Below are positions 1 to 64,000 of a stretch of DNA of 64,000 bases, one piece after another. The stretch is taken from the NCBI GenBank assembly GCA_003249935.1, contig QKHT01000075.1:2602-66601 (forward strand), read 5' to 3'. Position numbers and translations under genes: made by a program. This DNA is from Bacteroidota bacterium (GTDB taxonomy: Bacteria > Bacteroidota > Bacteroidia > Bacteroidales > UBA5342). How positions within the stretch are numbered: position 1 is the stretch's first letter; every line of letters starts with the position of its first letter. Below the pieces are notes generated by a model. That model worked only from the letters and a program-made list of their open reading frames with translations. It was not told the DNA's origin and did not search any database.

Positions 1-2
1 AA

Positions 3-146
3 CTTACCGCTACACTGGCTCAAGGCCAATACGCCAAAGGCAATTTTGTTGTACCGGTTATGCGTGAAGATATACCGGCGGGTCTTTATATTTATCGCTT
101 CGAAAGCAACACCGGCATAATATCAGGTCGATTAGTCATTAAATAG
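3..146 (+). CDS. 3' end of a gene encoding a T9SS (Por) C-terminal sorting domain; the 5' part lies outside the window
   Basis: Frame 3 reads LTATLAQGQYAKGNFVVPVMREDIPAGLYIYRFESNTGIISGRLVIK*. The GLYIYR and G-R-L-V-I-K tail is the usual Bacteroidota type-A CTD pattern. The ORF is open to the window edge. Confidence 0.55.
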   Translation, partial: LTATLAQGQYAKGNFVVPVMREDIPAGLYIYRFESNTGIISGRLVIK

Positions 147-174
147 TATTTGTATATTTGGGTTTCTTAAAACA

Positions 175-216
175 GAAAAGCCCCCCGGACGCGTTGTTCG
201 GGGGGCTTTCAGTTTT
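175..216. terminator. Bidirectional rho-independent terminator between convergent genes
   Basis: GAAAAGCCCCCCG (175-187) pairs with CGGGGGGCTTTC (199-210). T-runs flank it on both strands. Confidence 0.75.
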
Positions 217-234
217 ATTATTCAGCGAATGCAA

Positions 235-1386
235 TTAGAGCAGGAAGCTAAGCAGAATACCTGCTGCTACGGCTGAACCAATTACACCGGCTACGTTCGG
301 ACCCATGGCGTGCATGAGCAAGTGGTTTGTTTTGTCGTATTGCAGACCAACAACTTGCGAAACGCGCGCGCTATCCGGTACGGCCGAAACGCCGGAGTTT
401 CCAATAAGCGGATTGATTTTGTTTCCTTCCTTCAAAAATAAATTGAATATTTTAACAAACATTACCCCGCCTGTGGTGGCAATTACAAACGAAAATGCGC
501 CCAGAACAAAGATACCTACCGATTTCCATGTAAGGAATGTGGTGGCTTGTGTCGATGCACCAACGGTTAATCCGATAAGGATGGTTACAATATCAATCAT
601 TGGCCCTTTCGCCGTATCGGCCAAACGTTTGGTTACGCCACTTTCGCGAAGCAAATTACCGAAAAAGAGCATACCCAAAAGTGGTAAACCACTGGGAACG
701 AGGAACGTAGTAAGTAGCATGCCGGCAATTGCGAAAATAATTTTTTCGGTTTTTGTTACAGCGCGTGGTGGTTTCATTCGTATTAAACGCTCTTTAGGCG
801 TGGTTAACAGCTTCATAATTGGTGGCTGAATAACCGGAACAAGAGCCATGTAAGAGTAGGCCGAAATGGCAATGGCTCCTACCAGACTTGGTGCAAGTTT
901 AGATGAAAGGAAGATCGCCGTTGGACCATCTGCACCTCCAATTATACCTATGGCACCAGCTTCAGAAGGCGAAAACCCAAGAGCCAAAGCAATACAATAT
1001 GCACCGAAAATACCCAATTGAGCCGCTGCACCAATTAGTATTAACTTAGGGTTCGAAATCAAGGCCGAAAAATCGGTCATTGCACCAATTCCCAAAAAGA
1101 TTAAAGGTGGATAAACCCCTTGTGTTACACCGAAATAGAGGTAGTTGAGTACCGAACCATTTTCGTAAATGCCAATCTGATACCCCGATGCAAAAGGTAT
1201 ATTCCCCACAAGAATACCAAACCCGATTGGAATGAGTAACATCGGTTCAAACTCCTTAGCAATAGCCAGATAAATAAAGGCTAAGCCAATCAGAATCATA
1301 ATTAAGTGGCCAACCGTAAAATTTGCAAATCCCGTAAACGAGAAAAATTGCATCATGTGGTCGGTCAAGAATTGTGTAAATCCCAT
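235..1386 (-). CDS. mmdB: Na+-translocating decarboxylase beta subunit (methylmalonyl-CoA/oxaloacetate decarboxylase membrane subunit)
   Basis: 383-aa polytopic membrane protein with an OadB/MmdB/GcdB-family appearance. It is operonic with a biotin carrier, a carboxyltransferase and an epimerase. Confidence 0.9.
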   Translation of the reverse strand: MGFTQFLTDHMMQFFSFTGFANFTVGHLIMILIGLAFIYLAIAKEFEPMLLIPIGFGILVGNIPFASGYQIGIYENGSVLNYLYFGVTQGVYPPLIFLGIGAMTDFSALISNPKLILIGAAAQLGIFGAYCIALALGFSPSEAGAIGIIGGADGPTAIFLSSKLAPSLVGAIAISAYSYMALVPVIQPPIMKLLTTPKERLIRMKPPRAVTKTEKIIFAIAGMLLTTFLVPSGLPLLGMLFFGNLLRESGVTKRLADTAKGPMIDIVTILIGLTVGASTQATTFLTWKSVGIFVLGAFSFVIATTGGVMFVKIFNLFLKEGNKINPLIGNSGVSAVPDSARVSQVVGLQYDKTNHLLMHAMGPNVAGVIGSAVAAGILLSFLL

Positions 1387-1389
1387 CGC

Positions 1390-1833
1390 TTATTCTCCTA
1401 TAGTTACCAGAACATCGCCTTCCATTACCGAGTCGCCTTTGTTCTTTTTAATAGAAATTACTCTGCCGTCTTTGTCCGCCTCAATGATATTTTCCATTTT
1501 CATTGCTTCGAGCATAAGTACCTTTTGGCCAATTTTCACAGTGTCGCCTTCTTTAACAAATAATTCTAAAATTACACCCGGCAGTGGCGATTTAATGGTG
1601 CCGCCACCTTTTGGTGCGTTCGGGCTTGCCGTTTTTGTTTGCGATGGATGTACGTCGGTTGAAGGTGCAACGGTTGTACGAACCAGCTTTGGCGTTTTTG
1701 GTGTTTTTGTCTGAGTGTCTATCTCTACGGCATATGAAGTCCCATTTATTTCTACTTCTGCCATATTATCTTCGAAACTTACAATTTCTGTTTCGTAGAT
1801 ATTTCCGTTTATCGTGAATTTAAACTTTTTCAT
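1390..1833 (-). CDS. mmdC: Biotin carboxyl carrier subunit of the decarboxylase
   Basis: C-terminal biotinyl domain with the EAMKM biotinylation motif, preceded by a Pro/Thr/Lys-rich linker. There are 3 nt between its stop and the mmdB start. Confidence 0.9.
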   Translation of the reverse strand: MKKFKFTINGNIYETEIVSFEDNMAEVEINGTSYAVEIDTQTKTPKTPKLVRTTVAPSTDVHPSQTKTASPNAPKGGGTIKSPLPGVILELFVKEGDTVKIGQKVLMLEAMKMENIIEADKDGRVISIKKNKGDSVMEGDVLVTIGE

Positions 1834-1844
1834 CTTTTAATTAA

Positions 1845-2738
1845 TTATCTTGGCATTTGCCTTAAACCATAAATTTTCGAACTCCAGGGCGAATAGGTAC
1901 GCGAAACTTTTGTAATGGTTAAAATCGGATTGATTTCGTCGTGTAATTCGTTCTGGTACATATATAAAGCCATTGCAATTGCTGCATTTACCTCTCCCGA
2001 AATGGCTTCGGGTTGAACCGTATCGGCTTGTTCTTTAGTGGTTGATACTGCCTTTGGTTTGGTGGTTTTAACAAATTGTTTGCCAATCGCTTTGTAAATA
2101 AAATATAAAACCGCAAGAGCTGTAAAAACGACTATCATTGCAATGAGCGTTAAACCGATACCCGACGGGTCGAACTGTTTAAAAAGATCGCCCGAAGATA
2201 CTTTGGGTTCAGGATTGTTATTTGCAATGGGTGTCGCTTTTTTCAAATAACCCATTTTTCCGGCTCCATCTTCAAAATACCCATAGGTCACATCCGATTT
2301 GTGGTCTTTCGGTAAATCGATTTTATCAATCAGGGTTTTACCATCGCTGTCGAAAAGTGCGATTATATTCGATTCTTTTAAATCGAAATTTAAATGAAAT
2401 ACGCCTCTCGCAGGTTTATTATCGGCAAAAAATACCACGTAATAACGCGAAGCAATTTTTGTGCGCGGATCGCCTTTTGGAATCCAATATTTTTTTGGAT
2501 TGTTTAAATCGTTGGTCAGATAACATCCACCAATGTTGATGTAGTTATATGCCCCGTTGAAAATCTCAATCCAAGATACATGGGCTCCAAAATCGTCGAC
2601 ATAACTCGAGTCGTTCTGAACAAGTACTTCGTTAATGCGTAAATCAAGCGTGCTTTGAGCCTGCAAGCTTTCCTTAGCAAAAAGAAGTACCGACATTACC
2701 ACTAAAGTTTTGATCGTTGTATTCAATTTTTTTAGCAT
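1845..2738 (-). CDS. Lamin-tail-domain protein fused to an OadG-like small decarboxylase subunit (delta/gamma-type anchor)
   Basis: Signal-like N-terminus, LRINEVL-type LTD start and one TM helix (GLTLIAMIVVFTALAVLYFIY). The C-terminal EVNAAIAMALYMY...SPWSSK tail is typical of OadG-family subunits. The gene lies inside the mmd operon. Confidence 0.6.
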   Translation of the reverse strand: MLKKLNTTIKTLVVMSVLLFAKESLQAQSTLDLRINEVLVQNDSSYVDDFGAHVSWIEIFNGAYNYINIGGCYLTNDLNNPKKYWIPKGDPRTKIASRYYVVFFADNKPARGVFHLNFDLKESNIIALFDSDGKTLIDKIDLPKDHKSDVTYGYFEDGAGKMGYLKKATPIANNNPEPKVSSGDLFKQFDPSGIGLTLIAMIVVFTALAVLYFIYKAIGKQFVKTTKPKAVSTTKEQADTVQPEAISGEVNAAIAMALYMYQNELHDEINPILTITKVSRTYSPWSSKIYGLRQMPR

Positions 2739-2748
2739 AATTCGGTGA

Positions 2749-4308
2749 TTATAATGGAAGATTCGAGTGTTTTTTAGCGGGTGAGGTTACCTTTTTGGTT
2801 GCCAACCCTTGCAATGCCCTTATGATACGGAAACGTGTGTTGCGTGGTTCAATCACATCATCAATGTACCCATATTGAGCTGCCACATAAGGATTTGCAA
2901 ATTTTTCCTTGTAATCCTCCTCGGCTTGTGCAATAAACTCATCTTTCTTTTGCTGATCCTCGATTTCGGCTATTTTCCGGCTGTCGAGCACCTCGATGGC
3001 ACCTTTGGGACCCATAACGGCAATTTCGGCCGATGGCCATGCATAATTAATATCGCCGCGTAAGTGTTTCGAAGCCATTACACAGTATGCACCACCATAA
3101 GCTTTACGCAATACCACGGTAACTTTAGGTACGGTTGCTTCGCCGTAGGCAAATAACAATTTAGCACCATGAATAATGATACCACCATATTCCTGAGTTG
3201 TTCCCGGTAAGAAACCCGGCACATCAACCAATGTAACAATTGGAATATTGAACGCATCGCAGAACCGAACAAAGCGTGCCGCTTTACGCGATGCGTTGAT
3301 GTCGAGTACCCCTGCAAGATATTTTGGTTGGTTGGCTACAAGCCCTACCGACATGCCGTTAAATTTCGCAAAGCCAACAATAATATTCGCCGCATAATTA
3401 CGATGTACTTCAAGGAATTCGCCATCGTCCACAATTGTATGTATAATGTCTTTTACATCATATGGTTTGTTCGCGTTATCGGGGATTATACTGTTAAGGC
3501 TGTCATCCAAACGGTCTATCGGGTCGTTGCAGATGGTTAACGGTGCATCTTCCAGATTGTTTTGTGGTAAATAGGATAGCAGTTTGCGGATTATGGAAAT
3601 ACCTTCACGCTCATCTTCTGAAATAAAGTGTGTTACACCCGATTTTGAACCATGTACTGTGGCACCGCCTAATTGCTCTTCATTGACTACTTCGCCTGTT
3701 ACTGTTTTTACAACCTTTGGTCCGGTTACAAACATATAGCTTGTATCCTTACTCATAATGATGAAGTCGGTAAGTGCCGGAGAATAAACTGCGCCGCCTG
3801 CACATGGACCGAAAATAGCCGAGATTTGTGGTATTACACCCGAAGCAAGAATGTTGCGTTCGAAAATTTCGGTGTACCCTGCCAATGAAGTTACACCTTC
3901 CTGTATACGTGCACCACCTGAATCGTTAATGCCAATAATCGGTGCACCAACTTTCATGGCCATATCCATCACCTTGCAAATTTTTTGTGCATAGGTTTCC
4001 GATAGCGAACCGCCGAAAACGGTAAAGTCTTGTGAGAATACAAAAACCAAACGGCCATCAATGGTCCCTTGCCCGGTAACAACACCATCGCCGTAGAATT
4101 TTTGATTGTCGAGGCCGAAGTTTCCGCAACGATGTTGTACGAACATATCGAATTCTTCGAAACTTGCATCGTCGAGCAAAAGTTCAATGCGCTCGCGTGC
4201 AGTAAGTTTACCTTTCGCATGTTGTGCGTCGATACGTTTCTGTCCGCCACCTAATTTTGCTGTCGCCCTCAGGTCGATTAGCTTCTTAAGTTTTTCTTGA
4301 TTTCCCAT
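2749..4308 (-). CDS. mmdA: Methylmalonyl-CoA carboxyltransferase (propionyl-CoA carboxylase beta-chain family)
   Basis: 519 aa with a two-domain crotonase-like carboxyltransferase pattern ([30 protein letters not shown]). Confidence 0.9.
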
Positions 4309-4348
4309 TTGTTGAGTTGTGAAATATTGTTACTTTAATTGTTTTTGA

Positions 4349-4756
4349 TTACTCTGGTTTTTCGCAAAGTTCCGTCAAAACTCCAATCGTTTCTTTTGGG
4401 TGTATAAACGCGATATTCAAGCCTTCGGCACCTTTGCGCGGTGTTTTGTCAACGAGTTTTACCCCGGCAGCATCCATTTCTGTCAATGTTTCGGCCAATC
4501 CATCCACTGCAAAGGCAATATGATGAACACCTTCACCTTTCTTTTCAAGGAATTTTCCAATCGGACCTTCCGGATCGGTCGATTCGAGCAGTTCAATTTT
4601 TGTTTGACCTACTTTAAAAAATGCTGTTTTAACTTTTTGTTCTGCAACTTCTTCGATTGCATAGCACGATAAGCCAAAAAGTTTTTCGTAAACCGGTATT
4701 GCAGTTTCTAAACTTTTAACAGCTATACCAATGTGTTCGATATGAGTGGGTTTCAT
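4349..4756 (-). CDS. mce: Methylmalonyl-CoA epimerase (VOC/glyoxalase fold)
   Basis: 135 aa with HIGIAV...EGVHHIAF metal-ligand motifs. It is the first gene of the mmd operon. Confidence 0.85.
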   Translation of the reverse strand: MKPTHIEHIGIAVKSLETAIPVYEKLFGLSCYAIEEVAEQKVKTAFFKVGQTKIELLESTDPEGPIGKFLEKKGEGVHHIAFAVDGLAETLTEMDAAGVKLVDKTPRKGAEGLNIAFIHPKETIGVLTELCEKPE

Positions 4757-4811
4757 TATAAAACTGTTTTGTTGTTATTTAATAAATTCTTTTCTTTCTA
4801 ATTTTGAGGTG

Positions 4812-4819
4812 CAAAATTA
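4812..4819 (-). promoter_or_regulatory. Candidate Bacteroidota -7 box (TAATTTTG) for the mmd operon
   Basis: The reverse complement of CAAAATTA matches TAnnTTTG about 55 nt upstream of the mce ATG. It is part of a perfect 9-bp inverted repeat at 4798-4820. Confidence 0.35.
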
Positions 4820-5032
4820 GTGTAAATATTAGGGCCAGCCTTACGATTTAAAGAAATTTTTCGCTATTTAAAATGGGTCTATAATAACTACATAAAAATT
4901 AACATCTGTTGCACTAACTCGTCGTAAATAAGATTTCGTTAACATTTAAATTGCACATTGTTATTAGGTATGTGCAAGATTTTCAAACATATAATCATCG
5001 AAAAACTGAACTTTTTCGGTTTGAACAATTTT

Positions 5033-6139
5033 TCACATCATCAATTTGTAAAAATTGCCGGGCAGAGGTACTATTATACCTTTCATTTCAAGATTCAATA
5101 ATAGAATGGATAGTTTGCCAGGTAAAAAATCTGTATCCAACGCGATCGAATTTAAATTACCCGGATTGTTTTTGCGAAGGATTTCAACAATTTTCTCTTC
5201 GTCACTTGTAAATTCGGGAAATAGTGTTGGTTGAATCTTTCGGCTATTAATCGGGGTCCAATTCATCGCCGCCATTATATCGCTGCCGTTTTCTACCAGA
5301 CATCCGGTTTGTTCTTTAATCAGCAGATTGCACCCCTGGCTAAATTGTTGCCCAACGTTTCCCGGTACGGCAAGTACATCCCGGTTATACGAAGCGGCTA
5401 ATCGGGCTGTGATAAGTGCACCGCCCTTAACACCGGTTTCTACAATCAGGGTGGCATCGCACATACCGGCTACAATACGGTTTCGTTTTACAAAGTTCTG
5501 CCGGTCGGGATTTGTTCCACTTAAAAACTCGGTTAGCAGAGCACCTTGCTTTTCAATCTTTTGTGAAACGGGCAAATGAGTTCCGGGATAAATAATATCA
5601 AGTCCGTGAGCCAATACGGCTACGGTATCGAAACCATTATCAAGAGCGGCTTTGTGTGCGGCAATGTCAATGCCAAACGCCAATCCGCTTACAATAAGTA
5701 CGTCCGGAGCTAATTGTTTTAAATCTTCGATAATAGTCCTTGTAATACTTTTTCCATAATGCGATGCATTGCGGGTGCCCACAACTGCAAGCGTTTTCGG
5801 GCGGTTAAAATCGCAGGTTCCTCCCGAAAACAAAATGATGGGCCCATCGTTGCACTCTTTAAGCCGTTGAGGATAATTTTCGTCTAAATAGCTGAGAGCT
5901 TTTATTTGATTTTTTTCCATAAAAGTGAACTCATCCTCTACACGTTTTTCTACACTTTGGTAGTCAATTTGTTGTATGATGCTTTCTCCGATTCCGGGTA
6001 TTTTGGCCAGGGTTTTCTTTTTTTCACCAAACACAGCCTCGGCCGATCCGGTATATGCCACTAAGTTTTTTGTAGTTAATGTACCTATCCCCTTAATCAA
6101 CGTAAGGGCTAACAGGTGTTTTAGTTCGTTGGTTTGCAT
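5033..6139 (-). CDS. dprA: DNA-processing protein DprA (Smf)
   Basis: 368 aa with an N-terminal SAM/HhH-like region, a Rossmann core (VVGTRNASHYG, SGLAFGID, GGALITA) and a C-terminal winged-helix-like tail. Confidence 0.9.
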   Translation of the reverse strand: MQTNELKHLLALTLIKGIGTLTTKNLVAYTGSAEAVFGEKKKTLAKIPGIGESIIQQIDYQSVEKRVEDEFTFMEKNQIKALSYLDENYPQRLKECNDGPIILFSGGTCDFNRPKTLAVVGTRNASHYGKSITRTIIEDLKQLAPDVLIVSGLAFGIDIAAHKAALDNGFDTVAVLAHGLDIIYPGTHLPVSQKIEKQGALLTEFLSGTNPDRQNFVKRNRIVAGMCDATLIVETGVKGGALITARLAASYNRDVLAVPGNVGQQFSQGCNLLIKEQTGCLVENGSDIMAAMNWTPINSRKIQPTLFPEFTSDEEKIVEILRKNNPGNLNSIALDTDFLPGKLSILLLNLEMKGIIVPLPGNFYKLMM

Positions 6140-6151
6140 ATGGGTTTCAAT

Positions 6152-6547
6152 TTAATTCCGATCGCGGTCATCCAATTTTTTAAGTTCGCGTTTCGATAGG
6201 TGATAACCTTGTTTACTTAACGCTTTTAATTTTTCTTTTGTTCTTATAATCAAGCTGTTGTAAAGTCTAATCTGTTCGGGTTGTTTTTTCTTATCGACTT
6301 TATATCTCATATACTCATAAAACTCTATGCGTTTGTTTAGTTGACGAATTTCATCCACCTTTTCGTATGGAATTTTTGGAGCTGTTTTAGTTTTTGTTTT
6401 CTTTTTCTTTTTGACCTTATCGGGTTTATAATCTTTTTTAATCGTTAATTCACCGTTTTTGAGATTATGGTGAAATACACCACAACTACCAAAACTCAGC
6501 GAAAAAATCATGAGTAAGCTTATTATTTTTCGGTTAATTACAAACAC
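6152..6547 (-). CDS. Lys-rich hypothetical lipoprotein
   Basis: Signal peptide with a lipobox-like SFGSC, then a KKKKKTKTKT tract and a coiled charged C-terminus. It overlaps the upstream gene by 10 nt. Confidence 0.4.
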   Translation of the reverse strand: MFVINRKIISLLMIFSLSFGSCGVFHHNLKNGELTIKKDYKPDKVKKKKKTKTKTAPKIPYEKVDEIRQLNKRIEFYEYMRYKVDKKKQPEQIRLYNSLIIRTKEKLKALSKQGYHLSKRELKKLDDRDRN

Positions 6548-7221
6548 TGTTTTTCAATTTCTACCGGTTCTGTAATATTACTACAAAAATTTGAAGTCAA
6601 AAATTTTTGTTGCAATATTTCGTCGATTGTGATTCGGTAATCCGGCATTTTTCGATATATTAAAGCAAATGCTCTGCCAAGTGCGGTAGCTGCGTTATGG
6701 TTGTTAAAAGCTTGTGATTGTGTACGTGTAAAGTTGATGAAAAGATTGGCTTCAACATCTTGTAGTTTATTTAATACTGCTTTGCGGGCAATTACATTAG
6801 TGAGTGTAATGGTTTGCCAAATGATTCTGTGGTCTGTTATTTCAATTATGTCGGTCAACGGCCAATTAACCAAAAGATTGTATGCCAACTGTTCTGCCAA
6901 TTCTACTGTGTCGCATTCGTCGAGCCAGATGCCAAGTTGAACTTTGCTCATTTTTGCCGGTTCAGCCAAAATGGTTGCTAATATTTTGGTTTCACGCCAG
7001 TTTTTACGCCATAATGCATTGGCCACAGTTTGGTCGGGTGTGTATTGCCCGGCCAACTCGCGCAAGTGAATAATGGATGCGCCGAGTGTTTTGTTTTTTC
7101 CCGGACTGTCCTTTCGGATTTTTGCGGCTGTTTCGCCATTCATTCTCAGGCGAAGTTTGCGTTGTATTTCGTTTACTAAAGCATTATTGGCTTCAGGAAA
7201 AAGGATGATTTCGTGTGACAT
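6538..7221 (-). CDS. HEAT-repeat protein, probably of the DNA alkylation repair (AlkC/AlkD-like) family
   Basis: 227 aa and all-helical. The length and pattern (ALW..NWRE.KILA.., ELAEQLAYNL) recall the DNA alkylation repair enzyme family. Not verified by search. Confidence 0.45.
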   Translation of the reverse strand: MSHEIILFPEANNALVNEIQRKLRLRMNGETAAKIRKDSPGKNKTLGASIIHLRELAGQYTPDQTVANALWRKNWRETKILATILAEPAKMSKVQLGIWLDECDTVELAEQLAYNLLVNWPLTDIIEITDHRIIWQTITLTNVIARKAVLNKLQDVEANLFINFTRTQSQAFNNHNAATALGRAFALIYRKMPDYRITIDEILQQKFLTSNFCSNITEPVEIEKQCL

Positions 7222-7365
7222 CTTTTTTATTGCAAATATATAATTTTGGTTTTATGCAATTTTGGTTCATGCCTGCTTATTTGACGATAATTTGGTTGTT
7301 TTCGGTAATGAACCGCATAATTGTGGCACAAATTGCTAATTTTAGCCCCGAATAGATTTCGAACG

Positions 7366-9327
7366 ATGTGTGGAATAAGCGGAATACTTAATAGCAGCAA
7401 TCTAAGTCTTACAGGGGCCGACATAGTGAGGTTAAACGACATGATAAAACACCGTGGACCTGATGATGAAGGTTATGTCTTATGTAGCGAATATGGTTTT
7501 AAGCATTTTGCCGGAACCGATACGCCACATTCGGTCGCGCTACACCAGCAGTTGCAGCCTAATAATGGTTTTCTGTCTGAAAATATTTCAGTGGCATTGG
7601 GTCACAGGCGGTTGTCCGTTATCGATCTTTCGGCCGACGGACATCAACCAATGATTTTCGGACCGTTTGCGTTGGTTTTTAATGGCGAGATTTATAACTA
7701 TATCGAATTACGTTCGCAGTTACGGGCATTGGGTCACCAGTTTGTTAGTGCCAGCGATACCGAAGTGGTTTTGCATGCTTATGCAGAGTGGGGAACCGAA
7801 TGTTTTCAGTATTTTAATGGCATGTGGGCTTTGGCCATTTACGATTTACAATTGCGACGATTGTTTGTTAGTCGCGACAGGCTCGGCGTGAAGCCTTTTT
7901 ATTATTTTCATCATGCCGGTTTGTTTGCTTTTGCATCCGAAGCCAAGGCACTGCACCGAATGTGGTTTGTAAAATCGGGTTTGAATGAAGAAGCTCTTTT
8001 CGATTACCTGGTACTCAGCCAGGATGAGGTTGGTGAAGAGACCATGTTTAAAAATATACTGGAACTTGCGCCAGGACATTCAGCCATTTACCAATACGGT
8101 TCAGACCAACTCGATATATTTCCTTGGTGTAAATACCGTAATGGTTTTGTGTCTGAACCATTTAGCGGTACGTTGACAGATGCGGCCGATGAGTTTGGCC
8201 GGCTTTTTTACAATGCCGTGCGGTTGCGTCTTCGGGCCGATGTGCCGGTTGGTTCGTGCCTCAGTGGTGGTCTCGACAGTACTGCGATTGTAACCCTGGT
8301 TAATGATCTTACCGGAAACAACACCATGCGCAATAAAGTTTTCACGGCATCATTTCCGGGACAAGGGCGTTTGGACGAGTATCATCTGGTGCAGCAAACA
8401 CTTGGAATGATCGATGTGGATAGTTTTGTGGTTACACCTACATCTGACGAGTTTGGTGCCGATTTTGATACACTGATTACTACTCTCGACGTGCCTTTTT
8501 GGTCGTCGAGTAGTTACTTGCAGTTTAGGGTAATGAAACTGGCTCATGAACAAGGAATTAAGGTTCTGCTCGATGGACAGGGGGCCGACGAATTGTTTGC
8601 CGGTTATCCTTTCACCCGGGCGGCTTATTGGATGCAATTGGTAAAGCATGGGCGATTTGGCCTATTAATGAACCAGTTGCGAGAATCCGGTTCATTCAAA
8701 ACAAATCTGGCATTTTTAGGTTATTTTGCAGCACGCAATAGCATGAAGGTTTTGCCCGAACCGGCTCGAATGAGATTAATGAAGCATAAAATGCCTGAGT
8801 TGAAGTTTCTGAATTCTGAATTTTTACACCAAAATCGACATCGGGCCACAGATTTTACCGATAAGAATTTCTACAATCTCAACGACGAATTGAAACGAAT
8901 TACCTTTGGAAATGGTCTTAAAAAGTTGCTTCGATGTGAGGATCGGAATTCAATGCACTTTTCGATAGAGTCGCGTACGCCCTTTGCCGACGATAATCAA
9001 CTGATTGATTTCGCCTTTTCGTTGCCCGATCATTTTAAAATTGATAATGGTTACAGCAAATTAGTCATACGTGAATCGATGAGAAACAAAATGCCGGAAT
9101 CGATTCGCCTTAATAAAATCAAAACCGGTTTTGAATCACCCCAAACCGAATGGATTAAAAATTCGTTAGAATATTTGATGGATGCTCGGTATTCTGATTC
9201 ACAAATATTTAATACGAATATTTTTAATCAGGATAATGTTAGGAAATTAATTTTAAGTAAATCGAATGATACCAACCATATTATGCGCTATTTTATTGCT
9301 GATAGATGGATTAAGTTGATGTTTTAG
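7366..9327 (+). CDS. Asparagine synthase-family glutamine amidotransferase (long paralog)
   Basis: The ATG at 7366 gives the N-terminus MCGISGIL, with the Cys2 nucleophile of Ntn amidotransferases. It has the SGGLDS PP-loop. The TTG at 7321 in the ORF track is unlikely to be used. Confidence 0.85.
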   Translation: MCGISGILNSSNLSLTGADIVRLNDMIKHRGPDDEGYVLCSEYGFKHFAGTDTPHSVALHQQLQPNNGFLSENISVALGHRRLSVIDLSADGHQPMIFGPFALVFNGEIYNYIELRSQLRALGHQFVSASDTEVVLHAYAEWGTECFQYFNGMWALAIYDLQLRRLFVSRDRLGVKPFYYFHHAGLFAFASEAKALHRMWFVKSGLNEEALFDYLVLSQDEVGEETMFKNILELAPGHSAIYQYGSDQLDIFPWCKYRNGFVSEPFSGTLTDAADEFGRLFYNAVRLRLRADVPVGSCLSGGLDSTAIVTLVNDLTGNNTMRNKVFTASFPGQGRLDEYHLVQQTLGMIDVDSFVVTPTSDEFGADFDTLITTLDVPFWSSSSYLQFRVMKLAHEQGIKVLLDGQGADELFAGYPFTRAAYWMQLVKHGRFGLLMNQLRESGSFKTNLAFLGYFAARNSMKVLPEPARMRLMKHKMPELKFLNSEFLHQNRHRATDFTDKNFYNLNDELKRITFGNGLKKLLRCEDRNSMHFSIESRTPFADDNQLIDFAFSLPDHFKIDNGYSKLVIRESMRNKMPESIRLNKIKTGFESPQTEWIKNSLEYLMDARYSDSQIFNTNIFNQDNVRKLILSKSNDTNHIMRYFIADRWIKLMF

Positions 9328-9423
9328 TTTCATTATATTGATTTAATGTTGATGTAATGTTAATTTTCAACATTTGATTGTCGATTATATTTAGCTCAAT
9401 TTTGTGCAAAATTATTTTTAGCA

Positions 9424-10503
9424 GTGAAGAATAATATAATTGGTAAGATTTACAATAGCCCCATTGGTTTTATACGGTTTGCTGCATTTTCTTGGTTTTT
9501 GTTGATATTAGCTACGCATTATTTTGTTCAGGATGGTTTTTCATTGTTACTTGGTTATCTATTCCCGGTAGTTTTATATTCAAGCCATAAATTTGTAACC
9601 AAGCGCGCAAGTTTGTCCTTCGCAATATTTGTTGCATTGGGCTGGGCAATTATGCGATTGTATAGTGCAAATCACGTTTTACCATCAGGTTTTTTATATA
9701 GTTATATCATTTCTGTGTGTGGGGTTATTGTTTTTGTGGCTTATTTAGTGGCTATTATACGCGATGAACAAATAAAACTTACCAACAGAAACCTCGAATT
9801 GGAAATTCTGAATGCTGAAAAAAACAGAATACTTGGCATTGCGGCCCACGATTTACGTAACCCAATTAGTGTGGCATTAAGTTATTCTGAATTATTATTA
9901 GAAAATGAAACCGATGAGCCGCTATCCAAAGATCAGCGTGATTGTGTAAATAATATTCGAAAAAGTGCTGAAAATACACTTGATTTGCTCGATTCTCTGC
10001 TGCAAATTACACGAATGGATAATCATTCGGTGCATGTGAATATGTCGCCATTTGATTTTGTTTTGGTTGTTAACGAAGTTATTAATTCGCAAACCGTATT
10101 TTGCAAAAGAAAAAAGCAAACGATTCAGTATATAACCAAAATGCCCGAAATTATCGTTAATGCAGATAAAAGTCAGATAATTCAGGTGTTAACCAATTTA
10201 ATTTCTAATGCTATTAAGTACTCTTACTATGGTGGAGAAATAAAGGTGATAGTAGGAATTACCGACGACATGAAATTTGTTTATGCCGATATTATTGATT
10301 TTGGAATGGGTATCAATCCGGAGGAACAAAAAAATGTTTTTGTCCCTTTTTCAAAAACGATGAATGTCCCTACCGGTGGCGAAAAGTCAAGCGGTTTGGG
10401 TTTGTCTATTGCCAAACGAATTATCGAAATTCATGGGGGTAACATGTACTTTGTTAGTGAAACCGGCAAAGGATCGACATTTTCGTTTAGGATACCATTG
10501 TAA
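9424..10503 (+). CDS. Membrane sensor histidine kinase
   Basis: About four N-terminal TM helices, an H-box (AAHDLRNPIS) and HATPase_c N/G boxes (NLISNAIKYS, DFGMGI, GLGLSIAK). Confidence 0.85.
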   Translation: MKNNIIGKIYNSPIGFIRFAAFSWFLLILATHYFVQDGFSLLLGYLFPVVLYSSHKFVTKRASLSFAIFVALGWAIMRLYSANHVLPSGFLYSYIISVCGVIVFVAYLVAIIRDEQIKLTNRNLELEILNAEKNRILGIAAHDLRNPISVALSYSELLLENETDEPLSKDQRDCVNNIRKSAENTLDLLDSLLQITRMDNHSVHVNMSPFDFVLVVNEVINSQTVFCKRKKQTIQYITKMPEIIVNADKSQIIQVLTNLISNAIKYSYYGGEIKVIVGITDDMKFVYADIIDFGMGINPEEQKNVFVPFSKTMNVPTGGEKSSGLGLSIAKRIIEIHGGNMYFVSETGKGSTFSFRIPL

Positions 10504-10519
10504 TTAACCGGTTTAGTTT

Positions 10520-11812
10520 TCAATGTTTTTTTTGTTTGAACCTTTTGTAAACGATCGAAAGGGCGTCGATGTCGGTTTTGGATGGCAATAATTGCGATAT
10601 TCTTATTTTGGTAATCAAAACAAACACAATAAGCTGGTAAGATGCAGCTGCAAAATAAGCAAGTGACGTAACGATTGCTGCACCTGTTAATCCGTAGTAT
10701 TTCAAGGCCGGAACTACAAGAATAATTGTAAATGCCAAACCTGCACCCGAAGCCCTTGTATTATGCTTAGGCTTGCCGGTTCCCGAAAAGTAATGACTCA
10801 GTATATTGTTGACAGATAGGGCAATAACACCCGGCGATAAGATCATTATTGTAAATTGAACCCCATAAAAATCTTTACCAAAAATAGCAAAAAGCGAAGC
10901 AGGCAATGCAATAATCAACAACAGCACAACCGATGTTAGTGTGACCGCAATTTTTAATAGCTGCAAGGTTATTTCGGTGTTATACCGGCTGCTGTTTTGA
11001 TTGGATAACCGTGCAAATAATACTGTAGAAATACTGTTACTGATAATGTTAACCCCCTCAACCAATTGTAATGAAAGATTGTAAACACCAAGAACAGATT
11101 TTCCCAATGTACCGTTAATAAAGTAAAAGCTGAATCTTCGGTTCACCAAATGAAAAAAACTGGCCAATTGCGCTTTTGAGCCAAACTGCCATAACTCATT
11201 GAATGTTTGTTGCGAAATGCCGAACCTCACGTTCTTCTCCGTTCCGAATACAAATAACACCGATAATAAGGCAGATACAGTGTAGGAAGTTGTAAGTGAC
11301 CAGATGTAGACTTCGGCACCGGTTCGGTTCAACCCAAAAATAAGACATGATAGTACACCTGCAAAAATCAACATCTGTATCATTGACAGTGTGTTGTACT
11401 TTTGTACATCTTCTTTAGCCAATATTACATAGCTGTGTATCCCCGAAATACCGTATAACAACACCAGTATCGGCAGCCAAACCACTAAGCCTTCGGGTAA
11501 AATAAGCCCCGAAATTGTATCAAAAAATGTCAGTGCAATTCCGGCAACAATCGTTACAACCATAAATAACGCAAGCCATAAATAGGTGACTGTAAGTATC
11601 TCGCCAATTTGTTTGCGTGGCAGGTAATAGACTATGGCCGAACCTGCTACGGTTTCGGCAATAAGCATTAGCACACTTAAATCGAGCATAAACAGCGCGA
11701 TACGGCCGTACGCTTCGGCCCCGAGATAACGCGAGCTGAGAATGGCAATAACCAGTGTTAAAATGGCATTTAAAAACCTTACAACAGCCGTATGAAGTAT
11801 GTTTTTAAACAT
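10520..11812 (-). CDS. Wzx-like polysaccharide/oligosaccharide flippase (MOP superfamily)
   Basis: Polytopic protein with at least 10 TM helices and a typical Wzx length. The start is placed at the internal ATG (MFKNILHTAV...), giving an 8-nt overlap with the upstream gene. The ORF-track start at 11875 would overlap by 71 nt. Confidence 0.75.
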   Translation of the reverse strand: MFKNILHTAVVRFLNAILTLVIAILSSRYLGAEAYGRIALFMLDLSVLMLIAETVAGSAIVYYLPRKQIGEILTVTYLWLALFMVVTIVAGIALTFFDTISGLILPEGLVVWLPILVLLYGISGIHSYVILAKEDVQKYNTLSMIQMLIFAGVLSCLIFGLNRTGAEVYIWSLTTSYTVSALLSVLFVFGTEKNVRFGISQQTFNELWQFGSKAQLASFFHLVNRRFSFYFINGTLGKSVLGVYNLSLQLVEGVNIISNSISTVLFARLSNQNSSRYNTEITLQLLKIAVTLTSVVLLLIIALPASLFAIFGKDFYGVQFTIMILSPGVIALSVNNILSHYFSGTGKPKHNTRASGAGLAFTIILVVPALKYYGLTGAAIVTSLAYFAAASYQLIVFVLITKIRISQLLPSKTDIDALSIVYKRFKQKKH

Positions 11813-13442
11813 TGTTGATACGTTTTTTGAGGTTCCACCAAAGGCTGTATTGATTGAATCGCAATTGTTTGCCATCGTGCAAAATGCCTCTTTCTGTGAT
11901 GTTTACAGTATGTATGCCTTTATTCCATGGTTGAACCGGAAGGCACTCGCCGTAGTATTTTTCTTCAAAAGTTTCGGGCGTTAGTTTCACAATTTCCATT
12001 AGTATTGTTTTCGAGCCGTAGCCATGTTCCGAATTTTGTGCCGGTCTGATTAGTTTACCTTCCAAAACAAATGGTAATCCGGCAGGTCGGGCATCAACAA
12101 CCGAAATTTTTACCGGATTGTGTGGGTGCATTTGCCATGCACTGTTAATCGGGTTTTGGCTGAACCAAATGTGAAGTTCTTCGTTGGCTAACGGCACTTT
12201 TGTGAAAAACATCCACCATAAACCGTTGTAAAAGAATATTGTAGGGTCTGCCGCTTCTATGTTTTTCAACAAGGTTTTTACGAAAACCAGCTTTCGTTTT
12301 TCGAGGTTATATTTGTATAGCCGTATCTCTTTCATCGCGCTTGTTTCGGGAATGCAATAGTGTTCGTTTTCGTACTCAAAGGGACATGGATACGATAGGT
12401 GAAACGGTTCTTCGAGAATACATTCTGTGTATCCGTTTTCGGTATCATATTGATTGATTGTGCCTTTGCCGGTTCTGTAATCAAAATGTTCGTACCAAAT
12501 ACCATATTTTGTGTAAAAAGGATCGGCCATAAATACCGCTGCATGTTTTTTTGGAAATATCCATTGCGATTCTCTTTCCAATTTTGCCGGATTATTGCTT
12601 TGGTTAATACCAATGCTCCAATCTTCGGCGGTTAAATACTTTTCGTAATAAAAACTCAATCGGTTCATTGTTAGTTTTGTAATAAACCATATCATCTGCA
12701 AATTATTGGGGGCTTTGTATAATTTGCCCTTATTTGCCGGGGTTTCAAAGTTTGCAGGGTTACCGGTTTGCAGCATTCGGCATATTTTTGAAGGCCAGCT
12801 TGCCGATGCAAAATAGGTTTGATTAATTTGCTGATTCCAAGAGTGTTTAATGGTCGGGAAATAACCTTTTTGTAAAATTAAGCCACCATCAAGTTTTTCG
12901 GTAAGTTGTTGCAGTATTGAACCGGTTATGGCATCGTTTCGATAAATTTCCCAAAAACCCGGTGGTAAACCGCGATATTTGGTTTCATCATCGTGGTGAA
13001 ACGACCAAACGCCATATTTTGCTAACGTAAGTATTTCTCCCTTTAATATATCGTATCCAAAGCGCAGAATAAAATCCACTGAAAATGAACCAATTTCTTT
13101 TAATTGTTCGGAAGTAAAGGTATTGAACGGGCCATGTTGCTTTGGTTCAACCGAAATAATGGCACCGTTAAATGTAATGGCATCGAAAGAAATTACCTGC
13201 TTCGCCTCCGGCTTGAACAGAAACCGATGGTAGAGGTTAAATAACAGGTTATGCCACTGGTAGTTGCGCAATTTTTTAGAAAGGCTCTGCTTAACCGCAG
13301 TTTCCGGTCGCGAAATACACAATACAAACAGATGGCCATCTACCATAAGCTGGCGAATCGCCTCGGCCATCCAGGCTTCGAGATATAGTCCGTCTAACAT
13401 TACGGCGAATCGGAATGGTTGTGACAATTGGTTCTGTTTCAT
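11805..13442 (-). CDS. Fusion protein: formyltransferase-like N-domain plus a C-terminal propeller-like domain (ADPF motif family)
   Basis: N-terminal half: FSVDFILRFGYDIL, SFHHDD..YRGLPPGFW and TGSILQQLTEKLDGGLILQ resemble Formyl_trans_N motifs. C-terminal half: FMADPFYTKYG... resembles the GH43-like family annotated as glucosamine inositolphosphorylceramide transferase-like. This is from memory and unverified. Confidence 0.55.
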   Translation of the reverse strand: MKQNQLSQPFRFAVMLDGLYLEAWMAEAIRQLMVDGHLFVLCISRPETAVKQSLSKKLRNYQWHNLLFNLYHRFLFKPEAKQVISFDAITFNGAIISVEPKQHGPFNTFTSEQLKEIGSFSVDFILRFGYDILKGEILTLAKYGVWSFHHDDETKYRGLPPGFWEIYRNDAITGSILQQLTEKLDGGLILQKGYFPTIKHSWNQQINQTYFASASWPSKICRMLQTGNPANFETPANKGKLYKAPNNLQMIWFITKLTMNRLSFYYEKYLTAEDWSIGINQSNNPAKLERESQWIFPKKHAAVFMADPFYTKYGIWYEHFDYRTGKGTINQYDTENGYTECILEEPFHLSYPCPFEYENEHYCIPETSAMKEIRLYKYNLEKRKLVFVKTLLKNIEAADPTIFFYNGLWWMFFTKVPLANEELHIWFSQNPINSAWQMHPHNPVKISVVDARPAGLPFVLEGKLIRPAQNSEHGYGSKTILMEIVKLTPETFEEKYYGECLPVQPWNKGIHTVNITERGILHDGKQLRFNQYSLWWNLKKRINNV

Positions 13443-14644
13443 TTTAGTTGCGTAAAATCATTCAATGGTCGTTTGGTGGATTTTTGCTCGAAATTGTACA
13501 CCACACTATCGTAATAGGCTTTAATTTGACCACCAACTACTTCAGTCGAAAACAGGTGCTTAACCCTGTGGTGCAATGTTTTGGAATCGTAAGTTCTGAA
13601 TGTCGCAAGCATGGTTTTTATGGCTTGTTCCAGAGCATGCGTATCGCCCGATTCGAAAAAGAGTCCGAATTGGTCATTAATAACAATTTCGGGACATCCT
13701 TGCTTGGTACAAACAATAGGTTTGCCGTAAAATAGTGCTTCAACCGGTGCTAATCCAAACGTTTCGTAGGGACTGTTAGAAATGTAAAAAGCACAATTTT
13801 CGTAAAACCGGGGCATATTTGCATTGTTCTGTCGGCCAACAAATGTCACACGTTCTTTTAAATCACCGGTATTACAAATTTCTCTGAGTTGCGTTTCATC
13901 CGGACCACCACCAACAACGACTAATTTAAACGATTGCCATTGCGATACCCGATTCAACGCTTCGAACAAGGCAAACAGATCTTTATCTTTATCCACTAAA
14001 TCCGAAACGATGAGTATTTGCGGGGTTTGCCCTGTTGGAAACGCGTTTAGATTGCCTGGTTCAAAGCCGATTATGTTGGGTATAATTTTGCCTTTGTTCC
14101 GAACCGGTAATCCGGCATTCTGCATATCGTGCAACAGGCGTTCGGATACTGTTACAACGCCATTACTTTTTTGTGTGAGATACCTGAATAGTCGTTTCTG
14201 TATGTTTGACCGATAGATGTAATATGGCATTTTGTAGCCCGACCAGTGTTCGAATATGACCCAGGGACAGCCGTAGATTTTGCTTACTATAAATGCTGTT
14301 AACCATGTGCGGAATGGCGCATGGGCCACAATTAAGGTTGGTTTACTGAACCATTTACTTGCTTTATATATGCCTTTATATATCGCCAGAATGTATTTTA
14401 AAGTGTTAATCCATTGGTGTTTACTTTCCCGAAAGTAGACAATGATTTCGACGATATTGTTGTTTTGCGAAACTACAATCGGATTACCTAAACGATTATT
14501 CGTTGATTTGGCAAAAACCACCACATGCTTATATGGTTCACCCACCGAATAAATATGTTTTTGTATGAACACACCACTTTGCACATCGGTACAATTGGGA
14601 TACCAACGGGGCAAATGGAGTACTACCGGTTCATTTTTAAACAT
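13439..14644 (-). CDS. Glycosyltransferase family 4 (GT-B, group 1)
   Basis: 401 aa with the C-terminal GT1 signature region (GRQNNANMPRFYENCAFYISNSPYETFGLAPVEALFYGKP). ATGA overlap with the downstream gene. Confidence 0.8.
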   Translation of the reverse strand: MFKNEPVVLHLPRWYPNCTDVQSGVFIQKHIYSVGEPYKHVVVFAKSTNNRLGNPIVVSQNNNIVEIIVYFRESKHQWINTLKYILAIYKGIYKASKWFSKPTLIVAHAPFRTWLTAFIVSKIYGCPWVIFEHWSGYKMPYYIYRSNIQKRLFRYLTQKSNGVVTVSERLLHDMQNAGLPVRNKGKIIPNIIGFEPGNLNAFPTGQTPQILIVSDLVDKDKDLFALFEALNRVSQWQSFKLVVVGGGPDETQLREICNTGDLKERVTFVGRQNNANMPRFYENCAFYISNSPYETFGLAPVEALFYGKPIVCTKQGCPEIVINDQFGLFFESGDTHALEQAIKTMLATFRTYDSKTLHHRVKHLFSTEVVGGQIKAYYDSVVYNFEQKSTKRPLNDFTQLK

Positions 14645-14650
14645 AAAGCG

Positions 14651-15460
14651 CTATTTCAATGGTGAGTCGGGTTCTTTGGCCATGTGATTATAAGCGAGTT
14701 GGTCCAATAGTCTTGGAAATATTTTTTTAAGAAAAACGGTGACTTTCCCCTCAATAAATGTAAGAATCAGTGTCGATTTTCTTTTTCTGATGGCATTGTA
14801 CACGTGTTTGGCTACTTTTTCAGCCGTCATCATTTTATCTTCGGCACGTGGTGTTTCGCCTTGTGGTGTGCCGTTGGCGGTGAGTGCCGAAAAGCGAACG
14901 TTTGATGCGGTAAATCCTGGTGCTGCAATGAGCACATGAAGTCCCTTTTTGAGATTTTCGATTCGCAGGGTTTCGAGAAAGCCATGCATAGCAAATTTAC
15001 TTGCCGAATAGCCTGTTCGTCCGGGCAATCCCACAAAGCCTGCAATACTCGATATGCCAACCAACGAACCTTTTGATTGCAATAAATACGGTAAGGCGTA
15101 TTTTGTGCAATATACCGTGCCCCAAAAGTTGATGTCCATCAGCCTTTTAAGTACTTCGATATCGGCATCTAAAAAGTTGGCACGCATGGATATTCCGGCA
15201 TTATTTATCAGAATGTCGATATGGCCATAATGTTCAATTGTTTTGTTTATCAGATTTTTACAATCGGCTTCAACCGAAACATCTGTTTTTACTGCCAACG
15301 CTTTGCAACCGCTTGATGTTAAGATGGCTGCTTCTTTTTCGATTATTTCTGTTGTTCGGGCGGCCAATACCACGTCCGAACCCATTGATGCAAAATGTTT
15401 TATGAGTGCTAAACCGATACCCGAAGAGGCACCGGTAACGATCACAACTTTGTTTTTCAT
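14651..15460 (-). CDS. Classical SDR-family oxidoreductase
   Basis: TGASSGIG cofactor motif, NNAG and the YSASK catalytic motif. Confidence 0.9.
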   Translation of the reverse strand: MKNKVVIVTGASSGIGLALIKHFASMGSDVVLAARTTEIIEKEAAILTSSGCKALAVKTDVSVEADCKNLINKTIEHYGHIDILINNAGISMRANFLDADIEVLKRLMDINFWGTVYCTKYALPYLLQSKGSLVGISSIAGFVGLPGRTGYSASKFAMHGFLETLRIENLKKGLHVLIAAPGFTASNVRFSALTANGTPQGETPRAEDKMMTAEKVAKHVYNAIRKRKSTLILTFIEGKVTVFLKKIFPRLLDQLAYNHMAKEPDSPLK

Positions 15461-15604
15461 GTATGTTATTGCTATTACTAACTACAAAAATATCATTTAA
15501 TGTGTGCTGCGCCAATTATTGCGATTTTTTTTAAGGAGATGAACCCATTTTAAAAACATTTGGTGTTTGGTACTGCTGAACTTGTGCCTTGAAAAGTTTA
15601 ATAT

Positions 15605-15612
15605 TACTTTTG
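15605..15612 (+). promoter_or_regulatory. Candidate -7 box TACTTTTG
   Basis: Matches TAnnTTTG 29 nt upstream of the ATG at 15641. Confidence 0.35.
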
Positions 15613-15640
15613 TGGTTCAAAAAAAATTAATAGAAAAACT

Positions 15641-16093
15641 ATGATACAACGTATTCAATCTCTGTTTTTATTGGCTGCAACGGTGTTAACAGGCTTAATA
15701 TTTGCAACGTCACTACTTACAATTAATGCGCCGCAAGGTTTATTTACGCTTACATCTGTGGCTTTGAAAGACGCAACAGGTCAGGTTATTTTATCGGTAT
15801 TTCCATTAACAATTCTTGTTGGTTTGATGTTTGCCGGATCGGTTATCACTATATTTTTGTTTAAAAACCGAATGTTGCAAATTAGAATTATAGTGTTTAC
15901 CATGGTGTTGAATGCTGGTTTTTATGCTTTGTTTTTCTTTTATCTTAGTGCTGTGAAAAAGCAAATTTCAGGTGAAATATCTTATGAGGTTTCCACTATT
16001 ATGCCCATCATTAACCTTATATTGCTTTTTCTTGCCATGAGAGCCATCGGAAAAGACGAAGCATTAGTCCGTAGTTTGGAACGGATTCGATAA
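15641..16093 (+). CDS. DUF4293-like small integral membrane protein
   Basis: 150 aa with four TM helices. The MIQRIQSLFLL start is characteristic of the Bacteroidota DUF4293 family, as far as I recall. Confidence 0.6.
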   Translation: MIQRIQSLFLLAATVLTGLIFATSLLTINAPQGLFTLTSVALKDATGQVILSVFPLTILVGLMFAGSVITIFLFKNRMLQIRIIVFTMVLNAGFYALFFFYLSAVKKQISGEISYEVSTIMPIINLILLFLAMRAIGKDEALVRSLERIR

Positions 16094-16120
16094 GAAACAA
16101 AAAGCCGATTCGGTTCTTTT

Positions 16121-16165
16121 ATCCCGGTAACTTATTACGTGTAAGTTTCCGGGATATTTTTTTTT
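16121..16165 (+). terminator. Rho-independent terminator
   Basis: ATCCCGGTAACTTA pairs with TAAGTTTCCGGGAT (one mismatch) and is followed by T9. Confidence 0.8.
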
Positions 16166-16198
16166 GAACTGACAAGTTTTTTGTGAATATTTATTGCT

Positions 16199-18442
16199 TC
16201 AATTTTGGTTAGTGGCTTTAAATACAGGGTTTTTGTAGGGTAATGTTATGGTAAACTTACTGTAAGATTTTCCATCACTTTGAACGGACAGATTTCCACC
16301 AATCGCAATGATTAATCCTCTACTTACGGCGAGTCCGATACCGAGTCCGTCTTTACTTTTCATTTGGTCTTCATCACGATAAAAATTTTCGAATATTCGT
16401 TCTCTTATTTCGTCGGAAATGCCCGGTCCGGTATCCGAAACATTAATCATGACCATATCTGTGTTAACGTCAACATGCGATTCGAGTACAATTTCACCTG
16501 CATGTGTAAATTTGAAAGCATTGTTTAAGAGTTTAAAAATCACTTGTTTTACAATTAACTCATCTGTTTCGAATGTAAAGTTTTTAATGCGCGAATCGGT
16601 TTGTGTTTTGAAAATTATATTTTCGTTATTAGCCGTATTTAAGGTGTTTATCAACGGTTTAATGTGGTAAATCATGGCTGCCAAATCTGTTTGAGCCATC
16701 GAAATAGCTATGGTGTCGGATTGAATGCGAGCCAAATCGGTAATGCTTTCGAGTAGCATAAGTAGCCCTTCTCCCGAGTTTTTTATGATATTCAGATAAG
16801 ACAAACTTGTCTCATTTAGCTCCTCTTCGTTGAGCATAAACTCCGAAAAGCCGATTATTGCATTCAGTGGCGTACGATACTCGTGCGAGAGATTTAGCAG
16901 GAATGCATTTTTTAATTTATCACTTTCTTCTGCTTTTCTAAACGCTTCGCTTAGTTCGATTTTTGCTTTTACCCGATCCGAAATATCGTGTATAATGGCA
17001 AGTTGTAGTTTTTTATTTTTTAGGGTAATGCCACCAATATACATCTCTATGTCGTTTGTTTCCTGATTTTTGTTTATCGATTTAAGCAAAACACGCTCAT
17101 CTATTGCTTGGGTAAGGCTGTTAAGGCCGGTTTTAATTGATTTGGGTTCGAGTATCTGGGTAAAACTAATTGTTTTGGATTTGTATTCTTTCTGAGAATA
17201 TCCAAAAAAATTTGTGGCTTGCAGATTCCCTTCAACAATTCGCTTGGTTATCGGGTCAATAATAAGCATAATGGCTTTATTCTGATGAAACAATACTTCA
17301 AACTTATTTTTGTCCTCCTTTAGCAGGTATTTTATCCTTCGGGTATGTAACATCCAGATTATCAGTGCTACAATGACCAGATTCAACATTAATAATGTGT
17401 AAAACAATACATTAGGTTTGTTGTGCTTGTCGAATAACCTAAATGTAATATCATTATTTACAATTACACCGCTACCCAAATTCTCCGTTGAGTATCCATA
17501 TTTGGATAAAACTTCTCTGTCGACAATGGCCGGCATATCGATATTGGTTTTCAATGGAAACGCTTTAATGTCTTTTCCATCCAATATCTGAGACGCAATA
17601 TCAAATGCTTCTTTCGCCTGTAATTGATGGTCAGAAAAAACACCGCCCGCAATCCCATTCCCAAGTTGGGCAAGCCATGTGTGATAAACCGGCACATGAG
17701 CCTTGTCTGTAATGGCCTGTAATGTTGAATAAAAAGGGAGGTTTGTTCCGCTTTTATCCGTATATGCCCCAAGCAACAAAAAAGCTTTATGTCCGTAAAT
17801 TTTATCAATTTTTTCTAATAGTGTCGATAGAAACATGTTTTCAAGCGAGTATACCGAGAATTTTGTCGGGTGATACTTGGATGCAATATCGAAAAAGTTT
17901 CTCAATTCGGTTTTAGATGTTTCGGTTTTGTCGGCAATTGCTATAATTTCATCAACTGACGGGTCAATTTTTTTAATTAAATCAATGGTTTTTTCAATTT
18001 GAAACTGCTCTGCAATGCCGGTGTAATTTGGAATTTTGCTGTACCTGATTGCTGTATCAATATTATTAATACCCCAAAATATTACCGGTGCACCGTTGAA
18101 CAATGATTTGTGATATTTATTTACAAATTTCAGTGCATTATCGTCGGCTGCAATCACCATATCGATGCGTGGAATTGATGCGTATTTTATTTTGAGATTG
18201 TTATATAATACGGTGTCATAAGTTGGGTTAAAAACATTTTTACTGTCAAGAAAATCGATGTCAAAATTTACATCTTTGTGGCTATTTATAAAGTCCTGAA
18301 TAACCGGCCTTACTCTTTTAAATGTTGGAAAGTTGTAACTATAGGAAAATACCAGACGTACATTAGTATTGGCTGAACCTATTGCATAAACAATAAGAAA
18401 GCTTATCATCAATATCCATTTTTTTCTCTGGCTTCTACTCAT
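16199..18442 (-). CDS. Sensor histidine kinase with a periplasmic solute-binding-like domain, TM, PAS, HisKA and HATPase
   Basis: 747 aa. After the signal/TM there are about 330 aa of periplasmic domain resembling ABC substrate-binding folds. These are followed by a TM helix, a PAS-like region, an H-box (SHEYRTPLNAI) and N/G boxes. Confidence 0.85.
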   Translation of the reverse strand: MSRSQRKKWILMISFLIVYAIGSANTNVRLVFSYSYNFPTFKRVRPVIQDFINSHKDVNFDIDFLDSKNVFNPTYDTVLYNNLKIKYASIPRIDMVIAADDNALKFVNKYHKSLFNGAPVIFWGINNIDTAIRYSKIPNYTGIAEQFQIEKTIDLIKKIDPSVDEIIAIADKTETSKTELRNFFDIASKYHPTKFSVYSLENMFLSTLLEKIDKIYGHKAFLLLGAYTDKSGTNLPFYSTLQAITDKAHVPVYHTWLAQLGNGIAGGVFSDHQLQAKEAFDIASQILDGKDIKAFPLKTNIDMPAIVDREVLSKYGYSTENLGSGVIVNNDITFRLFDKHNKPNVLFYTLLMLNLVIVALIIWMLHTRRIKYLLKEDKNKFEVLFHQNKAIMLIIDPITKRIVEGNLQATNFFGYSQKEYKSKTISFTQILEPKSIKTGLNSLTQAIDERVLLKSINKNQETNDIEMYIGGITLKNKKLQLAIIHDISDRVKAKIELSEAFRKAEESDKLKNAFLLNLSHEYRTPLNAIIGFSEFMLNEEELNETSLSYLNIIKNSGEGLLMLLESITDLARIQSDTIAISMAQTDLAAMIYHIKPLINTLNTANNENIIFKTQTDSRIKNFTFETDELIVKQVIFKLLNNAFKFTHAGEIVLESHVDVNTDMVMINVSDTGPGISDEIRERIFENFYRDEDQMKSKDGLGIGLAVSRGLIIAIGGNLSVQSDGKSYSKFTITLPYKNPVFKATNQN

Positions 18443-18655
18443 TTTTGTAACATGTACAAATGAATTTCAAATATATTAATAATTTGTAATATACAAAGTA
18501 TTGTTTTAATTCAAAGTAAATTATTTGTGTTTTTAATATGTTGTTTTGTGCAAACTTAAAATTGTCTATTCGCAAAAAGAGTTAGGCGTTACATATAAAA
18601 TTGGTTCATTGAACTAATCTATTACAAGATATTCATCAAATATATTGACAATAAA

Positions 18656-19027
18656 TTAACAATGCTTGGCCTTATTAATTTTTTTCAAAAAGTCCTGAGC
18701 CATGGTTTTTCCTCTGTGTTTGGCTTTTTCGGCATTTGGTCCTTCAAAAAGAGTGTCTACAGTTCCGGACCAAACATTGTACCAATGGTCGAAATCCTTG
18801 GCATCGAGGTTCATACTAAAGTGTATTTTGTCGGGTTTACCCTGATAGGTCATTTCTTTTAATACGATGGTTTGCCAAAAACTTGAAAGTCGCTCAATAT
18901 GTTCGTCCCAATGTTCGGACAAATGGGGCGCAAATTTATTTTTTAAATCGTTATTCGCTAAAACATTATTGTAAAATGTTGTGACCAACAATTTAATGTC
19001 AGTCTTGTTTTTGATGTCCTGTTTCAT
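18656..19027 (-). CDS. Truncated-hemoglobin-like (group III globin-like) protein
   Basis: 123 aa and helical. The FY..V..D..L...F, W..H...L..FW and H pattern is typical of bacterial truncated globins. Not verified. Confidence 0.55.
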   Translation of the reverse strand: MKQDIKNKTDIKLLVTTFYNNVLANNDLKNKFAPHLSEHWDEHIERLSSFWQTIVLKEMTYQGKPDKIHFSMNLDAKDFDHWYNVWSGTVDTLFEGPNAEKAKHRGKTMAQDFLKKINKAKHC

Positions 19028-19158
19028 ATTTTTATTTGTTTACACTTGCAAATATAACAGTAGGGTATGGGTTTTCACGCTTTAAAAAATGTTTAATTGC
19101 ATATTTACGTAATAAAATTGGTAAGTTTGCGAGTGTTCTTATTTTAATTTTTTAAGGT

Positions 19159-19329
19159 ATGAAAGAAATTGTATTAGAATTCATGGTTAATAGTGGAAAG
19201 CCACTTAAATGCGGTGAAATTGCAGAGGCTTTAAATGCCGATAAAGTGGCTGTTGATAAGGCTATTAAAGAACTGGTTAAAGAGGGAAAAGCCGAATCGC
19301 CAAAACGTTGTTTTTACATCGCAAAATAG
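19159..19329 (+). CDS. Small (56 aa) winged-helix-like protein; not in the ORF track because it is under 60 aa
   Basis: ATG at 19159 and TAG at 19327-19329. Translation: MKEIVLEFMVNSGKPLKCGEIAEALNADKVAVDKAIKELVKEGKAESPKRCFYIAK, an HTH-like helix-turn-helix-wing layout. Confidence 0.4.
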   Translation: MKEIVLEFMVNSGKPLKCGEIAEALNADKVAVDKAIKELVKEGKAESPKRCFYIAK

Positions 19330-19343
19330 TACCTTTACCTGTA

Positions 19344-20180
19344 ATGAGCCTTAGTTATAATATTGGGGGAACCTTGTTTTATAGTAAAATGCCTGTGGTA
19401 ATGGGTATTTTAAATATTACGCCCGATTCTTTTTACGATGGTGGTAAACATTCGGCATTGAAAAGTGCCATCGAAACTGCCGGTAAAATGATTTCGGAAG
19501 GTGCTTCTATGCTTGATATTGGTGCTTTTAGCAGCAGGCCCGGTGCCGAAATGATCACCGAAGTAACAGAGTGGGCTCGTATTAAGCCTGTTTTAAAGGA
19601 AATCAGAAGCTGTTATGGCACCATCCCAATATCGATCGATACTTTTCGTTCGGGAATTGTTCGTCGCGCTTATGACGAAGCCGGTATTGATATTGTAAAC
19701 GATATTTCGGGAGGCGATTTCGATAATCAGATGTTTGATACCGTTGCAAATTTGGGTGTTGCTTATGTGTGCATGCACATGAGAGGCAACCCGCAAACAA
19801 TGCAAACATGTACTGAATATGAGAATTTGGTTCAGGACATTATAAAAAATTTAGCTGTTAAATTAGCGAAACTCAGGGCGGTAGGTGTTTGTAGTATTTT
19901 GGTTGATCCGGGGTTTGGATTTGCGAAAACAATCGATCAGAATTACGAATTATTGCAACGGTTAAACGCGTTTGAAATACTTGATTCGCCTGTTTTAGTC
20001 GGTGTTTCGAGAAAGTCGATGATTACAAAAGTATTGGATTGTCTTCCGTCTGAAGCTCTTAACGGGAGTAGTGTGCTGAATACAATGGCTTTAATGAAGG
20101 GTGCAGCGGTGCTTCGCGTGCATGATGTAAAAGAAGCAGTTGAGTGTGTTAAACTTTATACCAAACTAATAACTGCATAG
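19344..20180 (+). CDS. folP: Dihydropteroate synthase
   Basis: GILNITPDSFYDGG, DIGAFSSRPGA and VDPGFGF motifs. The start is set at the ATG at 19344 rather than the TTG at 19308. Confidence 0.9.
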   Translation: MSLSYNIGGTLFYSKMPVVMGILNITPDSFYDGGKHSALKSAIETAGKMISEGASMLDIGAFSSRPGAEMITEVTEWARIKPVLKEIRSCYGTIPISIDTFRSGIVRRAYDEAGIDIVNDISGGDFDNQMFDTVANLGVAYVCMHMRGNPQTMQTCTEYENLVQDIIKNLAVKLAKLRAVGVCSILVDPGFGFAKTIDQNYELLQRLNAFEILDSPVLVGVSRKSMITKVLDCLPSEALNGSSVLNTMALMKGAAVLRVHDVKEAVECVKLYTKLITA

Positions 20181-20182
20181 CA

Positions 20183-20947
20183 ATGTTTTTTGAAATCAGG
20201 TTAGTCGATATTTTTGATATATTTTTAATGGCCTTTTTACTATTTCAAGGCTACAAAATGATAAAAGGCACCGTAACGTTTACAATTTTTATTGGATTGT
20301 TTTCGTTTCTTGGTGTTTGGTTATTGGTTAAGGCATTGAATATGAAATTATTAGGTGCTGTTTTTGATAACCTGATTAGTGTTGGCGTTATTGCCATTAT
20401 TGTGCTGTTTCAGGAAGAGATACGTAAATTCCTTATTGTTATAGGTTCGAGATACAACTTCAATCACCTGTTTAATCTCGAAAATATCATTGAGAAAAAT
20501 AAGGGGGGTATGCTTAAAATTTACATTAAAACTGTGGTTCAAGCCTGTAGTAATTTGTCGAAAAGCAAAACCGGTGCCCTCATTATTATTACAAAACAAT
20601 CCGATTTGCCCGATATTGTAAAAACAGGCGAAACAATTAATGCGACCATCAATTCGAGTTTAATCGAAAGTGTTTTTTTTAAAAATAATCCGCTTCATGA
20701 TGGTGCTATGATTATTTCGGGAAACAAAGTGAAAGCTGTACGTTGTATATTGCCAATTTCGCACAATACCGATTTACCCAAGTCGCTGGGGTTGCGACAT
20801 CGTGCCGGTTTAGGTATGGCTCAGGGGTCCGATGCACAAGTAATTATTGTGTCTGAAGAAACCGGAAAAATTTCATTTGCGCAGGGTGGAAAGTTAGTCA
20901 TTGATATTACTCCGGAAAAACTGTTTGAATTATTGAAAATAGCCTAA
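20183..20947 (+). CDS. cdaA: Diadenylate cyclase (c-di-AMP synthase), membrane-anchored CdaA type
   Basis: Three N-terminal TM helices and a DisA_N domain with TGALIII, HDGAMII, RHRAGLG and VSEETGKIS. Confidence 0.9.
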   Translation: MFFEIRLVDIFDIFLMAFLLFQGYKMIKGTVTFTIFIGLFSFLGVWLLVKALNMKLLGAVFDNLISVGVIAIIVLFQEEIRKFLIVIGSRYNFNHLFNLENIIEKNKGGMLKIYIKTVVQACSNLSKSKTGALIIITKQSDLPDIVKTGETINATINSSLIESVFFKNNPLHDGAMIISGNKVKAVRCILPISHNTDLPKSLGLRHRAGLGMAQGSDAQVIIVSEETGKISFAQGGKLVIDITPEKLFELLKIA

Positions 20948-21074
20948 GTTTTATTGGTAACCCATTGAGACTTATTTATAACAATAAGGTTTAAATTATT
21001 TTAAAATGTACGTGTAATAATTTTTGATTAGTTATTTTTAACAAGCATTTTAACCATTTAAACTTGTTTCAGGT

Positions 21075-21082
21075 TACTTTTG
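21075..21082 (+). promoter_or_regulatory. Candidate -7 box TACTTTTG for the moxR-bat operon
   Basis: Matches TAnnTTTG about 52 nt upstream of the moxR ATG. Confidence 0.35.
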
Positions 21083-21133
21083 GCTCCCACAATCGTTAAA
21101 TACAAAACGTAAAAAAATTAATAACACAAAACA

Positions 21134-22132
21134 ATGGAATATTCTGTAGATATTCGTGCGCTAAATGAGCGTATTGAACGCGAAAGCGCCTTCGTAGATG
21201 CAATTCGTATGGGTATGGAGAAAGTAATTGTTGGACAAAAGCATCTTGTCGATTCATTACTTATTGGCTTACTTTCAAATGGCCATATTTTATTGGAAGG
21301 TGTGCCGGGTTTGGCCAAAACTTTAGCAATTAGTTCATTATCTAAACTTATTGATGCTAAATTCAGCCGTATTCAGTTTACCCCCGACTTACTCCCTGCC
21401 GATGTTTTGGGAACCATGATTTATAGCCAGAAAAAAGAGGAATTTGTTGTGAAACACGGACCTATTTTTGCAAACTTCATTCTTGCCGACGAAATTAACC
21501 GTGCTCCGGCCAAAGTTCAGAGTGCATTGCTCGAAGCCATGCAGGAGCGTCAGGTTACTTTAGGCGAAAATACCTACAAACTGGATGATCCGTTTCTGGT
21601 AATGGCTACTCAAAACCCGATTGAACAGGAAGGTACTTACCCGCTTCCCGAAGCTCAGGTCGACAGGTTCATGCTTAAAGTTGTGATTGACTATCCTAAG
21701 AAGGAGGAAGAAAAACTGATTATGCGTCAGAACCTTGCCGGCGAAATGGGGCCCAAAATTACTGCGGTTATAAAACCCGGGGATGTAATCAATGCCCGCA
21801 AAGTCGTACAGGATGTTTATATGGACGAAAAAATTGAACGTTATATCGTTGATCTTATATTTGCGACCCGTTTCCCTGATCAATATGGTCTGACTTCGCT
21901 TAAAGAGATGATAACCTATGGTGGATCACCCCGTGCAAGTATTAGTTTGGCATTGGCATCCAAAGCATATGCATTTATTCGCAGGCGTGGTTATGTAATT
22001 CCCGAAGATGTACGTGCAGTAGTACACGATGTATTACGTCACCGTATTGGTTTGTCGTACGAAGCTGAGGCAAATAATCTTACTTCAGAAGAGGTTATCA
22101 GCCAGATTGTGAATCATGTAGAAGTACCGTAA
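21134..22132 (+). CDS. MoxR-family AAA+ ATPase
   Basis: Walker A-like GVPGLAKT, Walker B LADEINRA, and the typical MoxR length of 332 aa. Confidence 0.9.
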   Translation: MEYSVDIRALNERIERESAFVDAIRMGMEKVIVGQKHLVDSLLIGLLSNGHILLEGVPGLAKTLAISSLSKLIDAKFSRIQFTPDLLPADVLGTMIYSQKKEEFVVKHGPIFANFILADEINRAPAKVQSALLEAMQERQVTLGENTYKLDDPFLVMATQNPIEQEGTYPLPEAQVDRFMLKVVIDYPKKEEEKLIMRQNLAGEMGPKITAVIKPGDVINARKVVQDVYMDEKIERYIVDLIFATRFPDQYGLTSLKEMITYGGSPRASISLALASKAYAFIRRRGYVIPEDVRAVVHDVLRHRIGLSYEAEANNLTSEEVISQIVNHVEVP

Positions 22133-22218
22133 TCGCAGGGATTGTTTTGGATATTTGTTTCCGGAAATAAATTTTTAATTTTTGGATAAAGATTAGTTAC
22201 AAACAATTTAATAGCGAT

Positions 22219-23085
22219 ATGGAAGCTTCGGAGTTACTTAAAAAAGTTCGCAAAATAGAGATAAAGACCCGTGGTTTGTCGCGGCATATCTTCGCTGGCG
22301 AATATCATTCGGCGTTTAAAGGACGTGGAATGACGTTTAGTGAAGTGCGCGAATATCAATACGGCGACGATATACGAAATATTGACTGGAATGTGACAGC
22401 CCGGTTCAACCACCCTTATATTAAGATATTTGAAGAGGAACGCGAGCTGACAGTTATGCTAATGATCGATGTTTCGGGAAGCCGTAATTTTGGTTCAACC
22501 GTGCAAATGAAAAAAGAGATGATCACCGAAATATCGGCGGTGTTGGCATTTTCGGCCATTACCAACAACGATAAAATCGGCGTGGTACTTTTTTCCGATC
22601 AAATTGAAAAGTTTATTCCACCAAAAAAAGGACGCAAACATATTCTTCGTATTATTCGCGAGTTGCTCGAGTTTGAACCTCAGAGCAGAGCGACGGACAT
22701 TGGGATGGCATTCCGGTTCATGACCAATGCTGTTAAAAAAAGGTGTACTGCGTTTATGGTCAGCGATTTTCTTGCCGATGGTTATGATGATGCCTTGATG
22801 ATTGCTGCACGAAAGCACGATGTAATTGCGCTACAAATTTACGACCGCCGCGAAGAAGAATTGCCGGATGTCGGGCTCGTGAAATTTGCTGATGCCGAAT
22901 CGGATGCAACGGCTTGGGTGGATACTTCGGATGTGCGTATTCGCAACGATTATGCACGTCAATGGCGCGATGGACAGGCTCGTAGGGCACAGTTGTTTCG
23001 TAAAGCCGGTGTCGACTCGGCAAAAATCAGGACCGACGAAGATTATGTGAAATCCTTAATGCAGCTCTTTAAAAAGCGTGCTTAA
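22219..23085 (+). CDS. DUF58 protein (VWA-like, MoxR partner)
   Basis: FKGRGMTFSEVREYQYGDDIRNIDWNVTAR is the DUF58 signature region. It follows moxR. Confidence 0.85.
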   Translation: MEASELLKKVRKIEIKTRGLSRHIFAGEYHSAFKGRGMTFSEVREYQYGDDIRNIDWNVTARFNHPYIKIFEEERELTVMLMIDVSGSRNFGSTVQMKKEMITEISAVLAFSAITNNDKIGVVLFSDQIEKFIPPKKGRKHILRIIRELLEFEPQSRATDIGMAFRFMTNAVKKRCTAFMVSDFLADGYDDALMIAARKHDVIALQIYDRREEELPDVGLVKFADAESDATAWVDTSDVRIRNDYARQWRDGQARRAQLFRKAGVDSAKIRTDEDYVKSLMQLFKKRA

Positions 23086-23104
23086 ACATTTTAAGAAATT
23101 GAAA

Positions 23105-24133
23105 ATGCAAAAGTTTAAACAAAGCTTTAATATCATATTGTTTTCGACAATTTGCCTGATGAATAGTGTATTTGTTAATGCACAGGAGTTTAAGGCCCGT
23201 GCAGCCATCGATTCGTCGGTAAATCTTATCGGAAAGCAGTCTAATATACTTCTCGAATGCACCATGCCACAAAATGCAAAAGTAGCCTGGCCTGCCATAG
23301 ACGACGTATTGACGGATAAAGTAGAGGTTATTGCAAAATCGAAAATCGATACAGCCTCAATCAGTGATGGCCGAATGACGCTTCAACAGCATATTGCCAT
23401 CACATCGTTCGATAGTGGCTTATATTTTATTCCACCTTTTCGTTTTGCGTTGCAGAATGGCGTTGACACTGTGGCCTCTAATGGATTGGCCTTTAAGGTG
23501 ATTACTTTTAAAGTAGATACAACAAAGGCCATTTTTGATATTAAAAAACCCTACCGTTTACCGATTACGTTTCGTGAAGTATTGCCATGGATTATTGGGG
23601 CACTACTCCTTGCAATTCTTGTTGTTATCATGGTTATTGTGTTTCGGCGTATTCAACGGAATGAACCTGTATTTGGTGGAATTATCCGCGAAAAAGTTCA
23701 CGAACCGGCCCATATTGTAGCTCTGCGCGAACTGGATAAACTTAAGAACGAAAAGTTGTGGCAATCGGGTCGTGTAAAAGAGCATTTTACCATGCTTACG
23801 GATATTGCCCGAAATTACATTGCCGAACGTTTTTCGTTACCGGCACAGGAGCAAACGACCAGTGAAATAGTTTCGTCGCTAAAACCCTTGCTTATTGAGG
23901 AAGAGGATGTGGTGCGCAAACTTGAAAGTTCCTTGAAAATGGCCGATTTGGTAAAATTTGCAAAATTTGAGCCTCTGCCGGACGAAGTAGATATTACGAT
24001 GATGAATGTTTATCTTTTTGTAAATAATACCAAGATTGAAGAGGTGAAAACCATCGAAGAACAGCGTGAAGAATTGCTGAAAGGTAAAGCAAACGAAGAG
24101 GAAATTAATATTCAATCGACAGAAAATAAGTGA
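23105..24133 (+). CDS. Bat-operon membrane protein of unknown function
   Basis: The ATG at 23105 gives a signal peptide (MQKFKQSFNIILFSTICLMNSVFVNAQE). There is one central TM helix and a charged C-terminus. It sits between the DUF58 gene and batA. Confidence 0.6.
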   Translation: MQKFKQSFNIILFSTICLMNSVFVNAQEFKARAAIDSSVNLIGKQSNILLECTMPQNAKVAWPAIDDVLTDKVEVIAKSKIDTASISDGRMTLQQHIAITSFDSGLYFIPPFRFALQNGVDTVASNGLAFKVITFKVDTTKAIFDIKKPYRLPITFREVLPWIIGALLLAILVVIMVIVFRRIQRNEPVFGGIIREKVHEPAHIVALRELDKLKNEKLWQSGRVKEHFTMLTDIARNYIAERFSLPAQEQTTSEIVSSLKPLLIEEEDVVRKLESSLKMADLVKFAKFEPLPDEVDITMMNVYLFVNNTKIEEVKTIEEQREELLKGKANEEEINIQSTENK

Positions 24134-24134
24134 T

Positions 24135-25127
24135 ATGAATGTGATAAAATTTGCTAATCCCGGTTATTTGTGGTTGTTGCTTCTGCTACTGCCTGCAATA
24201 GCCTGGTATATTTTTAAACAATACCGCAGTCATGCTGCACTTACGATATCGACATTTAATGGGTTCAATACCAAAATAATATCGTATAGATACTATTTAA
24301 TGCATGTGCCATTTGTTGGCAGGATTTTGGCAATGGCTTTTATCATTTTGGCATTGGCACGTCCACAGTCGTCCAATAGTTGGCAAAATGTAACGACCGA
24401 AGGTATTGATATTATGCTGGCAACAGATATATCGGGGAGTATGCTTGCCGAGGATTTAAAACCAAACCGTCTGAAGGCGGCCATTAATGTGGCTACTGAA
24501 TTTGTATCGGGTCGCCCAACCGATCGCATGGGTTTGGTGGTTTTTTCGGCCGAAAGCTTTACCCAGTGTCCTTTAACCAGTGATCATGCTGTTTTAGTGA
24601 ACCTGTTTCAGCGGATTGATGCCATCAAACTTCAGGATGGTACCGCCATTGGAATGGGATTGGCCACCGCAGTCGCACGACTAAAAGACAGCAAAGCCAA
24701 GTCGAAAGTGGTTATTCTGCTTACCGACGGACAGAATAATGCTGGCGAAATTGCTCCTGAAACAGCATCGAACCTGGCCAAGACCTTTGGCATAAGGGTT
24801 TATACCATTGGTGTGGGGACCGAGGGTAAAGCACCGTATCCGGTTCAAACAGCCTTTGGTATGCAATATCAGTATATCGATGCCAGTATCGATGAGCCAT
24901 TGTTAAGAAGTATTGCTGAAAGTACCGGTGGCAGGTATTTTCGGGCTACCGATAATGGCAAACTCAAAAATATCTATAATGAGATTGATTTGCTCGAAAA
25001 AACTAAATTGGATATTAAAGAAGTGAGTAAAAAAACGGAAGAATATCTTCGTTTTGCATTATGGGCTGCGTTCTTTTTATTACTCGAAGGGGTAGTTAGA
25101 TATGCATTATTAAAGAAAATTCCTTAA
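24135..25127 (+). CDS. batA: VWA-domain aerotolerance protein BatA
   Basis: N-terminal TM helices and a VWA MIDAS motif (DISGSM), with a C-terminal TM helix. Confidence 0.85.
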   Translation: MNVIKFANPGYLWLLLLLLPAIAWYIFKQYRSHAALTISTFNGFNTKIISYRYYLMHVPFVGRILAMAFIILALARPQSSNSWQNVTTEGIDIMLATDISGSMLAEDLKPNRLKAAINVATEFVSGRPTDRMGLVVFSAESFTQCPLTSDHAVLVNLFQRIDAIKLQDGTAIGMGLATAVARLKDSKAKSKVVILLTDGQNNAGEIAPETASNLAKTFGIRVYTIGVGTEGKAPYPVQTAFGMQYQYIDASIDEPLLRSIAESTGGRYFRATDNGKLKNIYNEIDLLEKTKLDIKEVSKKTEEYLRFALWAAFFLLLEGVVRYALLKKIP

Positions 25128-25138
25128 TTCTTACAGTG

Positions 25139-26158
25139 ATGATTAGATTTGCAAATACATATTATTTATACTTATTGCTGTTAATACCACTTTTTGTTTT
25201 GGCATATATTGTTATGTTGCGCAAACGAAAAAGAGCCCTTGATAGCTTTGGTGAAACCCGTCTGATTGAGCAGCTTGCACCGGATGTGCATCGGTTCAGA
25301 CCAATTATAAAATTTGGTTTGTTTTTAATGGCATTTACGGCATGGATTTTTGTGCTGGCCCGTCCTCAAATGGGGTCGAAGCTACAACAGGTAAAACGAA
25401 AGGGTATTGAGCTGATGATTTGTCTCGATGTCTCAAATTCGATGTTGGCTCAAGATTATTCGCCCAACCGACTGGAGAAAGCCAAACAGGCTGTGTCTCG
25501 GATTATTGACAAATTACAGGATGATAAAGTTGGGCTGATCGTATTTGCCGGCGAGGCATACACGCAAATGCCAATAACTACCGATTTTTCATCGGCTAAG
25601 CTATTTTTGTCGACCATCAATCCCGGAATGGTACCTTCGCAGGGCACTGCAATTGGTGAAGCTATTGGTTTGGCAATGAATTCGTTCGGACCGGAAGGCA
25701 GTGCCTCTCGTGCGGTTATCGTAATAACCGATGGCGAAAACCACGAAGATAATGCTGAGGAAATGGCCGCTAAAGCTAAAGAAAAAGGAATTGTTGTTCA
25801 TACCATTGGTATTGGTGATCCGCAGGGCGTGCCGATTCCGATGGGTGCCAATGGTTCATTCCTAAAAGATAATGAAGGCAATGTGGTTGTAACGAAACTC
25901 GATGAGGAAACACTTAAAAAAGTGGCCGCTGCCGGCGGTGGTATTTATATGCGGTCTGCAAATACATCTTCGGGAATAAATGCACTTTTTAATGAAATTG
26001 ATAAAATGCAACGCGCCGATATCGAATCGCGTGTATACAGTGAGTACGAAGAACAGTTTCAGTGGATTGCATGGATTGCACTCATACTGCTGATGGCCGA
26101 AATTTATTTACTTGAGCGTAAAAACAAGTACTTGTCTAAAATAAAGCTTTTCAAATGA
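25139..26158 (+). CDS. batB: VWA-domain aerotolerance protein BatB
   Basis: Same architecture as BatA (DVSNSM MIDAS motif, flanking TM helices). Confidence 0.85.
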   Translation: MIRFANTYYLYLLLLIPLFVLAYIVMLRKRKRALDSFGETRLIEQLAPDVHRFRPIIKFGLFLMAFTAWIFVLARPQMGSKLQQVKRKGIELMICLDVSNSMLAQDYSPNRLEKAKQAVSRIIDKLQDDKVGLIVFAGEAYTQMPITTDFSSAKLFLSTINPGMVPSQGTAIGEAIGLAMNSFGPEGSASRAVIVITDGENHEDNAEEMAAKAKEKGIVVHTIGIGDPQGVPIPMGANGSFLKDNEGNVVVTKLDEETLKKVAAAGGGIYMRSANTSSGINALFNEIDKMQRADIESRVYSEYEEQFQWIAWIALILLMAEIYLLERKNKYLSKIKLFK

Positions 26159-26922
26159 AACAATATAAAGTATTTATTGCAATTTCCATTTTCGTTTTTT
26201 CGGGGTTGAACCTTGCAGCTCAAAAAGCAAATGGTTACATAAGGAAAGGTAACAGTGCTTATGATAAACAAAATTATACCGAGGCCGAACTCGATTATCG
26301 TAAGGCTGTTGAAAGTAGTCCACGGTCGTACGAAGCGCAATTTAATCTGGGTGCCTCGCTTATAAAACAAAAAAAATTTAAAGAAGCTGCCGAGCAGTTG
26401 CAAAGTATAAGTGGTGCAACTACCGATAAAAAAAAGCTTGGTGCATTGTATCATAATTTGGGGAATGCCTTGCTGGAAGGTAACGAACTCGAAAAAAGTG
26501 TGGAGGCTTATAAACAAGCTTTGCGAAACAATCCTTCGGACGATGAAACCAGATATAATTTGGCCTATGCGCTCGAAAAGTTAAAAAAACAGCAACAACA
26601 GCAGCAACAACAGCAGCAACAAAATAAAGACCAAAATAAAGACCAAAAGGATCAGAAGGACGATAAAAAAGATCAGAAGGATCAGAAGGATCAGAAAGAT
26701 CAGAAAGATCAGAAAGATCAGAAAGATCAGAAAGATCAACAAAATAAGGATCAGAAAAAAGATGAAAACCAACAACAGCAGCAACAGCAACAAAAGGTAG
26801 AAAAGAAAGATGCCGAACGTTTATTGCAAGCTTTGCAACAGGATGAGAAAAATGTAAAAGAAAAGGTACAGGCTCAGGAAATGCAGCAAGCAAAACAACG
26901 GAATTCTGATAAAAACTGGTAG
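26155..26922 (+). CDS. batC: TPR protein BatC with a long Q/K/D low-complexity tail
   Basis: Signal peptide and TPR repeats, then QQQQQQQQQQQNKDQNKDQKDQKDDKKDQKDQKDQKDQKDQKDQKDQQNKDQ.... Confidence 0.75.
   Translation: MKQYKVFIAISIFVFSGLNLAAQKANGYIRKGNSAYDKQNYTEAELDYRKAVESSPRSYEAQFNLGASLIKQKKFKEAAEQLQSISGATTDKKKLGALYHNLGNALLEGNELEKSVEAYKQALRNNPSDDETRYNLAYALEKLKKQQQQQQQQQQQNKDQNKDQKDQKDDKKDQKDQKDQKDQKDQKDQKDQKDQQNKDQKKDENQQQQQQQQKVEKKDAERLLQALQQDEKNVKEKVQAQEMQQAKQRNSDKNW
26590..26795 (+). repeat. In-frame coding microsatellites (CAG/CAA runs; 9-bp GATCAGAAR x7 at 26671-26733)
   Basis: Read directly from the sequence. Seven contiguous GATCAGAAG/A units are flanked by poly-Gln codon runs. Confidence 0.9.
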
Positions 26923-26971
26923 TTTTGTGTTCGAAAATAAAATGTTTAAACCAAATAGAAACTAAAGTAGA

Positions 26972-28792
26972 ATGAGACGATTAGTTTTAATTCTTTTTGC
27001 AAATATTTTAACGCTGATAGCTGCAAAGGCAGCTGAAGTTAGCTTTACAGCTTCGGCACCTTCGGTTGTTGTGGTTGGGAGTGAGTTTTTGTTAACTTAT
27101 ACCCTTACCGCCGAAGGTGAAAACTTTCGTGCACCGGTTATTCAGGGATTCGAAATAAAAGCCGGACCAAGTACTTCGCGTCAGTTTTCAACACAGATTA
27201 TTAATGGCAGTGTTTCGCAAGAAACAGTAAATAAGTTTACCTATGTACTTCAACCCGTTAAAGAGGGTACATTTCAGATTGGTGCAGCTACGGTTGATGT
27301 AAAGGGACGTAAGTTTTCGTCAAATGTATTAAATATTAAAGTACTGAAAGGAGATGATGCCAAGGCTCAGCAGCAGGTAAACGATGAAGCCCGGCAATCC
27401 TATGGGTTTGGAGATAAAGATTTGTTTGTCAGGGCCATTGTTTCGAAAAAAACGCCATTCGTAAATGAAGGCGTATTAATTACTTATAAATTATATACAA
27501 GAGTGAGCCTTGTGGGACTTTCAGATGTTTCTTTTCCCGAACTCAATGATTTTCTGGCTTTTGAAGTAGATAAAGCCACCGATTTGAGTTACTCCATGGA
27601 AAACATTAATGGATTGAATTACAGAACCGCAATCCTGAAACAAACGTTTGCTTTTCCGCAGAAGAATGGCGTTCTAACAATTCCTCAAGCCAAAATAGAG
27701 TGCGTGGTACGGGTTCAGAACCGAAGGAATTCGATGGATATTTTCGACGATTTTTTCGGGACAACTACGGATGTAAAGAAAACAGTTTATACCGAAAAGC
27801 AAACAGTAAATGTGAAAGCCTTACCAATTGGTAATCAGCCTGCCGATTACAGTGGCATTGTGGGGCAACTGAATATTAAAAGCGACATTTCGGGTACATC
27901 AGTTAAAGCCAACGAATCCATTACACTAAAGGTAACCGTTTCCGGAAGTGGTAATCTTAAATTACTTGAAGCACCAAAAATTGCATTCCCTTCAGATTTC
28001 GAGGTTTACGATCCTACCATTAACAATAATTTCAAAACCACATCAGAAGGTACTTCCGGTGTTAAATCATTCGAATATGTCATTATTCCGCGACATGCCG
28101 GAAATTATGAAATACCCGAAACAAAATTTTCGTATTTCGATGTAAGTTCGGGGAGTTATAAAACGTTGGCGATTCCATCTTACAATCTTACCATTTCAAA
28201 AGGTACAGGCAATGGAAACAACGGTGACGTTTTAACTTCGTATGTTGGTAAAGAGGATGTTAAGGTGCTTGGCAAGGACATTCGGTTCATTACCAACAAT
28301 CGGTTTAAAATTCACCGGGCCGGTGAGTATTTTTATGGTTCAGGACTGTTTTGGTTGTTCATATTATTGCCTCTTATTTTGTTTGGAACCGCTTGGGTGA
28401 TGTTCAGACGTAATGCTGAACTTAATGCGAATGTGGTGCTGGCTCAAAATCGTAAAGCCAACAAAATGGCACTGAAACGGCTTAAAACGGCCGAAGGTTT
28501 AATGAAAGCAGATAAAAAGGAACAATTTTACGAAGAGGTTCTGCGAGCTTTATGGCAATATTCAGGTTATAAATTAGGAATAAGTCCATCTGATTTGAAC
28601 CGCGACAATATCGGGCAGATGTTAAATTTAAATCAGGTGCCTGCCGAAACCATTACAGCATTAATTGAATTGCTCGATACGTGCGAATTTGCACGGTATG
28701 CGCCGGGTGCTGTTACTGGTGGTTTACAGCAAACATTTGATAATGCGGTGAGTGTCATTGGTAATATCGAACATCAGATTGTAAAAAAGTAA
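26972..28792 (+). CDS. batD: BatD (oxygen-tolerance family) protein
   Basis: 606 aa with a signal peptide, repeated beta-rich domains, one TM helix near residue 470 and a helical C-terminus. It occupies the BatD position in the operon. Confidence 0.8.
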   Translation: MRRLVLILFANILTLIAAKAAEVSFTASAPSVVVVGSEFLLTYTLTAEGENFRAPVIQGFEIKAGPSTSRQFSTQIINGSVSQETVNKFTYVLQPVKEGTFQIGAATVDVKGRKFSSNVLNIKVLKGDDAKAQQQVNDEARQSYGFGDKDLFVRAIVSKKTPFVNEGVLITYKLYTRVSLVGLSDVSFPELNDFLAFEVDKATDLSYSMENINGLNYRTAILKQTFAFPQKNGVLTIPQAKIECVVRVQNRRNSMDIFDDFFGTTTDVKKTVYTEKQTVNVKALPIGNQPADYSGIVGQLNIKSDISGTSVKANESITLKVTVSGSGNLKLLEAPKIAFPSDFEVYDPTINNNFKTTSEGTSGVKSFEYVIIPRHAGNYEIPETKFSYFDVSSGSYKTLAIPSYNLTISKGTGNGNNGDVLTSYVGKEDVKVLGKDIRFITNNRFKIHRAGEYFYGSGLFWLFILLPLILFGTAWVMFRRNAELNANVVLAQNRKANKMALKRLKTAEGLMKADKKEQFYEEVLRALWQYSGYKLGISPSDLNRDNIGQMLNLNQVPAETITALIELLDTCEFARYAPGAVTGGLQQTFDNAVSVIGNIEHQIVKK

Positions 28793-28798
28793 AAGGTT

Positions 28799-29563
28799 AT
28801 GATTAAGTATATCAAATTATTAGCATGCGTTGCCGGCTTATTTTTTACATCAGTATGTCTGGCTCAACCCGAACAAATTGATAGGGCAAACCAGTTGTAT
28901 AGCAATAAAAAATATGCTGAAGCCTCTGAAATTTATCAGTCGTTGGTTAATCAGGGGTGGGAAAGTGCCGATTTGTATTACAATCTTGCAAATAGTTACT
29001 ATAAACAGAGTCAGATTGGTGCTGCAATTCTCTATTACGAAAAGGCATTGAAAGTAAATCCATCGCATAGCGATGCAAAATATAATCTGTTGGTAGCGCA
29101 ACAGCTTGTGGTCGATAAAGTCGATGTGGTCGAACCTTTTTTTCTGAAAAAGTGGTACAATTCGTTTCGCTCTTCGATGAGTAGTAATCAGTGGGCTACT
29201 TTCGGTGTTGTGATTTTTATTGTATCTCTTTTGGGATTTTCAATGTTTTTGTTTTTACCCAACCTTGGATTGAAGCAGTTTGGTTTTTATAGTGGCATTG
29301 TTTGTTTGGTTATCGCGTTATTTAGTTTCAACAGTGCCGGCTCACTTAAAAAATATCAGTCGAGGGCCGAAAGTGCAATAATTTTTGAACCGTCGGTATC
29401 AGTAAAGAGTTCGCCAAGTAATAATAGTACCGAATTGTTTATTCTGCATGAAGGGACTAAAGTGTCGTTGCGTCAGAGTATGGATCAGGGCGAATGGTAC
29501 GAGGTTGTACTAACCAATGGTGATGTGGGCTGGGTACGTACTGAAGCAATAAAAATTATTTGA
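28799..29563 (+). CDS. batE: BatE (TPR plus SH3-like) protein
   Basis: Signal peptide, TPR repeats, two TM helices and a C-terminal SH3b-like segment (GEWYEVVLTNGDVGWV). Confidence 0.75.
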   Translation: MIKYIKLLACVAGLFFTSVCLAQPEQIDRANQLYSNKKYAEASEIYQSLVNQGWESADLYYNLANSYYKQSQIGAAILYYEKALKVNPSHSDAKYNLLVAQQLVVDKVDVVEPFFLKKWYNSFRSSMSSNQWATFGVVIFIVSLLGFSMFLFLPNLGLKQFGFYSGIVCLVIALFSFNSAGSLKKYQSRAESAIIFEPSVSVKSSPSNNSTELFILHEGTKVSLRQSMDQGEWYEVVLTNGDVGWVRTEAIKII

Positions 29564-30714
29564 TGGGAGGGAATCGTTTTTTTATCCTTGCCGGCGAAGC
29601 ATCGGGCGATTTGCATGGTGCACATCTTATTCGTGCATTAAAAAGCTTGTCGTCCAATGCTTCTTTTTCCGGTTTTGGTGGAGATAAAATGGCTGAAGCC
29701 GGTTTTGTGCCGATATTACATTGTAATGAGCTGGCATTTATGGGCTTTTTCGATGTAATCAGAAATCTTGGCAAGGTAAAAAAATATCTCGCGTTAGCTA
29801 AAAATAGCATCAAAAGCTTCAATCCCGATGTGGTAATTCTCATCGATTATCCGGGGTTCAACCTAAAAATTGCCAAATATGCACACGATAGCGGTTATAA
29901 AGTGGTTTATTTTATCCCTCCCAAAGTTTGGGCATCGCGTGCTAAAAGAGCGTTAAAAATTAAAGCCTCGTGCGATGCGGTGATTTCGATTTTGCCTTTC
30001 GAAATTGATTTTTTAGCGAAATATGGTATCAATGCATTTTATGCCGGAAATCCTTTGACTGAGGCTATCGCCGGTTTCAATAAGACACAAAATAAAAAAG
30101 AATTTTTAGCGGCCACAGCGTTGCAGGGTAAGCCAATTATCGCACTGCTTGCTGGTAGTCGAGTCGGCGAGGTAAAGCACATTTTACCGGTAATGGTAGA
30201 AGCGGCATCGGCCTATCCCGATTTTCAGTTTGTTGTGGCGGGCGTATCTTCTTTGGGCAGTGGTATTTACGAATCATATCTTAAAAACAGCAATGTTCGC
30301 GTTATTTACGATAATACGTATGCCTTGGTGAGTTGTGCCGAAGCTGCTTTAGTTGCCAGTGGTACAGCTACGTTGGAAACTGCCTTGCTGGGTACTCCTC
30401 AGGTGGTTTGTTATGCCCTATCGGGTGGAAGTTTTGTATATTATCTATTCAGAGCTTTTATGCGTGTAAATTATATTTCGTTGGTCAATCTCATATTGGA
30501 TAAACCGGTGGTCGAAGAACTTATTCAACAATACTATCACAAAGCGTCTGTTATTGCTGCACTTAATAAAATTTTATACGATAAAAAATATTGCGATGTT
30601 ATGCTCGGCAATTATAAAACGCTGCAATCGATTGTCGAAACTGAAGATATTCCGTCAAAAATGGCTGCGTCCGAAATCATGCGCATAATTAAACCGCAGA
30701 AAGAATCGTTGTAA
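29560..30714 (+). CDS. lpxB: Lipid-A-disaccharide synthase
   Basis: AGEASGDLHGA N-terminal motif, 384 aa, GT19 layout. Confidence 0.9.
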   Translation: MMGGNRFFILAGEASGDLHGAHLIRALKSLSSNASFSGFGGDKMAEAGFVPILHCNELAFMGFFDVIRNLGKVKKYLALAKNSIKSFNPDVVILIDYPGFNLKIAKYAHDSGYKVVYFIPPKVWASRAKRALKIKASCDAVISILPFEIDFLAKYGINAFYAGNPLTEAIAGFNKTQNKKEFLAATALQGKPIIALLAGSRVGEVKHILPVMVEAASAYPDFQFVVAGVSSLGSGIYESYLKNSNVRVIYDNTYALVSCAEAALVASGTATLETALLGTPQVVCYALSGGSFVYYLFRAFMRVNYISLVNLILDKPVVEELIQQYYHKASVIAALNKILYDKKYCDVMLGNYKTLQSIVETEDIPSKMAASEIMRIIKPQKESL

Positions 30715-30831
30715 TTAATAATTATCTTTGTGCAGCAAAAAAATAAATCGACTTTTTTTGCAATAGGATAAAATAATTCGGAGTTGAACTGTTGTTTACG
30801 GTATTAAATTGTAAAAAGAAATATTTTTTGA

Positions 30832-31545
30832 ATGAAAATAGCATTAATCGGTTACGGAAAAATGGGACAGGCAATTGGCGAAATTGCCAAATCGCGAGGG
30901 CACGAGATTGTTTCAATCATTGATATTGGCAACCCTGAAGATATTTATTCAGCGTCATTTAAGTCGGCCGACGTTGCCATAGAGTTTACTGTTCCTTCTC
31001 AGGCACTGAGTAATTATCGCAAATGTTTCGAAGTTGGTGTTCCTGTTGTTTCGGGTACCACCGGGTGGATAGAGCAGATTAATGAGGTAAAAAAAGCATG
31101 TGAGAATGGGTCCGGCTTTTTCTATGCTTCAAATTTTAGTCTTGGTGTCAATGTTTTTTTTCGGTTGAACCGCTATCTGGCCCAAATAATGGATAAATTT
31201 AGTGATTATAATGTGTCGGTGAGTGAGGTTCATCATACCCAAAAATTAGATGCTCCAAGTGGTACTGCCATTACTCTTGCTGAGGATATCCTTGCAAAAA
31301 TTTCGCGCAAAAACCGTTGGGTAAATGAACCTTCGGTGAATGATTCTGATTTATATATCGAATCGATTCGCGAAGGTGCTGTCCCTGGTATACACGATAT
31401 TAAATACGAAAGTGATGTGGACGAAATTGTGATTCATCATAGCGCGAAAAGCCGGCATGGTTTTGCACTTGGGGCTGTGATTGCAGCAGAATTTATGGCA
31501 AACAAAGCCGGGTTTTATGGAATGGACGATTTATTAAAACTATAA
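30832..31545 (+). CDS. dapB: 4-hydroxy-tetrahydrodipicolinate reductase
   Basis: GYGKMG NAD(P) motif and EVHHTQKLDAPSGTA catalytic motif. Confidence 0.9.
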   Translation: MKIALIGYGKMGQAIGEIAKSRGHEIVSIIDIGNPEDIYSASFKSADVAIEFTVPSQALSNYRKCFEVGVPVVSGTTGWIEQINEVKKACENGSGFFYASNFSLGVNVFFRLNRYLAQIMDKFSDYNVSVSEVHHTQKLDAPSGTAITLAEDILAKISRKNRWVNEPSVNDSDLYIESIREGAVPGIHDIKYESDVDEIVIHHSAKSRHGFALGAVIAAEFMANKAGFYGMDDLLKL

Positions 31546-31557
31546 CAAACGAAAATA

Positions 31558-32898
31558 ATGATTGATGATTCGAATAAAAAATGGTTAAAGTTTGCCATTT
31601 GGGCCGTACTCTATTCTCTTTGGGTTATGTGGACAGGCAACTTTTGGCTGATTCTTGGAATTGCTGTGATTTACGATATTTATATTTCAAGGTTTATACC
31701 ATGGGATTATTATAAACGAAAGCGGAATGGTAAAACGCCACCAAAATGGCTCGAATGGGTTGATGCCATTGTTTTTGCTTTAATTGCTGTGGGCTTTATT
31801 AATACCTACTTTTTTCAGAACTACAAAATTCCTACCCCCTCGCTGGAAAAAACCTTGTTGGTAGGCGACCATTTGTTTGTAAGTAAAGTATCTTATGGTC
31901 CCAGGAATCCGATTACGCCATTGTCATTCCCGCTTACACAAAGTACAATGCCAATTATAAATACCAAGTCGTATTTTGAATGGCCTCAGTGGAAATACAA
32001 ACGCTTAAAAGGATTTGGAAGTGTACAGCATGATGATATTGTTGTATTTAATTTCCCGGGTGGCGATACCGTGCCTGCTAAAGTTACAAATCCGGATTAC
32101 GAACAGCTTGTGAACGAAGTGGGCAGAGAAAAGATTTGGAATGATAAAAATACATTTGGTGAGGTAAGCTGGCGTCCGATAGATCGAAGAGACAATTATG
32201 TGAAACGTTGTGTGGGATTGCCGGGTGATTCGCTTAAAATTATTGATAATCAATTGTATGTAAATGGTGTGGCGCAAAAACATCATGTCGGTATTCAATT
32301 TAATTATGGTGTGAATACACAGGGGATGCAAATTAATGAACAGGTTTTTAAAGATTTGAATATCAGAAAGGAAGACAGGCATTATAATGGCGATATGTAT
32401 CTTATGCCTCTTACCGATGAAAAAGTGAATAAATTAAAGGCTTTGTCGATTGTAAAAGGTATATCACAGTACAATATACCTAAAGGCGAATGGGAATCTT
32501 CAATTTATCCGCGTGACCGGCGTTACCCATGGAATCAGTCGAATTTTGGACCAATATGGATTCCCAAGAAAGGGGCCACTGTTTCAATAAATATCGATAA
32601 TCTTCCACTGTTTCGGCGTATCATTCAAACGTACGAAAACAATACCCTTTTAGTTAAAGATAGCGCAATTTATATTAATGGGGCTTTAGCTACATCTTAT
32701 ACCTTTAAAATGGATTATTTCTTTATGATGGGCGATAACCGGCACAATTCGGCCGATTCGCGATACTGGGGTTTTGTGCCAGAAGATCATATTGTAGGTA
32801 AACCAATTCTGGTATGGCTTTCGCTCGATGAGGATGGTACATTCCCATTTAATATTAGATGGCGACGATTTTTTAAAATGGTGGATACCAACGAGTAA
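31558..32898 (+). CDS. lepB: Signal peptidase I (long Bacteroidota type)
   Basis: SLEKTLLVGDHLFVSK (Ser box) and GDNRHNSADSRYWGFVPEDHIVGKP (Lys and C-terminal boxes). Confidence 0.9.
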   Translation: MIDDSNKKWLKFAIWAVLYSLWVMWTGNFWLILGIAVIYDIYISRFIPWDYYKRKRNGKTPPKWLEWVDAIVFALIAVGFINTYFFQNYKIPTPSLEKTLLVGDHLFVSKVSYGPRNPITPLSFPLTQSTMPIINTKSYFEWPQWKYKRLKGFGSVQHDDIVVFNFPGGDTVPAKVTNPDYEQLVNEVGREKIWNDKNTFGEVSWRPIDRRDNYVKRCVGLPGDSLKIIDNQLYVNGVAQKHHVGIQFNYGVNTQGMQINEQVFKDLNIRKEDRHYNGDMYLMPLTDEKVNKLKALSIVKGISQYNIPKGEWESSIYPRDRRYPWNQSNFGPIWIPKKGATVSINIDNLPLFRRIIQTYENNTLLVKDSAIYINGALATSYTFKMDYFFMMGDNRHNSADSRYWGFVPEDHIVGKPILVWLSLDEDGTFPFNIRWRRFFKMVDTNE

Positions 32899-33380
32899 TG
32901 AGCAGTAATGACAATTACCGCAATATGATGGCGAAAGCGGCTGCTTATTGCAGCCGCAAAGAGACATGCGAATCGGAAATTGTTTCAAAGCTGAAAACAT
33001 GGGATATTAACGAAACCGTTATCCTTAACATATTAAACGAATTAAAAGCAAGCGGATATGTCGATAATAGTCGGTATATCCGCGCTTTTATTCATGACCG
33101 TTACCGTTTTAACCATTGGGGCAGAGTTAAAATTGCCTACGAACTTAAACAAAAAAAATTCGAAGATCATACTATTCGAAATGCACTCGACGATGTAATT
33201 GATGCCGGTGAATATCGTGCAATTTTAAAGGAACTTCTTCAACTTAAATACCGCAACTTAAAAACAAAACCACCATATCTTGCCAAACAAGCTTTGATTC
33301 GTTATGCCCTATCCAAAGGTTTTGAAACGGATCTATCCTTTGAAATTGCTGCTCGGATTGTGGTGGGCGACGATGATTGA
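32898..33380 (+). CDS. recX: RecX-family regulatory protein
   Basis: 160 aa with three-helix repeats and a typical N-terminus (AAAYCSRKETCESEI). TAATG overlap with lepB. Confidence 0.7.
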   Translation: MSSNDNYRNMMAKAAAYCSRKETCESEIVSKLKTWDINETVILNILNELKASGYVDNSRYIRAFIHDRYRFNHWGRVKIAYELKQKKFEDHTIRNALDDVIDAGEYRAILKELLQLKYRNLKTKPPYLAKQALIRYALSKGFETDLSFEIAARIVVGDDD

Positions 33381-33693
33381 TGCAGGCCTGAAAAGGGTCA
33401 TTTTACATGAATTAATCAAACTGAATATCACTAACCGGTTCAGTAATAAAACTTAACTAAATATTGTACCTGTTATAGTATTCAATAAAGGCTGTATGTG
33501 ATTGTTAATGTGTGATTAAAAAATGGCTACATTGGTGTTACTTATCTAAAACACATCTAAACAAACCGGTTCTATATACAGAAATACAATCCAATAATGT
33601 CAAATATGGAAAAAAGTGTATTTTTGTTCAACTAAAACAACAACGCAGTAATAAAATGTCGTGCATTCGACAAACTTACGTAATACGAAAATA

Positions 33694-34230
33694 ATGAAAA
33701 CAGTTAAAGTACACGATAAGACATTTAAAACATTTATCCTGCACGAAGAGGTTGTGGCTCAGGTACGTCGTATTGCCGAACAGTTGAACGAGGATTTAAA
33801 GGATACCAAACCGGTATTTGTATGTATTTTAAATGGTTCATTCATGTTTGCAGCCGATCTGTTAAAACATATCGAATTGCCTTGCGAAGTGAGTTTTGTG
33901 AAAATGGCTTCGTACCATGGCACCAATTCGGGCGATGTGAAAGAGCTGATTGGATTTAACGAGAGCCTGAAAAACCGTCATGTGGTGGTTATTGAGGATA
34001 TTGTAGATACAGGAAAAACGCTTCAGACCATTGTAGAAAAACTAACTGAATTGGGCGTAGCCTCGTTGAAAGTAGCTGCTCTGTTACTTAAGCCCGGAGT
34101 GTACAAAAAAGAGTATAAAGTTGACTATGTTGGGCTCGAAATTCCCAATGATTTTATAGTTGGTTATGGATTAGATTACGATGGATTGGGTCGTAATCTT
34201 CGCGATATATATGTTTATACTGAAGAATAA
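33694..34230 (+). CDS. hpt: Hypoxanthine phosphoribosyltransferase
   Basis: PRPP-binding motif VVVIEDIVDTGKT and GYGLDY. The start is set at the ATG at 33694 (MKTVKVHDKTF). Confidence 0.9.
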   Translation: MKTVKVHDKTFKTFILHEEVVAQVRRIAEQLNEDLKDTKPVFVCILNGSFMFAADLLKHIELPCEVSFVKMASYHGTNSGDVKELIGFNESLKNRHVVVIEDIVDTGKTLQTIVEKLTELGVASLKVAALLLKPGVYKKEYKVDYVGLEIPNDFIVGYGLDYDGLGRNLRDIYVYTEE

Positions 34231-34235
34231 GGATT

Positions 34236-34808
34236 ATGTTGAATTTGGTGATTTTCGGTCCTCCCGGGGCTGGTAAGGGAACGCAAAGTGCGAAATTAGT
34301 TGAAAAATATGGTTTGGTTCATATTTCTACCGGCGATGTTTTGCGAAGTGAAATGGAAAAGGGAACACCCAATGGTATTTTGGCTAAGGGGTTCATAAAC
34401 AACGGTAAATTGGTTCCCGACGAGCTAATTATTGGCATGCTCGAAGATAAACTCAAAAATCTGAAAGATGCTTCCGGCGTTATTTTCGATGGTTTTCCCC
34501 GTACCACGTTTCAGGCACAAGCACTTAAAGCAATGCTTGAAAAACTCAACACCGGCATTACGGTAATGTTGAGCATAACGGTTTCCGACGATGAACTGAT
34601 TCAACGGTTATTACACCGGGGCGCACAATGCGGACGTAGCGACGACAATCTCGAAACCATAAACAAGCGTATTGTTGTTTATAAAACCCAAACTGCACCT
34701 GTTTTCGATTTCTACGAGAAAGAGGGCATTGCTGTTTCGGTGGATGGATCGCGCGAAATTGACATTGTATTTGCCGATTTATGTAACGCTGTCGATAGCA
34801 AATTGTAA
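34236..34808 (+). CDS. adk: Adenylate kinase (short type)
   Basis: GPPGAGKGTQ P-loop, 190 aa. Confidence 0.95.
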   Translation: MLNLVIFGPPGAGKGTQSAKLVEKYGLVHISTGDVLRSEMEKGTPNGILAKGFINNGKLVPDELIIGMLEDKLKNLKDASGVIFDGFPRTTFQAQALKAMLEKLNTGITVMLSITVSDDELIQRLLHRGAQCGRSDDNLETINKRIVVYKTQTAPVFDFYEKEGIAVSVDGSREIDIVFADLCNAVDSKL

Positions 34809-34828
34809 AAGATAAAATATTTAATTTT

Positions 34829-34876
34829 GAAAACCGGAAAACTGTAAAATCATACATTTTCCGGTTTTTATTTTGG
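34829..34876 (+). terminator. Rho-independent terminator after adk
   Basis: GAAAACCGGAAAA pairs with TTTTCCGGTTTTT, and a T-run follows. Confidence 0.75.
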
Positions 34877-35016
34877 CACAAAATAAAACCAATTGTGTAA
34901 ATTATCAATTTTGGTTGAACCTTAATCTTACCCACCGTTTTTAATCCTTGGCTTTTTATTGTAATTTTGCAGCCTGTCGGAACATAATTTCCCTCAGTTG
35001 AATTAATATTTATCAG

Positions 35017-36030
35017 ATGTCTGAATCGAATTTCGTCGATTATGTCAAAATATTTTGCCGTTCGGGTAAAGGTGGCCCCGGATCGCGGCATTTACGTCGT
35101 GAAAAATTTGTTTTAAAAGGTGGTCCCGACGGTGGCGATGGTGGACGTGGTGGTCATGTTATTTTACGAGGTAACAGTCAGTACTGGACACTAATCCATT
35201 TGAAATATGCCCGTCACGTCTATGCGTTGGATGGTGGAGGTGGTAGTCGGAGCCGTAGTACCGGTGCCGATGGCGATGATGTATATATTGATGTACCTCT
35301 TGGTACTGTGGCCATTGATGCCGAAACCAGAGAAGTAATTTGCGAAGTGCTTGAGGATGGACAGGAGGTAATTGTTGTACAGGGCGGCCGTGGTGGTCTT
35401 GGAAACTGGCATTTCAGGTCGTCCACTTTTCAAACACCAAGGTTTGCACAGCCGGGCGAACCCCGTATTGAACGAACCGTAGTGCTCGAACTGAAAGTTC
35501 TTGCGGATGTTGGTCTTGTGGGATTTCCTTCGGCCGGCAAATCGACCTTGCTTTCGGTGGTCTCTGCTGCAACACCAAAAATTGGCGATTATCCATTCAC
35601 CACACTCACCCCAAATCTTGGCATCGTATCATACCGCGATCTGAAATCGTTTGTTATGGCGGATATTCCCGGAATTATTGAGGGTGCACACGAAGGTAAA
35701 GGGTTAGGATTACGATTTTTACGACATATCGAACGTAACTCCATTCTCTTGTTTATGGTGGCTGCCGACAGTAACGATATTAAGGCCGAATACGAAATAT
35801 TACTGAACGAACTCCGTGAGTTTAACCCCGAATTATTAGATAAACGCCGTATTTTGGCAATCAGTAAATGCGATTTAGTCGATCAGGAGTTAATGGACGA
35901 AATGGCTCAGGATTTACCGGATGTTCCCCATCTGTTCATCTCTTCCCTTGCAAACATCAATTTGCTTAAACTGAAAGACATGATTTGGGCTGCTATTAAT
36001 GATACAGAAGAGAAAAACGACGAATTTTAG
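35017..36030 (+). CDS. obg: GTPase Obg/CgtA
   Basis: Gly-rich Obg fold ([18 protein letters not shown]) and G-domain motifs ([17 protein letters not shown]). Confidence 0.95.
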
Positions 36031-36036
36031 TATCAG

Positions 36037-37287
36037 TTGCTCATGCATCCCGGATTATTAATTGCCCGAAGGGTTCATTTTAAAGAAAAAGACGGGAAAA
36101 ACATTTCGCGTCCCGCCATTCGTATTGCAACGGCTGGTGTGGCTTTGGGTATAGCGGTAATGATTATTTCGGTGGCTGTTGTTACCGGATTCAGGAACGA
36201 AATTGTTTCGAAAGTAACCGGTTTCGGTTCGCATATTCGAATTTCTAACCTCGACAGCAACAAAAGTTACGAGTCGGCACCTATCAGTGTGGACAGTGGT
36301 TTTATTAACGCTATTGAGCGGATGCCCGAAATTAACCATGTGCAAAAGTTTGCGACTAAGCCGGGTATTATTAAAACCGGCGATGCCGTTAATGGTGTAG
36401 TTCTAAAAGGGATTGGCCGCGATTTTGATCGTGACTTTTTATCTAAAGTACTTATCGAAGGCAAATTGTTTAATCCCGGTGACACTATTGCAAACGATTC
36501 GGTACTTATTTCGTCTAATATTGCAAGACTCATGTCGTTGAAAACCGGAGATAAATTTGTTACCTATTTTTTCCAAAATAAAATAAGGGTTCGAAAATTT
36601 ACGGTATCCGGTATTTTTCGTACAAATTTTCAGGAGTTCGACGATTTGTTTGTGGTAACGGATATTCTGCACGTACAAAAGTTGAATGGTTGGGATTCGA
36701 GTCAAATATCGGGATTGGAAATGACCGTCAAGGATTTCGATAAACTCGACAATACGGCTTATGAAGTGTATCTGCGTGCTGCAAACCATTTCGACCAGAA
36801 CGGTTCCTCGCTAATGAGCAAGTCTATTAAAGAACTTTACCCCGATATTTTTGGCTGGTTGAGCCTGATTGATACAAATGTTTGGATCATTCTGATACTG
36901 ATGATTATTGTCTCAGCGTTTAATATGACCTCCGGTGTGTTGATTCTTATACTCGAAAAGGCTCAGTTTATTGGTATCATGAAAGCCATCGGATCACGCA
37001 ATAAGCTTATTCGTACTGTATTTGTGGTGCAGAGTATATTTATAACTTCGCGTGGGCTGTTTTGGGGTAATCTTATTGGGCTTGGATTTTGTTTGATGCA
37101 GTATTTCTGGCATTTAATTCCCCTCGATCCCGTAAACTATTACGTGAGTTATGTTCCTGTAAACATTAGTATTTGGCATATACTTGTGCTAAATGTTGGT
37201 ACTTTATCTGTCATAACATTGATGATGGTGCTTCCTTCGTTACTTATTTCGGCCATTTCGCCTGCAAAAGCCATTAAATTCGAATAG
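36037..37287 (+). CDS. FtsX/LolE-like ABC transporter permease
   Basis: 416 aa with an N-terminal TM helix, a large periplasmic MacB-like domain and three C-terminal TM helices. The start could be the TTG at 36037 or the ATG at 36043. Confidence 0.8.
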   Translation: MLMHPGLLIARRVHFKEKDGKNISRPAIRIATAGVALGIAVMIISVAVVTGFRNEIVSKVTGFGSHIRISNLDSNKSYESAPISVDSGFINAIERMPEINHVQKFATKPGIIKTGDAVNGVVLKGIGRDFDRDFLSKVLIEGKLFNPGDTIANDSVLISSNIARLMSLKTGDKFVTYFFQNKIRVRKFTVSGIFRTNFQEFDDLFVVTDILHVQKLNGWDSSQISGLEMTVKDFDKLDNTAYEVYLRAANHFDQNGSSLMSKSIKELYPDIFGWLSLIDTNVWIILILMIIVSAFNMTSGVLILILEKAQFIGIMKAIGSRNKLIRTVFVVQSIFITSRGLFWGNLIGLGFCLMQYFWHLIPLDPVNYYVSYVPVNISIWHILVLNVGTLSVITLMMVLPSLLISAISPAKAIKFE

Positions 37288-37291
37288 TACA

Positions 37292-37912
37292 ATGTTTAAT
37301 CGTTTTTTGCAACATTTACGGTTGAACCTTGATAAACCCCTGTTGGGTCCGTCTGCATGGGCTGCAATGATGCCATCGTCGCGCGTAAATATGCAGGACA
37401 ATATTGCGCCTGATGCAAAAAAAGCTGCGGTCATGTTATTGCTTTATCCGGTAGATGATAATCCATATATCGTTTTTACCCGAAGACACGAATACGACGG
37501 ACCCCACAGTGGTCAGGTGAGTTTTCCCGGTGGTAAAGCAGAGTTCGGCGAATCAATGTGGGATGCTGCACTTCGCGAAACTTACGAGGAGATAGGGGTT
37601 CAGCCCAACAAAATGAACTTTATTGGCGAGTTAACGCCCATTTATATCCCGTTTAGCAACTATCTGGTTTATCCTATGGTTGGAACCACAAACGAAAAAC
37701 CCGAATTTGTTGCACAGGTTTCGGAAGTTGCCGGGATAATTGAAACGCCAATCGATTGTTTTTTTAGGTATGATGTGGTAAAAACATTCGATATTTATCG
37801 AAATAACACCACTATAACAGCACCTTATTATAGTATTGATTCTCACAAAATATGGGGTGCTACGGCTATGATTATGGCCGAATTTTTGACATTGGTGCCC
37901 CATAATGGATGA
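37292..37912 (+). CDS. NUDIX hydrolase (CoA pyrophosphatase-like)
   Basis: Nudix box GGKAEFGESMWDAALRETYEEIGV. Confidence 0.85.
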   Translation: MFNRFLQHLRLNLDKPLLGPSAWAAMMPSSRVNMQDNIAPDAKKAAVMLLLYPVDDNPYIVFTRRHEYDGPHSGQVSFPGGKAEFGESMWDAALRETYEEIGVQPNKMNFIGELTPIYIPFSNYLVYPMVGTTNEKPEFVAQVSEVAGIIETPIDCFFRYDVVKTFDIYRNNTTITAPYYSIDSHKIWGATAMIMAEFLTLVPHNG

Positions 37913-38064
37913 ATGGAACCGGTTTGGCGTAATTTTTAATCTAAAAATAATGTTTGTAGTGTTGAAATTTACTAATCTCTTTCTGAGTATTGCAATATAT
38001 TGTATATCTGTTATTTTGTAATATTTTTACACGGCAAAAATGTTTTAAAGGAGAGTAAATAATT

Positions 38065-38709
38065 ATGAAAGTTTCGCAATTTTTTCAGTTTTTAGTACCC
38101 AAAGACACCAAATTTTTTCCTGTTTTTATTGAGTCGGCCGATAATCTGGTTATGGCTGCTAATGCAATTGATGATCTAATCAGGAGTTATCCTGAGAATC
38201 TTGAAACTCAAGTTGTACGGATAAAAGAGATTGAACATTCGGCTGATGCTGTAACACACCGCATTTTCGATTTCTTAAATACCACATTTATAACGCCTTT
38301 TGATCGCGAAGATATTATTACTTTGGCCAAAGAAATGGACGATGTTGTAGATTACATCAATGCTGCGGCACAAAAGATTCAACTTTATAAACCCAAAAGC
38401 GGCCTGAGCCAGTATGGACCGTTTTGCGAAATGATAAAAGAGTGTGTTAATGAGATTCGCGCGGCCGTAATTGAATTACCTTCGATTAAAAATCCCAAAA
38501 CACTTGAACGGATCTGTATTCGCATCAACGAAATAGAAAATCATACCGATGTATTATTCGATAAAACCATATCTAAATTGTTCGAAACAGAAACAGATGC
38601 GGTCGAACTTATTAAACATAAGGAAATTACACAAACACTCGAAAAAGTAACTGATAGTGCTGAACGTGTGGCCGATGCTATTAAACGTATTATTGTAAAA
38701 GTTGCCTAA
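38065..38709 (+). CDS. DUF47 (PhoU-like) phosphate-transport accessory protein
   Basis: 214 aa helical protein immediately upstream of a PiT transporter, which is the classic pairing. Confidence 0.85.
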   Translation: MKVSQFFQFLVPKDTKFFPVFIESADNLVMAANAIDDLIRSYPENLETQVVRIKEIEHSADAVTHRIFDFLNTTFITPFDREDIITLAKEMDDVVDYINAAAQKIQLYKPKSGLSQYGPFCEMIKECVNEIRAAVIELPSIKNPKTLERICIRINEIENHTDVLFDKTISKLFETETDAVELIKHKEITQTLEKVTDSAERVADAIKRIIVKVA

Positions 38710-38716
38710 TCCCGGT

Positions 38717-39715
38717 ATGAGTACACTTTTAATATTAATCGTTATCATCGCATTGGTTTTCGATTTTTTAAATGGGATGAACGATGCCGCAAATTCCATT
38801 GCAACCATTGTTTCCACTAAAGTGCTTTCGCCTACCGCAGCTGTGATGTGGGCGGCTTTGTTTAATTTTGCCGCTGTTTTTGTATTTGGCGTGCCGGTAG
38901 CTAAAACCATAACCAAAGGGATTATTAATCCCGACATCATGACGCTCGATTTGCTGTTTTGTGCATTGGTAAGTGCAGTACTCTGGGTTTGGTCATGTAC
39001 AAAAATGGGCTTACCTATCAGTGTGTCGCATGCACTCATCGGGGGCTTAATTGGTCCTGCCTTGGTCGCGGCCGGTCCTTCGTCGCTGGTTTCTGCCGGC
39101 ATTATGAAAGTAACCATTTTTATTGTTGTGTCGCCTTTGGTTGGCATGGTTCTCTCGTACTTTATTATGATTCTGGTGATGCTGATATTTAAAAGGTCGC
39201 GACCTGCCAGGGTCGATAAAGGCTTTAGAGTAATGCAGCTCTTTTCATCTGCCGTATTTAGTCTTGGTCACGGTAGCAACGATGCCCAGAAAACAATGGG
39301 CATCATTACAGGTGCACTTATTGCCGGCAATGTTATCGATAAAACCGACGGAATTCCATTTTGGGTTATTGGAGCTGCGTATACAGCCATTGCACTTGGA
39401 ACGCTTACCGGTGGTCGCAATGTTATCCGTACGTTAGGCCAAAACCTTACCGATTTGAAACCGGTTCAGGGGTTTTGTGCCGAATCTGCCGGTGCTGTTT
39501 CGGTCATCATGTCGAGTATGTTTGGTATACCCGTTAGTACTACGCACACCATTACCGGATCTATTGTTGGGGTTGGTTTAACCCGTAGAGTTTCTGCAAT
39601 ACGCTGGCAGGTGGCCGGAAAAATTGTTTGGGCCTGGGTACTTACTATTCCTTCAACCATTGCCGTAAGTGCAATTTTTTACTGGGTTTACATGTTTGTG
39701 AAAAGTTTTTTGTGA
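38717..39715 (+). CDS. pit: Inorganic phosphate transporter, PiT family
   Basis: GMNDAANSIAT and GSNDAQKTMG signature repeats. The start is set at the ATG at 38717. Confidence 0.9.
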   Translation: MSTLLILIVIIALVFDFLNGMNDAANSIATIVSTKVLSPTAAVMWAALFNFAAVFVFGVPVAKTITKGIINPDIMTLDLLFCALVSAVLWVWSCTKMGLPISVSHALIGGLIGPALVAAGPSSLVSAGIMKVTIFIVVSPLVGMVLSYFIMILVMLIFKRSRPARVDKGFRVMQLFSSAVFSLGHGSNDAQKTMGIITGALIAGNVIDKTDGIPFWVIGAAYTAIALGTLTGGRNVIRTLGQNLTDLKPVQGFCAESAGAVSVIMSSMFGIPVSTTHTITGSIVGVGLTRRVSAIRWQVAGKIVWAWVLTIPSTIAVSAIFYWVYMFVKSFL

Positions 39716-39867
39716 AAAATAGTTGTATTTTTGAATCAAATTAATATATTAGAGTTGAAATTAATTGATATGGGAATAAACAAATGCAAAGGATGCTTGT
39801 TATTTCAATGTATAAATTAATCAATACAGAAAATAGGTAATTAATAACACATTATTTTTAAATTAAG

Positions 39868-40551
39868 ATGAAAAAGAGTACAAACATTGTAATGGCGGGA
39901 ATGTTATCATTCGCTTTGCTTTTTTCAGGATGTAAGTCAATGAGCGATACGCTGAAAGGTGGTATGATTGGTACTGCGGGTGGTGCTTTAATTGGTGCTG
40001 GTATTGGTAAGTTGGCCGGCAATACCGCTGCCGGAGCCATAGCTGGTGCGGCTGTTGGTGGTACAACCGGTGCTTTAATAGGCCGTCACATGGACAAACA
40101 GGCTGCCGAGTTGAAAACCGATTTGAACGGGGCTAATGTCGAACGTGTTGGCGAAGGTATTAAAATCACTTTCGATTCCGGTATCTTATTTACCAAAGGT
40201 TCGAGCGAATTGAGTGCCGCATCGAAAGCGAATCTCGATAAAATGGCCGAAACGTTGAATAAATATGCCGATACCAAAATTATTGTTGCAGGTCATACCG
40301 ACGACACCGGTAGCGATGCTTTTAACCAGACATTGTCTGAAAAACGTGCTGCAGCGGTGGTTTCATATCTCGCAGGTAAAAACGTAGCGGCAGATCGTTT
40401 AACCGGCGAAGGTTTTGGCGAATCTCAACCGGTAGTTGCTAACGACAGTGATGAAAATCGTGCGAAAAACCGTAGGGTAGAAGTGGCTATTTTTGCAAAC
40501 GAAAAAATGGTAAAAGCTGCCGAAAAAGGCACTTTAGGCGAAGTGAAGTAA
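39868..40551 (+). CDS. OmpA-family lipoprotein with a glycine-zipper region
   Basis: Lipobox (LFSGC), a Gly-zipper (GGALIGAGIGKLAG...) and an OmpA_C domain (GHTDDTGSDAFNQTLSEKRA, NRRVEV). Confidence 0.9.
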   Translation: MKKSTNIVMAGMLSFALLFSGCKSMSDTLKGGMIGTAGGALIGAGIGKLAGNTAAGAIAGAAVGGTTGALIGRHMDKQAAELKTDLNGANVERVGEGIKITFDSGILFTKGSSELSAASKANLDKMAETLNKYADTKIIVAGHTDDTGSDAFNQTLSEKRAAAVVSYLAGKNVAADRLTGEGFGESQPVVANDSDENRAKNRRVEVAIFANEKMVKAAEKGTLGEVK

Positions 40552-40571
40552 TGCTCGCGAAGAATATTAAT

Positions 40572-40612
40572 AAAAAGCTGCTTTGGGAAACCGGAGCAGC
40601 TTTTTTTGTTTT
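40572..40612. terminator. Rho-independent (probably bidirectional) terminator
   Basis: AAAAAGCTGCT pairs with AGCAGCTTTTT and is followed by a T-run. An A-run lies on the other side. Confidence 0.75.
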
Positions 40613-40721
40613 TATATAATGTACGTTGATATGTTCGGGTACGCAGTTGTCATTTTGATGCAGGGAATACACAATTACCGGTTGCGAGCAAAGTTTGCAC
40701 CTGTTTTCTACGCTGTTTTTT

Positions 40722-43067
40722 TCAGGGTACAATTTTTATGGCATCTACGGGGCATGCCGGGCGACAGGCATCGCACTTAATGCACTTTTCGGTATCGACC
40801 ATGTGCAGTTGATGCGGGTTGAATGCAATGGCATCTACCGGACAAACTTGGGCGCATTTGGTACAGCCGAAACAATCGCTGTTAATGGTGTACTTTATGA
40901 GTGCTTTGCATTTGCCGGTTGGACAAATGCCATTGATATGGGCCTCGTATTCGTTGCGGAAGTGCTTGAGCGTGGATAATACCGGATTTGGGGCACTTTT
41001 CCCAAGGCCGCATAGCGAGCCTTTTTTTGTCCATATCGCCAATTCTTCGAGTTTGGCAAGGTCTTCGGTTTTACCTTTACCTTCGGTAATCCGTTCGAGA
41101 ATTTCGAGCATGCGTTTGGTGCCTACGCGACAGAATGTGCATTTACCGCAGCTTTCGTTTTGAGTAAACGATAAAAAGTATCGGGCAATGTCCACCATGC
41201 AATCCGTGTCGTCCAATACAACCAATCCGCCCGAACCCATCATAGCACCCACGGCTCCGAGCGATTCGTAGTCAATTTGGGTGTCGGCCAGCCAATGAGG
41301 AACACAACCACCCGACGGGCCGCCAATTTGCACCGCTTTCAGGGTTCGGCCATTAGCCACACCACCGCCAATTTCATTCACCACTTCATTAATGGTAATC
41401 CCCATCGGTACTTCAATTAATCCACCCCGCGCAACTTTGCCGGCTAATGCAAACACTTTGGTTCCTTTGCTGCGATCAATGCCAATGGATGCAAATTTTT
41501 CGTACCCGTTACGGATAATATAAGGTACCTGAGCAAATGTTTCGGTATTGTTAATCAATGTAGGAAAACCAAACAATCCTTCCTTTGCCGGGTAGGGCGG
41601 CCGAATGTTCGGAAATCCGCGTTCACCCATAATCGAGGCCATAAGTGCCGTCTCTTCGCCACACACAAAAGCACCGGCTCCCTGATAAATAGAAACAGAA
41701 AGCGAAAATGGCGTATTCATTATGTTTGAACCAACGAGGTGGCGTTCGCGACAAATTTCCAATGCCTTACCGATGCGTTCTACTGCCAATGGATATTCGG
41801 CCCTGATATAGAAGATGGCTTCGGTTGCACCCACTGCATATGCTGCGATTAATAAACCTTCAACGACTCTGAAGGGGTACGATTCCAACAGCATACGATC
41901 CATAAATGCACCGGGATCGCCTTCGTCGCCATTGCAAATCAGGTATTTTATTGGCCCGGTACTTTCGGCCACCATTTGCCATTTGGTGCCTGTGGGAAAC
42001 CCCGCACCACCACGCCCGCGAAGGCCGCTACGTGAAATAGTTTCTATGGTGCTTTGGGTTGAACCATCATCAAGTACCTTTTTAAGTGCTTCGAAACCAC
42101 CGTTAGCAATATACTCGTCGATGTCTAACGGACTCATGTGCCCGCGATGTTCGGTTGCAATCGGTATCTGATGGCCAAGAAAAGCACTCACCTGTTTTTC
42201 GCGTACATCCGGATTATAGCGTTCTATGGCAATAGCCGAAGTGTCGGTTCTCACATTCTCCAATGTATCGGATAACCTCGAAGTGAGTCGTTGTAATAAT
42301 CCCGGCGACTTAAAATGCGAAGCCAGAATTTTACTCACATCCTCCGGTTTTACCTGCGTATAAAGGGTTGGTTCGCCCGTGGTGGGTACAATTTCTACCA
42401 AGGGAACGCGGTGACACATGCCTACACACCCCACGTTTTTAAGCGTTACGTTCAGGTGGCGTTTGGCAATAGCCGTTTCTGCGGCGCGTTGTATTTCGTC
42501 GCTGCCACTGGCTACACAGCACGATCCGAGGCCTATGCGTACTTCACCTTCAATGGTACTACCATCTGTTTTGCGAAACAATGGTGTATTCACTTCATCT
42601 TTTCTGCTTTCGAAATCGTTTATTATCGAAGCAATTTGTGCCGTAGTAACATGGCCGTAAGTCACTTTATCGATCTGAACCACCGGTGCCAGGGTACAAC
42701 AACCAAGGCAGCTCACTTTTTCGAGCGTGTAATTACCGGCTGCATCGGTGTCGGCCGATTCATTCATTTTAAAATGCCGTTTTAAAGCATCATAAACCTG
42801 CATGGCACCTTTTACATGGCAGGCGGTTCCTACACAAACCTTTACGAGGTGTTTGCCCGCCGGTTCATGTCTGAATTGCGAATAAAAAGTAGACACCCCG
42901 GTAATCTGATCGGGGGTAATTTCCGAAATGGAACAAACATGTTCAAGCGCCGCTTTGGGCAGGTAGTTGTATTTTTTTTGTATGGCCTGCAAAATGGGTA
43001 TCACCCTGTTTTTGGTTGAACCCGTTTCGGCCACTATTTGTGCAATATCGTTGAGATTTAGCTCCAT
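40722..43067 (-). CDS. NuoE-like [2Fe-2S], second thioredoxin-like [2Fe-2S], NuoF (FMN/NADH) and 2x[4Fe-4S] ferredoxin fusion (HydB/HndC-like NADH dehydrogenase module)
   Basis: CVGTACHVKG...CLGCC (NuoE), GLGSCCVASG...CVGMCH, GRGGAGFPTG and CNGDEGDPGAF (NuoF), ESCGKCTFCR, and C-terminal CFGCTKCAQVCP plus CIKCDACRPACP. Confidence 0.85.
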   Translation of the reverse strand: MELNLNDIAQIVAETGSTKNRVIPILQAIQKKYNYLPKAALEHVCSISEITPDQITGVSTFYSQFRHEPAGKHLVKVCVGTACHVKGAMQVYDALKRHFKMNESADTDAAGNYTLEKVSCLGCCTLAPVVQIDKVTYGHVTTAQIASIINDFESRKDEVNTPLFRKTDGSTIEGEVRIGLGSCCVASGSDEIQRAAETAIAKRHLNVTLKNVGCVGMCHRVPLVEIVPTTGEPTLYTQVKPEDVSKILASHFKSPGLLQRLTSRLSDTLENVRTDTSAIAIERYNPDVREKQVSAFLGHQIPIATEHRGHMSPLDIDEYIANGGFEALKKVLDDGSTQSTIETISRSGLRGRGGAGFPTGTKWQMVAESTGPIKYLICNGDEGDPGAFMDRMLLESYPFRVVEGLLIAAYAVGATEAIFYIRAEYPLAVERIGKALEICRERHLVGSNIMNTPFSLSVSIYQGAGAFVCGEETALMASIMGERGFPNIRPPYPAKEGLFGFPTLINNTETFAQVPYIIRNGYEKFASIGIDRSKGTKVFALAGKVARGGLIEVPMGITINEVVNEIGGGVANGRTLKAVQIGGPSGGCVPHWLADTQIDYESLGAVGAMMGSGGLVVLDDTDCMVDIARYFLSFTQNESCGKCTFCRVGTKRMLEILERITEGKGKTEDLAKLEELAIWTKKGSLCGLGKSAPNPVLSTLKHFRNEYEAHINGICPTGKCKALIKYTINSDCFGCTKCAQVCPVDAIAFNPHQLHMVDTEKCIKCDACRPACPVDAIKIVP

Positions 43068-43070
43068 CGG

Positions 43071-44870
43071 TTACTTTTTAATGCCAAATAGGGTGTTACC
43101 AGCTTTAATACACATAAAGCCATCGGCAAATGCCGGTGTTGTAAATACCTTGCCACCCATATCGTGTTCGGCTATTAATTCGAAGTTGTTGCCGGCTTTC
43201 ATAATGTGCATTGTTCCGCCCATGTCGGCCAAATATATTTTGCCATCGGCCAGTATTGGCGATGAGTAAAACCCTTCGCCAAAGTCGTTTTCCCAAAGCT
43301 TTTCGCCGTTAGTTTGGTCGTAGCAGGCTGCCATACCATACGATGTGGCTACAATTACCCAGTTGTCGGCAGCTAACGGGCTCGATACTTCGGCGAGATA
43401 TTCGCTCGACTCCCAGAGTTCGGAGGCGGTGCCGTTGGTTGGATTAATGGCTGCAAATTTAGCATATTCGTTTACGGCAAACACCTTACCGTTGGCATAA
43501 GCAGCCGATGGTCCGACTTCGCCGCTAAGTGAAGCGATTTTCCAGAGTTCTTTGCCACTTTCGGCATCGTATCCGGCCACCAAAGGGTCGGCCGTTAGTA
43601 CCAGTTGAACGGTGTTGTTTATTTTAGCAAGTATTGGCGACGACCACGAGATTTTTACGGCACGAACGGTTTCCCAAAGTTTTTCGCCGTTAAGCACATT
43701 AAATGCCAGCAGTTTACCGCCTTTACCGGTATCATACTGTACATACAATTTGTTTTCAAGCAGTTGTAACGATGATGAGTGGCCGTAATGATTGGTCGGT
43801 ACGCCGATGTTGATGGTCCATAGTGGTTCGCCATTTACTGTATATGCAGCCAAATCGCCTGTGGCAAAAATGGCGTAAACCCTTTGCCCATCGGTGGCTA
43901 AAGTGGGTGCGGATAGTCCTGTATCGTCGGTGACTTTTGGCGGTGAGGCCGGCGAGCCGGCTGCTTTTTCTATCTCTTTTTGCCATAGTATTTTGCCCGA
44001 ATTTTTGTCGATACAAAACAACGAACGTTTTTTTGCATCGGCACCCGCCACGAAAATTTTGCTATCCCAGATTATCGGCGAGTTAAATCCATGCAATGGT
44101 AACACTGTTTTCCATGCTATATTTTTTCCTGAAGCCACATCCCAATCGGTCGGTGTGTTTTTGGCGTAACTCACACCTTGCCCCCATGGCCCGCGAAACG
44201 TGGCGTGCTGCATTTTAAAATCAGCGAATGTTGCAAATCGCGGTTCAGCCACCTTAGCAACCGGTTCAGCCAGAATTACGGTGTCGGACTTGGCCGTGGT
44301 ATTGGTTGCACTGTCGGCATTGGTAACGGTAATCACCTCTACTTTTGGTTGTTCTTGTACAATGGTATCGGCTACAGCCAACATTGCTGGAGTGTTTTTG
44401 TAAGTGTCGAAATAGGTTTTGGAACCCATTACACCCCAAAGTGCTGCTAAAATAAGCAACAAGGCACCAATATTTATAGCCCTTTGAGTCTGTTTTTGTG
44501 TATCGCCAGTTGTCGTTTTTTCTTCGGGCTCGCCAATAATAGCAAAATGTTTGCTTAACCATCGCAAAGAGCCAAAGCAGACTATGCTACCAATAATAAG
44601 CAACAGTGCACCGGTATTGAGTTGCCATTGCGCCGTAAACCATGCTTTGCGGGCTATTAGGTCGAGATTGCGCACGGCCTCCATTAAATCGTGGTTGTTG
44701 GGGTCGTTCTTGAGTTGAGCCACAATGGACTCTAACGCTTTGTTTTCGACTGGGCTATGCGATTTTATCTGTATGTAATTTACAATAAGTAAAATGGCTA
44801 CGATAATAGAAAAAGCCCCGGATATACGGGCCACCCATTTTATGTTTTCAATTTTTTGTTCTTTCATCAC
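43071..44870 (-). CDS. Membrane-anchored PQQ-like (BamB-like) beta-propeller repeat protein
   Basis: Three N-terminal TM helices and a Thr/Ala-rich linker. These are followed by repeated G-K-x-L-W blades (GKILWQ, GEPLWT, GEKLWE, GKELWK, GEKLWE). Confidence 0.7.
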   Translation of the reverse strand: MMKEQKIENIKWVARISGAFSIIVAILLIVNYIQIKSHSPVENKALESIVAQLKNDPNNHDLMEAVRNLDLIARKAWFTAQWQLNTGALLLIIGSIVCFGSLRWLSKHFAIIGEPEEKTTTGDTQKQTQRAINIGALLLILAALWGVMGSKTYFDTYKNTPAMLAVADTIVQEQPKVEVITVTNADSATNTTAKSDTVILAEPVAKVAEPRFATFADFKMQHATFRGPWGQGVSYAKNTPTDWDVASGKNIAWKTVLPLHGFNSPIIWDSKIFVAGADAKKRSLFCIDKNSGKILWQKEIEKAAGSPASPPKVTDDTGLSAPTLATDGQRVYAIFATGDLAAYTVNGEPLWTINIGVPTNHYGHSSSLQLLENKLYVQYDTGKGGKLLAFNVLNGEKLWETVRAVKISWSSPILAKINNTVQLVLTADPLVAGYDAESGKELWKIASLSGEVGPSAAYANGKVFAVNEYAKFAAINPTNGTASELWESSEYLAEVSSPLAADNWVIVATSYGMAACYDQTNGEKLWENDFGEGFYSSPILADGKIYLADMGGTMHIMKAGNNFELIAEHDMGGKVFTTPAFADGFMCIKAGNTLFGIKK

Positions 44871-46150
44871 TCATTCGTTTTTGCAGGTATTTTTACCGGA
44901 CAATATTTAATGCAGCGGCCGCAACTCAAGCAATCGCCTTTATTCGGTGTATAATCGTTGGATTCGCGTCGCCTGAAAAGCCCGATTAAGGTGGTGCCAA
45001 TCACCAGTCCCATAAAACCGCCCAAAATGGTAGCTCCGGTTTTAAATTGCGGCATTATTTCGTTGGCCTTTTTTGTCAGGTTTTCGGCTGAACCACCACT
45101 GGCCACAAACGTACGAATATCGAGGTTGGCGGATGTTTTTAATATTTCAGGATTTTTGGTCATGAGGTTTGCCAGATATACATCGGGATGCGCGTTGGCC
45201 AATGCCGGATGCACCAAATAGCCGATGACGGCACCAAAAACAATAAAAATTGGGAGCATCAGTATATATCGGATAAACTTTTTTTGATTGATGGTTCGTT
45301 CTTTTTCTTTGCCGGTGGGCTTGTCAATGGCTTCGAACGGACACGATGATTCGCACAAACGGCAACTGATACATTCGGCAGGTGTTATAGCCATGTGCCG
45401 CCAGGCAAATTGTGAAATATGTTTGAGTAGTACGCCATACGGGCAAATAAACCGGCAATAGGGCCGTGCTACAACCATGCCGATAAGCAAAAGGCAAATG
45501 CCAATCATTACGATGGCAAAGGGCCCGTCGAGACGGTATATGGCAATAAAGGGATCGAACCGGCAAATAATAAAATCGCTGCCCGTAGCGGCATAAAGTA
45601 CCGCCAACCCAAGGTAGAGATACGGAAAAAGACCGAAGCTTTTTCGGGCCCAAAGGGGTATCTCTATGGGTTTTAAGATTAGTAAATCCTGAATGACGCC
45701 TAGTGGACAAGCCCCGGCGCAAAAGGTTCGACCGAAAAACAAGGCAAACAACAATGGCAGTAAAAAAAAGCCCAACGTAACCCACGAAATGGAATAAGCC
45801 GGCGAGGCAAATGCCAATGCTATATTTTGTATGGAACCTACTGAGCAAATGCAACCATGGCGCACGAAGCCAAACCATATTAACGAAAATAGTGACATGG
45901 CTAATATGCCTTTTCGCGACCGTTTTTTGAGCAGAAACCATGTGGTAAGGCCCAGAACTAAAGCTAAAATGCCCAGATCGAGCCACTGCATCGTCATGCC
46001 GCGTGGTTCGGGCGTAGTGGGTACCGGCTGGGTGTATCCGTTTTCGAATTCGGGCTTCGGAAAGCGTTGTATGCCTTGTGCAATTGCCGAAATGAATTGT
46101 GAACCAAATATCAGTATGGTTATAATGAAGTAATAAATACGGTTTTTCAT
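44867..46150 (-). CDS. NapH/MauN-like polytopic membrane iron-sulfur protein
   Basis: Signal-like N-terminus and multiple TM helices. It has CxxxCP motifs (FCAGACPLG, CRFICPYG) and two CxxCxxCxxxCP ferredoxin motifs (CISCRLCESSCP, CLSCGRCIKYCP). ATGA overlap with the downstream gene. Confidence 0.7.
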   Translation of the reverse strand: MKNRIYYFIITILIFGSQFISAIAQGIQRFPKPEFENGYTQPVPTTPEPRGMTMQWLDLGILALVLGLTTWFLLKKRSRKGILAMSLFSLIWFGFVRHGCICSVGSIQNIALAFASPAYSISWVTLGFFLLPLLFALFFGRTFCAGACPLGVIQDLLILKPIEIPLWARKSFGLFPYLYLGLAVLYAATGSDFIICRFDPFIAIYRLDGPFAIVMIGICLLLIGMVVARPYCRFICPYGVLLKHISQFAWRHMAITPAECISCRLCESSCPFEAIDKPTGKEKERTINQKKFIRYILMLPIFIVFGAVIGYLVHPALANAHPDVYLANLMTKNPEILKTSANLDIRTFVASGGSAENLTKKANEIMPQFKTGATILGGFMGLVIGTTLIGLFRRRESNDYTPNKGDCLSCGRCIKYCPVKIPAKTNE

Positions 46151-46152
46151 AA

Positions 46153-46722
46153 CTACTTTGAATCGGATTTCGGCAGTGAGCCTTTGATTTTGTATGGTTG
46201 CGAGGCAGGCACTCTACTGATGGCATCGGATGGGCAAACGCGGGCAATGGCGCATTGGTTGCAATTAACGCAAATATTATGGCGTATTTGTAAATGCAAC
46301 GATCCGTTGCCAAAGTCGGTGCAGCCTTTTACACATTTGGCACAGCCTATACACAATGGCTCGTCGATAACGTATTCGAAATAGGGCTCTTCGATGTATT
46401 TTCTGTTAATAGCGGCGGTGGGGCAGAGCTGACTTTCGGCTGCAGTGCTGATATTGGCATCAGGTTTCAAATAACCGCCGCAAAGGTCGCAATAACCGCA
46501 AACATCGTAGGCATGCACGCATTTTACTGCCGAAGGACGCAGTACGCAATCGGTAGCGCATCGGCCGCATTGGGTGCATTTAAACGGGTCTATTTGCCAC
46601 ACTGTACCTTCGGCTGTGGCATGTTTTGCAGCCATAATTGCTGTGGCACCAAGGGTTACCCCCAATGCTACACGGGTGCCGCTTTTGAAAAAGCCCCGTC
46701 GGTTGGTTTTATTTGCTGCCAT
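46153..46722 (-). CDS. Tat-exported NapG-like poly-ferredoxin (four Cys clusters)
   Basis: Twin-arginine signal NRRGFFKSG...AKHATA and Cys motifs CTQCGRCATDC, CGYCDLCGG, CIGCAKCVKGC and CVNCNQCAIARVCP. Confidence 0.75.
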   Translation of the reverse strand: MAANKTNRRGFFKSGTRVALGVTLGATAIMAAKHATAEGTVWQIDPFKCTQCGRCATDCVLRPSAVKCVHAYDVCGYCDLCGGYLKPDANISTAAESQLCPTAAINRKYIEEPYFEYVIDEPLCIGCAKCVKGCTDFGNGSLHLQIRHNICVNCNQCAIARVCPSDAISRVPASQPYKIKGSLPKSDSK

Positions 46723-46921
46723 GACGTAATGGTTGTGCCTGTGGTTTACTGCATGCTCTTAAAAATGAACATTTGGCGCATTCGGGTGCTTCGTCGCAAC
46801 CCGTAGCCGATACTTTGTCGGTTTTAACCATATACCACACCGCACCACCCAACAGCGCAAACAAGCTGGTGCGACCAATGGTATCTGCAAATTGTCGCCG
46901 ATTTATCTTTTTATTCCACAT
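46709..46921 (-). CDS. 70-aa protein with a Tat-like RRQF motif, one TM helix and a C-x5-C-x2-C-x5-C motif
   Basis: MWNKKINRRQFADTIGRTSLFALLGGAVWYMV...CDEAPECAKCSFLRAC. It is the first gene of the operon and overlaps the next gene by 14 nt. Confidence 0.5.
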   Translation of the reverse strand: MWNKKINRRQFADTIGRTSLFALLGGAVWYMVKTDKVSATGCDEAPECAKCSFLRACSKPQAQPLRHGSK

Positions 46922-46947
46922 TTCCCTTGTATTAATACCTAACTTTT

Positions 46948-46955
46948 CAAAAATA
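46948..46955 (-). promoter_or_regulatory. Candidate -7 box (TATTTTTG on the minus strand) for the redox operon
   Basis: CAAAAATA on the plus strand is the reverse complement of TAnnTTTG, about 27 nt upstream of the ATG at 46921. Confidence 0.35.
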
Positions 46956-47038
46956 GCAACCTTGGTGGTTAATTGAAACTATTTCAACCGATTTGTGTCG
47001 CTTTTTGTGTCTATTTTTATTGGTTATGTATAATAGAG

Positions 47039-47183
47039 TGCCTGCGGCGTTGATGGCCTTCGGCGTTTATGGCCTTCGGCGTTTATAGCCTTCGGCTGTT
47101 TATGGCCTTTGGCGTTGATGGCCTTTGGCGTTGATGGCCTATGGCGTTGATGGCCTGCGGCGTTGATGGCCTGCGGCGTTTAT
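47039..47183. repeat. Nine head-to-tail copies of a 16-bp unit (GGCCTNNGGCGTTKAT; one 17-bp unit)
   Basis: Units begin at 47039, 47055, 47071, 47087, 47104, 47120, 47136, 47152 and 47168. The variants are CTGCGG, CTTCGG, CTTTGG and CTATGG. There are no spacers between units. Confidence 0.95.
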
Positions 47184-47191
47184 TGTTGCGG

Positions 47192-48325
47192 TTAAACCGG
47201 ATTGGATTTGTGGATTTCGTCGTCGAGTATTTTGTACAGAATGTCCTCGGATTTAGATTGTTTCGCATCGTGAAACCAAAAGGTGAGCATGTGATTGTCG
47301 GCGCATTTTTCTAGTATGCGTGCGTTGGGTTTGTGAAATGTGATTAATATCGCTTTAGCACCTAATCCTCCGCAAAGCTTGGCTACGTTATGAAACTTAT
47401 CGATGTCTTTAATATCGAATACGGCAGTTTTACACTCAACAAAAACTAATTTGGAGCCGGTATTCACGACCATGTCAATTTCGTTTTTAGCCAAACCATC
47501 GGCGTATTCGATAATCAGATTGCTGACTAATTCTTTTGTTTTAGTCCATCGTGACAGGATTTCGGCCACTTTATATTCGAACCATTGTGTGTTGAAAATG
47601 AGCGGATAAAACAAATTTCCAGTAAATACATAAATCTCTGGTGGTGCTAATAATCCGTGATAAAAACTGATTTTTACCTCTTTAAATTCTTTATTCCAAC
47701 TTAATACAGAATGTGGCCTGTTGATATTTATTTCGAAACTTTCTGTTAACGAACCATTACTGTCTTGAATGGTATTTCGGTACGCCTTCAATAGATTTTT
47801 ATACTGGTTTTTTGTAGTATAAAGCATTTCTATGGTTTCTACGCCGTTGGTGCAGTAGTAGGTCTCTTCGCAATGTGGGTCGTAATTGCGTATGGTTTGA
47901 CCCGAATAGGCAATATGATTTTCGATGGATAAAAATGAGGTGAGTGGGTGAGTTTTGTTTTCGTGCAGGAAATGGATGAACCCGTTTTGGTCGATATGAT
48001 ACACAATGCCTTGATACTTACTTGTAAAAACCGAATAGAGGGCCAACGACATCATTTTGGTTCCGCCCGAAATATTTACAAACCATTGGCAGTCGGTGTA
48101 TTCATCTGCAATATGTTGTATTTGTTCGCACAGCGAAAAAAAATCGTGTACCTGATAGGCCAATTGCAACACAGATTCGGTGGACGCTGCTTTCTGAATT
48201 TTATTAGCCATGGTAAAGGTTTCCTTACTGTGAAATAGAATATTCAGGTGGCAGTTAAACTCGATGATGCCCTGAATAACTGGCAGTGGTTGACCGCCAA
48301 TGGTCGAAATCTGTATGGTTTTCAT
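47192..48325 (-). CDS. Card1/Can2-like effector: CARF sensor domain plus a PD-(D/E)xK nuclease domain (DUF1887-type)
   Basis: 377 aa. N-terminus: ISTIGGQPLPV and NISGGTKMMSLAL, which are CARF/DUF1887 hallmarks. C-terminus: EIDMVVNTGSKLVFVECKT, i.e. D-x12-E-x-K. Confidence 0.7.
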   Translation of the reverse strand: MKTIQISTIGGQPLPVIQGIIEFNCHLNILFHSKETFTMANKIQKAASTESVLQLAYQVHDFFSLCEQIQHIADEYTDCQWFVNISGGTKMMSLALYSVFTSKYQGIVYHIDQNGFIHFLHENKTHPLTSFLSIENHIAYSGQTIRNYDPHCEETYYCTNGVETIEMLYTTKNQYKNLLKAYRNTIQDSNGSLTESFEININRPHSVLSWNKEFKEVKISFYHGLLAPPEIYVFTGNLFYPLIFNTQWFEYKVAEILSRWTKTKELVSNLIIEYADGLAKNEIDMVVNTGSKLVFVECKTAVFDIKDIDKFHNVAKLCGGLGAKAILITFHKPNARILEKCADNHMLTFWFHDAKQSKSEDILYKILDDEIHKSNPV

Positions 48326-48337
48326 TCTGTGTACTGT

Positions 48338-48703
48338 TTAATAGGCTCTGAATTGCACAAATTCGAAATGAGTGGTTTTGCTGCCATCGGCATTGTCTGT
48401 TACGTTGCGTCGGGTGGTAGAGGCTATACAGTCGATGCCAATGCTTTTTAAACGGGTAATCAGCGCAAAACAGAAGGTCATTTCGCCCATAAGATGCACT
48501 GCAAAGGCACCTGAATTTTCGGTGGCCAAAAGTGTCCTGATTTTTTGCTCGTACTGTTCGGCCAAAAATTCTATATCATCGGTTTTTGCTGCGGGATCTA
48601 TTACCGGAAACGCTATATCGTGGATTGAACCATACGCTGCGGCTGCTTTACGCTGCGGTTCACTCCATAATGTACTTGGATGGTTGCTTAGATTGATTAA
48701 CAT
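48338..48703 (-). CDS. Small (121 aa) soluble alpha/beta protein; possibly a Csx20-type stand-alone CRISPR-accessory or ring-nuclease-like protein
   Basis: MLINLSNHPS..W...Q start and alternating hydrophobic strand/helix pattern. Its stop lies 12 nt upstream of the Card1-like start. The family assignment is from memory only. Confidence 0.4.
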   Translation of the reverse strand: MLINLSNHPSTLWSEPQRKAAAAYGSIHDIAFPVIDPAAKTDDIEFLAEQYEQKIRTLLATENSGAFAVHLMGEMTFCFALITRLKSIGIDCIASTTRRNVTDNADGSKTTHFEFVQFRAY

Positions 48704-48782
48704 GATGTAGTGTTTTTCTTAATATTTGGCAAGGTTTATACCATTTGGAAAGAAAAATTAATTCGAATTTCGATGGCAGATT

Positions 48783-49121
48783 TTAATCTTCGTTTAAATA
48801 CGTTTCAACTTCACTTTTTAGTTTGGGTAGATGATTGGAAATGATCCCCCAAATAATTACTTCATCGACTTTATCATATCCATGAATCACCCAGTTTCTT
48901 GTGTCTACAATTTTCCGGGCATGGGTTAGCACAAAATCGGGGTCTATCTTTAAAATCCGATTGACTGCTTCGCCAATAATTTCTATTTCGCGTTCAATTG
49001 CTCTACGCAGCAGTTTATTATTTTGATATTCCATGAAATTTCGCTCGCTACCCAAATAGTCGAATACCGATTCGATAGAGATATGTATATCGTATAGATA
49101 TTTATTGATTTCACGCCTCAT
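48783..49121 (-). CDS. hepT: HepT-like HEPN (DUF86) toxin
   Basis: Rx4H motif in VDTRNWVIHGYD. About 112 aa from the ATG at 49121. It overlaps the upstream MNT gene by 11 nt. Confidence 0.8.
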   Translation of the reverse strand: MRREINKYLYDIHISIESVFDYLGSERNFMEYQNNKLLRRAIEREIEIIGEAVNRILKIDPDFVLTHARKIVDTRNWVIHGYDKVDEVIIWGIISNHLPKLKSEVETYLNED

Positions 49122-49419
49122 ACAACAACACTTTAGATTCATTAATGCTTTGAATGAAATATGGATTAGATAGTGATTTTTCGGTAATAATATCTATATC
49201 GCGATTAAATAGCTCTCTTAATTGGTAATGCAATAAAAAGTAATTGTTTGTATAATCGGCTGTATTAAGGTTGTCTGAAAAAGAAATAAGAAAATCGAGA
49301 TCACTATTGTCGTTGAATTTTTCGGACACAACCGAACCAAAAGCATAAAGTCGTTTTATGCTGAGCGCTTTACACAATTGTTGCAAAACTTCGCGTTGCT
49401 CTTCTATAATGGGTTGCAT
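49111..49419 (-). CDS. mnt: MNT-like minimal nucleotidyltransferase antitoxin
   Basis: LYAFGSVVSEKFNDNSDLDFLISF, i.e. the G-S-x(n)-D-x-D Pol-beta NTase motif. The start is set at the ATG at 49419. Confidence 0.8.
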   Translation of the reverse strand: MQPIIEEQREVLQQLCKALSIKRLYAFGSVVSEKFNDNSDLDFLISFSDNLNTADYTNNYFLLHYQLRELFNRDIDIITEKSLSNPYFIQSINESKVLLYEA

Positions 49420-49502
49420 GCTATTTTTTTTCAAATTTAATGAATTCTTAGTTGATTGCAATTGGTTGATACATTAATTCCATCGGTACAGAGCGATGGG
49501 CT

Positions 49503-50741
49503 TTATTGCAAATCTAAATTCAATATTTCTTTAGTTAAATTCATGTATTTCAAAAGCCTATCTTTAAAATGACCAACTGGTTTTGGGTTTTGACGTATTC
49601 CGGCATGATTTAAATCATTTCGGCCTCCTTGTGACAATGAAATAAAAACATTTTCAGTTAGATTCTTTTTATATGGCAGATCAAATACTAACCGGGCAAT
49701 TTCAGTTTCTGGATTAATTTCACTCGGTTCTTTAATTTTACGATGCCTGACTTCAAATTTTTCAAATTTATTAATTGAAAGGCAGCCGGTTACAATATCT
49801 CTGTTGAGGGTTTGTACCCAATCTTGAACTCCTATCTCTATTAGTATGTACGATACAATGAATTCTTGCAGTAATGTTATCCCTTGTTGAATTAAATTAT
49901 GTTCTATACAAAATTCAACAGCCCGAAACCCATTTAGAACATCATTAGACTGAAATTTTGTTACTTTCTTTTGAATTTTATCGATAAGTGGATCGAATGC
50001 CGGATTTTCCAGATTGACATTTTCTAAAAATGATACCACTTCTTTTGCACTATTTCCTGAGAAAAGATTTATTCCACGGCATTCATTAATTTCATTCACA
50101 AATCTATTAAGACTATCGCTATTATTGTCTTCAAGTAATAGAGTTATTTCATCTGTGTTCCCTGATTTTAGAAACATCTTTGCTGCAAAAGTCCAATCTT
50201 GCAATATTGACAACGAAGTTAAGTTGACAATAGGTGCAATATTATCTGAATTTTTGGCTTCATAATTACCATATGTAATAGATTTAATTTCAATTTTCTT
50301 TAGAAGTTTAGAATAATTATTGAGAACCAAAACCAACATTGGTAAATACCTAAAACCATGAGTTATATCAAAATATAATTCATCATCTTGTTGAAAAAGG
50401 CTGAATATATTTCTGAATATCTCCCATATTTCATGTTCCGTATTACCGTTTTTAATTGCAACAGGAACGATATCAAATGGTATATTCATACTCAATATTT
50501 TCGTTTGAAGCCCCTCATTAATACCATGGCCATTATCCATCCAGTTTTTCGAGTAGGAACCATTCACGCCTTCCGTCACGAAAATGTATGCAATATCATT
50601 TGGCGTAAATATTGATTTATATTTTTCAAGCATTGCAACTTGAATATAATTTGTAGAAGTGGCGGTAAATGATTCATCGGAATAAATACAATCTCTGTAA
50701 TTTGTTGAGCCTAAAACCGACATAAATACTTTTCTTGCCAT
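49503..50741 (-). CDS. csx1: Csx1-family CARF-HEPN effector (DxTHG motif protein)
   Basis: From the ATG at 50741: MARKVFMSVLGST (CARF strand 1), DITHGFRYLP (DxTHG motif) and C-terminal GGRNDLNHAG (Rx4H HEPN RNase motif). Confidence 0.75.
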   Translation of the reverse strand: MARKVFMSVLGSTNYRDCIYSDESFTATSTNYIQVAMLEKYKSIFTPNDIAYIFVTEGVNGSYSKNWMDNGHGINEGLQTKILSMNIPFDIVPVAIKNGNTEHEIWEIFRNIFSLFQQDDELYFDITHGFRYLPMLVLVLNNYSKLLKKIEIKSITYGNYEAKNSDNIAPIVNLTSLSILQDWTFAAKMFLKSGNTDEITLLLEDNNSDSLNRFVNEINECRGINLFSGNSAKEVVSFLENVNLENPAFDPLIDKIQKKVTKFQSNDVLNGFRAVEFCIEHNLIQQGITLLQEFIVSYILIEIGVQDWVQTLNRDIVTGCLSINKFEKFEVRHRKIKEPSEINPETEIARLVFDLPYKKNLTENVFISLSQGGRNDLNHAGIRQNPKPVGHFKDRLLKYMNLTKEILNLDLQ

Positions 50742-50863
50742 AACCTGTTTATTTAAGGGTGCATATTTTTTTTTCGAAGCCAAAGTACAAAAAAAATGTT
50801 TTGTGGCGGTGGGGGTAATGGTTAAAATAGTGGGATTGAGATGCAAAATTGTGTTTTTTGAAC

Positions 50864-52387
50864 ATGGTACTTGGTGGCATACGAATTATGGTTATTTTTG
50901 AGGCCGTTAAATGCTCAATTCAAGACGTACTATGGCCGAAAAAAAATCCTTCGAAATTGGTGCTATCGCCTTCGCAGAAACGCATCTTCGATTTGTTTCA
51001 AATCTTTATAAAATCGCCACAACAACAGGTTTTTATTTTAAATGGATTTGCCGGGACGGGAAAAACCACATTGGTGTATGAGTTTGTGAATTATTTAGAG
51101 CGCGAATCCATCAATTTCTTTTTGTTGGCATCAACCGGACGTGCCGCTAAAGTCATTTCGTCGAAAACCGGATATATTGCCAAAACGGTTCATAGCAGAA
51201 TATATCGGTTCACCGAACTGAATCAGTCGCTCGAAGATCTGTCCAACGAATACCAAAAAGCACAAACCGAATATACAAAGCGAAATCATGGACAGTTGAG
51301 TCTGATGTTCGAATTGATGTCGGTAGATCAACAGAGCGAGGATCGAAATGTATATATTGTAGATGAAGCTTCGATGGTGGCCGATGTAACGGATGCGCAT
51401 TCGTCGTTTGCAGAGTTTGGTAACGGTAACTTGGTGGCCGATTTGTTTAAGCACGATTACAAAGCCAAGTTTGTTTTTGTAGGCGATCCTTGTCAGTTGC
51501 CGCCTGTAAATCAGGTTATTTCTCCGGCGTTGTCTAAGAGTCATCTCGAAACAAAATACCGAAAAAGCGTTATCATGGGCAGTTTAACCGAAATTCACCG
51601 TCAGAAAGAGACCAATGGTATTATTCTGGCGGCATCGGGGCTTCGAAAATTGTATGGTAATCCCTCTACTGCCAAATGGCCACCCATACCGCTCAAAGGG
51701 TTCAAAAATATAATACTCGAAACCAATCATTTTACCCTGATCAATGAATACATCCATTATATTAAAACCTATGGATACAATAAAAGTACCTTAATAGCCC
51801 AAAGCAACAGGGTTTGTTCCGAAATAAACGGAAATATTCGCAGCGTCCTTTTTAATAATCCATCGGGGGTGGTTATTGTCGATTTGCTGATGGTGGTACA
51901 AAATAACTACATTGTGCCGCTGGTGAATGGCGATTTGGTAAAGGTTGTGGCTATTGGTACATCCGAATATCGCGCCAGCATCCGGTTTATAAATGTCACC
52001 GTAGAGTCCCTGGATTCCGGGGTTCAGCACGAAACACTACTGATTGAGAGTATGCTGGCCGATTTAACACTGAATTTAAACGATGAACAACATAAACAAC
52101 TATTCATCGATTTTTACCGACGTATGAAAGCCATAGGTATCGAACAAAAAACTGACGCTTTCAAAAAAAGGATATTATCGGATGCTTACCTCAATGCTTT
52201 GCGTTGCAGTTACGGGTACGCTTTAACTTGCCACAAAACGCAGGGTGGGGAGTGGGATGAGGTTTTTCTCTATCTCGACAATAAAATTTATGGCATCAAG
52301 CAACCCGGATTCTATCAATGGCTTTATACTGCCGTTACACGGGCTAAAGAAAATTTGCATGTCGTAAACGATTGGTTTATTAAGTAG
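50864..52387 (+). CDS. RecD/TraA-like SF1 helicase (AAA_30 plus UvrD_C_2 layout)
   Basis: Walker A GFAGTGKTT, Walker B IVDEASMV, GDPCQLPPV, EIHRQ, and CHKTQGGEWDEVF. The start is ambiguous (ATG at 50864 or 50888; the ORF-track TTG is at 50849). Confidence 0.8.
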   Translation: MVLGGIRIMVIFEAVKCSIQDVLWPKKNPSKLVLSPSQKRIFDLFQIFIKSPQQQVFILNGFAGTGKTTLVYEFVNYLERESINFFLLASTGRAAKVISSKTGYIAKTVHSRIYRFTELNQSLEDLSNEYQKAQTEYTKRNHGQLSLMFELMSVDQQSEDRNVYIVDEASMVADVTDAHSSFAEFGNGNLVADLFKHDYKAKFVFVGDPCQLPPVNQVISPALSKSHLETKYRKSVIMGSLTEIHRQKETNGIILAASGLRKLYGNPSTAKWPPIPLKGFKNIILETNHFTLINEYIHYIKTYGYNKSTLIAQSNRVCSEINGNIRSVLFNNPSGVVIVDLLMVVQNNYIVPLVNGDLVKVVAIGTSEYRASIRFINVTVESLDSGVQHETLLIESMLADLTLNLNDEQHKQLFIDFYRRMKAIGIEQKTDAFKKRILSDAYLNALRCSYGYALTCHKTQGGEWDEVFLYLDNKIYGIKQPGFYQWLYTAVTRAKENLHVVNDWFIK

Positions 52388-52404
52388 GTTTGAACCCAAA
52401 AAAA

Positions 52405-52496
52405 CAAAATCGGGGTCGAAATATAAACTTTCGTTCATTTTATATACGCTCGCGTTCATTTCGACCCCGATCACGGTTGTTTTGACCCCGATTTTG
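52405..52496. repeat. Nested/alternative inverted repeats sharing the GACCCCGAT core
   Basis: Segment 52409-52422 is a perfect 14-bp complement of 52458-52471. Segment 52405-52417 is a perfect 13-bp complement of 52484-52496. The element starts 18 nt after the helicase stop. Confidence 0.8.
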
Positions 52497-52648
52497 GATG
52501 AGAATAATAAACTGATTTTGGATTTTTTGGTTTGAAGGTGTTTATTTCAACTGAAAAGTATATCAGTAGTACAAATTCATCGAAAGCAAAAGGTTCAGAA
52601 AAAAATAGTTATACTTTTTTAACCTTTATAAAAATGATACTATAATAA

Positions 52649-53008
52649 ATGGTTGATTCTGCGATTAATGAGGCTGTTGGAAATTTAATGTCGATACAGC
52701 CGTTTTTGTTTAAAAACATTGTTAAACCCATTCGTGCCAAAATGCCGCTACCTCCGGGTGCAATTCACGTATTAGCGTTATTAAAACATGGCGACCCAAT
52801 ATCCATGTCGGAAATAGGCAAAAAATTAGGCGTACCGAAACCGCATGTCACGGGATTGATCGACAAGTTAATTGCGGCAAAATATGTGGAGCGACTAAAC
52901 GATAAAAACGACCGAAGAGTTGTAAACATCCGAATAACGGCCTTTGGTGCCGAATGTCTGAACAATATAAAGAACGACATCTCAGAAAGTTTAAAGTTCA
53001 AATTATAG
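52649..53008 (+). CDS. MarR-family regulator ended by an in-frame TAG; the frame stays open for 30 more MarR-like codons to 53101
   Basis: The wHTH region is ISMSEIGKKLGVPKPHVTGLIDKLIAAKYVERLNDKNDRRVVNIRIT. After the TAG (53006-53008) the same frame reads AFDAKKIEALRAATQLLKETLIEISESDGI*. Confidence 0.75.
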   Translation: MVDSAINEAVGNLMSIQPFLFKNIVKPIRAKMPLPPGAIHVLALLKHGDPISMSEIGKKLGVPKPHVTGLIDKLIAAKYVERLNDKNDRRVVNIRITAFGAECLNNIKNDISESLKFKL

Positions 53009-53121
53009 GCATTCGATGCAAAAAAGATTGAAGCGTTACGAGCAGCGACACAATTATTAAAAGAGACACTTATAGAAATAAGTGAATCGGACGGCATTTA
53101 AACAGGAAAAATAGGTTACAA

Positions 53122-54165
53122 ATGAATAAGGAAAAACAAGTTAAGGTTTACCTGCCACTTGCGCTGGTAGTGTTATTGGTAAGTGTGGCCGGCGTAATGT
53201 GGTATCGCGACTATTCGCGATACATCACCACCGATGATGCACACATTGAATCCGATTATGTATCGGTAAGTCCCAGGTTATTAGGACGCATAAGTCATTT
53301 ATATTTTGAAGAGGGCGACACTGTAAAAAGTGGCACTTTATTGGCCGAATTGGACACCACCGAATTAGTGGCGCAACGACAACAAGCCGAGGCAATGAAA
53401 TCGCAAGCCGATGCAGGCATAAAGTTAGCAGATGCCAAGTATCAGTACGACAAGAAAAATGTCGAAGTGCTTTCCTATGGTCTCAAACATGCGAAGGACG
53501 ATTTTTCGAGAGCAAAAAATCAGTTCGCTGGTCAGGTCATTTCGCAAGAGCAATACGACCATGCCAAAAATACCCTTGAAACAGCGAAAGCCCAATTTGA
53601 TGCTTCAAACACGCAATTGAAAGTATCTTTAGCCCAAATTGGTTCAGCCCAAAAAACGATTGAAAGCAGTGAGGCACAAATTAATGTGATAAATACACAG
53701 ATTAATAACACAAAATTAGTGGCACCATTTGAAGGCCAAATATCTAAAAAGTGGCTTCAAGCAGGCGATGTGGTTCAACCGGCACAGGCCATTTACACTA
53801 TAAATAACAACAAATTTCGGGTTATTGTATATCTCGAAGAGACTAAAATCAGCAATCTGAAAATTGGACAAAATGCAGAATTTACCATTGATGCCTTTGC
53901 CAACAAAAAGTTTACAGGTAAAATTTACGCTATTGGCTCGGTTACAGCAAGCCAGTTTTCACTCATTCCACCGAATAATGCCTCAGGAAATTTTACAAAA
54001 ATAACACAAAGAGTGCCTATAAAAATTTCGATTGAACCATTGGAAGCCAATGCGGCATGCAAATTACTTTCGGGAATGTCGTGCATTTTACAACTGAAGT
54101 CGAAAATAGATTACAGTCTTAATTTATTACGGCTTACATTGGCCGAGGGAAACCAGATTTATTAA
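53122..54165 (+). CDS. HlyD/EmrA-type membrane fusion (periplasmic adaptor) protein
   Basis: N-terminal TM helix, a TDDAHIESDYV start to the lipoyl-like domain, a long coiled-coil (QAEA..QYD..) and a beta-barrel C-terminus. Confidence 0.85.
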   Translation: MNKEKQVKVYLPLALVVLLVSVAGVMWYRDYSRYITTDDAHIESDYVSVSPRLLGRISHLYFEEGDTVKSGTLLAELDTTELVAQRQQAEAMKSQADAGIKLADAKYQYDKKNVEVLSYGLKHAKDDFSRAKNQFAGQVISQEQYDHAKNTLETAKAQFDASNTQLKVSLAQIGSAQKTIESSEAQINVINTQINNTKLVAPFEGQISKKWLQAGDVVQPAQAIYTINNNKFRVIVYLEETKISNLKIGQNAEFTIDAFANKKFTGKIYAIGSVTASQFSLIPPNNASGNFTKITQRVPIKISIEPLEANAACKLLSGMSCILQLKSKIDYSLNLLRLTLAEGNQIY

Positions 54166-54170
54166 AACAC

Positions 54171-54203
54171 AAAAAAAGGATGGCCATTACAACCATCCTT
54201 TTT
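54171..54203. terminator. Bidirectional rho-independent terminator
   Basis: AAAAAAAGGATGG pairs with CCATCCTTTTT between convergent genes. Confidence 0.8.
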
Positions 54204-54227
54204 ATAATAAATATCCTTATTCAGGCA

Positions 54228-54899
54228 TTACTTCTTTAGTTTTTGAACAATATCGAACGCATCTTTCACCTTTTTGGTTATGATGCTGTATTCGCCCGAT
54301 TCGATGACCTCTTTTGGAAAAAGTTTCGAACCCAAACCCACACACGAAACACCCGCATCGAACCATGCCTTAAGGTTGTCGTAATCGGGAGAAACCCCAC
54401 CCGACGGCATAATTTTGGTCCAAGGACATGGGGCTTTAATGGCACTTACAAACGATGGACCACCCACTTCGGCACCCGGGAAAATTTTCACGATTTCCAC
54501 ACCCAATTCTTCGGCAAGGTTAATTTCGGAGAGTGTGCCACAACCCGGCATCCAAGCAATTTTACGACGGTTGCACACTTTTGCCATTTCGGGGTTCAAT
54601 GAGGGCGAAACAATAAAGTTAGCACCCAACTGAATATAGAGCGATGCAGTACCATTGTCGACAACCGACCCCACACCCATAATCATTTCGGGACACGCTT
54701 TGGCCACCCATTTATTCACTTCGGCAAATACCTCGTGGGCATATTCGCCACGGTTGGTGAACTCAAAAAGACGTGCACCACCATCGTAACACGCTTTTAC
54801 CACATTTTTTACGATGTTTGCATCCTTGTGGTAAAACAACGGCACAATACCAGTTTCAATTGCGGTATTGAGCACTTTTAATCTTTCAAATCTAGCCAT
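54228..54899 (-). CDS. eda: KDPG / 4-hydroxy-2-oxoglutarate aldolase
   Basis: 223-aa class I aldolase TIM barrel with typical motifs (FEFTNRG, VGSV, KIFPG, GGV). Confidence 0.9.
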   Translation of the reverse strand: MARFERLKVLNTAIETGIVPLFYHKDANIVKNVVKACYDGGARLFEFTNRGEYAHEVFAEVNKWVAKACPEMIMGVGSVVDNGTASLYIQLGANFIVSPSLNPEMAKVCNRRKIAWMPGCGTLSEINLAEELGVEIVKIFPGAEVGGPSFVSAIKAPCPWTKIMPSGGVSPDYDNLKAWFDAGVSCVGLGSKLFPKEVIESGEYSIITKKVKDAFDIVQKLKK

Positions 54900-55099
54900 T
54901 TCTATATGTATTACAGAGCATCACGACGCTAAGCATCGCTACTCACTAATTATTCTCTTTTATTTTCGTCCGAAATAACAAGCCGGGAACCGAGCCGAAT
55001 GAGCTTCGATTCGCCCAAAAGCGGCTCAAATTGTTCGAACTCCGAAATCGAATGCTGCAAAATCATTTCGACAAAAGTTTTAACCTCCACCGCTTCACG

Positions 55100-56188
55100 T
55101 CATTCTTGGCGAAACGATGTGATATAATACTCCAAATTCTCTTTAATTACGATGTCGATTGGGCTGTAATTCACCTTTTCGGGTATAATACCGGCAGATA
55201 AATAATGAAACAAACAAAGTATGGCATCGTAAGTCTGTGCCGATGTTTTTTGGCTGATGATAAAATCAATCACATTTCGGTTCAGATATTCGATATTATC
55301 GTCCAACAAATCGTATCCAATCAGTTTAATATCGGTCCGCTGCAGATTTTCGAGCACACGGGCAATTTTAAACCCTCGCGAACTGGGTACAAAAATACCA
55401 CCTGTCTTGGGGTAATCAGCCAAAAGCCTGGTTAGTTCATCAGCCGGTTCAGCCATATTAAGTAAATCTACCTCAGACTCAATCATTTTGGTTGAACCGG
55501 TGGAAATAGATTGTATGAACGCGATGAAACCCTGTACACGTTTTTTTATATGATGCGAAACAACCTTCCGATTAGCAAGCTTAAGCACCAGAATTACAGA
55601 ATCTTGAGCAATACATTGATACAATAGTTTGGCTGCCACTTCGCCACTTTTTACTGCATTTTGCCCAAAAAATGCCAATGGATTGCTACTCTCCAAATTT
55701 ATATCGAAAAAAACATACGGAATACCAAGTTGATCCAAATTGGCACAAAAAAGTTCGCACGACTGTTTAAATACAGGGTTAAGTGCAACACCATCAATCG
55801 ATTCAAGTACAATATTCTGAACCACAAAATCAAATTGCCGTTCATCAGTTGCATCAAAATCAAATGGGATAATCTGTACATTAAAATCGGCCAAAGCTTG
55901 TTCGGCCATTGGCATGCCCTGACGTAAAATGTGCCAATAGTGATTGCTTTCATCTTTTGCTGGAAGAAGAACGGCAATTCGGTACACTTTTTTTGAAGCA
56001 AGCGATTTGGCCAATAAATTGGGTTTATATCCCAATTCGTCAATCATTTGCAACACCTTTTTACGTGTATTTTCATTAATTTCGCCACGGTTGTGCAAAA
56101 CCCGGTCTATGGTTCCTACCGATACACCAGCCTTTAAAGCAATATCTTTAATCCTGACTTTATTTGAACCTTTTGGTTTCATAACCAT
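55100..56188 (-). CDS. LacI-family transcriptional regulator
   Basis: N-terminal HTH (RIKDIALKAGVSVGTIDRVLHNRG) and a periplasmic-binding-protein-like effector domain. Confidence 0.9.
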   Translation of the reverse strand: MVMKPKGSNKVRIKDIALKAGVSVGTIDRVLHNRGEINENTRKKVLQMIDELGYKPNLLAKSLASKKVYRIAVLLPAKDESNHYWHILRQGMPMAEQALADFNVQIIPFDFDATDERQFDFVVQNIVLESIDGVALNPVFKQSCELFCANLDQLGIPYVFFDINLESSNPLAFFGQNAVKSGEVAAKLLYQCIAQDSVILVLKLANRKVVSHHIKKRVQGFIAFIQSISTGSTKMIESEVDLLNMAEPADELTRLLADYPKTGGIFVPSSRGFKIARVLENLQRTDIKLIGYDLLDDNIEYLNRNVIDFIISQKTSAQTYDAILCLFHYLSAGIIPEKVNYSPIDIVIKENLEYYITSFRQE

Positions 56189-56234
56189 TTTCGATATCGT
56201 TTACGCACCCTGCAAAGATATAACTAATTTTTTA

Positions 56235-56258
56235 TTTACCGTGGACGCACACGGTAAA
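56235..56258. promoter_or_regulatory. Perfect palindrome TTTACCGTG-N6-CACGGTAAA; candidate operator
   Basis: Read directly from the sequence. It lies 47 nt upstream of the LacI-family start, in the 387-bp lacI/feoAB intergenic region. No T-run follows on either strand, so it is not terminator-like. Confidence 0.4.
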
Positions 56259-56575
56259 AATATATTATCGGTGATAAACGAAGGAAACTTAATACGCAAA
56301 AGGAATCATTAAGTGTTAGTGTGATTCAGTCGATACATTTCATTCTTTGAGGAATTATTACTAAAACCGACTCTTTTTCCCAATAAATAGGGATTGCAGA
56401 GACCAAATGATATAGGTAAATTTGCGACATTATATTCAAAATGGACATAAAAGCCAGATTACATTATTTTGCCACATATTTTTATTTCCAAATGGTAGCA
56501 ATAGGTGGCTATATTCGAAAACGGCTCATAGAATACTAACGGGCCATTAGGTTTGAACCAAAAGCGGTAAAGTGC

Positions 56576-59068
56576 ATGAATACAAAAACAAAATCGGTAC
56601 GACTTTTAAGTGAACTGAAAACCGGCGATCAGGGTGTAATTATCCGGGTATCGGGTCAGGGTGCTTTTCGCAAACGAATTACCGAAATGGGATTTGTTAA
56701 AGGTAAATTAGTAACCGTTGTAAAAAATGCACCGTTACAAGATCCGGTCGAATATCGGATTATGGATTACGAAGTATCGCTGCGGCGGTCGGAGGCAAAC
56801 CTTATTGAAGTAGCCACGATAAAAGATTCATCCTATATCAACTCAACTGAGTTTAAGGGAACGATAGACGACAATCGTCTTAAAACGAACGACAATGCAG
56901 CCCATGGTTCAGCCATAAAAATTGCCTTTGTGGGCAACCCCAATTGTGGTAAAACCACTCTGTTTAATTTTGCTTCGGGCTCGCGCGAACGGGTTGGAAA
57001 CTACAGTGGTGTGACCGTAGATGCCAAGGAGGCGACCTTTAAATACAACAACCGCGATTTTATTGTGGTCGACCTGCCGGGTACGTACTCCATTACCGAA
57101 TATTCGCCCGAGGAGCTGTATGTAAGGGAATACCTTACCAATAACAAGCCCGATATTGTGGTGAACGTTATCGATGCATCGAATCTGGAGCGGAATTTAT
57201 TCCTTACCACCCAACTGATCGACATGAATATCAAGGTAATCATTGCCCTGAACATGTACGATGAACTTGAAAATTCAGGTGCAAAATTCGACTATGATAA
57301 GCTTGCCAAAATGATTGGGATTCCAATTGTGCCAACCGTTGGTTCGAAAGGGAAAGGAATTGCCGAGTTATTTGCCAAGGCAGAACAGGTGTATGCCAAC
57401 CTCGACCCCGTGGTGCGCCACATTCATATCAATTATGGCCCCGAAATTGAATCGGCCATTGACCATATAAAAAAAAGTATCAAGGCCAATATTAAAGTAC
57501 GAACTCAAGAGTCGCCACGCTATTTGGCCATAAAGCTGTTAGAAGAAGATCAAGCCACATTATCGACATTAAAGCGATTAGGCAACACATTGGCGATTGA
57601 GCACTGTGTGCAAAATCAGATTCAGATTCTCGAAAAACAGTATAACGAAAAATCGGAGACAATAATCGCCGACAGTAAATATGGGTTTATTGCCGGTGCG
57701 TTGAAGGCTACTTTCGAAAATGGTGTAGAAGTACGAAGACGACGTTCGGCCGACATTGATTCGATACTTACCCATCGTTTTTTAGGATTTCCATTCTTTA
57801 TACTATTTATGTGGGCCATGTTTCAAGCCACATTTACAATTGGTAGCTACCCCATGCATTGGATTGATTCAGGGGTTCAGTTACTAAACGATTATATGCA
57901 TAACATAATGACAGATGGCCCGCTGAAGGATTTGGTAATCGATGGCATATTGGGTGGTGTAGGTGGCGTCATTATCTTTTTGCCAAATATTCTTATCCTC
58001 TTTTTCTGCATATCGCTTATGGAAGATACCGGTTACATGGCTCGGGCATCGTTCATTATGGATAAATTGATGCAAAAAATAGGACTTCATGGCAAATCGT
58101 TTATTCCGCTAATCATGGGATTTGGGTGCAACGTGCCGGCTGTTATGGCTACCCGTACGCTCGACAACTACAAAGACCGGATACTCACTATGATTATAAC
58201 ACCATTTATGAGCTGTAGTGCACGATTGCCGGTTTACGTTTTACTTATTTCGGCCTTTTTTCCGCAAAATCAAGGATTAATACTGTTTTCGGTATATCTT
58301 ACAGGTATTGTACTCGCTATTTTGGTTGGATTAATTTTTAAAAATACACTTTTTGCCAAGAAAAATGTTCCCTTTGTAATGGAACTTCCCCCTTATCGTA
58401 CACCTACCCTCCGAAATACAGCCATACACATGTGGCATAAAGGCGAGCAGTACCTTAAAAAAATGGGTGGTGTAATTCTGGTGGCATCCATACTCATTTG
58501 GGCATTGGGTTACTACCCTCAAAATACAGTTTATTCTATAAATTACGATGCCAAAATTGAAGCCATAAAAATTGATACCACCCTGTCGGTTCAGGCTCAA
58601 AACAATGCCATTGCAAACTTAAAAATGCACCAACAAAACGAAAAACAGGAGCAATCGTATATTGGTCGTATGGGTAAGGCGATTGAACCGGTAATTAAAC
58701 CTTTGGGATTTGATTGGAAAATTGGCGTTTGCATAATTACCGGACTGGCAGCCAAGGAAATAGTAGTAAGCACAATGGGCGTGCTTTATCTCGATGGCGC
58801 AGAAGGTGAAAATTCGGCCACTTTGGTCGACAAGTTAAAAAATGAAAAATACAAAACCGGAAAACTGGAAGGCAAAAAAGTCTTTACACCATTGGTAGCT
58901 TTAGCACTTATGTTATTTGTACTTATTTACTTTCCGTGTATAGCAGTAATTGCAGCAATAAAAAAAGAGGGAAACTGGCGGTGGGCATTATTTACAATGA
59001 CGTATACAACAATTTTAGCATATTTTATAGCATTAGCCACCTATCAAATTGGCAGCTTATTTGTTTAA
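56576..59068 (+). CDS. feoB: Ferrous iron transporter, FeoA-FeoB fusion
   Basis: N-terminal FeoA SH3-like domain (LSELKTGDQGVIIRV), G-domain (GNPNCGKTTLFN, DLPG) and a polytopic gate domain; 830 aa. Confidence 0.95.
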   Translation: MNTKTKSVRLLSELKTGDQGVIIRVSGQGAFRKRITEMGFVKGKLVTVVKNAPLQDPVEYRIMDYEVSLRRSEANLIEVATIKDSSYINSTEFKGTIDDNRLKTNDNAAHGSAIKIAFVGNPNCGKTTLFNFASGSRERVGNYSGVTVDAKEATFKYNNRDFIVVDLPGTYSITEYSPEELYVREYLTNNKPDIVVNVIDASNLERNLFLTTQLIDMNIKVIIALNMYDELENSGAKFDYDKLAKMIGIPIVPTVGSKGKGIAELFAKAEQVYANLDPVVRHIHINYGPEIESAIDHIKKSIKANIKVRTQESPRYLAIKLLEEDQATLSTLKRLGNTLAIEHCVQNQIQILEKQYNEKSETIIADSKYGFIAGALKATFENGVEVRRRRSADIDSILTHRFLGFPFFILFMWAMFQATFTIGSYPMHWIDSGVQLLNDYMHNIMTDGPLKDLVIDGILGGVGGVIIFLPNILILFFCISLMEDTGYMARASFIMDKLMQKIGLHGKSFIPLIMGFGCNVPAVMATRTLDNYKDRILTMIITPFMSCSARLPVYVLLISAFFPQNQGLILFSVYLTGIVLAILVGLIFKNTLFAKKNVPFVMELPPYRTPTLRNTAIHMWHKGEQYLKKMGGVILVASILIWALGYYPQNTVYSINYDAKIEAIKIDTTLSVQAQNNAIANLKMHQQNEKQEQSYIGRMGKAIEPVIKPLGFDWKIGVCIITGLAAKEIVVSTMGVLYLDGAEGENSATLVDKLKNEKYKTGKLEGKKVFTPLVALALMLFVLIYFPCIAVIAAIKKEGNWRWALFTMTYTTILAYFIALATYQIGSLFV

Positions 59069-59083
59069 GTAATAAAAAGAAAA

Positions 59084-59236
59084 ATGGATCAAAATATCAT
59101 TGTTCTCATTATTGTATTTGCCGCATTGTTTTACGCATTGTACAAGGTAAGTCGCTCGTTTTTGGCAAAAAACGACAAAGGATGCGGCGATAGTTGCTCG
59201 TGTGGCTCGCGCCCCGACCTAAAAACACACAAGTAA
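59084..59236 (+). CDS. FeoB-associated Cys-rich small membrane protein (50 aa; absent from the ORF track)
   Basis: MDQNIIVLIIVFAALFYALYKVSRSFLAKNDKGCGDSCSCGSRPDLKTHK: one TM helix plus a CGxxCxC tail. It starts 16 nt after the feoB stop. Confidence 0.6.
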   Translation: MDQNIIVLIIVFAALFYALYKVSRSFLAKNDKGCGDSCSCGSRPDLKTHK

Positions 59237-59239
59237 AAA

Positions 59240-59278
59240 AACAACAAAAGCGAAGAAAAATTCTTCGCTTTTGTTGTT
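59240..59278. terminator. Strong hairpin terminator between convergent genes
   Basis: AACAACAAAAGCGAAGAA-AAA-TTCTTCGCTTTTGTTGTT, an 18-bp perfect stem. Confidence 0.8.
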
Positions 59279-59298
59279 ACATATGGTTCAACATTATA

Positions 59299-59757
59299 TT
59301 ATTTTAGCAATTCGGGCAAATAGCATGCGATATACGAAATAGCATCACTTACCGGAAGGTGCTTTGTTTCAATTTTTTTCTGATATTGAAAATTTTCGGT
59401 ATTCAAACTGACAAAATTTTTATTTTTAACCGAGTATTTTCTAACCATTTTTTTAACGCCAAAACCCTCTTTATCGCATCCGTATAATGCTTCAAAATTG
59501 TTTCCTCGCACAACATAGTAGCGACAATCCGATTCGTTAACCACACCAACCTGTACCGGTTGGTCAAAATTGTCGAAGTAGATTACATAAGTATCTACTG
59601 TTTTGCCATCAACAACCATTTTTGTTAGAGCACTTCCGGACAAATACTTTCCAAATGAGGTATTGCTTTCGCCTACCATTGCATTGGCTTTTAATACTGA
59701 GGTTGAAGAAGTTAAGAGAAGGATAACTGCGATTGATAAAAGCTTAATTGTTTTCAT
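59299..59757 (-). CDS. Secreted hypothetical protein
   Basis: Signal peptide MKTIKLLSIAVILLLTSSTSVLKA. I recognise no motif. Confidence 0.5.
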   Translation of the reverse strand: MKTIKLLSIAVILLLTSSTSVLKANAMVGESNTSFGKYLSGSALTKMVVDGKTVDTYVIYFDNFDQPVQVGVVNESDCRYYVVRGNNFEALYGCDKEGFGVKKMVRKYSVKNKNFVSLNTENFQYQKKIETKHLPVSDAISYIACYLPELLK

Positions 59758-59993
59758 GACATGTATTTTTAAATGTTATTATAAAGTATTGTTTTAATCA
59801 CACTGTAAAATTACACTCCGATTACACCGAAAAGAAACACAAATCTGCCGACAAATGCCAACCGTAGGGCAATCAGTGAAAATAGTCGGCAAATGGTTCA
59901 AATAAGAGACAAATCGGTGAATGTTTTGGTAAAACTAAAAATTGGTCAAATCATTTTATTAAGTTCGCAAAAAGATAAAATTGAAATTTTTAT

Positions 59994-61067
59994 ATGTCGG
60001 GTATAATAACAAAAGCCAAAGTTGAAGCAGCAAAGCTCCGGTTTGTCCAAAAACTGAAAGAGATAGAAATGCCAGATAAAATATCGGCATATACCCGTGC
60101 ATATTTAATGCATATAGCTAATAATTCGGCCTTCTATGTCGACTTATATGTACAAATGCTCGATTATGCCTTTAAAAACAACGACTTTAATACAAAGTCG
60201 GTGGTGGTAGATTATGGCGGGGGGAGTGGAATGCTTAGTTTTTTTCTATCGCTTGCAGGCTTCAGGAATATTATTTACATCGACATTTATGAGCAATCGG
60301 TTATTGATGCAAAGGTAATTTCTAAACACTACGGTTTTTCGAATCAAATATCGTTTGTGTGTGGAACCGAAACCGACCTGACCGTACATTTAGCAAGCCA
60401 TTCATTAGCATTGGACCTTTTGGTATCTTCTGATGTAATCGAACATATATACAATATCAAAAATTTTCTTACTTGTATAATGGAGGTTATGAACACAAAC
60501 GCTGCACTCGTTTTTACATCCGGCGCAAACCGTTACAATCCGTTTACATTTTTAAAACTTCGACGCGCACAACTAAAAGCCGAAAACTATGGCTTTAAAG
60601 GCGATGAAACCAGTAAGCCGGGTGATGAATTACTGCCTTTTGCCCTTTTGAGATCTACGTATATTGACACCAATTTTGGTTCACGCCTCAATAAAAAAGA
60701 GGTGAAAGCCCTTACCAAACGATCCCGTGGATTAATTTATAACGATATACACAAATTGGTGGAGAACTATTTGAATACAGGAACATTGCCCAAAAAAGTC
60801 CGAAATCTATCGAATACATGTGACCCATCGACCGGCAATTGGCACGAACAGATGTTAGATTTAAAACAAATACAACAATTTTGCTTAACACAAAACAGAA
60901 TGGCAAGAATTACCGGAGGGCTCTATTGTATGAGCGGGCATGAAAAAAAGATTTTGAGGTTCATTAAAAAAGGGCTGAATTTAATATTGAACCATGCAGG
61001 CAAATTTAAAATTACCATTGCACCATTTTACATTTTGGCTATTGAACATAAAAAAAGCCGCTTGTAA
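59994..61067 (+). CDS. Class I SAM-dependent methyltransferase with long flanking extensions
   Basis: Motif I VVDYGGGSGMLS, an acidic residue at the end of strand 2 (IYIDI) and motif IV-like SSDVIEH. Confidence 0.75.
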   Translation: MSGIITKAKVEAAKLRFVQKLKEIEMPDKISAYTRAYLMHIANNSAFYVDLYVQMLDYAFKNNDFNTKSVVVDYGGGSGMLSFFLSLAGFRNIIYIDIYEQSVIDAKVISKHYGFSNQISFVCGTETDLTVHLASHSLALDLLVSSDVIEHIYNIKNFLTCIMEVMNTNAALVFTSGANRYNPFTFLKLRRAQLKAENYGFKGDETSKPGDELLPFALLRSTYIDTNFGSRLNKKEVKALTKRSRGLIYNDIHKLVENYLNTGTLPKKVRNLSNTCDPSTGNWHEQMLDLKQIQQFCLTQNRMARITGGLYCMSGHEKKILRFIKKGLNLILNHAGKFKITIAPFYILAIEHKKSRL

Positions 61068-61081
61068 CAGCGGCTTTTTTT
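61051..61081. terminator. Bidirectional rho-independent terminator; the methyltransferase stop codon lies in the loop
   Basis: AAAAAAGCCGCT-TGTAAC-AGCGGCTTTTTTT. Confidence 0.85.
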
Positions 61082-61086
61082 ATTCC

Positions 61087-62691
61087 TTATTTTTTCTGAA
61101 CATCTTCTACAAAATTTTCGTGAACTTCGGCAACCCGACCCGATGGATCGGTATTTTTTTGCCATTTCGGAATCCATTTCATTACCGATTTTGCCGCACT
61201 TTCCTGTGGATAAAACTTATGGAAAATGGTTCGAAACAAGAATGCTTCCTTTGTATTCGGTGTATTTATGGGAAATAATGCTTCGGCTTGTGCAAACTCT
61301 TGGTCGCTAACCTTTGCATTGGCATACTCAACAATACCATCTATCCAGCTATAACCAACACCATCGCTAAATTGCTCTTTCTGACGCCACAAAATTTCTG
61401 AAGGCAAATAAGGATTTTCCTTATTGTCGAATGCAGCACGGAGTATTTTCTTTTCAATAATACCTTCGGCTTTGCTTGGCCTTTTGTCTTCGGCTCTTAT
61501 AACCATGGCTACGTCAAGGAAATCGCGATCAAGGAAAGGCACACGGGCTTCGATTCCATGAGCCATCGTTGACTTATCGGCACGTAAACAATCGGCAGTA
61601 TTAAGTAATCCAACACGGCGAACAGTTTCTTCGCTAAAATCTTTCAGCGACGGTGCATTATGAAAATAGAGGTATCCACCAAAGATTTCATCTGCACCTT
61701 CACCCGACATTACCACCTTTATCCCCTTTTCCTTAATATATTTCGAAAGAAAAAACATTGGGGTAGAAGCCCGAATGGTAGTTACATCGTACGACTCTAT
61801 ATGCCAGATAATCTCTTCGAGTGCAGCAATACCTTCTTCTATCGAAAATGTTACATTATGATGAATGGTCCCGATAAAATCAGCTACTTTTTTAGCCGCT
61901 TTAATATCCGGTGCGTCTAAGTTCACGCCTACTGAAAAAGAGTGCAACTCTTGCTTGTTGGCATCACAAAAACGCTTGGTTATCGATGCAATGAGACTAG
62001 AGTCCAACCCTCCCGATAACAAAACACCAATTGGCACATCGGCCATCATTCGTTTACGGGTCGACTCAACTAAAGCATCATGCAACTTTTTTTCATCGCC
62101 GGCCTCTTTAATCACCGAAATGTCTAACCAATCCGGATTATAATATTTTACAAATCCTGTTTCAGGCGTGTAGTAATGCCCCGGAGGAAATTGAGCAAAA
62201 TCGACACACTGGTCGGCAATGGATTTCATTTCGGATGCCACCCACATAACGCCTTCGCTATCGTGACCGTAATATAGCGGCTTAATGCCAATTGGGTCAC
62301 GACCAATCATATAGGTATCTTCTCCAATGACAACAAAACCAAAAATACCCTTCAGCATATTGCAAAAATCTACACCAAACTTTTCGTAGAGATGCACAAT
62401 TACTTCGCTATCGCATGTAGTTCTAAAGGTGTGATCATTTAATACGGTATCTCGCAACTCCTGATGATTGTAAATTTCACCATTGTGAGCAACCCAAAAA
62501 CTGTCTGTTCCCTGAATAGGTTGTTTACCGGTATTTAAATCTACAATTGAAAGTCGTTCGTGAGTCAGTATCCAACCTTTACTGTTAAAATGAATATCGG
62601 ATTCATCAGGTCCGCGATGAGACATCCGTTTTGATAAGGCCTGAACTGTGGCTATATCTTTTTTTCCAAATACTGCTAAAATTCCACACAT
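61087..62691 (-). CDS. asnB: Asparagine synthase B (glutamine-hydrolysing)
   Basis: MCGILAVFG N-terminus, SGGLDSS PP-loop, 534 aa, AsnB-type C-terminal region. Confidence 0.95.
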   Translation of the reverse strand: MCGILAVFGKKDIATVQALSKRMSHRGPDESDIHFNSKGWILTHERLSIVDLNTGKQPIQGTDSFWVAHNGEIYNHQELRDTVLNDHTFRTTCDSEVIVHLYEKFGVDFCNMLKGIFGFVVIGEDTYMIGRDPIGIKPLYYGHDSEGVMWVASEMKSIADQCVDFAQFPPGHYYTPETGFVKYYNPDWLDISVIKEAGDEKKLHDALVESTRKRMMADVPIGVLLSGGLDSSLIASITKRFCDANKQELHSFSVGVNLDAPDIKAAKKVADFIGTIHHNVTFSIEEGIAALEEIIWHIESYDVTTIRASTPMFFLSKYIKEKGIKVVMSGEGADEIFGGYLYFHNAPSLKDFSEETVRRVGLLNTADCLRADKSTMAHGIEARVPFLDRDFLDVAMVIRAEDKRPSKAEGIIEKKILRAAFDNKENPYLPSEILWRQKEQFSDGVGYSWIDGIVEYANAKVSDQEFAQAEALFPINTPNTKEAFLFRTIFHKFYPQESAAKSVMKWIPKWQKNTDPSGRVAEVHENFVEDVQKK

Positions 62692-62729
62692 AAATGAGAC
62701 TAATTTTCAATTAGTTATAAATAACGCAA

Positions 62730-62737
62730 CAAATATA
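62730..62737 (-). promoter_or_regulatory. Candidate -7 box (TATATTTG on the minus strand) for asnB
   Basis: CAAATATA on the plus strand, about 40 nt upstream of the asnB ATG. Confidence 0.3.
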
Positions 62738-63111
62738 TCAATAAGTTTAATATTATCCAAATAACGTATCATATTAATGCCCAATATTATCATTTAGTTA
62801 CATATAGTAAGTTTATGGAGTTAAAACAAGAAATATGCACAAATTATCCAATGAAGCGATTATTTATAAGGGGTATAAAGAAGGAATTCTACTATTTTGT
62901 TACAATCACCTACCTAAATTAGGGGGGGGATCATTCAAAATTCGACAATTAACAATTTTGACCGAAATGAATTTAAAAATGTCATTTTAATATTTTAGCA
63001 GCATATAATTGCATTTACAACGTGATATTATATCATTTTGATAGATAAAGACCACTTTAACACTCAAATAAAAACTTATTTGCTAACTAATTGTCAAATC
63101 AAAAAAAACTT

Positions 63112-63160
63112 TTAGTAAAAAAATAAAATGCCATCAATCTCGAATGATTAATGGCATTTT
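63112..63160 (-). terminator. Rho-independent terminator of ugd
   Basis: AAAATGCCATCAATC pairs with GATTAATGGCATTTT (one mismatch, 6-nt loop). A T-run follows on the minus strand. Confidence 0.8.
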
Positions 63161-63191
63161 TATATTCAAATGAACAATTTTCGAACAGAAT

Positions 63192-64000
63192 TTATTTCGA
63201 ACTTTTTCCGATAGAGAAATATTTGAAGCCTCTTTCCTTCATTTCTGATTCGTTATAAATATTTCGACCATCGAAAACCACTTTATTTTTCATCAAATCA
63301 GACAACTGAGTATAATTAGGCACTCTGAATTCATTCCATTCAGTAACAAGCAACAGCGCATCCGCATCTGCAACTGCATCGTAAGGGTGTTCGACATATT
63401 CAATAATATCGCCGATCATACGCTTCGTTTCGTGCATTGAAACCGGATCGTAAGCAGAAACCGTGGCCCCATGCTTCAACAATTCATCTATGATTACTAA
63501 CGAAGGTGCTTCGCGCATATCATCGGTATTTGGTTTAAAAGACAATCCCCAAATTGCAAACTTTTTGCCTTTAATATCACCAAAATGATTAATAACTTTA
63601 TTCGAAAGCACAAATTTCTGGCGTTCGTTTACAGCCTCAACGGCTTTTAAAACTTCGAGAGTATATCCATGAGTCTGAGCAGTTTTAATTAATGCCTTAA
63701 CGTCTTTTGGAAAGCATGAACCACCATACCCCACACCGGGATAGATAAATTTATTTCCGATACGACCATCAGAACCAATACCTTTTCGAACCATAGAAAC
63801 ATCGGCACCTACAATTTCGCAAAGATTTGCGATATCGTTCATAAAACTAATTTTTGTGGCAAGCATTGAATTGGCGGCATATTTTGTCATTTCGGCCGAT
63901 GGAATATCCATACTCAAAATCAGATGACCATTGAGCACAAAAGGATTATAGATTCTTTTCAACGTTTTCTCTGCCTGTTCCGTTTCCACACCAATTACAA
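63192..64000 (-). CDS. ugd: UDP-glucose 6-dehydrogenase, 3' portion (the gene continues past the window end)
   Basis: GVGYGGSCFPKDV catalytic Cys motif and the C-terminal UDP-binding domain. The frame is open to position 64000, so the METEQ... start in the ORF track is not the real start. Confidence 0.9.
   Translation of the reverse strand, partial: VIGVETEQAEKTLKRIYNPFVLNGHLILSMDIPSAEMTKYAANSMLATKISFMNDIANLCEIVGADVSMVRKGIGSDGRIGNKFIYPGVGYGGSCFPKDVKALIKTAQTHGYTLEVLKAVEAVNERQKFVLSNKVINHFGDIKGKKFAIWGLSFKPNTDDMREAPSLVIIDELLKHGATVSAYDPVSMHETKRMIGDIIEYVEHPYDAVADADALLLVTEWNEFRVPNYTQLSDLMKNKVVFDGRNIYNESEMKERGFKYFSIGKSSK

Follow-up and report, generated by a model that had tools for sequence, protein, structure and literature searches.

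Five coupled genes of a Bacteroidota genome combine a fused Bfu-type flavoprotein with NapGH-like iron-sulfur proteins and a tethered propeller and may export electrons to the periplasm

What does a bacterium do with a gene block that encodes a cytoplasmic NAD(H) flavoprotein, a polytopic iron-sulfur protein, two small Cys-rich proteins, and a membrane-anchored beta-propeller? Such a block lies on the minus strand of a 64,000-nucleotide stretch from a Bacteroidota bacterium (GCA_003249935.1, QKHT01000075.1:2602-66601), which we refer to as the window. A preliminary description had presented it as a single operon linking a NuoEF-ferredoxin fusion to a PQQ-type propeller, with no recognizable terminal enzyme. 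The block and its flanks comprise the following features, the genes being ORF calls.

46948-46955, minus strand: promoter-like -7 motif TATTTTTG, 26 nt upstream of the first ATG
46709-46921, minus strand: Cys4 mini-protein gene, 70 aa, the first gene of the block
46153-46722, minus strand: NapG-like polyferredoxin gene, 189 aa
44867-46150, minus strand: NapH-like polytopic Fe-S protein gene, 427 aa
43071-44870, minus strand: TM-propeller gene, 599 aa
40722-43067, minus strand: BfuC-BfuB fusion flavoprotein gene, 781 aa
40572-40605, no strand: palindromic hairpin with a 15-bp stem, flanked by an A-run and a T-run

The five ORFs and their junctions (in order, a 14-nt overlap, a 2-nt gap, a 4-nt overlap, and a 3-nt gap) were recovered as first described, and all of the motifs named for the five proteins were found again by sequence reading and Pfam/NCBIfam searches. 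The 4-nt overlap, between the 427-aa and 599-aa genes, assumes a GTG start; use of the next ATG would reduce it to 1 nt (TGATG). All five reading frames are intact, and the family-invariant Cys residues are all kept. The motif at 46948-46955 matches TAnnTTTG, which we take to be the Bacteroidota -7 promoter consensus. A sigma-70 scan returned sites no more commonly than in shuffled sequence, the sigma-70 model being unsuited to Bacteroidota. The hairpin is a candidate bidirectional terminator common to the block and a convergent OmpA-like gene. A defense island adjoins the block. Horizontal transfer of the block was considered: its GC3 (0.41 to 0.49) is above that of its unlinked partner genes (0.35 to 0.40), yet identities with Saccharicrinis, of the same family, are as high as those with any other lineage. 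Pfam and NCBIfam revealed no molybdopterin, hydrogenase, formate dehydrogenase, or dehalogenase domain in the five proteins, and the CxxCH heme motif is absent from all five and from all nine system proteins scanned. The statement that no terminal enzyme can be recognized therefore stands.

The flavoprotein carries an N-terminal NuoE-like (BfuC) domain (residues 1 to 160; 2Fe-2S_thioredx at 9 to 152, E = 1.7e-49), a second [2Fe-2S] domain at about 176 to 260 (2Fe-2S ferredoxin models match 182 to 261), a NuoF-like FMN/NAD(H) and [4Fe-4S] core at about 300 to 710 (Complex1_51K, 1.2e-42, and NADH_4Fe-4S, 2.1e-33, full profiles covered), and a C-terminal 2x[4Fe-4S] domain with two CxxCxxCxxxCP motifs (Fer4_21 at 730 to 778). 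All domains of the supposed NuoEF-ferredoxin fusion are thus present. However, a generic NuoEF/HydB module it is not, since its closest solved relatives are NfnB and StnB. The best PDB match was NfnB (9n5u_B, E = 2e-206), followed by 9bov_B (1e-204), 8oh5_B (8e-196), and then HydB chains, and residues 175 to 779 align with residues 2 to 594 of NfnB, StnB, and HydB (2e-206 to 1e-162). The N-terminal [2Fe-2S] and C-terminal 2x[4Fe-4S] domains of this B part are both absent from NuoF. By its sequence, the protein is a BfuC-BfuB fusion, a core of the Nfn/Stn/Hyd type within the electron-bifurcating Bfu family.

The likeness to NfnABC and StnABC (PDB 9n5u, 9bov, and 8oh5; PMC12018979, PMC11829005, and PMC9304861) extends end to end over residues 175 to 779 (E of ~1e-200) and takes in the N-terminal [2Fe-2S] domain, the FMN/NAD(H) core, the C-terminal 2x[4Fe-4S] domain, the NuoE-like C subunit, and a GltD-type NfnA-like subunit, which is encoded in the genome and adjacent in relatives. 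In contrast to those soluble three-gene enzymes, the C and B subunits are fused here, the genes sit among those for membrane and exported proteins, and the ferredoxin partner is not encoded. No ferredoxin gene was found in the cluster; the NapH-like protein supplies a predicted cytoplasmic two-cluster domain. A BfuA-type third subunit is likewise not in the operon, and the NfnA-like gene (511 aa) lies on another contig. Its product aligns with NfnA and StnC over their N-terminal ~290 residues (E of 1e-57 to 1e-65), but NfnA-like proteins (~510 aa) are without the formate-dehydrogenase-like domain of NfnA (963 to 1178 aa). In 52 of 59 related loci, the NfnA-like gene adjoins the Bfu core. Since it is unlinked here, bifurcation may not apply to the operon.

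The 427-aa protein has a signal-like segment and about seven TM helices according to hydropathy and the positive-inside rule. Two CX3CP motifs (CxxxCP; C144/148 and C232/236) and a split 2x[4Fe-4S] domain (CxxCxxCxxxCP at C260-270 and C407-417) are predicted to be cytoplasmic, and three more invariant Cys residues (C100, C102, and C196) are predicted to lie at the periplasmic face; the family has 15 invariant Cys in 57 sequences. The architecture of NapH and MauN (polytopic, with two CX3CP and two predicted cytoplasmic [4Fe-4S] motifs) is present, and Fer4_5 was matched in Pfam. Membership in the NapH/MauN family was rejected, with curated scores far below the cutoffs (TIGR02163, 49.5 bits versus 213; NF007013, 45.4 versus 234). 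Database names of its homologs are generic only ("4Fe-4S binding," "NosR/NirI," and "ferredoxin"). The 189-aa protein begins with an RRGFF Tat signal ending in ATA and has 17 invariant Cys, one more than four [4Fe-4S] sites would require, so that both the Tat signal and the four [4Fe-4S] motifs of the NapG/MauM type are present. It matches generic ferredoxin HMMs only, the NapG family model being absent among the hits listed, and "NapG-like" accordingly denotes architectural likeness rather than a family score. The original naming of the pair after NapG and NapH is thus apt for the architecture but not for the family scores. Neither protein has a close solved relative beyond generic ferredoxin motifs.

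NapGH and NosGH are the ferredoxin pairs of the periplasmic nitrate reductase and the clade II N2O reductase, respectively, and their electrons flow outward, to enzymes of the periplasm. Within the Nap pair, NapH serves as the membrane subunit of a quinol dehydrogenase. As in NapGH, NosGH, and MauMN, a Tat-exported four-cluster ferredoxin is paired here with a polytopic protein bearing two CX3CP and two CxxCxxCxxxCP motifs, presumably in the service of a periplasmic partner. In contrast to NapH and MauN, the present protein has extra TM helices, a ferredoxin domain interrupted by a 2-TM insertion, and three additional invariant Cys, in GCxC and CRxDPF. NapA, NosZ, and MauAB are lacking, and the predicted electron source is the cytoplasmic flavoprotein, not quinol. 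Membership in the NapAB/NapGH quinol dehydrogenase was rejected because a NapA-type molybdopterin protein is absent from the operon; the conserved gene families of the 59 related loci showed no molybdopterin protein either.

The quinol-dehydrogenase role of NapH raises the possibility of a FixABCX-like quinone-coupled bifurcation. The NapH-like protein would then be a quinone reductase or quinol dehydrogenase, BfuCB and the NfnA-like subunit would use menaquinone as the high-potential acceptor to generate a cytoplasmic low-potential reductant, and the periplasmic parts would do no more than tap the quinol pool. The genome is that of a fermenter, with ferredoxin-using HydABC-like clusters, and quinone-linked and membrane-bound Bfu enzymes have been predicted by Schut et al. 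(PMC9304861). However, the NapH family model scores far under its cutoff, and the three periplasmic-face Cys, the Tat ferredoxin, the Cys4 peptide, and the four to six conserved propellers would be superfluous. That the system almost always occurs together with periplasmic and export parts speaks for the periplasmic branch as its purpose, and we regard the quinone-coupled scheme as unlikely.

The 599-aa protein consists of three hydrophobic TM helices, a low-complexity linker at about 150 to 210, and an eight-bladed PQQ_2 propeller at about 220 to 599 (Pfam PQQ_2, 3.5e-29). A juxtamembrane helix is conserved (R67, D70, L71, R74, K75, W82, and Q83; alignments A1 and A2), and N360-H-Y-G-H-S-S-S367, D316-T-G318, E451, E468-Y469, and E494 are near-invariant. 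Judging from blade periodicity, the invariant propeller residues probably cluster in the central funnel. The AlphaFold2 model had a pLDDT of 83, and the best Foldseek matches were BamB, tetrathionate hydrolase, and YxaL (E of 1e-18 to 4e-20; TM-score of 0.6 to 0.8 on the target), eight-bladed PQQ_2 propellers without PQQ. The tethered propeller has their fold but differs in sequence (14 to 19% identity), in gene context, in having a 3-TM anchor where they are lipoproteins or soluble, and in its own invariant motifs (NHYGHSSS and others). The label "PQQ-type" can therefore be kept for the fold, which is BamB/PQQ_2-like, but not for function, since a PQQ-dependent dehydrogenase was rejected (TIGR03075, 52.2 bits versus a cutoff of 480). 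BamB was also rejected (equivalog TIGR03300, 82.8 versus 285 bits; 3-TM anchor, lipobox absent). PqqC (TIGR02111) had no match in the 97.5%-complete genome, and control genomes likewise gave none. As to whether the propeller binds PQQ or a metal, profile and structure searches identified no redox cofactor site in the propellers, with no heme motif and no PQQ-dehydrogenase signature. The tethered propeller has only four Cys, and both members of a consensus pair that is near-invariant in relatives (C447/C596) are missing from the present copy. Such joint loss is expected of a disulfide and, together with the Tat signal of the NapG-like protein and the positive-inside topology, supports a periplasmic placement.

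Related loci were compared in a synteny set of 59, each longer than 15 kb. The array order is fixed: propellers, NHL protein, mini-protein, NapG-like, NapH-like, TM-propeller, BfuCB, and NfnA-like. BfuCB is present in all 59 loci, the NapH-like and NHL proteins in 56 each, and the NapG-like and NfnA-like proteins in 52 each, all on one strand and with about 4.8 propellers per locus. Because the gene order recurs on one strand in 52 to 59 of the 59 loci, the arrangement is not due to chance, and the genes are co-conserved. The order is also kept in loci from Planctomycetota and in other metagenome loci. The propeller is carried by at least 592 species genomes, and carriers are patchy within the order (27 of 151 sampled genomes). 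The five genes are the spine of a core array of 9 to 10 genes that is contiguous in relatives and split up here; their fixed partners are three to four additional PQQ_2 propellers, an NHL propeller in which GCCNP is invariant, and the NfnA-like NADPH subunit. The single operon first proposed is thus a co-conserved unit but a fragment of this array, not a complete system. No homologous cluster assigned to a characterized complex was found, in keeping with the earlier view that the combination maps to no characterized pathway, and our literature search found no paper describing the five-gene combination or the envelope system; a paper on Caldithrix names such components, but apart from one another. 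In the present genome, the parts are distributed over contigs as follows.

C197: the five genes of the present window
C199: two propellers, the NHL protein, and the NfnA-like gene
C139: two additional propellers
C3: a propeller of a fourth class, alongside a glycosyltransferase and a MacB-type ABC transporter
C288: a squalene-hopene-cyclase (SHC)-like terpenoid cassette

The breakup left the five spine genes side by side and still translationally coupled. A block severed from its cluster by rearrangement might be a decaying or functionless remnant, and the split array, the position beside the defense island, the higher GC3, and the two lost near-invariant Cys of the propeller could all be read in this way. 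However, the five frames are intact and coupled, the invariant Cys are kept (15 in the NapH-like protein, 17 in the NapG-like protein, and 4 in the mini-protein), as are the propeller motifs, every partner module is intact elsewhere in the genome, and a promoter-like motif and a putative terminator flank the block. Decay is thus highly improbable.

The mini-protein has an N-terminal NRRQF, a hydrophobic stretch that would serve as a signal or an anchor, and a C-x5-C-x2-C-x5-C motif (C42, C48, C51, and C57) whose four Cys are invariant across 37 aligned homologs; relatives have LPxA after this motif. It had no match in Pfam or NCBIfam. Judging from a V-S-A site, it may be cleaved to leave about 30 aa. 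The N-terminal motif, N-R-[RK]-x-F, has RR here and in a minority of relatives but RK in most, and Tat export of the mini-protein with a cofactor is therefore uncertain. In the NHL protein, GCCNP contains the only invariant Cys. Fold searches with it returned generic NHL propellers only (e.g., TRIM2/3 and Brat), and no domain fusions were found in the best 150 (178 to 391 aa) of 269 clusters (E of ≤1e-30; 1.8 billion representatives searched), so no Rosetta-stone clue was obtained. These Cys residues could form a thiol-disulfide relay, in which electrons would pass from cytoplasmic Fe-S clusters to the Cys pairs of the NapH-like protein, in DsbD style to its periplasmic-face Cys, and on to the vicinal Cys of the NHL protein and the Cys4 peptide, with a disulfide, a persulfide, or a soft metal being reduced. 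The seven invariant non-ferredoxin Cys of the NapH-like protein, divided between the membrane faces, are consistent with such a relay, as are the invariant GCCNP and the four invariant Cys of the mini-protein. However, it would need neither a periplasmic four-cluster ferredoxin nor, for disulfide reduction, a low-potential donor of the Bfu type, and no thioredoxin-fold partner occurs among the conserved cluster genes of related loci. We consider it quite unlikely.

Co-occurrence was examined in 151 sampled genomes of the order, 27 carriers and 124 noncarriers, which yield counts that are not phylogenetically independent. The propeller class found beside the glycosyltransferase and ABC transporter on C3 is present in 26 of the 27 carriers and in none of the 124 noncarriers, apart from 2 weak partial matches. 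The SHC-like cyclase is present in 9 of 27 carriers versus 0 of 124 noncarriers (Fisher P of ~5e-8), and it adjoins the array in two genomes (G026 and G158). The terpenoid cassette is missing from two-thirds of the carriers, including Saccharicrinis of the same family. By co-occurrence, the array is tied to the propeller/glycosyltransferase/ABC module and, in some lineages, to the terpenoid cassette.

The architecture (a cytoplasmic NAD(H) flavoprotein, a polytopic Fe-S protein, a Tat ferredoxin, and a predicted periplasmic propeller) fits the transmembrane electron conduit proposed in the preliminary description. We think it reasonably probable that the five genes are the electron-transfer spine of a widespread envelope redox system for NAD(P)H-driven electron export to the periplasm; the direction of flow and a catalytic role for the propeller are what we infer. 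Electrons would enter from NADPH at the NfnA-like subunit, with NAD(H) at the FMN of BfuCB, and the low-potential branch would exit via the C-terminal 2x[4Fe-4S] domain of BfuCB, as in NfnABC. This domain may dock on the cytoplasmic split 2x[4Fe-4S] domain of the NapH-like protein, replacing a soluble ferredoxin. In NapH-type proteins, there are about 30 Å of membrane to cross. Crossing could proceed via the four cytoplasmic-face CX3CP Cys and the three periplasmic-face Cys of the NapH-like protein or via a lipid carrier, and the electrons would then reach the Tat-exported four-cluster ferredoxin and the Cys4 mini-protein, both of which the propeller protein would hold at the membrane through its 3-TM anchor and conserved juxtamembrane helix. 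The electrons may finally drive a reduction in or close to the conserved central funnel of the tethered propeller, a step that would also involve the paralogous propellers and the NHL protein. Based on co-occurrence, the substrate would be a lipid or glycolipid of the envelope on which the linked glycosyltransferase and MacB-type ABC module act, and in a third of the sampled carriers it may be a cyclic terpenoid.

The sequence itself fixes neither direction of flow, and Bfu enzymes are reversible (PMC9304861; PMC12018979). Electrons could thus run inward, the propellers or the NHL protein oxidizing a low-potential donor and passing electrons through the NapG-like and NapH-like proteins to Bfu, for confurcation with NADH to NADPH or for NAD+ reduction. 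That tetrathionate hydrolase, a sulfur-compound enzyme, is among the closest structural relatives of the propeller is compatible with this. However, the periplasmic parts contain no recognizable oxidizing cofactor (heme, Mo, Cu, or PQQ signature), the known NapGH and NosGH relatives are outward donors, and the linked modules (glycosyltransferase, ABC transporter, and terpenoid cassette) serve biosynthesis and export, not substrate uptake. Inward flow therefore appears doubtful. For outward flow, we tentatively suggest a more specific version, which is possible but less than probable: a bifurcating cytoplasmic module would send very low-potential electrons via the Fe-S proteins to cofactor-poor propellers, which would use them for the chemical reduction or remodeling of an envelope lipid during its extraction by a MacB-type ABC transporter, this lipid being a cyclic terpenoid glycolipid in some lineages. 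If true, this would be a bifurcation-driven reductase of the periplasm, the first of its kind, and PQQ_2 and NHL propellers would gain a new role.

To our knowledge, little is understood of NapH-type membrane ferredoxins. Most of what is known of flavin-based electron bifurcation comes from soluble cytoplasmic enzymes, and Bfu complexes bound to the membrane exist so far as predictions only (PMC9304861). Here, one conserved cluster combines a Bfu core, a NapGH-like conduit, and exported propellers, and the species that carry it, among Bacteroidota, Planctomycetota, and other phyla, number in the hundreds. This implies an unrecognized use of low-potential electrons outside the cytoplasm. The breakup of the array in the present genome is a natural dissection, and the retention of the five electron-transfer genes together marks them as the functional core of the system. 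The near-obligate partnership with the glycosyltransferase/ABC module, and the terpenoid cyclase partnership nested within it, point to undescribed envelope-lipid biology.

The five minus-strand genes at 40722-46921, here called the spine, appear in the ORF listing with the junctions reported in the preliminary description (a 14-nt overlap, a 2-nt gap, a 4-nt overlap, and a 3-nt gap). The third junction, GAGTGATGAAA, overlaps as GTGA, or as TGATG if the next ATG is taken as the start. Upstream of the block, TATTTTTG matches the Bacteroidota -7 consensus. The hairpin downstream is a candidate terminator for both the spine operon and a convergent OmpA-like gene.

Features of the spine operon in the window (genes from the ORF listing)
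46955-46948, TATTTTTG, candidate promoter -7 element, 26 nt upstream of the first ATG of the block
46709-46921, minus strand, mini-protein gene (70 aa)
46153-46722, minus strand, NapG-like gene (189 aa)
44867-46150, minus strand, NapH-like gene (427 aa)
43071-44870, minus strand, tethered propeller gene (599 aa)
40722-43067, minus strand, BfuCB gene (781 aa)
40572-40605, palindromic hairpin, 15 bp, with an A-run and a T-run at its flanks

The spine operon is one piece of a larger array that relatives conserve. The array order, derived from one Bacteroidota genome, one Planctomycetaceae MAG, and two further metagenome loci, is two to three PQQ_2 propellers, a 320- to 375-aa TM-anchored protein, the mini-protein, the NapG-like and NapH-like proteins, the TM-propeller (doubled in some), BfuCB, and a 510- to 545-aa Fer2_4 plus GltD-type protein. 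When one genome was scanned for each GTDB species, at least 592 of them encoded the propeller. Among 59 fetched loci, each >15 kb, BfuCB was present in 59, the NapH-like and 320-aa proteins in 56 each, and the GltD-type protein in 52, with about 4.8 propellers per locus and a single strand used throughout. The co-conservation of the five genes, on which the preliminary description had made its reading depend, held across these loci, from 52 (NapG-like) to 59 (BfuCB). The five genes are very probably the spine of a conserved system; a rival reading, a dead remnant operon, is improbable.

Features of the system on contigs of this genome (C numbers, contigs; L numbers, fetched stretches of them)
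C197 (the window), 40722-46921, spine, five genes
C199, L013 4524-8115, two propellers and the NHL gene
C199, between the NHL and NfnA-like genes, four unrelated genes (DUF1599, MauE/DoxX-like, tpiA, and a 1221-aa protein)
C199, L013 14740-16275, NfnA-like (GltD-type) gene
C139, L118 1863-4325, two further propellers
C3, L119 4050-10377, fourth propeller class (401 aa), GT4 glycosyltransferase, ABC ATPase, and 1055-aa double-FtsX (MacB-type) permease
C288, L117 273-6534, 4Fe-4S protein, radical SAM, DUF116-polyprenyl synthase fusion, prenyltransferase-like protein, and squalene-hopene-cyclase (SHC)-like protein

The four unrelated genes on C199 occupy precisely the position of the spine in relatives, and in same-family genomes the array is contiguous, with most partner genes together. 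The split in this genome is genuine and no assembly artefact, because C197 and C199 each continue through the break points. One gene at the spine position encodes a 412-aa MauE/DoxX-domain membrane protein (L013 8743-9981). MauE functions in methylamine dehydrogenase maturation, and the link of the 412-aa protein to it may be coincidental. The G+C content of the five-gene block is 47% versus 40% for the whole window, and its GC3 is 0.41 to 0.49 versus 0.35 to 0.40 for the unlinked partners (NHL, NfnA-like, and propellers), whose values resemble the remaining genome. Replacement of the block by a foreign copy is possible, though its identities to same-family Saccharicrinis are no lower than those to other lineages. 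A tandem array of about nine 16-bp units (47039-47183) separates a Card1-like gene from the redox operon's promoter region. Sitting at the edge of the translocated block, it could serve regulation or recombination.

The 781-aa BfuCB protein consists, from N to C terminus, of a NuoE-like 2Fe-2S_thioredx domain (9-152), a second [2Fe-2S] domain (about 176-260), Complex1_51K, NADH_4Fe-4S, and a Fer4_21 domain with two CxxCxxCxxxCP motifs. Against all PDB sequences, residues 175-779 aligned over their full length with Thermococcus sibiricus NfnB (9n5u_B, E 2e-206), followed by 9bov chain B (1e-204), StnB (8oh5_B, 8e-196), and several HydB chains, whereas plain NuoF chains reached only about 1e-100. 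The protein is therefore a fusion of the C and B core subunits that define the electron-bifurcating Bfu family (PMC9304861). A complex-I N-module identity was ruled out by the far weaker NuoF matches; the domain order of the NuoEF-ferredoxin fusion described earlier stands, but its generic NuoEF identity does not. The GltD-type partner aligns with NfnA and StnC over their first ~290 residues (E 1e-57 to 1e-65) and has no counterpart of the formate-dehydrogenase-like domain found in both. Two further HydB/HydC/HydA-like gene sets in this genome (C101:17674-21710 and C221:19068-21354) suggest clusters of the [FeFe]-hydrogenase type, either bifurcating or NAD(P)-linked, in keeping with an anaerobe that ferments and runs a ferredoxin economy.

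The NapH-like protein matched Fer4_5 in the profile search but scored only 49.5 bits with the NapH/MauN model, below its cut-off of 213. Fifteen cysteines are invariant among 57 homologues: the CX3CP pairs 144/148 and 232/236, the ferredoxin motifs at 260-270 and 407-417, C100 and C102 in GCxC, and C196 in IICRxDPF. We know of no counterpart of C100, C102, and C196 in E. coli NapH. In NapH, the CX3CP and ferredoxin motifs lie on the cytoplasmic side. Hydropathy and the positive-inside rule gave a signal-like segment plus seven helices if the weaker segment 173-189 counts; the CX3CP and ferredoxin motifs are predicted to be cytoplasmic and C100, C102, and C196 to lie at the periplasmic face. 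The ferredoxin half-motifs have two helices and an outside loop of 60 aa between them and must pair up to give one two-cluster domain. A second, distant NapH-like gene is found on contig C306 of the same genome. The 189-aa NapG-like protein has a classical Tat signal (RRGFF...ATA) and 17 invariant cysteines, and generic ferredoxin models were its sole matches in the profile search. The Fe-S motifs behind the names NapH-like and NapG-like thus stand, but family membership does not follow from the scores. The mini-protein carries N-R-[RK]-x-F (the RR form in a minority), a 15-residue hydrophobic stretch, a V-S-A site, C-x5-C-x2-C-x5-C, and LPxA, with all four cysteines invariant in 37 sequences. 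A thiol relay is an unlikely rival to Fe-S electron transfer.

In the 599-aa protein, three TM helices are followed by a linker of low complexity and then the PQQ_2 propeller; the helix between TM1 and TM2 is strongly conserved (R67, D70, L71, R74, K75, W82, and Q83). Its AlphaFold2 model (mean pLDDT 83, >90 across most of the propeller) has eight four-stranded blades, and the top Foldseek matches were BamB, Acidithiobacillus tetrathionate hydrolase, and YxaL at 14 to 19% identity. Family models for PQQ dehydrogenase and BamB remained far under cut-off; the membrane-anchored propeller noted previously is retained, but the label PQQ-type applies to its fold alone. In successive blades, near-invariant polar residues directly precede the innermost strand (D316-T-G, N360-H-Y-G-H-S-S-S, E451, E468-Y469, and E494) and are predicted to line the central funnel. 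Consensus Cys 447 and Cys 596, near-invariant in 95 homologues, are both missing from the window copy (43071-44870). Their joint loss suggests a dispensable disulfide, which would fit an oxidising, periplasmic location of the propeller. A TM-anchored 499-aa propeller class (L013 5654-7153 and relatives) is very strongly conserved, with the polar motifs LGEGH, KRNHGMSRT, WYTGQCP, MSHxS, AGYGAG, EQQTP, and RFGLGP; its NH-G-x-S echoes NHYGHSSS of the tethered propeller, suggesting related sites. The 320-aa array protein is a six-bladed NHL propeller (TRIM2/3 NHL E 1e-8; model pLDDT 90; Foldseek) in which GCCNP is invariant and no other cysteine is.

Co-occurrence was scored in 151 genomes drawn evenly from the order, all with a completeness of 90% or more. 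Of these, 27 carried the tethered propeller, and 26 of the carriers had the fourth propeller class (E<=1e-58), of which the 124 non-carriers showed none save two weak partial matches. No Pfam match is on record for the L001 homologue of this class. The propeller/glycosyltransferase/ABC block, in which the GT4 glycosyltransferase on C3 has an N-terminal CxxC, comes after the array in 42 of the 59 loci and behaves as a system component. Orthologues of the SHC-like cyclase occurred in nine genomes of eight families (9/27 carriers versus 0/124 non-carriers; Fisher's p about 5e-8, with kin in the sample not independent), and the cyclase adjoins the array in two genomes. The terpenoid cassette is an optional extra, absent from the 124 sampled genomes that lack the system. 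The system itself is patchy in the family and order, and is missing from a closed genome of the same family. Its carriers include the cultivable Draconibacterium sediminis, Mariniphaga anaerophila DSM 26910, Maribellus spp., and Saccharicrinis spp.

Among known systems, the cytoplasmic part is closest to NfnABC/StnABC, the conduit to NapGH/NosGH/MauMN, and the propeller fold to BamB/tetrathionate hydrolase; none of them combines a Bfu core, conduit, and propeller. Scores for NapH, BamB, and PQQ dehydrogenases stayed below the family cut-offs, public annotations of the system proteins are generic, and full-text literature searches did not find a description of the system. It appears new relative to the searched literature. 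Its nearest known kind is the NapGH-type Fe-S conduit that serves a periplasmic partner, but the chance is substantial that the machine as a whole belongs to a new category. As reported before, no known terminal enzyme is present in the five-gene operon.

NfnA is the entry point for NADPH in NfnABC, and NAD(H) binds at the FMN flavobicluster of NfnB. Unlike NfnABC, with its separate ferredoxin partner, the system encodes no ferredoxin gene here; the cytoplasmic two-cluster domain of the NapH-like protein would take its place. Electrons would then cross to the Tat-exported four-cluster NapG-like ferredoxin and be consumed at the membrane-tethered propeller and its partners. Outward flow from NAD(P)H to the periplasm is slightly favoured; the rivals, inward flow and a quinone-coupled bifurcating enzyme, are less likely. 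That a propeller is the catalytic end point is a tentative proposal. A Bfu-type donor suggests that the periplasmic step requires a potential below that of NAD(P)H alone, and the modules linked to the system (glycosyltransferase, ABC, and terpenoid) point to an envelope lipid as the probable substrate.

Follow-up and report, generated by a model that had tools for sequence, protein, structure and literature searches.

Type III-A, III-D and III-B CRISPR-Cas loci of Bacteroidota that include a CAPP_B operon, such as those of Mangrovibacterium sp. (GCA_041596335.1, contig JBFHIT010000031) and of a Dysgonamonadaceae bacterium (Zabrady et al. 2021, PMC8211822), carry can2, csx1 (TIGR02221), csx20 and a gene encoding a RecD-like helicase. 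The operon itself, cas1-CAPP_B-cas2, includes the RecD-like helicase, which interacts with Cas1 (PMC8211822). Can1-2 effectors are known to be activated by cyclic tetra-adenylate (cA4), and Csx20 has been described as a cA4-specific ring nuclease and as strongly associated with Csx1, the cA4 ring-nuclease activity of a member of this family having been demonstrated experimentally (Hoikkala et al. 2024, bioRxiv 10.1101/2024.09.24.614671). According to the literature, ring nucleases occur only alongside cA4 effectors, CARF homologs are abundant outside CRISPR loci, and there are 133 cyclase-positive, effector-less type III loci, for which signalling between loci has been proposed. The 64-kb stretch of DNA analysed here (the window) holds the same four genes, which are 35% to 62% identical to those of the Bacteroidota loci and match them in domain architecture and catalytic motifs. 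However, the window lacks cas6b, cas10/csm2-5, cas1, the CAPP Prim-Pol gene, cas2 and an array, its gene order is rearranged, and a toxin-antitoxin (TA) pair has been inserted.

The six ORFs of the island are present in the ORF list of the window (Table 1) and, with the start codons of a separate gene call made on this DNA, the minus-strand genes are separated by 83, -11, 79 and 12 nt. The translations and the gene call confirmed the genes, motifs and spacings reported in a previous sequence-only reading of this DNA. A Logan contig, which represents an independent assembly, is 100% identical to positions 45185-57351 of the window and spans both island junctions, and therefore the locus is not an assembly artefact. 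Within the window the island is flanked by 47 kb on the left and 11.6 kb on the right, and the next 8.7 kb to the right, outside the window, contain peptidase and housekeeping genes. The 59 ORFs of the window (six of the island and 53 others) were scanned with PADLOC, and none of the 53 matched cas10/csm/cmr, cas1/2/6 or a cyclase. No CRISPR-like array was found in the 64 kb, as previously noticed, nor any relic of the family repeat (...AAGGATTAAGAC). A weak Csa3/CARF3 match turned out to be merely the wHTH of a MarR protein at 52649-53008. Regarding the possibility of a type III locus lying just outside the window, the sole stretch checked, the 8.7 kb on the right, contained neither Cas10 nor other type III genes, and likewise no CRISPR array or cyclase. 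No Cas10 for this organism was found in the window and these 8.7 kb together; the two Cas10 candidates whose source signature was compatible both came from other samples.

Table 1. Features of the island, with positions in the window
Feature	Description	Coordinates	Strand	Basis or remark
can2	CARF + PD-(D/E)xK nuclease (Can2/Card1 family), 377 aa	47192..48325	-	Pfam, PADLOC and PDB matches
csx20	small CARF-like ring nuclease (predicted cA4 degrader), 121 aa	48338..48703	-	PADLOC Csx20, PF27247
hepT	HEPN RNase toxin (type VII toxin-antitoxin), 112 aa	48783..49121	-	longest ORF to 49142
mntA	minimal nucleotidyltransferase antitoxin, 102 aa	49111..49419	-	longest ORF to 49461
csx1	CARF-HEPN ribonuclease (PGAP name csx2/TIGR02221), 412 aa	49503..50741	-	NCBIfam, PADLOC, model fold
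csx1/helicase intergenic region	divergent, presumed promoters	50742..50863	.	122 nt; gene starts from the call on the identical Logan contig
helicase	RecD-like SF1B helicase, 507 aa	50864..52387	+	ATG at 50864 from independent gene call; longest ORF from 50849

Profile searches yielded matches to Card1, Csx1 DxTHG, HepT, NTP_transf_2 and AAA_30, and the proposal that two of the genes encode CARF sensors was borne out by Pfam, NCBIfam and PADLOC. The can2 product contains an N-terminal CARF_Card1 domain (PF23400, 1.4e-10, 41.7 bits against a cutoff of 24.6) and a C-terminal Card1_endonuc domain with a marginal score (PF09002, 5.4e-6, 26.5 bits against 26.4), and PADLOC CARF4--CARF_PDDEXK matches its full length (1.6e-71). 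Its translation carries ISTIGGQPLPV, NISGGTKMMS and D-x12-ECK. The Can2/Card1 nucleases (8BAO, 7BDV, 6WXW) have the same full-length CARF + PD-(D/E)xK architecture and share the GGxP, GGTK and D...ExK motifs with the window protein. Can2 of a Dysgonamonadaceae bacterium (PDB 8BAO) matched it over the full length (E=1.4e-38), about a third of the residues being identical when the alignment was judged by eye, and Can2 of 7BDV matched at 2.4e-11; EID...VECKT lines up with both. In the family alignment, the GGQ..P, N..GGTK and DQN columns are conserved in the window protein. Its closest homologs (43-45% identity) sit in complete type III loci, whereas the window can2, unlike known Can2/Card1 genes, adjoins no type III effector complex. 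Based on the biochemistry of the family, the protein is predicted to be a cA4-activated nuclease.

The translation of csx1 carries DITHGFRYLP and RNDLNH. Its product scored above the cutoff for TIGR02221 (2.4e-25, 89.8 bits against 76.25) and matched the DxTHG domain TIGR02549 (2.1e-9) and PADLOC CARF2--CARF_HEPN (6.6e-96). DxTHGFR and R374-N-D-x-N-H379 are invariant in a family alignment of 21 sequences including the window protein, which reads R374-N-D-L-N-H379. The top fold match of its AF2 model (pLDDT 87.6) was Marinitoga Csx1-Crn2, the cA4-bound form included (E=1.5e-14, TMq 0.67), followed by S. islandicus Csx1 and T. thermophilus Csm6. The CARF-HTH-HEPN fold (TMq 0.67) is common to the window protein, Marinitoga Csx1-Crn2 (8Y6Z/8Y7G) and S. 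islandicus Csx1 (6QZT), and the DxTHG and Rx4H motifs are shared with these RNases and with Csx1-Csx20 fusions. The closest homologs, with 47-55% identity, are again found in complete type III loci. By analogy with characterised relatives, this Csx1 would be a cA4-activated HEPN RNase. A ring nuclease is encoded beside csx1 or fused to it in this family, as in the neighbourhood of the window gene, although it is Csx20 here and Crn2 in Marinitoga Csx1-Crn2.

The gene previously described as encoding a small Rossmann-like protein encodes Csx20. PADLOC Csx20 matched at 6.9e-39, Pfam PF27247 MJ1673 was found on the identical gene of the independent call, and the protein is 58-62% identical to the Csx20 proteins of two type III loci (L003 and L005), although its score for the NCBIfam Csx20 equivalog (30.6 bits) is under the curated cutoff of 70. 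With the AF2 model (pLDDT 94.4), Foldseek gave weak matches (best E=2.7e-3), among which CARF/SAVED proteins and Sso2081, a Crn1 ring nuclease, were over-represented. The strong HMM match and the linkage to Csx1 and Can2 are shared with the Csx20 described by Hoikkala et al. (2024), and a CARF-like alpha/beta fold may be; cleavage of cA4 by the window protein is a prediction from its family, and its equivalog score sets it apart.

To place the island in context, we drew 61 homologous loci from species-representative genomes and annotated them with tblastn and PADLOC; the source genome of the window is absent from the surveyed genomes. In the relatives, the usual order is cas6b-cas10-csm2-5 (or the III-D/III-B equivalents), can2-csx1-csx20, RecD-like helicase-cas1-CAPP(Prim-Pol)-cas2 and the array, with can2 upstream in 21 of 21 loci. 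csx20 follows csx1 in 49 loci at a median gap of 12 nt (up to 96 nt in 47 of the 49), and Csx1-Csx20 fusion proteins also exist. In comparison, the window order is rearranged, the helicase gene being inverted and upstream and can2 downstream. In 27 well-flanked loci the sequence extended for at least 8 kb to either side; 25 of these had effector-complex genes of type III-A, III-D or III-B no more than 10 kb away, two had adaptation genes but no effector complex, and none was cas-free, a context that is thus very rare in this family. The closest homologs of can2, csx1, csx20 and the helicase gene all lie inside complete type III loci. Taken together, these comparisons indicate that the four-gene block almost certainly descends from a type III locus as an accessory segment of the kind found in Bacteroidota. 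The six genes had been put forward as a combination not known from any described system; nevertheless, four of them form a recurrent, published block, and the island is an unusual placement of known parts and not a new defence system.

The other two genes have a different origin. In the window, csx1 and csx20 are separated by 799 nt holding mntA-hepT, in contrast to the gap of at most 96 nt, or the fusion, of the relatives. The hepT product matched Pfam HepT-like (4.6e-18, 65.5 bits against a cutoff of 23.5) and carries the R-x4-H-x-Y motif (RNWVIHGY), while the mntA product matched Pfam NTP_transf_2 (2.1e-12), Polbeta (2.7e-12), PADLOC PDC-S09 (5e-29) and, under the cutoff, NCBIfam MntA_antitoxin (1.9e-11), and carries the GS-x10-DxD motif (GSVVSEKFNDNSDLD). 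As in type VII MntA/HepT (HEPN/MNT) pairs, a minimal NTase gene is followed by an overlapping HEPN gene, with GSx10DxD, Rx4HxY and Pfam scores above cutoff, although both NCBIfam equivalog scores are under theirs and a location within a csx1-csx20 operon is unseen in the 61 relatives. Since no mntA or hepT homolog was found by tblastn and PADLOC in any of the 61 loci, and since the csx1-csx20 junction normally measures no more than 96 nt, the pair is a lineage-specific insertion and not, as had been suggested, a designed partner of the effectors. The size of MntA (102 aa), its 11-nt overlap with hepT and its canonical antitoxin motifs mark it as an ordinary type VII antitoxin.

The helicase matched AAA_30 (7.4e-21) and UvrD_C_2 (1.4e-13) in Pfam, RecD2 in NCBIfam (4.9e-30) and PADLOC PDC-M16A (4.9e-115), and the alignments show intact Walker A (GTGKT) and Walker B (DEAS) sequences as well as motifs V and VI. 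Over its full length it shares 35-37% identity with the L003 and L005 helicases (E 4e-81 and 6e-85) and up to 46% with others. It belongs to the ortholog class of the gene upstream of cas1-CAPP-cas2 in type III loci of Bacteroidota, although the PADLOC scan revealed no cas1, CAPP or cas2 in the window. In 35 of the 61 loci csx1 occurs together with a homologous helicase gene, which in 33 of these 35 is downstream and co-directional. In the relatives the helicase goes with the adaptation genes and not with the CARF signalling arm, contrary to its initial consideration as part of a signalling cassette. PDC-M16 is a PADLOC candidate system made of the helicase M16A and a partner, M16B, and one of the related loci, L038, has M16A+M16B pairs between its csx20 and cas1. 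The window helicase corresponds to a short form of M16A of ~500 aa, and PADLOC detected no M16B among the other ORFs of the window.

Two explanations had been offered for the island, an accessory module acting in trans for a type III locus at a distance or a CARF module wired to a different nucleotide source. The first of them is best supported: the island is somewhat more probably than otherwise an accessory segment displaced from a type III locus, whose cA4 effectors would depend in trans on a Cas10 from another locus, and the chances that the block currently works in this way with a resident Cas10 are slightly better than even. According to this model, a Cas10 complex whose genes lie in another part of the genome would sense invader RNA and make cA4. 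The diffusing cA4 would bind the CARF domains of Csx1 and Can2, switching on the HEPN RNase and the PD-(D/E)xK nuclease, respectively, and their activity would lead to growth arrest or invader clearance, after which breakdown of cA4 by Csx20 would reset the cell. The helicase would stay outside the signalling arm, either as a leftover or as a trans-acting adaptation factor, while MntA/HepT would be an independent cassette, of a selfish or abortive-infection kind, and may help to stabilise the island as well.

The main rival is that the island is a recent relic, a less probable though tenable reading, in which the type III interference and adaptation genes were lost by deletion or rearrangement, leaving a functionless fragment orphaned from its cA4 source that the addictive MntA/HepT pair perhaps keeps for a while. 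Several observations point in this direction. The gene order is scrambled with respect to the 61 relatives and both modules that normally abut the block are missing; the effector complex has been lost and the adaptation genes kept in the two well-flanked loci mentioned above; and a similar fragment is known (L012/L018), in which can2-csx20-truncated csx1 abuts IS transposases with no cas gene in the 9 kb upstream. In addition, insertion of a TA pair in the operon is consistent with a relaxed constraint on keeping csx1 and csx20 coupled, and a helicase whose known partner is Cas1 has no obvious role in the absence of cas1. On the other hand, all six ORFs are full length and keep their catalytic and ligand-binding motifs, so that no sign of decay is seen in the proteins. 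Of the 49 columns with at least 85% conservation in the family, Can2 retains 47, the same as the family median; of the 83 positions at which the other 16 sequences are invariant, Csx1 retains 75, a value within the range of its relatives. Moreover, searches at the island boundaries revealed neither a relic CRISPR repeat nor an IS element or pseudogene. Because the nearest relatives of the window genes show no more than about 55% identity, intact ORFs cannot tell ongoing selection from recent orphaning, and the rarity of a cas-free context is equally compatible with loss or rearrangement and with an in-trans arrangement that works.

The second of the two explanations, that the CARF effectors answer a cyclic nucleotide not made by Cas10 but, for example, by another host cyclase, a phage or the adjacent MntA-type NTase, with the six genes acting as a stand-alone defence, is very improbable. 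In its favour, no cas gene is within reach, MntA falls in the Pol-beta NTase superfamily and the helicase belongs to the family of the defence candidate PDC-M16A. However, apart from a marginal match of MntA to PADLOC 'oligonucleotide-cyclase' (E=0.012), the 59 ORFs contain no CD-NTase, mCpol, GGDEF-type or other cyclase, which distinguishes the island from CBASS and other cyclase signalling systems. Furthermore, MntA shows the standard TA layout and is not a conserved partner in the 61 loci, the M16B partner is missing, and CRISPR linkage was found in 27 of 27 well-flanked relatives. Finally, chance juxtaposition of effectors plus ring nuclease, MntA/HepT and a helicase system with no common history deserves as little credence, for even though MntA/HepT is clearly an independent insertion and GC content differs between csx1 (0.31), csx20 (0.45) and the helicase gene (0.41), the recurrence of the helicase with csx1, and its similarity to the copies of CRISPR loci, on par with that of the effectors to theirs, make common descent far likelier.

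There is also a slim chance that the organism has no Cas10 at all and that the intact module of two effectors and a ring nuclease senses cA4 or a related oligoadenylate from another source, be it a different host cyclase, an invader or a co-resident mobile element carrying a type III system. If this were true, type III accessory modules could persist as free-standing, cas-independent sensors, and the embedded MntA/HepT would hold the island in the genome.

Type III CRISPR loci carry a known accessory block, and the island at 47192-52387 is a copy of it, detached and rearranged, with a toxin-antitoxin insertion. Gene starts came from a separate annotation of identical DNA, which, together with translation, bore out the six ORFs described in the sequence-only reading, including the gaps of 12, 79, -11 and 83 nt that separate the minus-strand genes from can2 to csx1 and the divergent spacer between csx1 and the helicase, which measures 122 nt (about 120 bp in the earlier estimate). 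All the motifs quoted in that reading were legible in the translations, and profile searches upheld and sharpened the family assignments of the two CARF proteins, the HepT/MNT pair and the helicase. As exact sequences, Can2 and Csx1 are singletons: both are encoded on one 80,304-bp contig, which NCBI, JGI and Logan all contain.

Features of the island, its flank and related loci; L handles denote homologous loci from the genome survey
Feature	Sequence	Position	Strand	Description
Redox cluster	window	40722-46921		GC 47%; NuoF-like flavoprotein, PQQ-type beta-propeller, two Fer4 proteins, 70-aa ORF
Tandem repeat	window	47040-47180		8.8 head-to-tail copies of the 16-nt unit GCCTTCGGCGTTGATG
can2	window	47192-48325	-	CARF + PD-(D/E)xK protein; PADLOC 1.6e-71
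csx20	window	48338-48703	-	Initially read as a small Rossmann-like protein; PADLOC Csx20 6.9e-39
hepT	window	48783-49121	-	HepT by profile search
mntA	window	49111-49419	-	MntA-type nucleotidyltransferase by profile search
csx1	window	49503-50741	-	CARF-HEPN, TIGR02221 family above curated cutoff; PADLOC 6.6e-96
Helicase	window	50864-52387	+	SF1B RecD-like; PADLOC candidate PDC-M16A 4.9e-115
Array	L005	17986-21134		Repeat end AAGGATTAAGAC
Array	L008	15458-17660		Repeat end AAGGATTAAGAC
Array	L031	15954-16969		Repeat end AAGGATTAAGAC
Array	L065	15766 onward		Repeat end AAGGATTAAGAC
Long helicase + PDC-M16B	L038	13152-16815
Long helicase + PDC-M16B	L009	14275-18391
Long helicase + PDC-M16B	L007	11231-13694

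Motif, conservation and alignment checks revealed no signs of pseudogenisation in the island proteins. Can2 aligned end to end with the Can2 of a Dysgonamonadaceae bacterium (PDB 8BAO, E=1.4e-38) and also with Can2 7BDV, the D...ECK motif being in register. Since the window Can2 is an outgroup to its closest clade, a decay test based on the invariant positions of that clade was confounded, and family-wide conserved columns were used instead; with a threshold of at least 85% conservation among 53 relatives, the protein matches 47 of 49 columns, the same as the family median. Among the 16 closest relatives of Csx1, 83 positions are invariant; Csx1 kept 75 of them, a figure inside the leave-one-out range of those relatives. 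It also carries the DxTHGFR and RNDxNH motifs, which are invariant in the family. Its AF2 model (pLDDT 87.6) was closest to Marinitoga Csx1-Crn2, the cA4-bound form included (E=1.5e-14, TMq 0.67), with the Csx1 of S. islandicus and the Csm6 of T. thermophilus next. The confident Csx20 model (pLDDT 94.4) gave weak PDB matches; most were to CARF/SAVED domains and to Sso2081, a Crn1 ring nuclease, which agrees with how Csx20 has been described in print. Catalytic motifs were also kept in the translations of HepT (RNWVIHGY) and MntA (GS-x10-DLD), and alignment to related helicases showed that Walker A, Walker B and the C-terminal motifs of the helicase are retained.

The earlier statement that the window lacks cas10, csm/cmr, cas1/2/6 and a CRISPR array was upheld by PADLOC and a repeat search. 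The other 53 plausible ORFs, scanned as a pool, contained no Cas10, Csm/Cmr, Cas1, Cas2, Cas6 or cyclase, their only matches being DprA (ShosA model), MotB/OmpA (ZorB model) and a MarR, and no repeat-spacer array was present in the 64-kb window. A CD-NTase or similar cyclase had been suggested as another source of signal; PADLOC found none among the window ORFs. As for a type III locus lying just outside, the 8.7 kb beyond the right end (Logan contig, run SRR7216773) encode peptidases, YjeF, MerR and UDP-glucose dehydrogenase and no cas gene. Both island junctions are real, since a second Logan contig covers window positions 45185-57351 at 100% identity. A Cas10 profile search returned 2430 matches, and the two candidates with Logan and JGI sources came from other samples.

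Several apparent CRISPR signals were rejected. Weak CARF3/Csa3 matches that might have indicated a third CARF protein corresponded to the MarR at 52649-53008 and covered only the HTH part of the models. The 16-nt tandem repeat beside can2 is not a degenerate array, as its units run head to tail without spacers, occur nowhere else in the window and show no significant RNA fold (z = -1.7). A relic CRISPR repeat was also considered, and the sole window match to the repeat end AAGGATTAAGAC, at 58259-58283, falls within the coding sequence of FeoB and is therefore a chance match. Separately, the DprA homolog (DNA_processg_A) at 5033-6139 scored 3e-64 to the PADLOC ShosA model, which cross-matches DprA; no ShosT partner was seen in the PADLOC scan, and the gene is probably the housekeeping DprA and not a Shosta defence gene.

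The neighbours are indeed redox and efflux genes, as noted from the sequence: a NuoF-like/Fer4 cluster on one side and marR-hlyD, KDPG aldolase, lacI and feoAB on the other. The GC content of the redox cluster compared with that of the whole window (0.40) places the island at a sharp compositional boundary, and csx1 (0.31), mntA (0.33) and hepT (0.36) are poorer in GC than the window. The island boundaries showed no tRNA gene, Rfam family or IS element and no target-site duplication. Csx1-family relatives were absent from IMG/VR viral contigs, and those on plasmids were distant and CRISPR-annotated. The GCCTTCGGCGTTGATG repeat fills part of the 270 nt that separate the can2 stop codon from the start of the redox operon, and within the window the unit is confined to this tract (7 matches versus 0.01 expected). 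Just 3′ of the helicase lies a complex inverted repeat (52398-52496), possibly a terminator or a small repeat element, made up of three AAAATCGGGGTC(GAAA) copies that run in both orientations; this 13-mer recurs within hepT (48932-48944). Elsewhere in the window, the ORF at 26155-26922 carries in-frame 9-nt and 27-nt tandem repeats at 26588-26793 (AAAGATCAG and related units), and the AAAGATCAG-type repeats would encode a low-complexity K/D/Q-rich stretch. This ORF belongs to a co-directional gene run whose domains (VWA, DUF58, AAA_3 (MoxR), BatD and TPR) give it a resemblance to the Bacteroides aerotolerance (Bat) operon. Together with the named homologs of the island genes, these Bat-type domains point to a source in Bacteroidota, probably related to the Marinilabiliales or Prolixibacteraceae.

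The nearest Can2 homologs (43-45% identity) are encoded within complete type III loci, in the order cas6b-cas10-csm2-csm3-csm4-csm5, a Cad1-like deaminase or an AAA_14 protein, can2, csx20, a second can2, a PIF1/AAA_30 helicase, and finally cas1, a "BT4734-like_N" protein, cas2 and the array. The same kind of locus contains the nearest Csx1 homologs, full-length ones on long contigs being 47-52% identical and a truncated one 55%, and examples come from MAGs of Mangrovibacterium and Maribellus. Identity to the proteins of these loci was 58-62% for Csx20 and 35-37% over the full length for the helicase, and their Cas10s retain both HD and GGDD. By published accounts the helicase belongs with the adaptation genes; in the survey, the RecD-like helicase accompanies the effector block in addition to cas1-CAPP-cas2. 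Arrays of the related loci have repeats of ~36-37 nt whose 5′ halves differ and whose common 3′ end, AAGGATTAAGAC, is presumably the crRNA 5′-handle that Cas6b and the Csm complex recognise. Some related type III loci encode a longer helicase with a TOTE-type C-terminal domain followed by a DUF7017/PDC-M16B protein, which places the PADLOC candidate system PDC-M16 between csx20 and cas1; one of these loci, L038, has a pAgo ~7.5 kb upstream. How PDC-M16 is linked to CRISPR adaptation modules may be worth a separate study.

A scan of the Csx1 alignment against 185,579 species-representative genomes yielded 61 loci, nearly all from Bacteroidota, which were annotated by tblastn with window proteins and reference Cas proteins and then by PADLOC, including Cas7_IIId detection. 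Among the 27 well-flanked loci (at least 8 kb on each side), a type III effector complex lay within 10 kb in 25 and adaptation genes alone were present in the other 2 (L038 and L064), so that the block occurred in a cas-free context in none. A recurrent upstream block is type III-D (PADLOC Cas7_IIId, E down to 1e-198). A locus from Thermaurantimonas (L070) was dismissed as a second true orphan because PADLOC located WYL-Cmr1-Cas10b ~5 kb downstream. At a contig end (CAVSIQ010000003.1; L012 = L018), a fragment-like can2-csx20-truncated csx1 adjoins two IS (DDE_Tnp_1) transposases, with no cas genes in the 9 kb upstream; this MAG is labelled Actinomycetota and its genes are closest to Bacteroidota, which could reflect mis-binning or horizontal transfer.

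Within the 61 loci, csx20 stood beside csx1 in 55, the helicase was present in 35 and can2 in 21, while MntA/HepT occurred in none. Where csx20 follows csx1, the gap between them had a median of 12 nt and did not exceed 96 nt in 47 of 49 cases, and Csx1-Csx20 fusion proteins exist among the relatives; in the window, by contrast, this gap is 799 nt and is occupied by mntA-hepT. Likewise, the helicase is co-directional and downstream in 33 of 35 loci and can2 is upstream in 21 of 21, whereas in the window the helicase is inverted and upstream of csx1 and can2 lies downstream.

Judging from the biochemistry of these families, a Cas10 complex would produce cA4, which would switch on the Csx1 RNase and the Can2 nuclease and would be removed by Csx20. 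Csx20 has been shown experimentally to be a cA4-specific ring nuclease (bioRxiv 10.1101/2024.09.24.614671); according to the literature, it is the commonest ring nuclease of type III loci, occurs only with cA4 effectors and is tied especially to Csx1, and Can1-2 effectors cannot degrade their own activator and have a ring nuclease in 66% of their loci. MntA/HepT would form a separate toxin-antitoxin or abortive-infection unit that may stabilise the island, and the helicase may be a stranded or trans-acting adaptation factor.

Whether the module works in trans, with cA4 supplied by a Cas10 encoded elsewhere in the genome, or is a recent relic is a choice that rests on gene intactness and precedent, and we lean towards the former. 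Inter-locus signalling has been proposed in the literature from 133 cyclase-positive, effector-less type III loci, and CARF homologs are generally common outside CRISPR loci. A recent orphaning of the island appears less likely; its proteins show no decay, but their closest relatives are ~55% identical at most, and intact genes are therefore compatible with recent orphaning. The type III accessory origin proposed from the sequence alone holds, while the accompanying idea of a stand-alone, Cas10-independent cassette using another nucleotide lacks positive support and is highly improbable, given that no cyclase was found in the window, the toxin-antitoxin pair is a unique insertion and all well-flanked relatives are CRISPR-linked; nor is the gene combination an undescribed system, as the block consists of known type III accessory genes. 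MntA as the signal-making cyclase was rejected on account of its size, the toxin-antitoxin layout and its absence from every relative.

As it stands, the locus reveals no new defence mechanism. Inter-locus cA4 signalling has been proposed by large surveys and rarely documented for a specific locus pair; if a Cas10 locus, above all an effector-less one, lies elsewhere in this genome, the island would provide a clean natural case in Bacteroidota. As the csx1-csx20(-can2)-helicase block is almost never parted from cas genes, detached copies inform on how type III locus break-up proceeds. Overall, the rare placement of this island for its family gives it some value for studies of in-trans cA4 signalling or of locus break-up.
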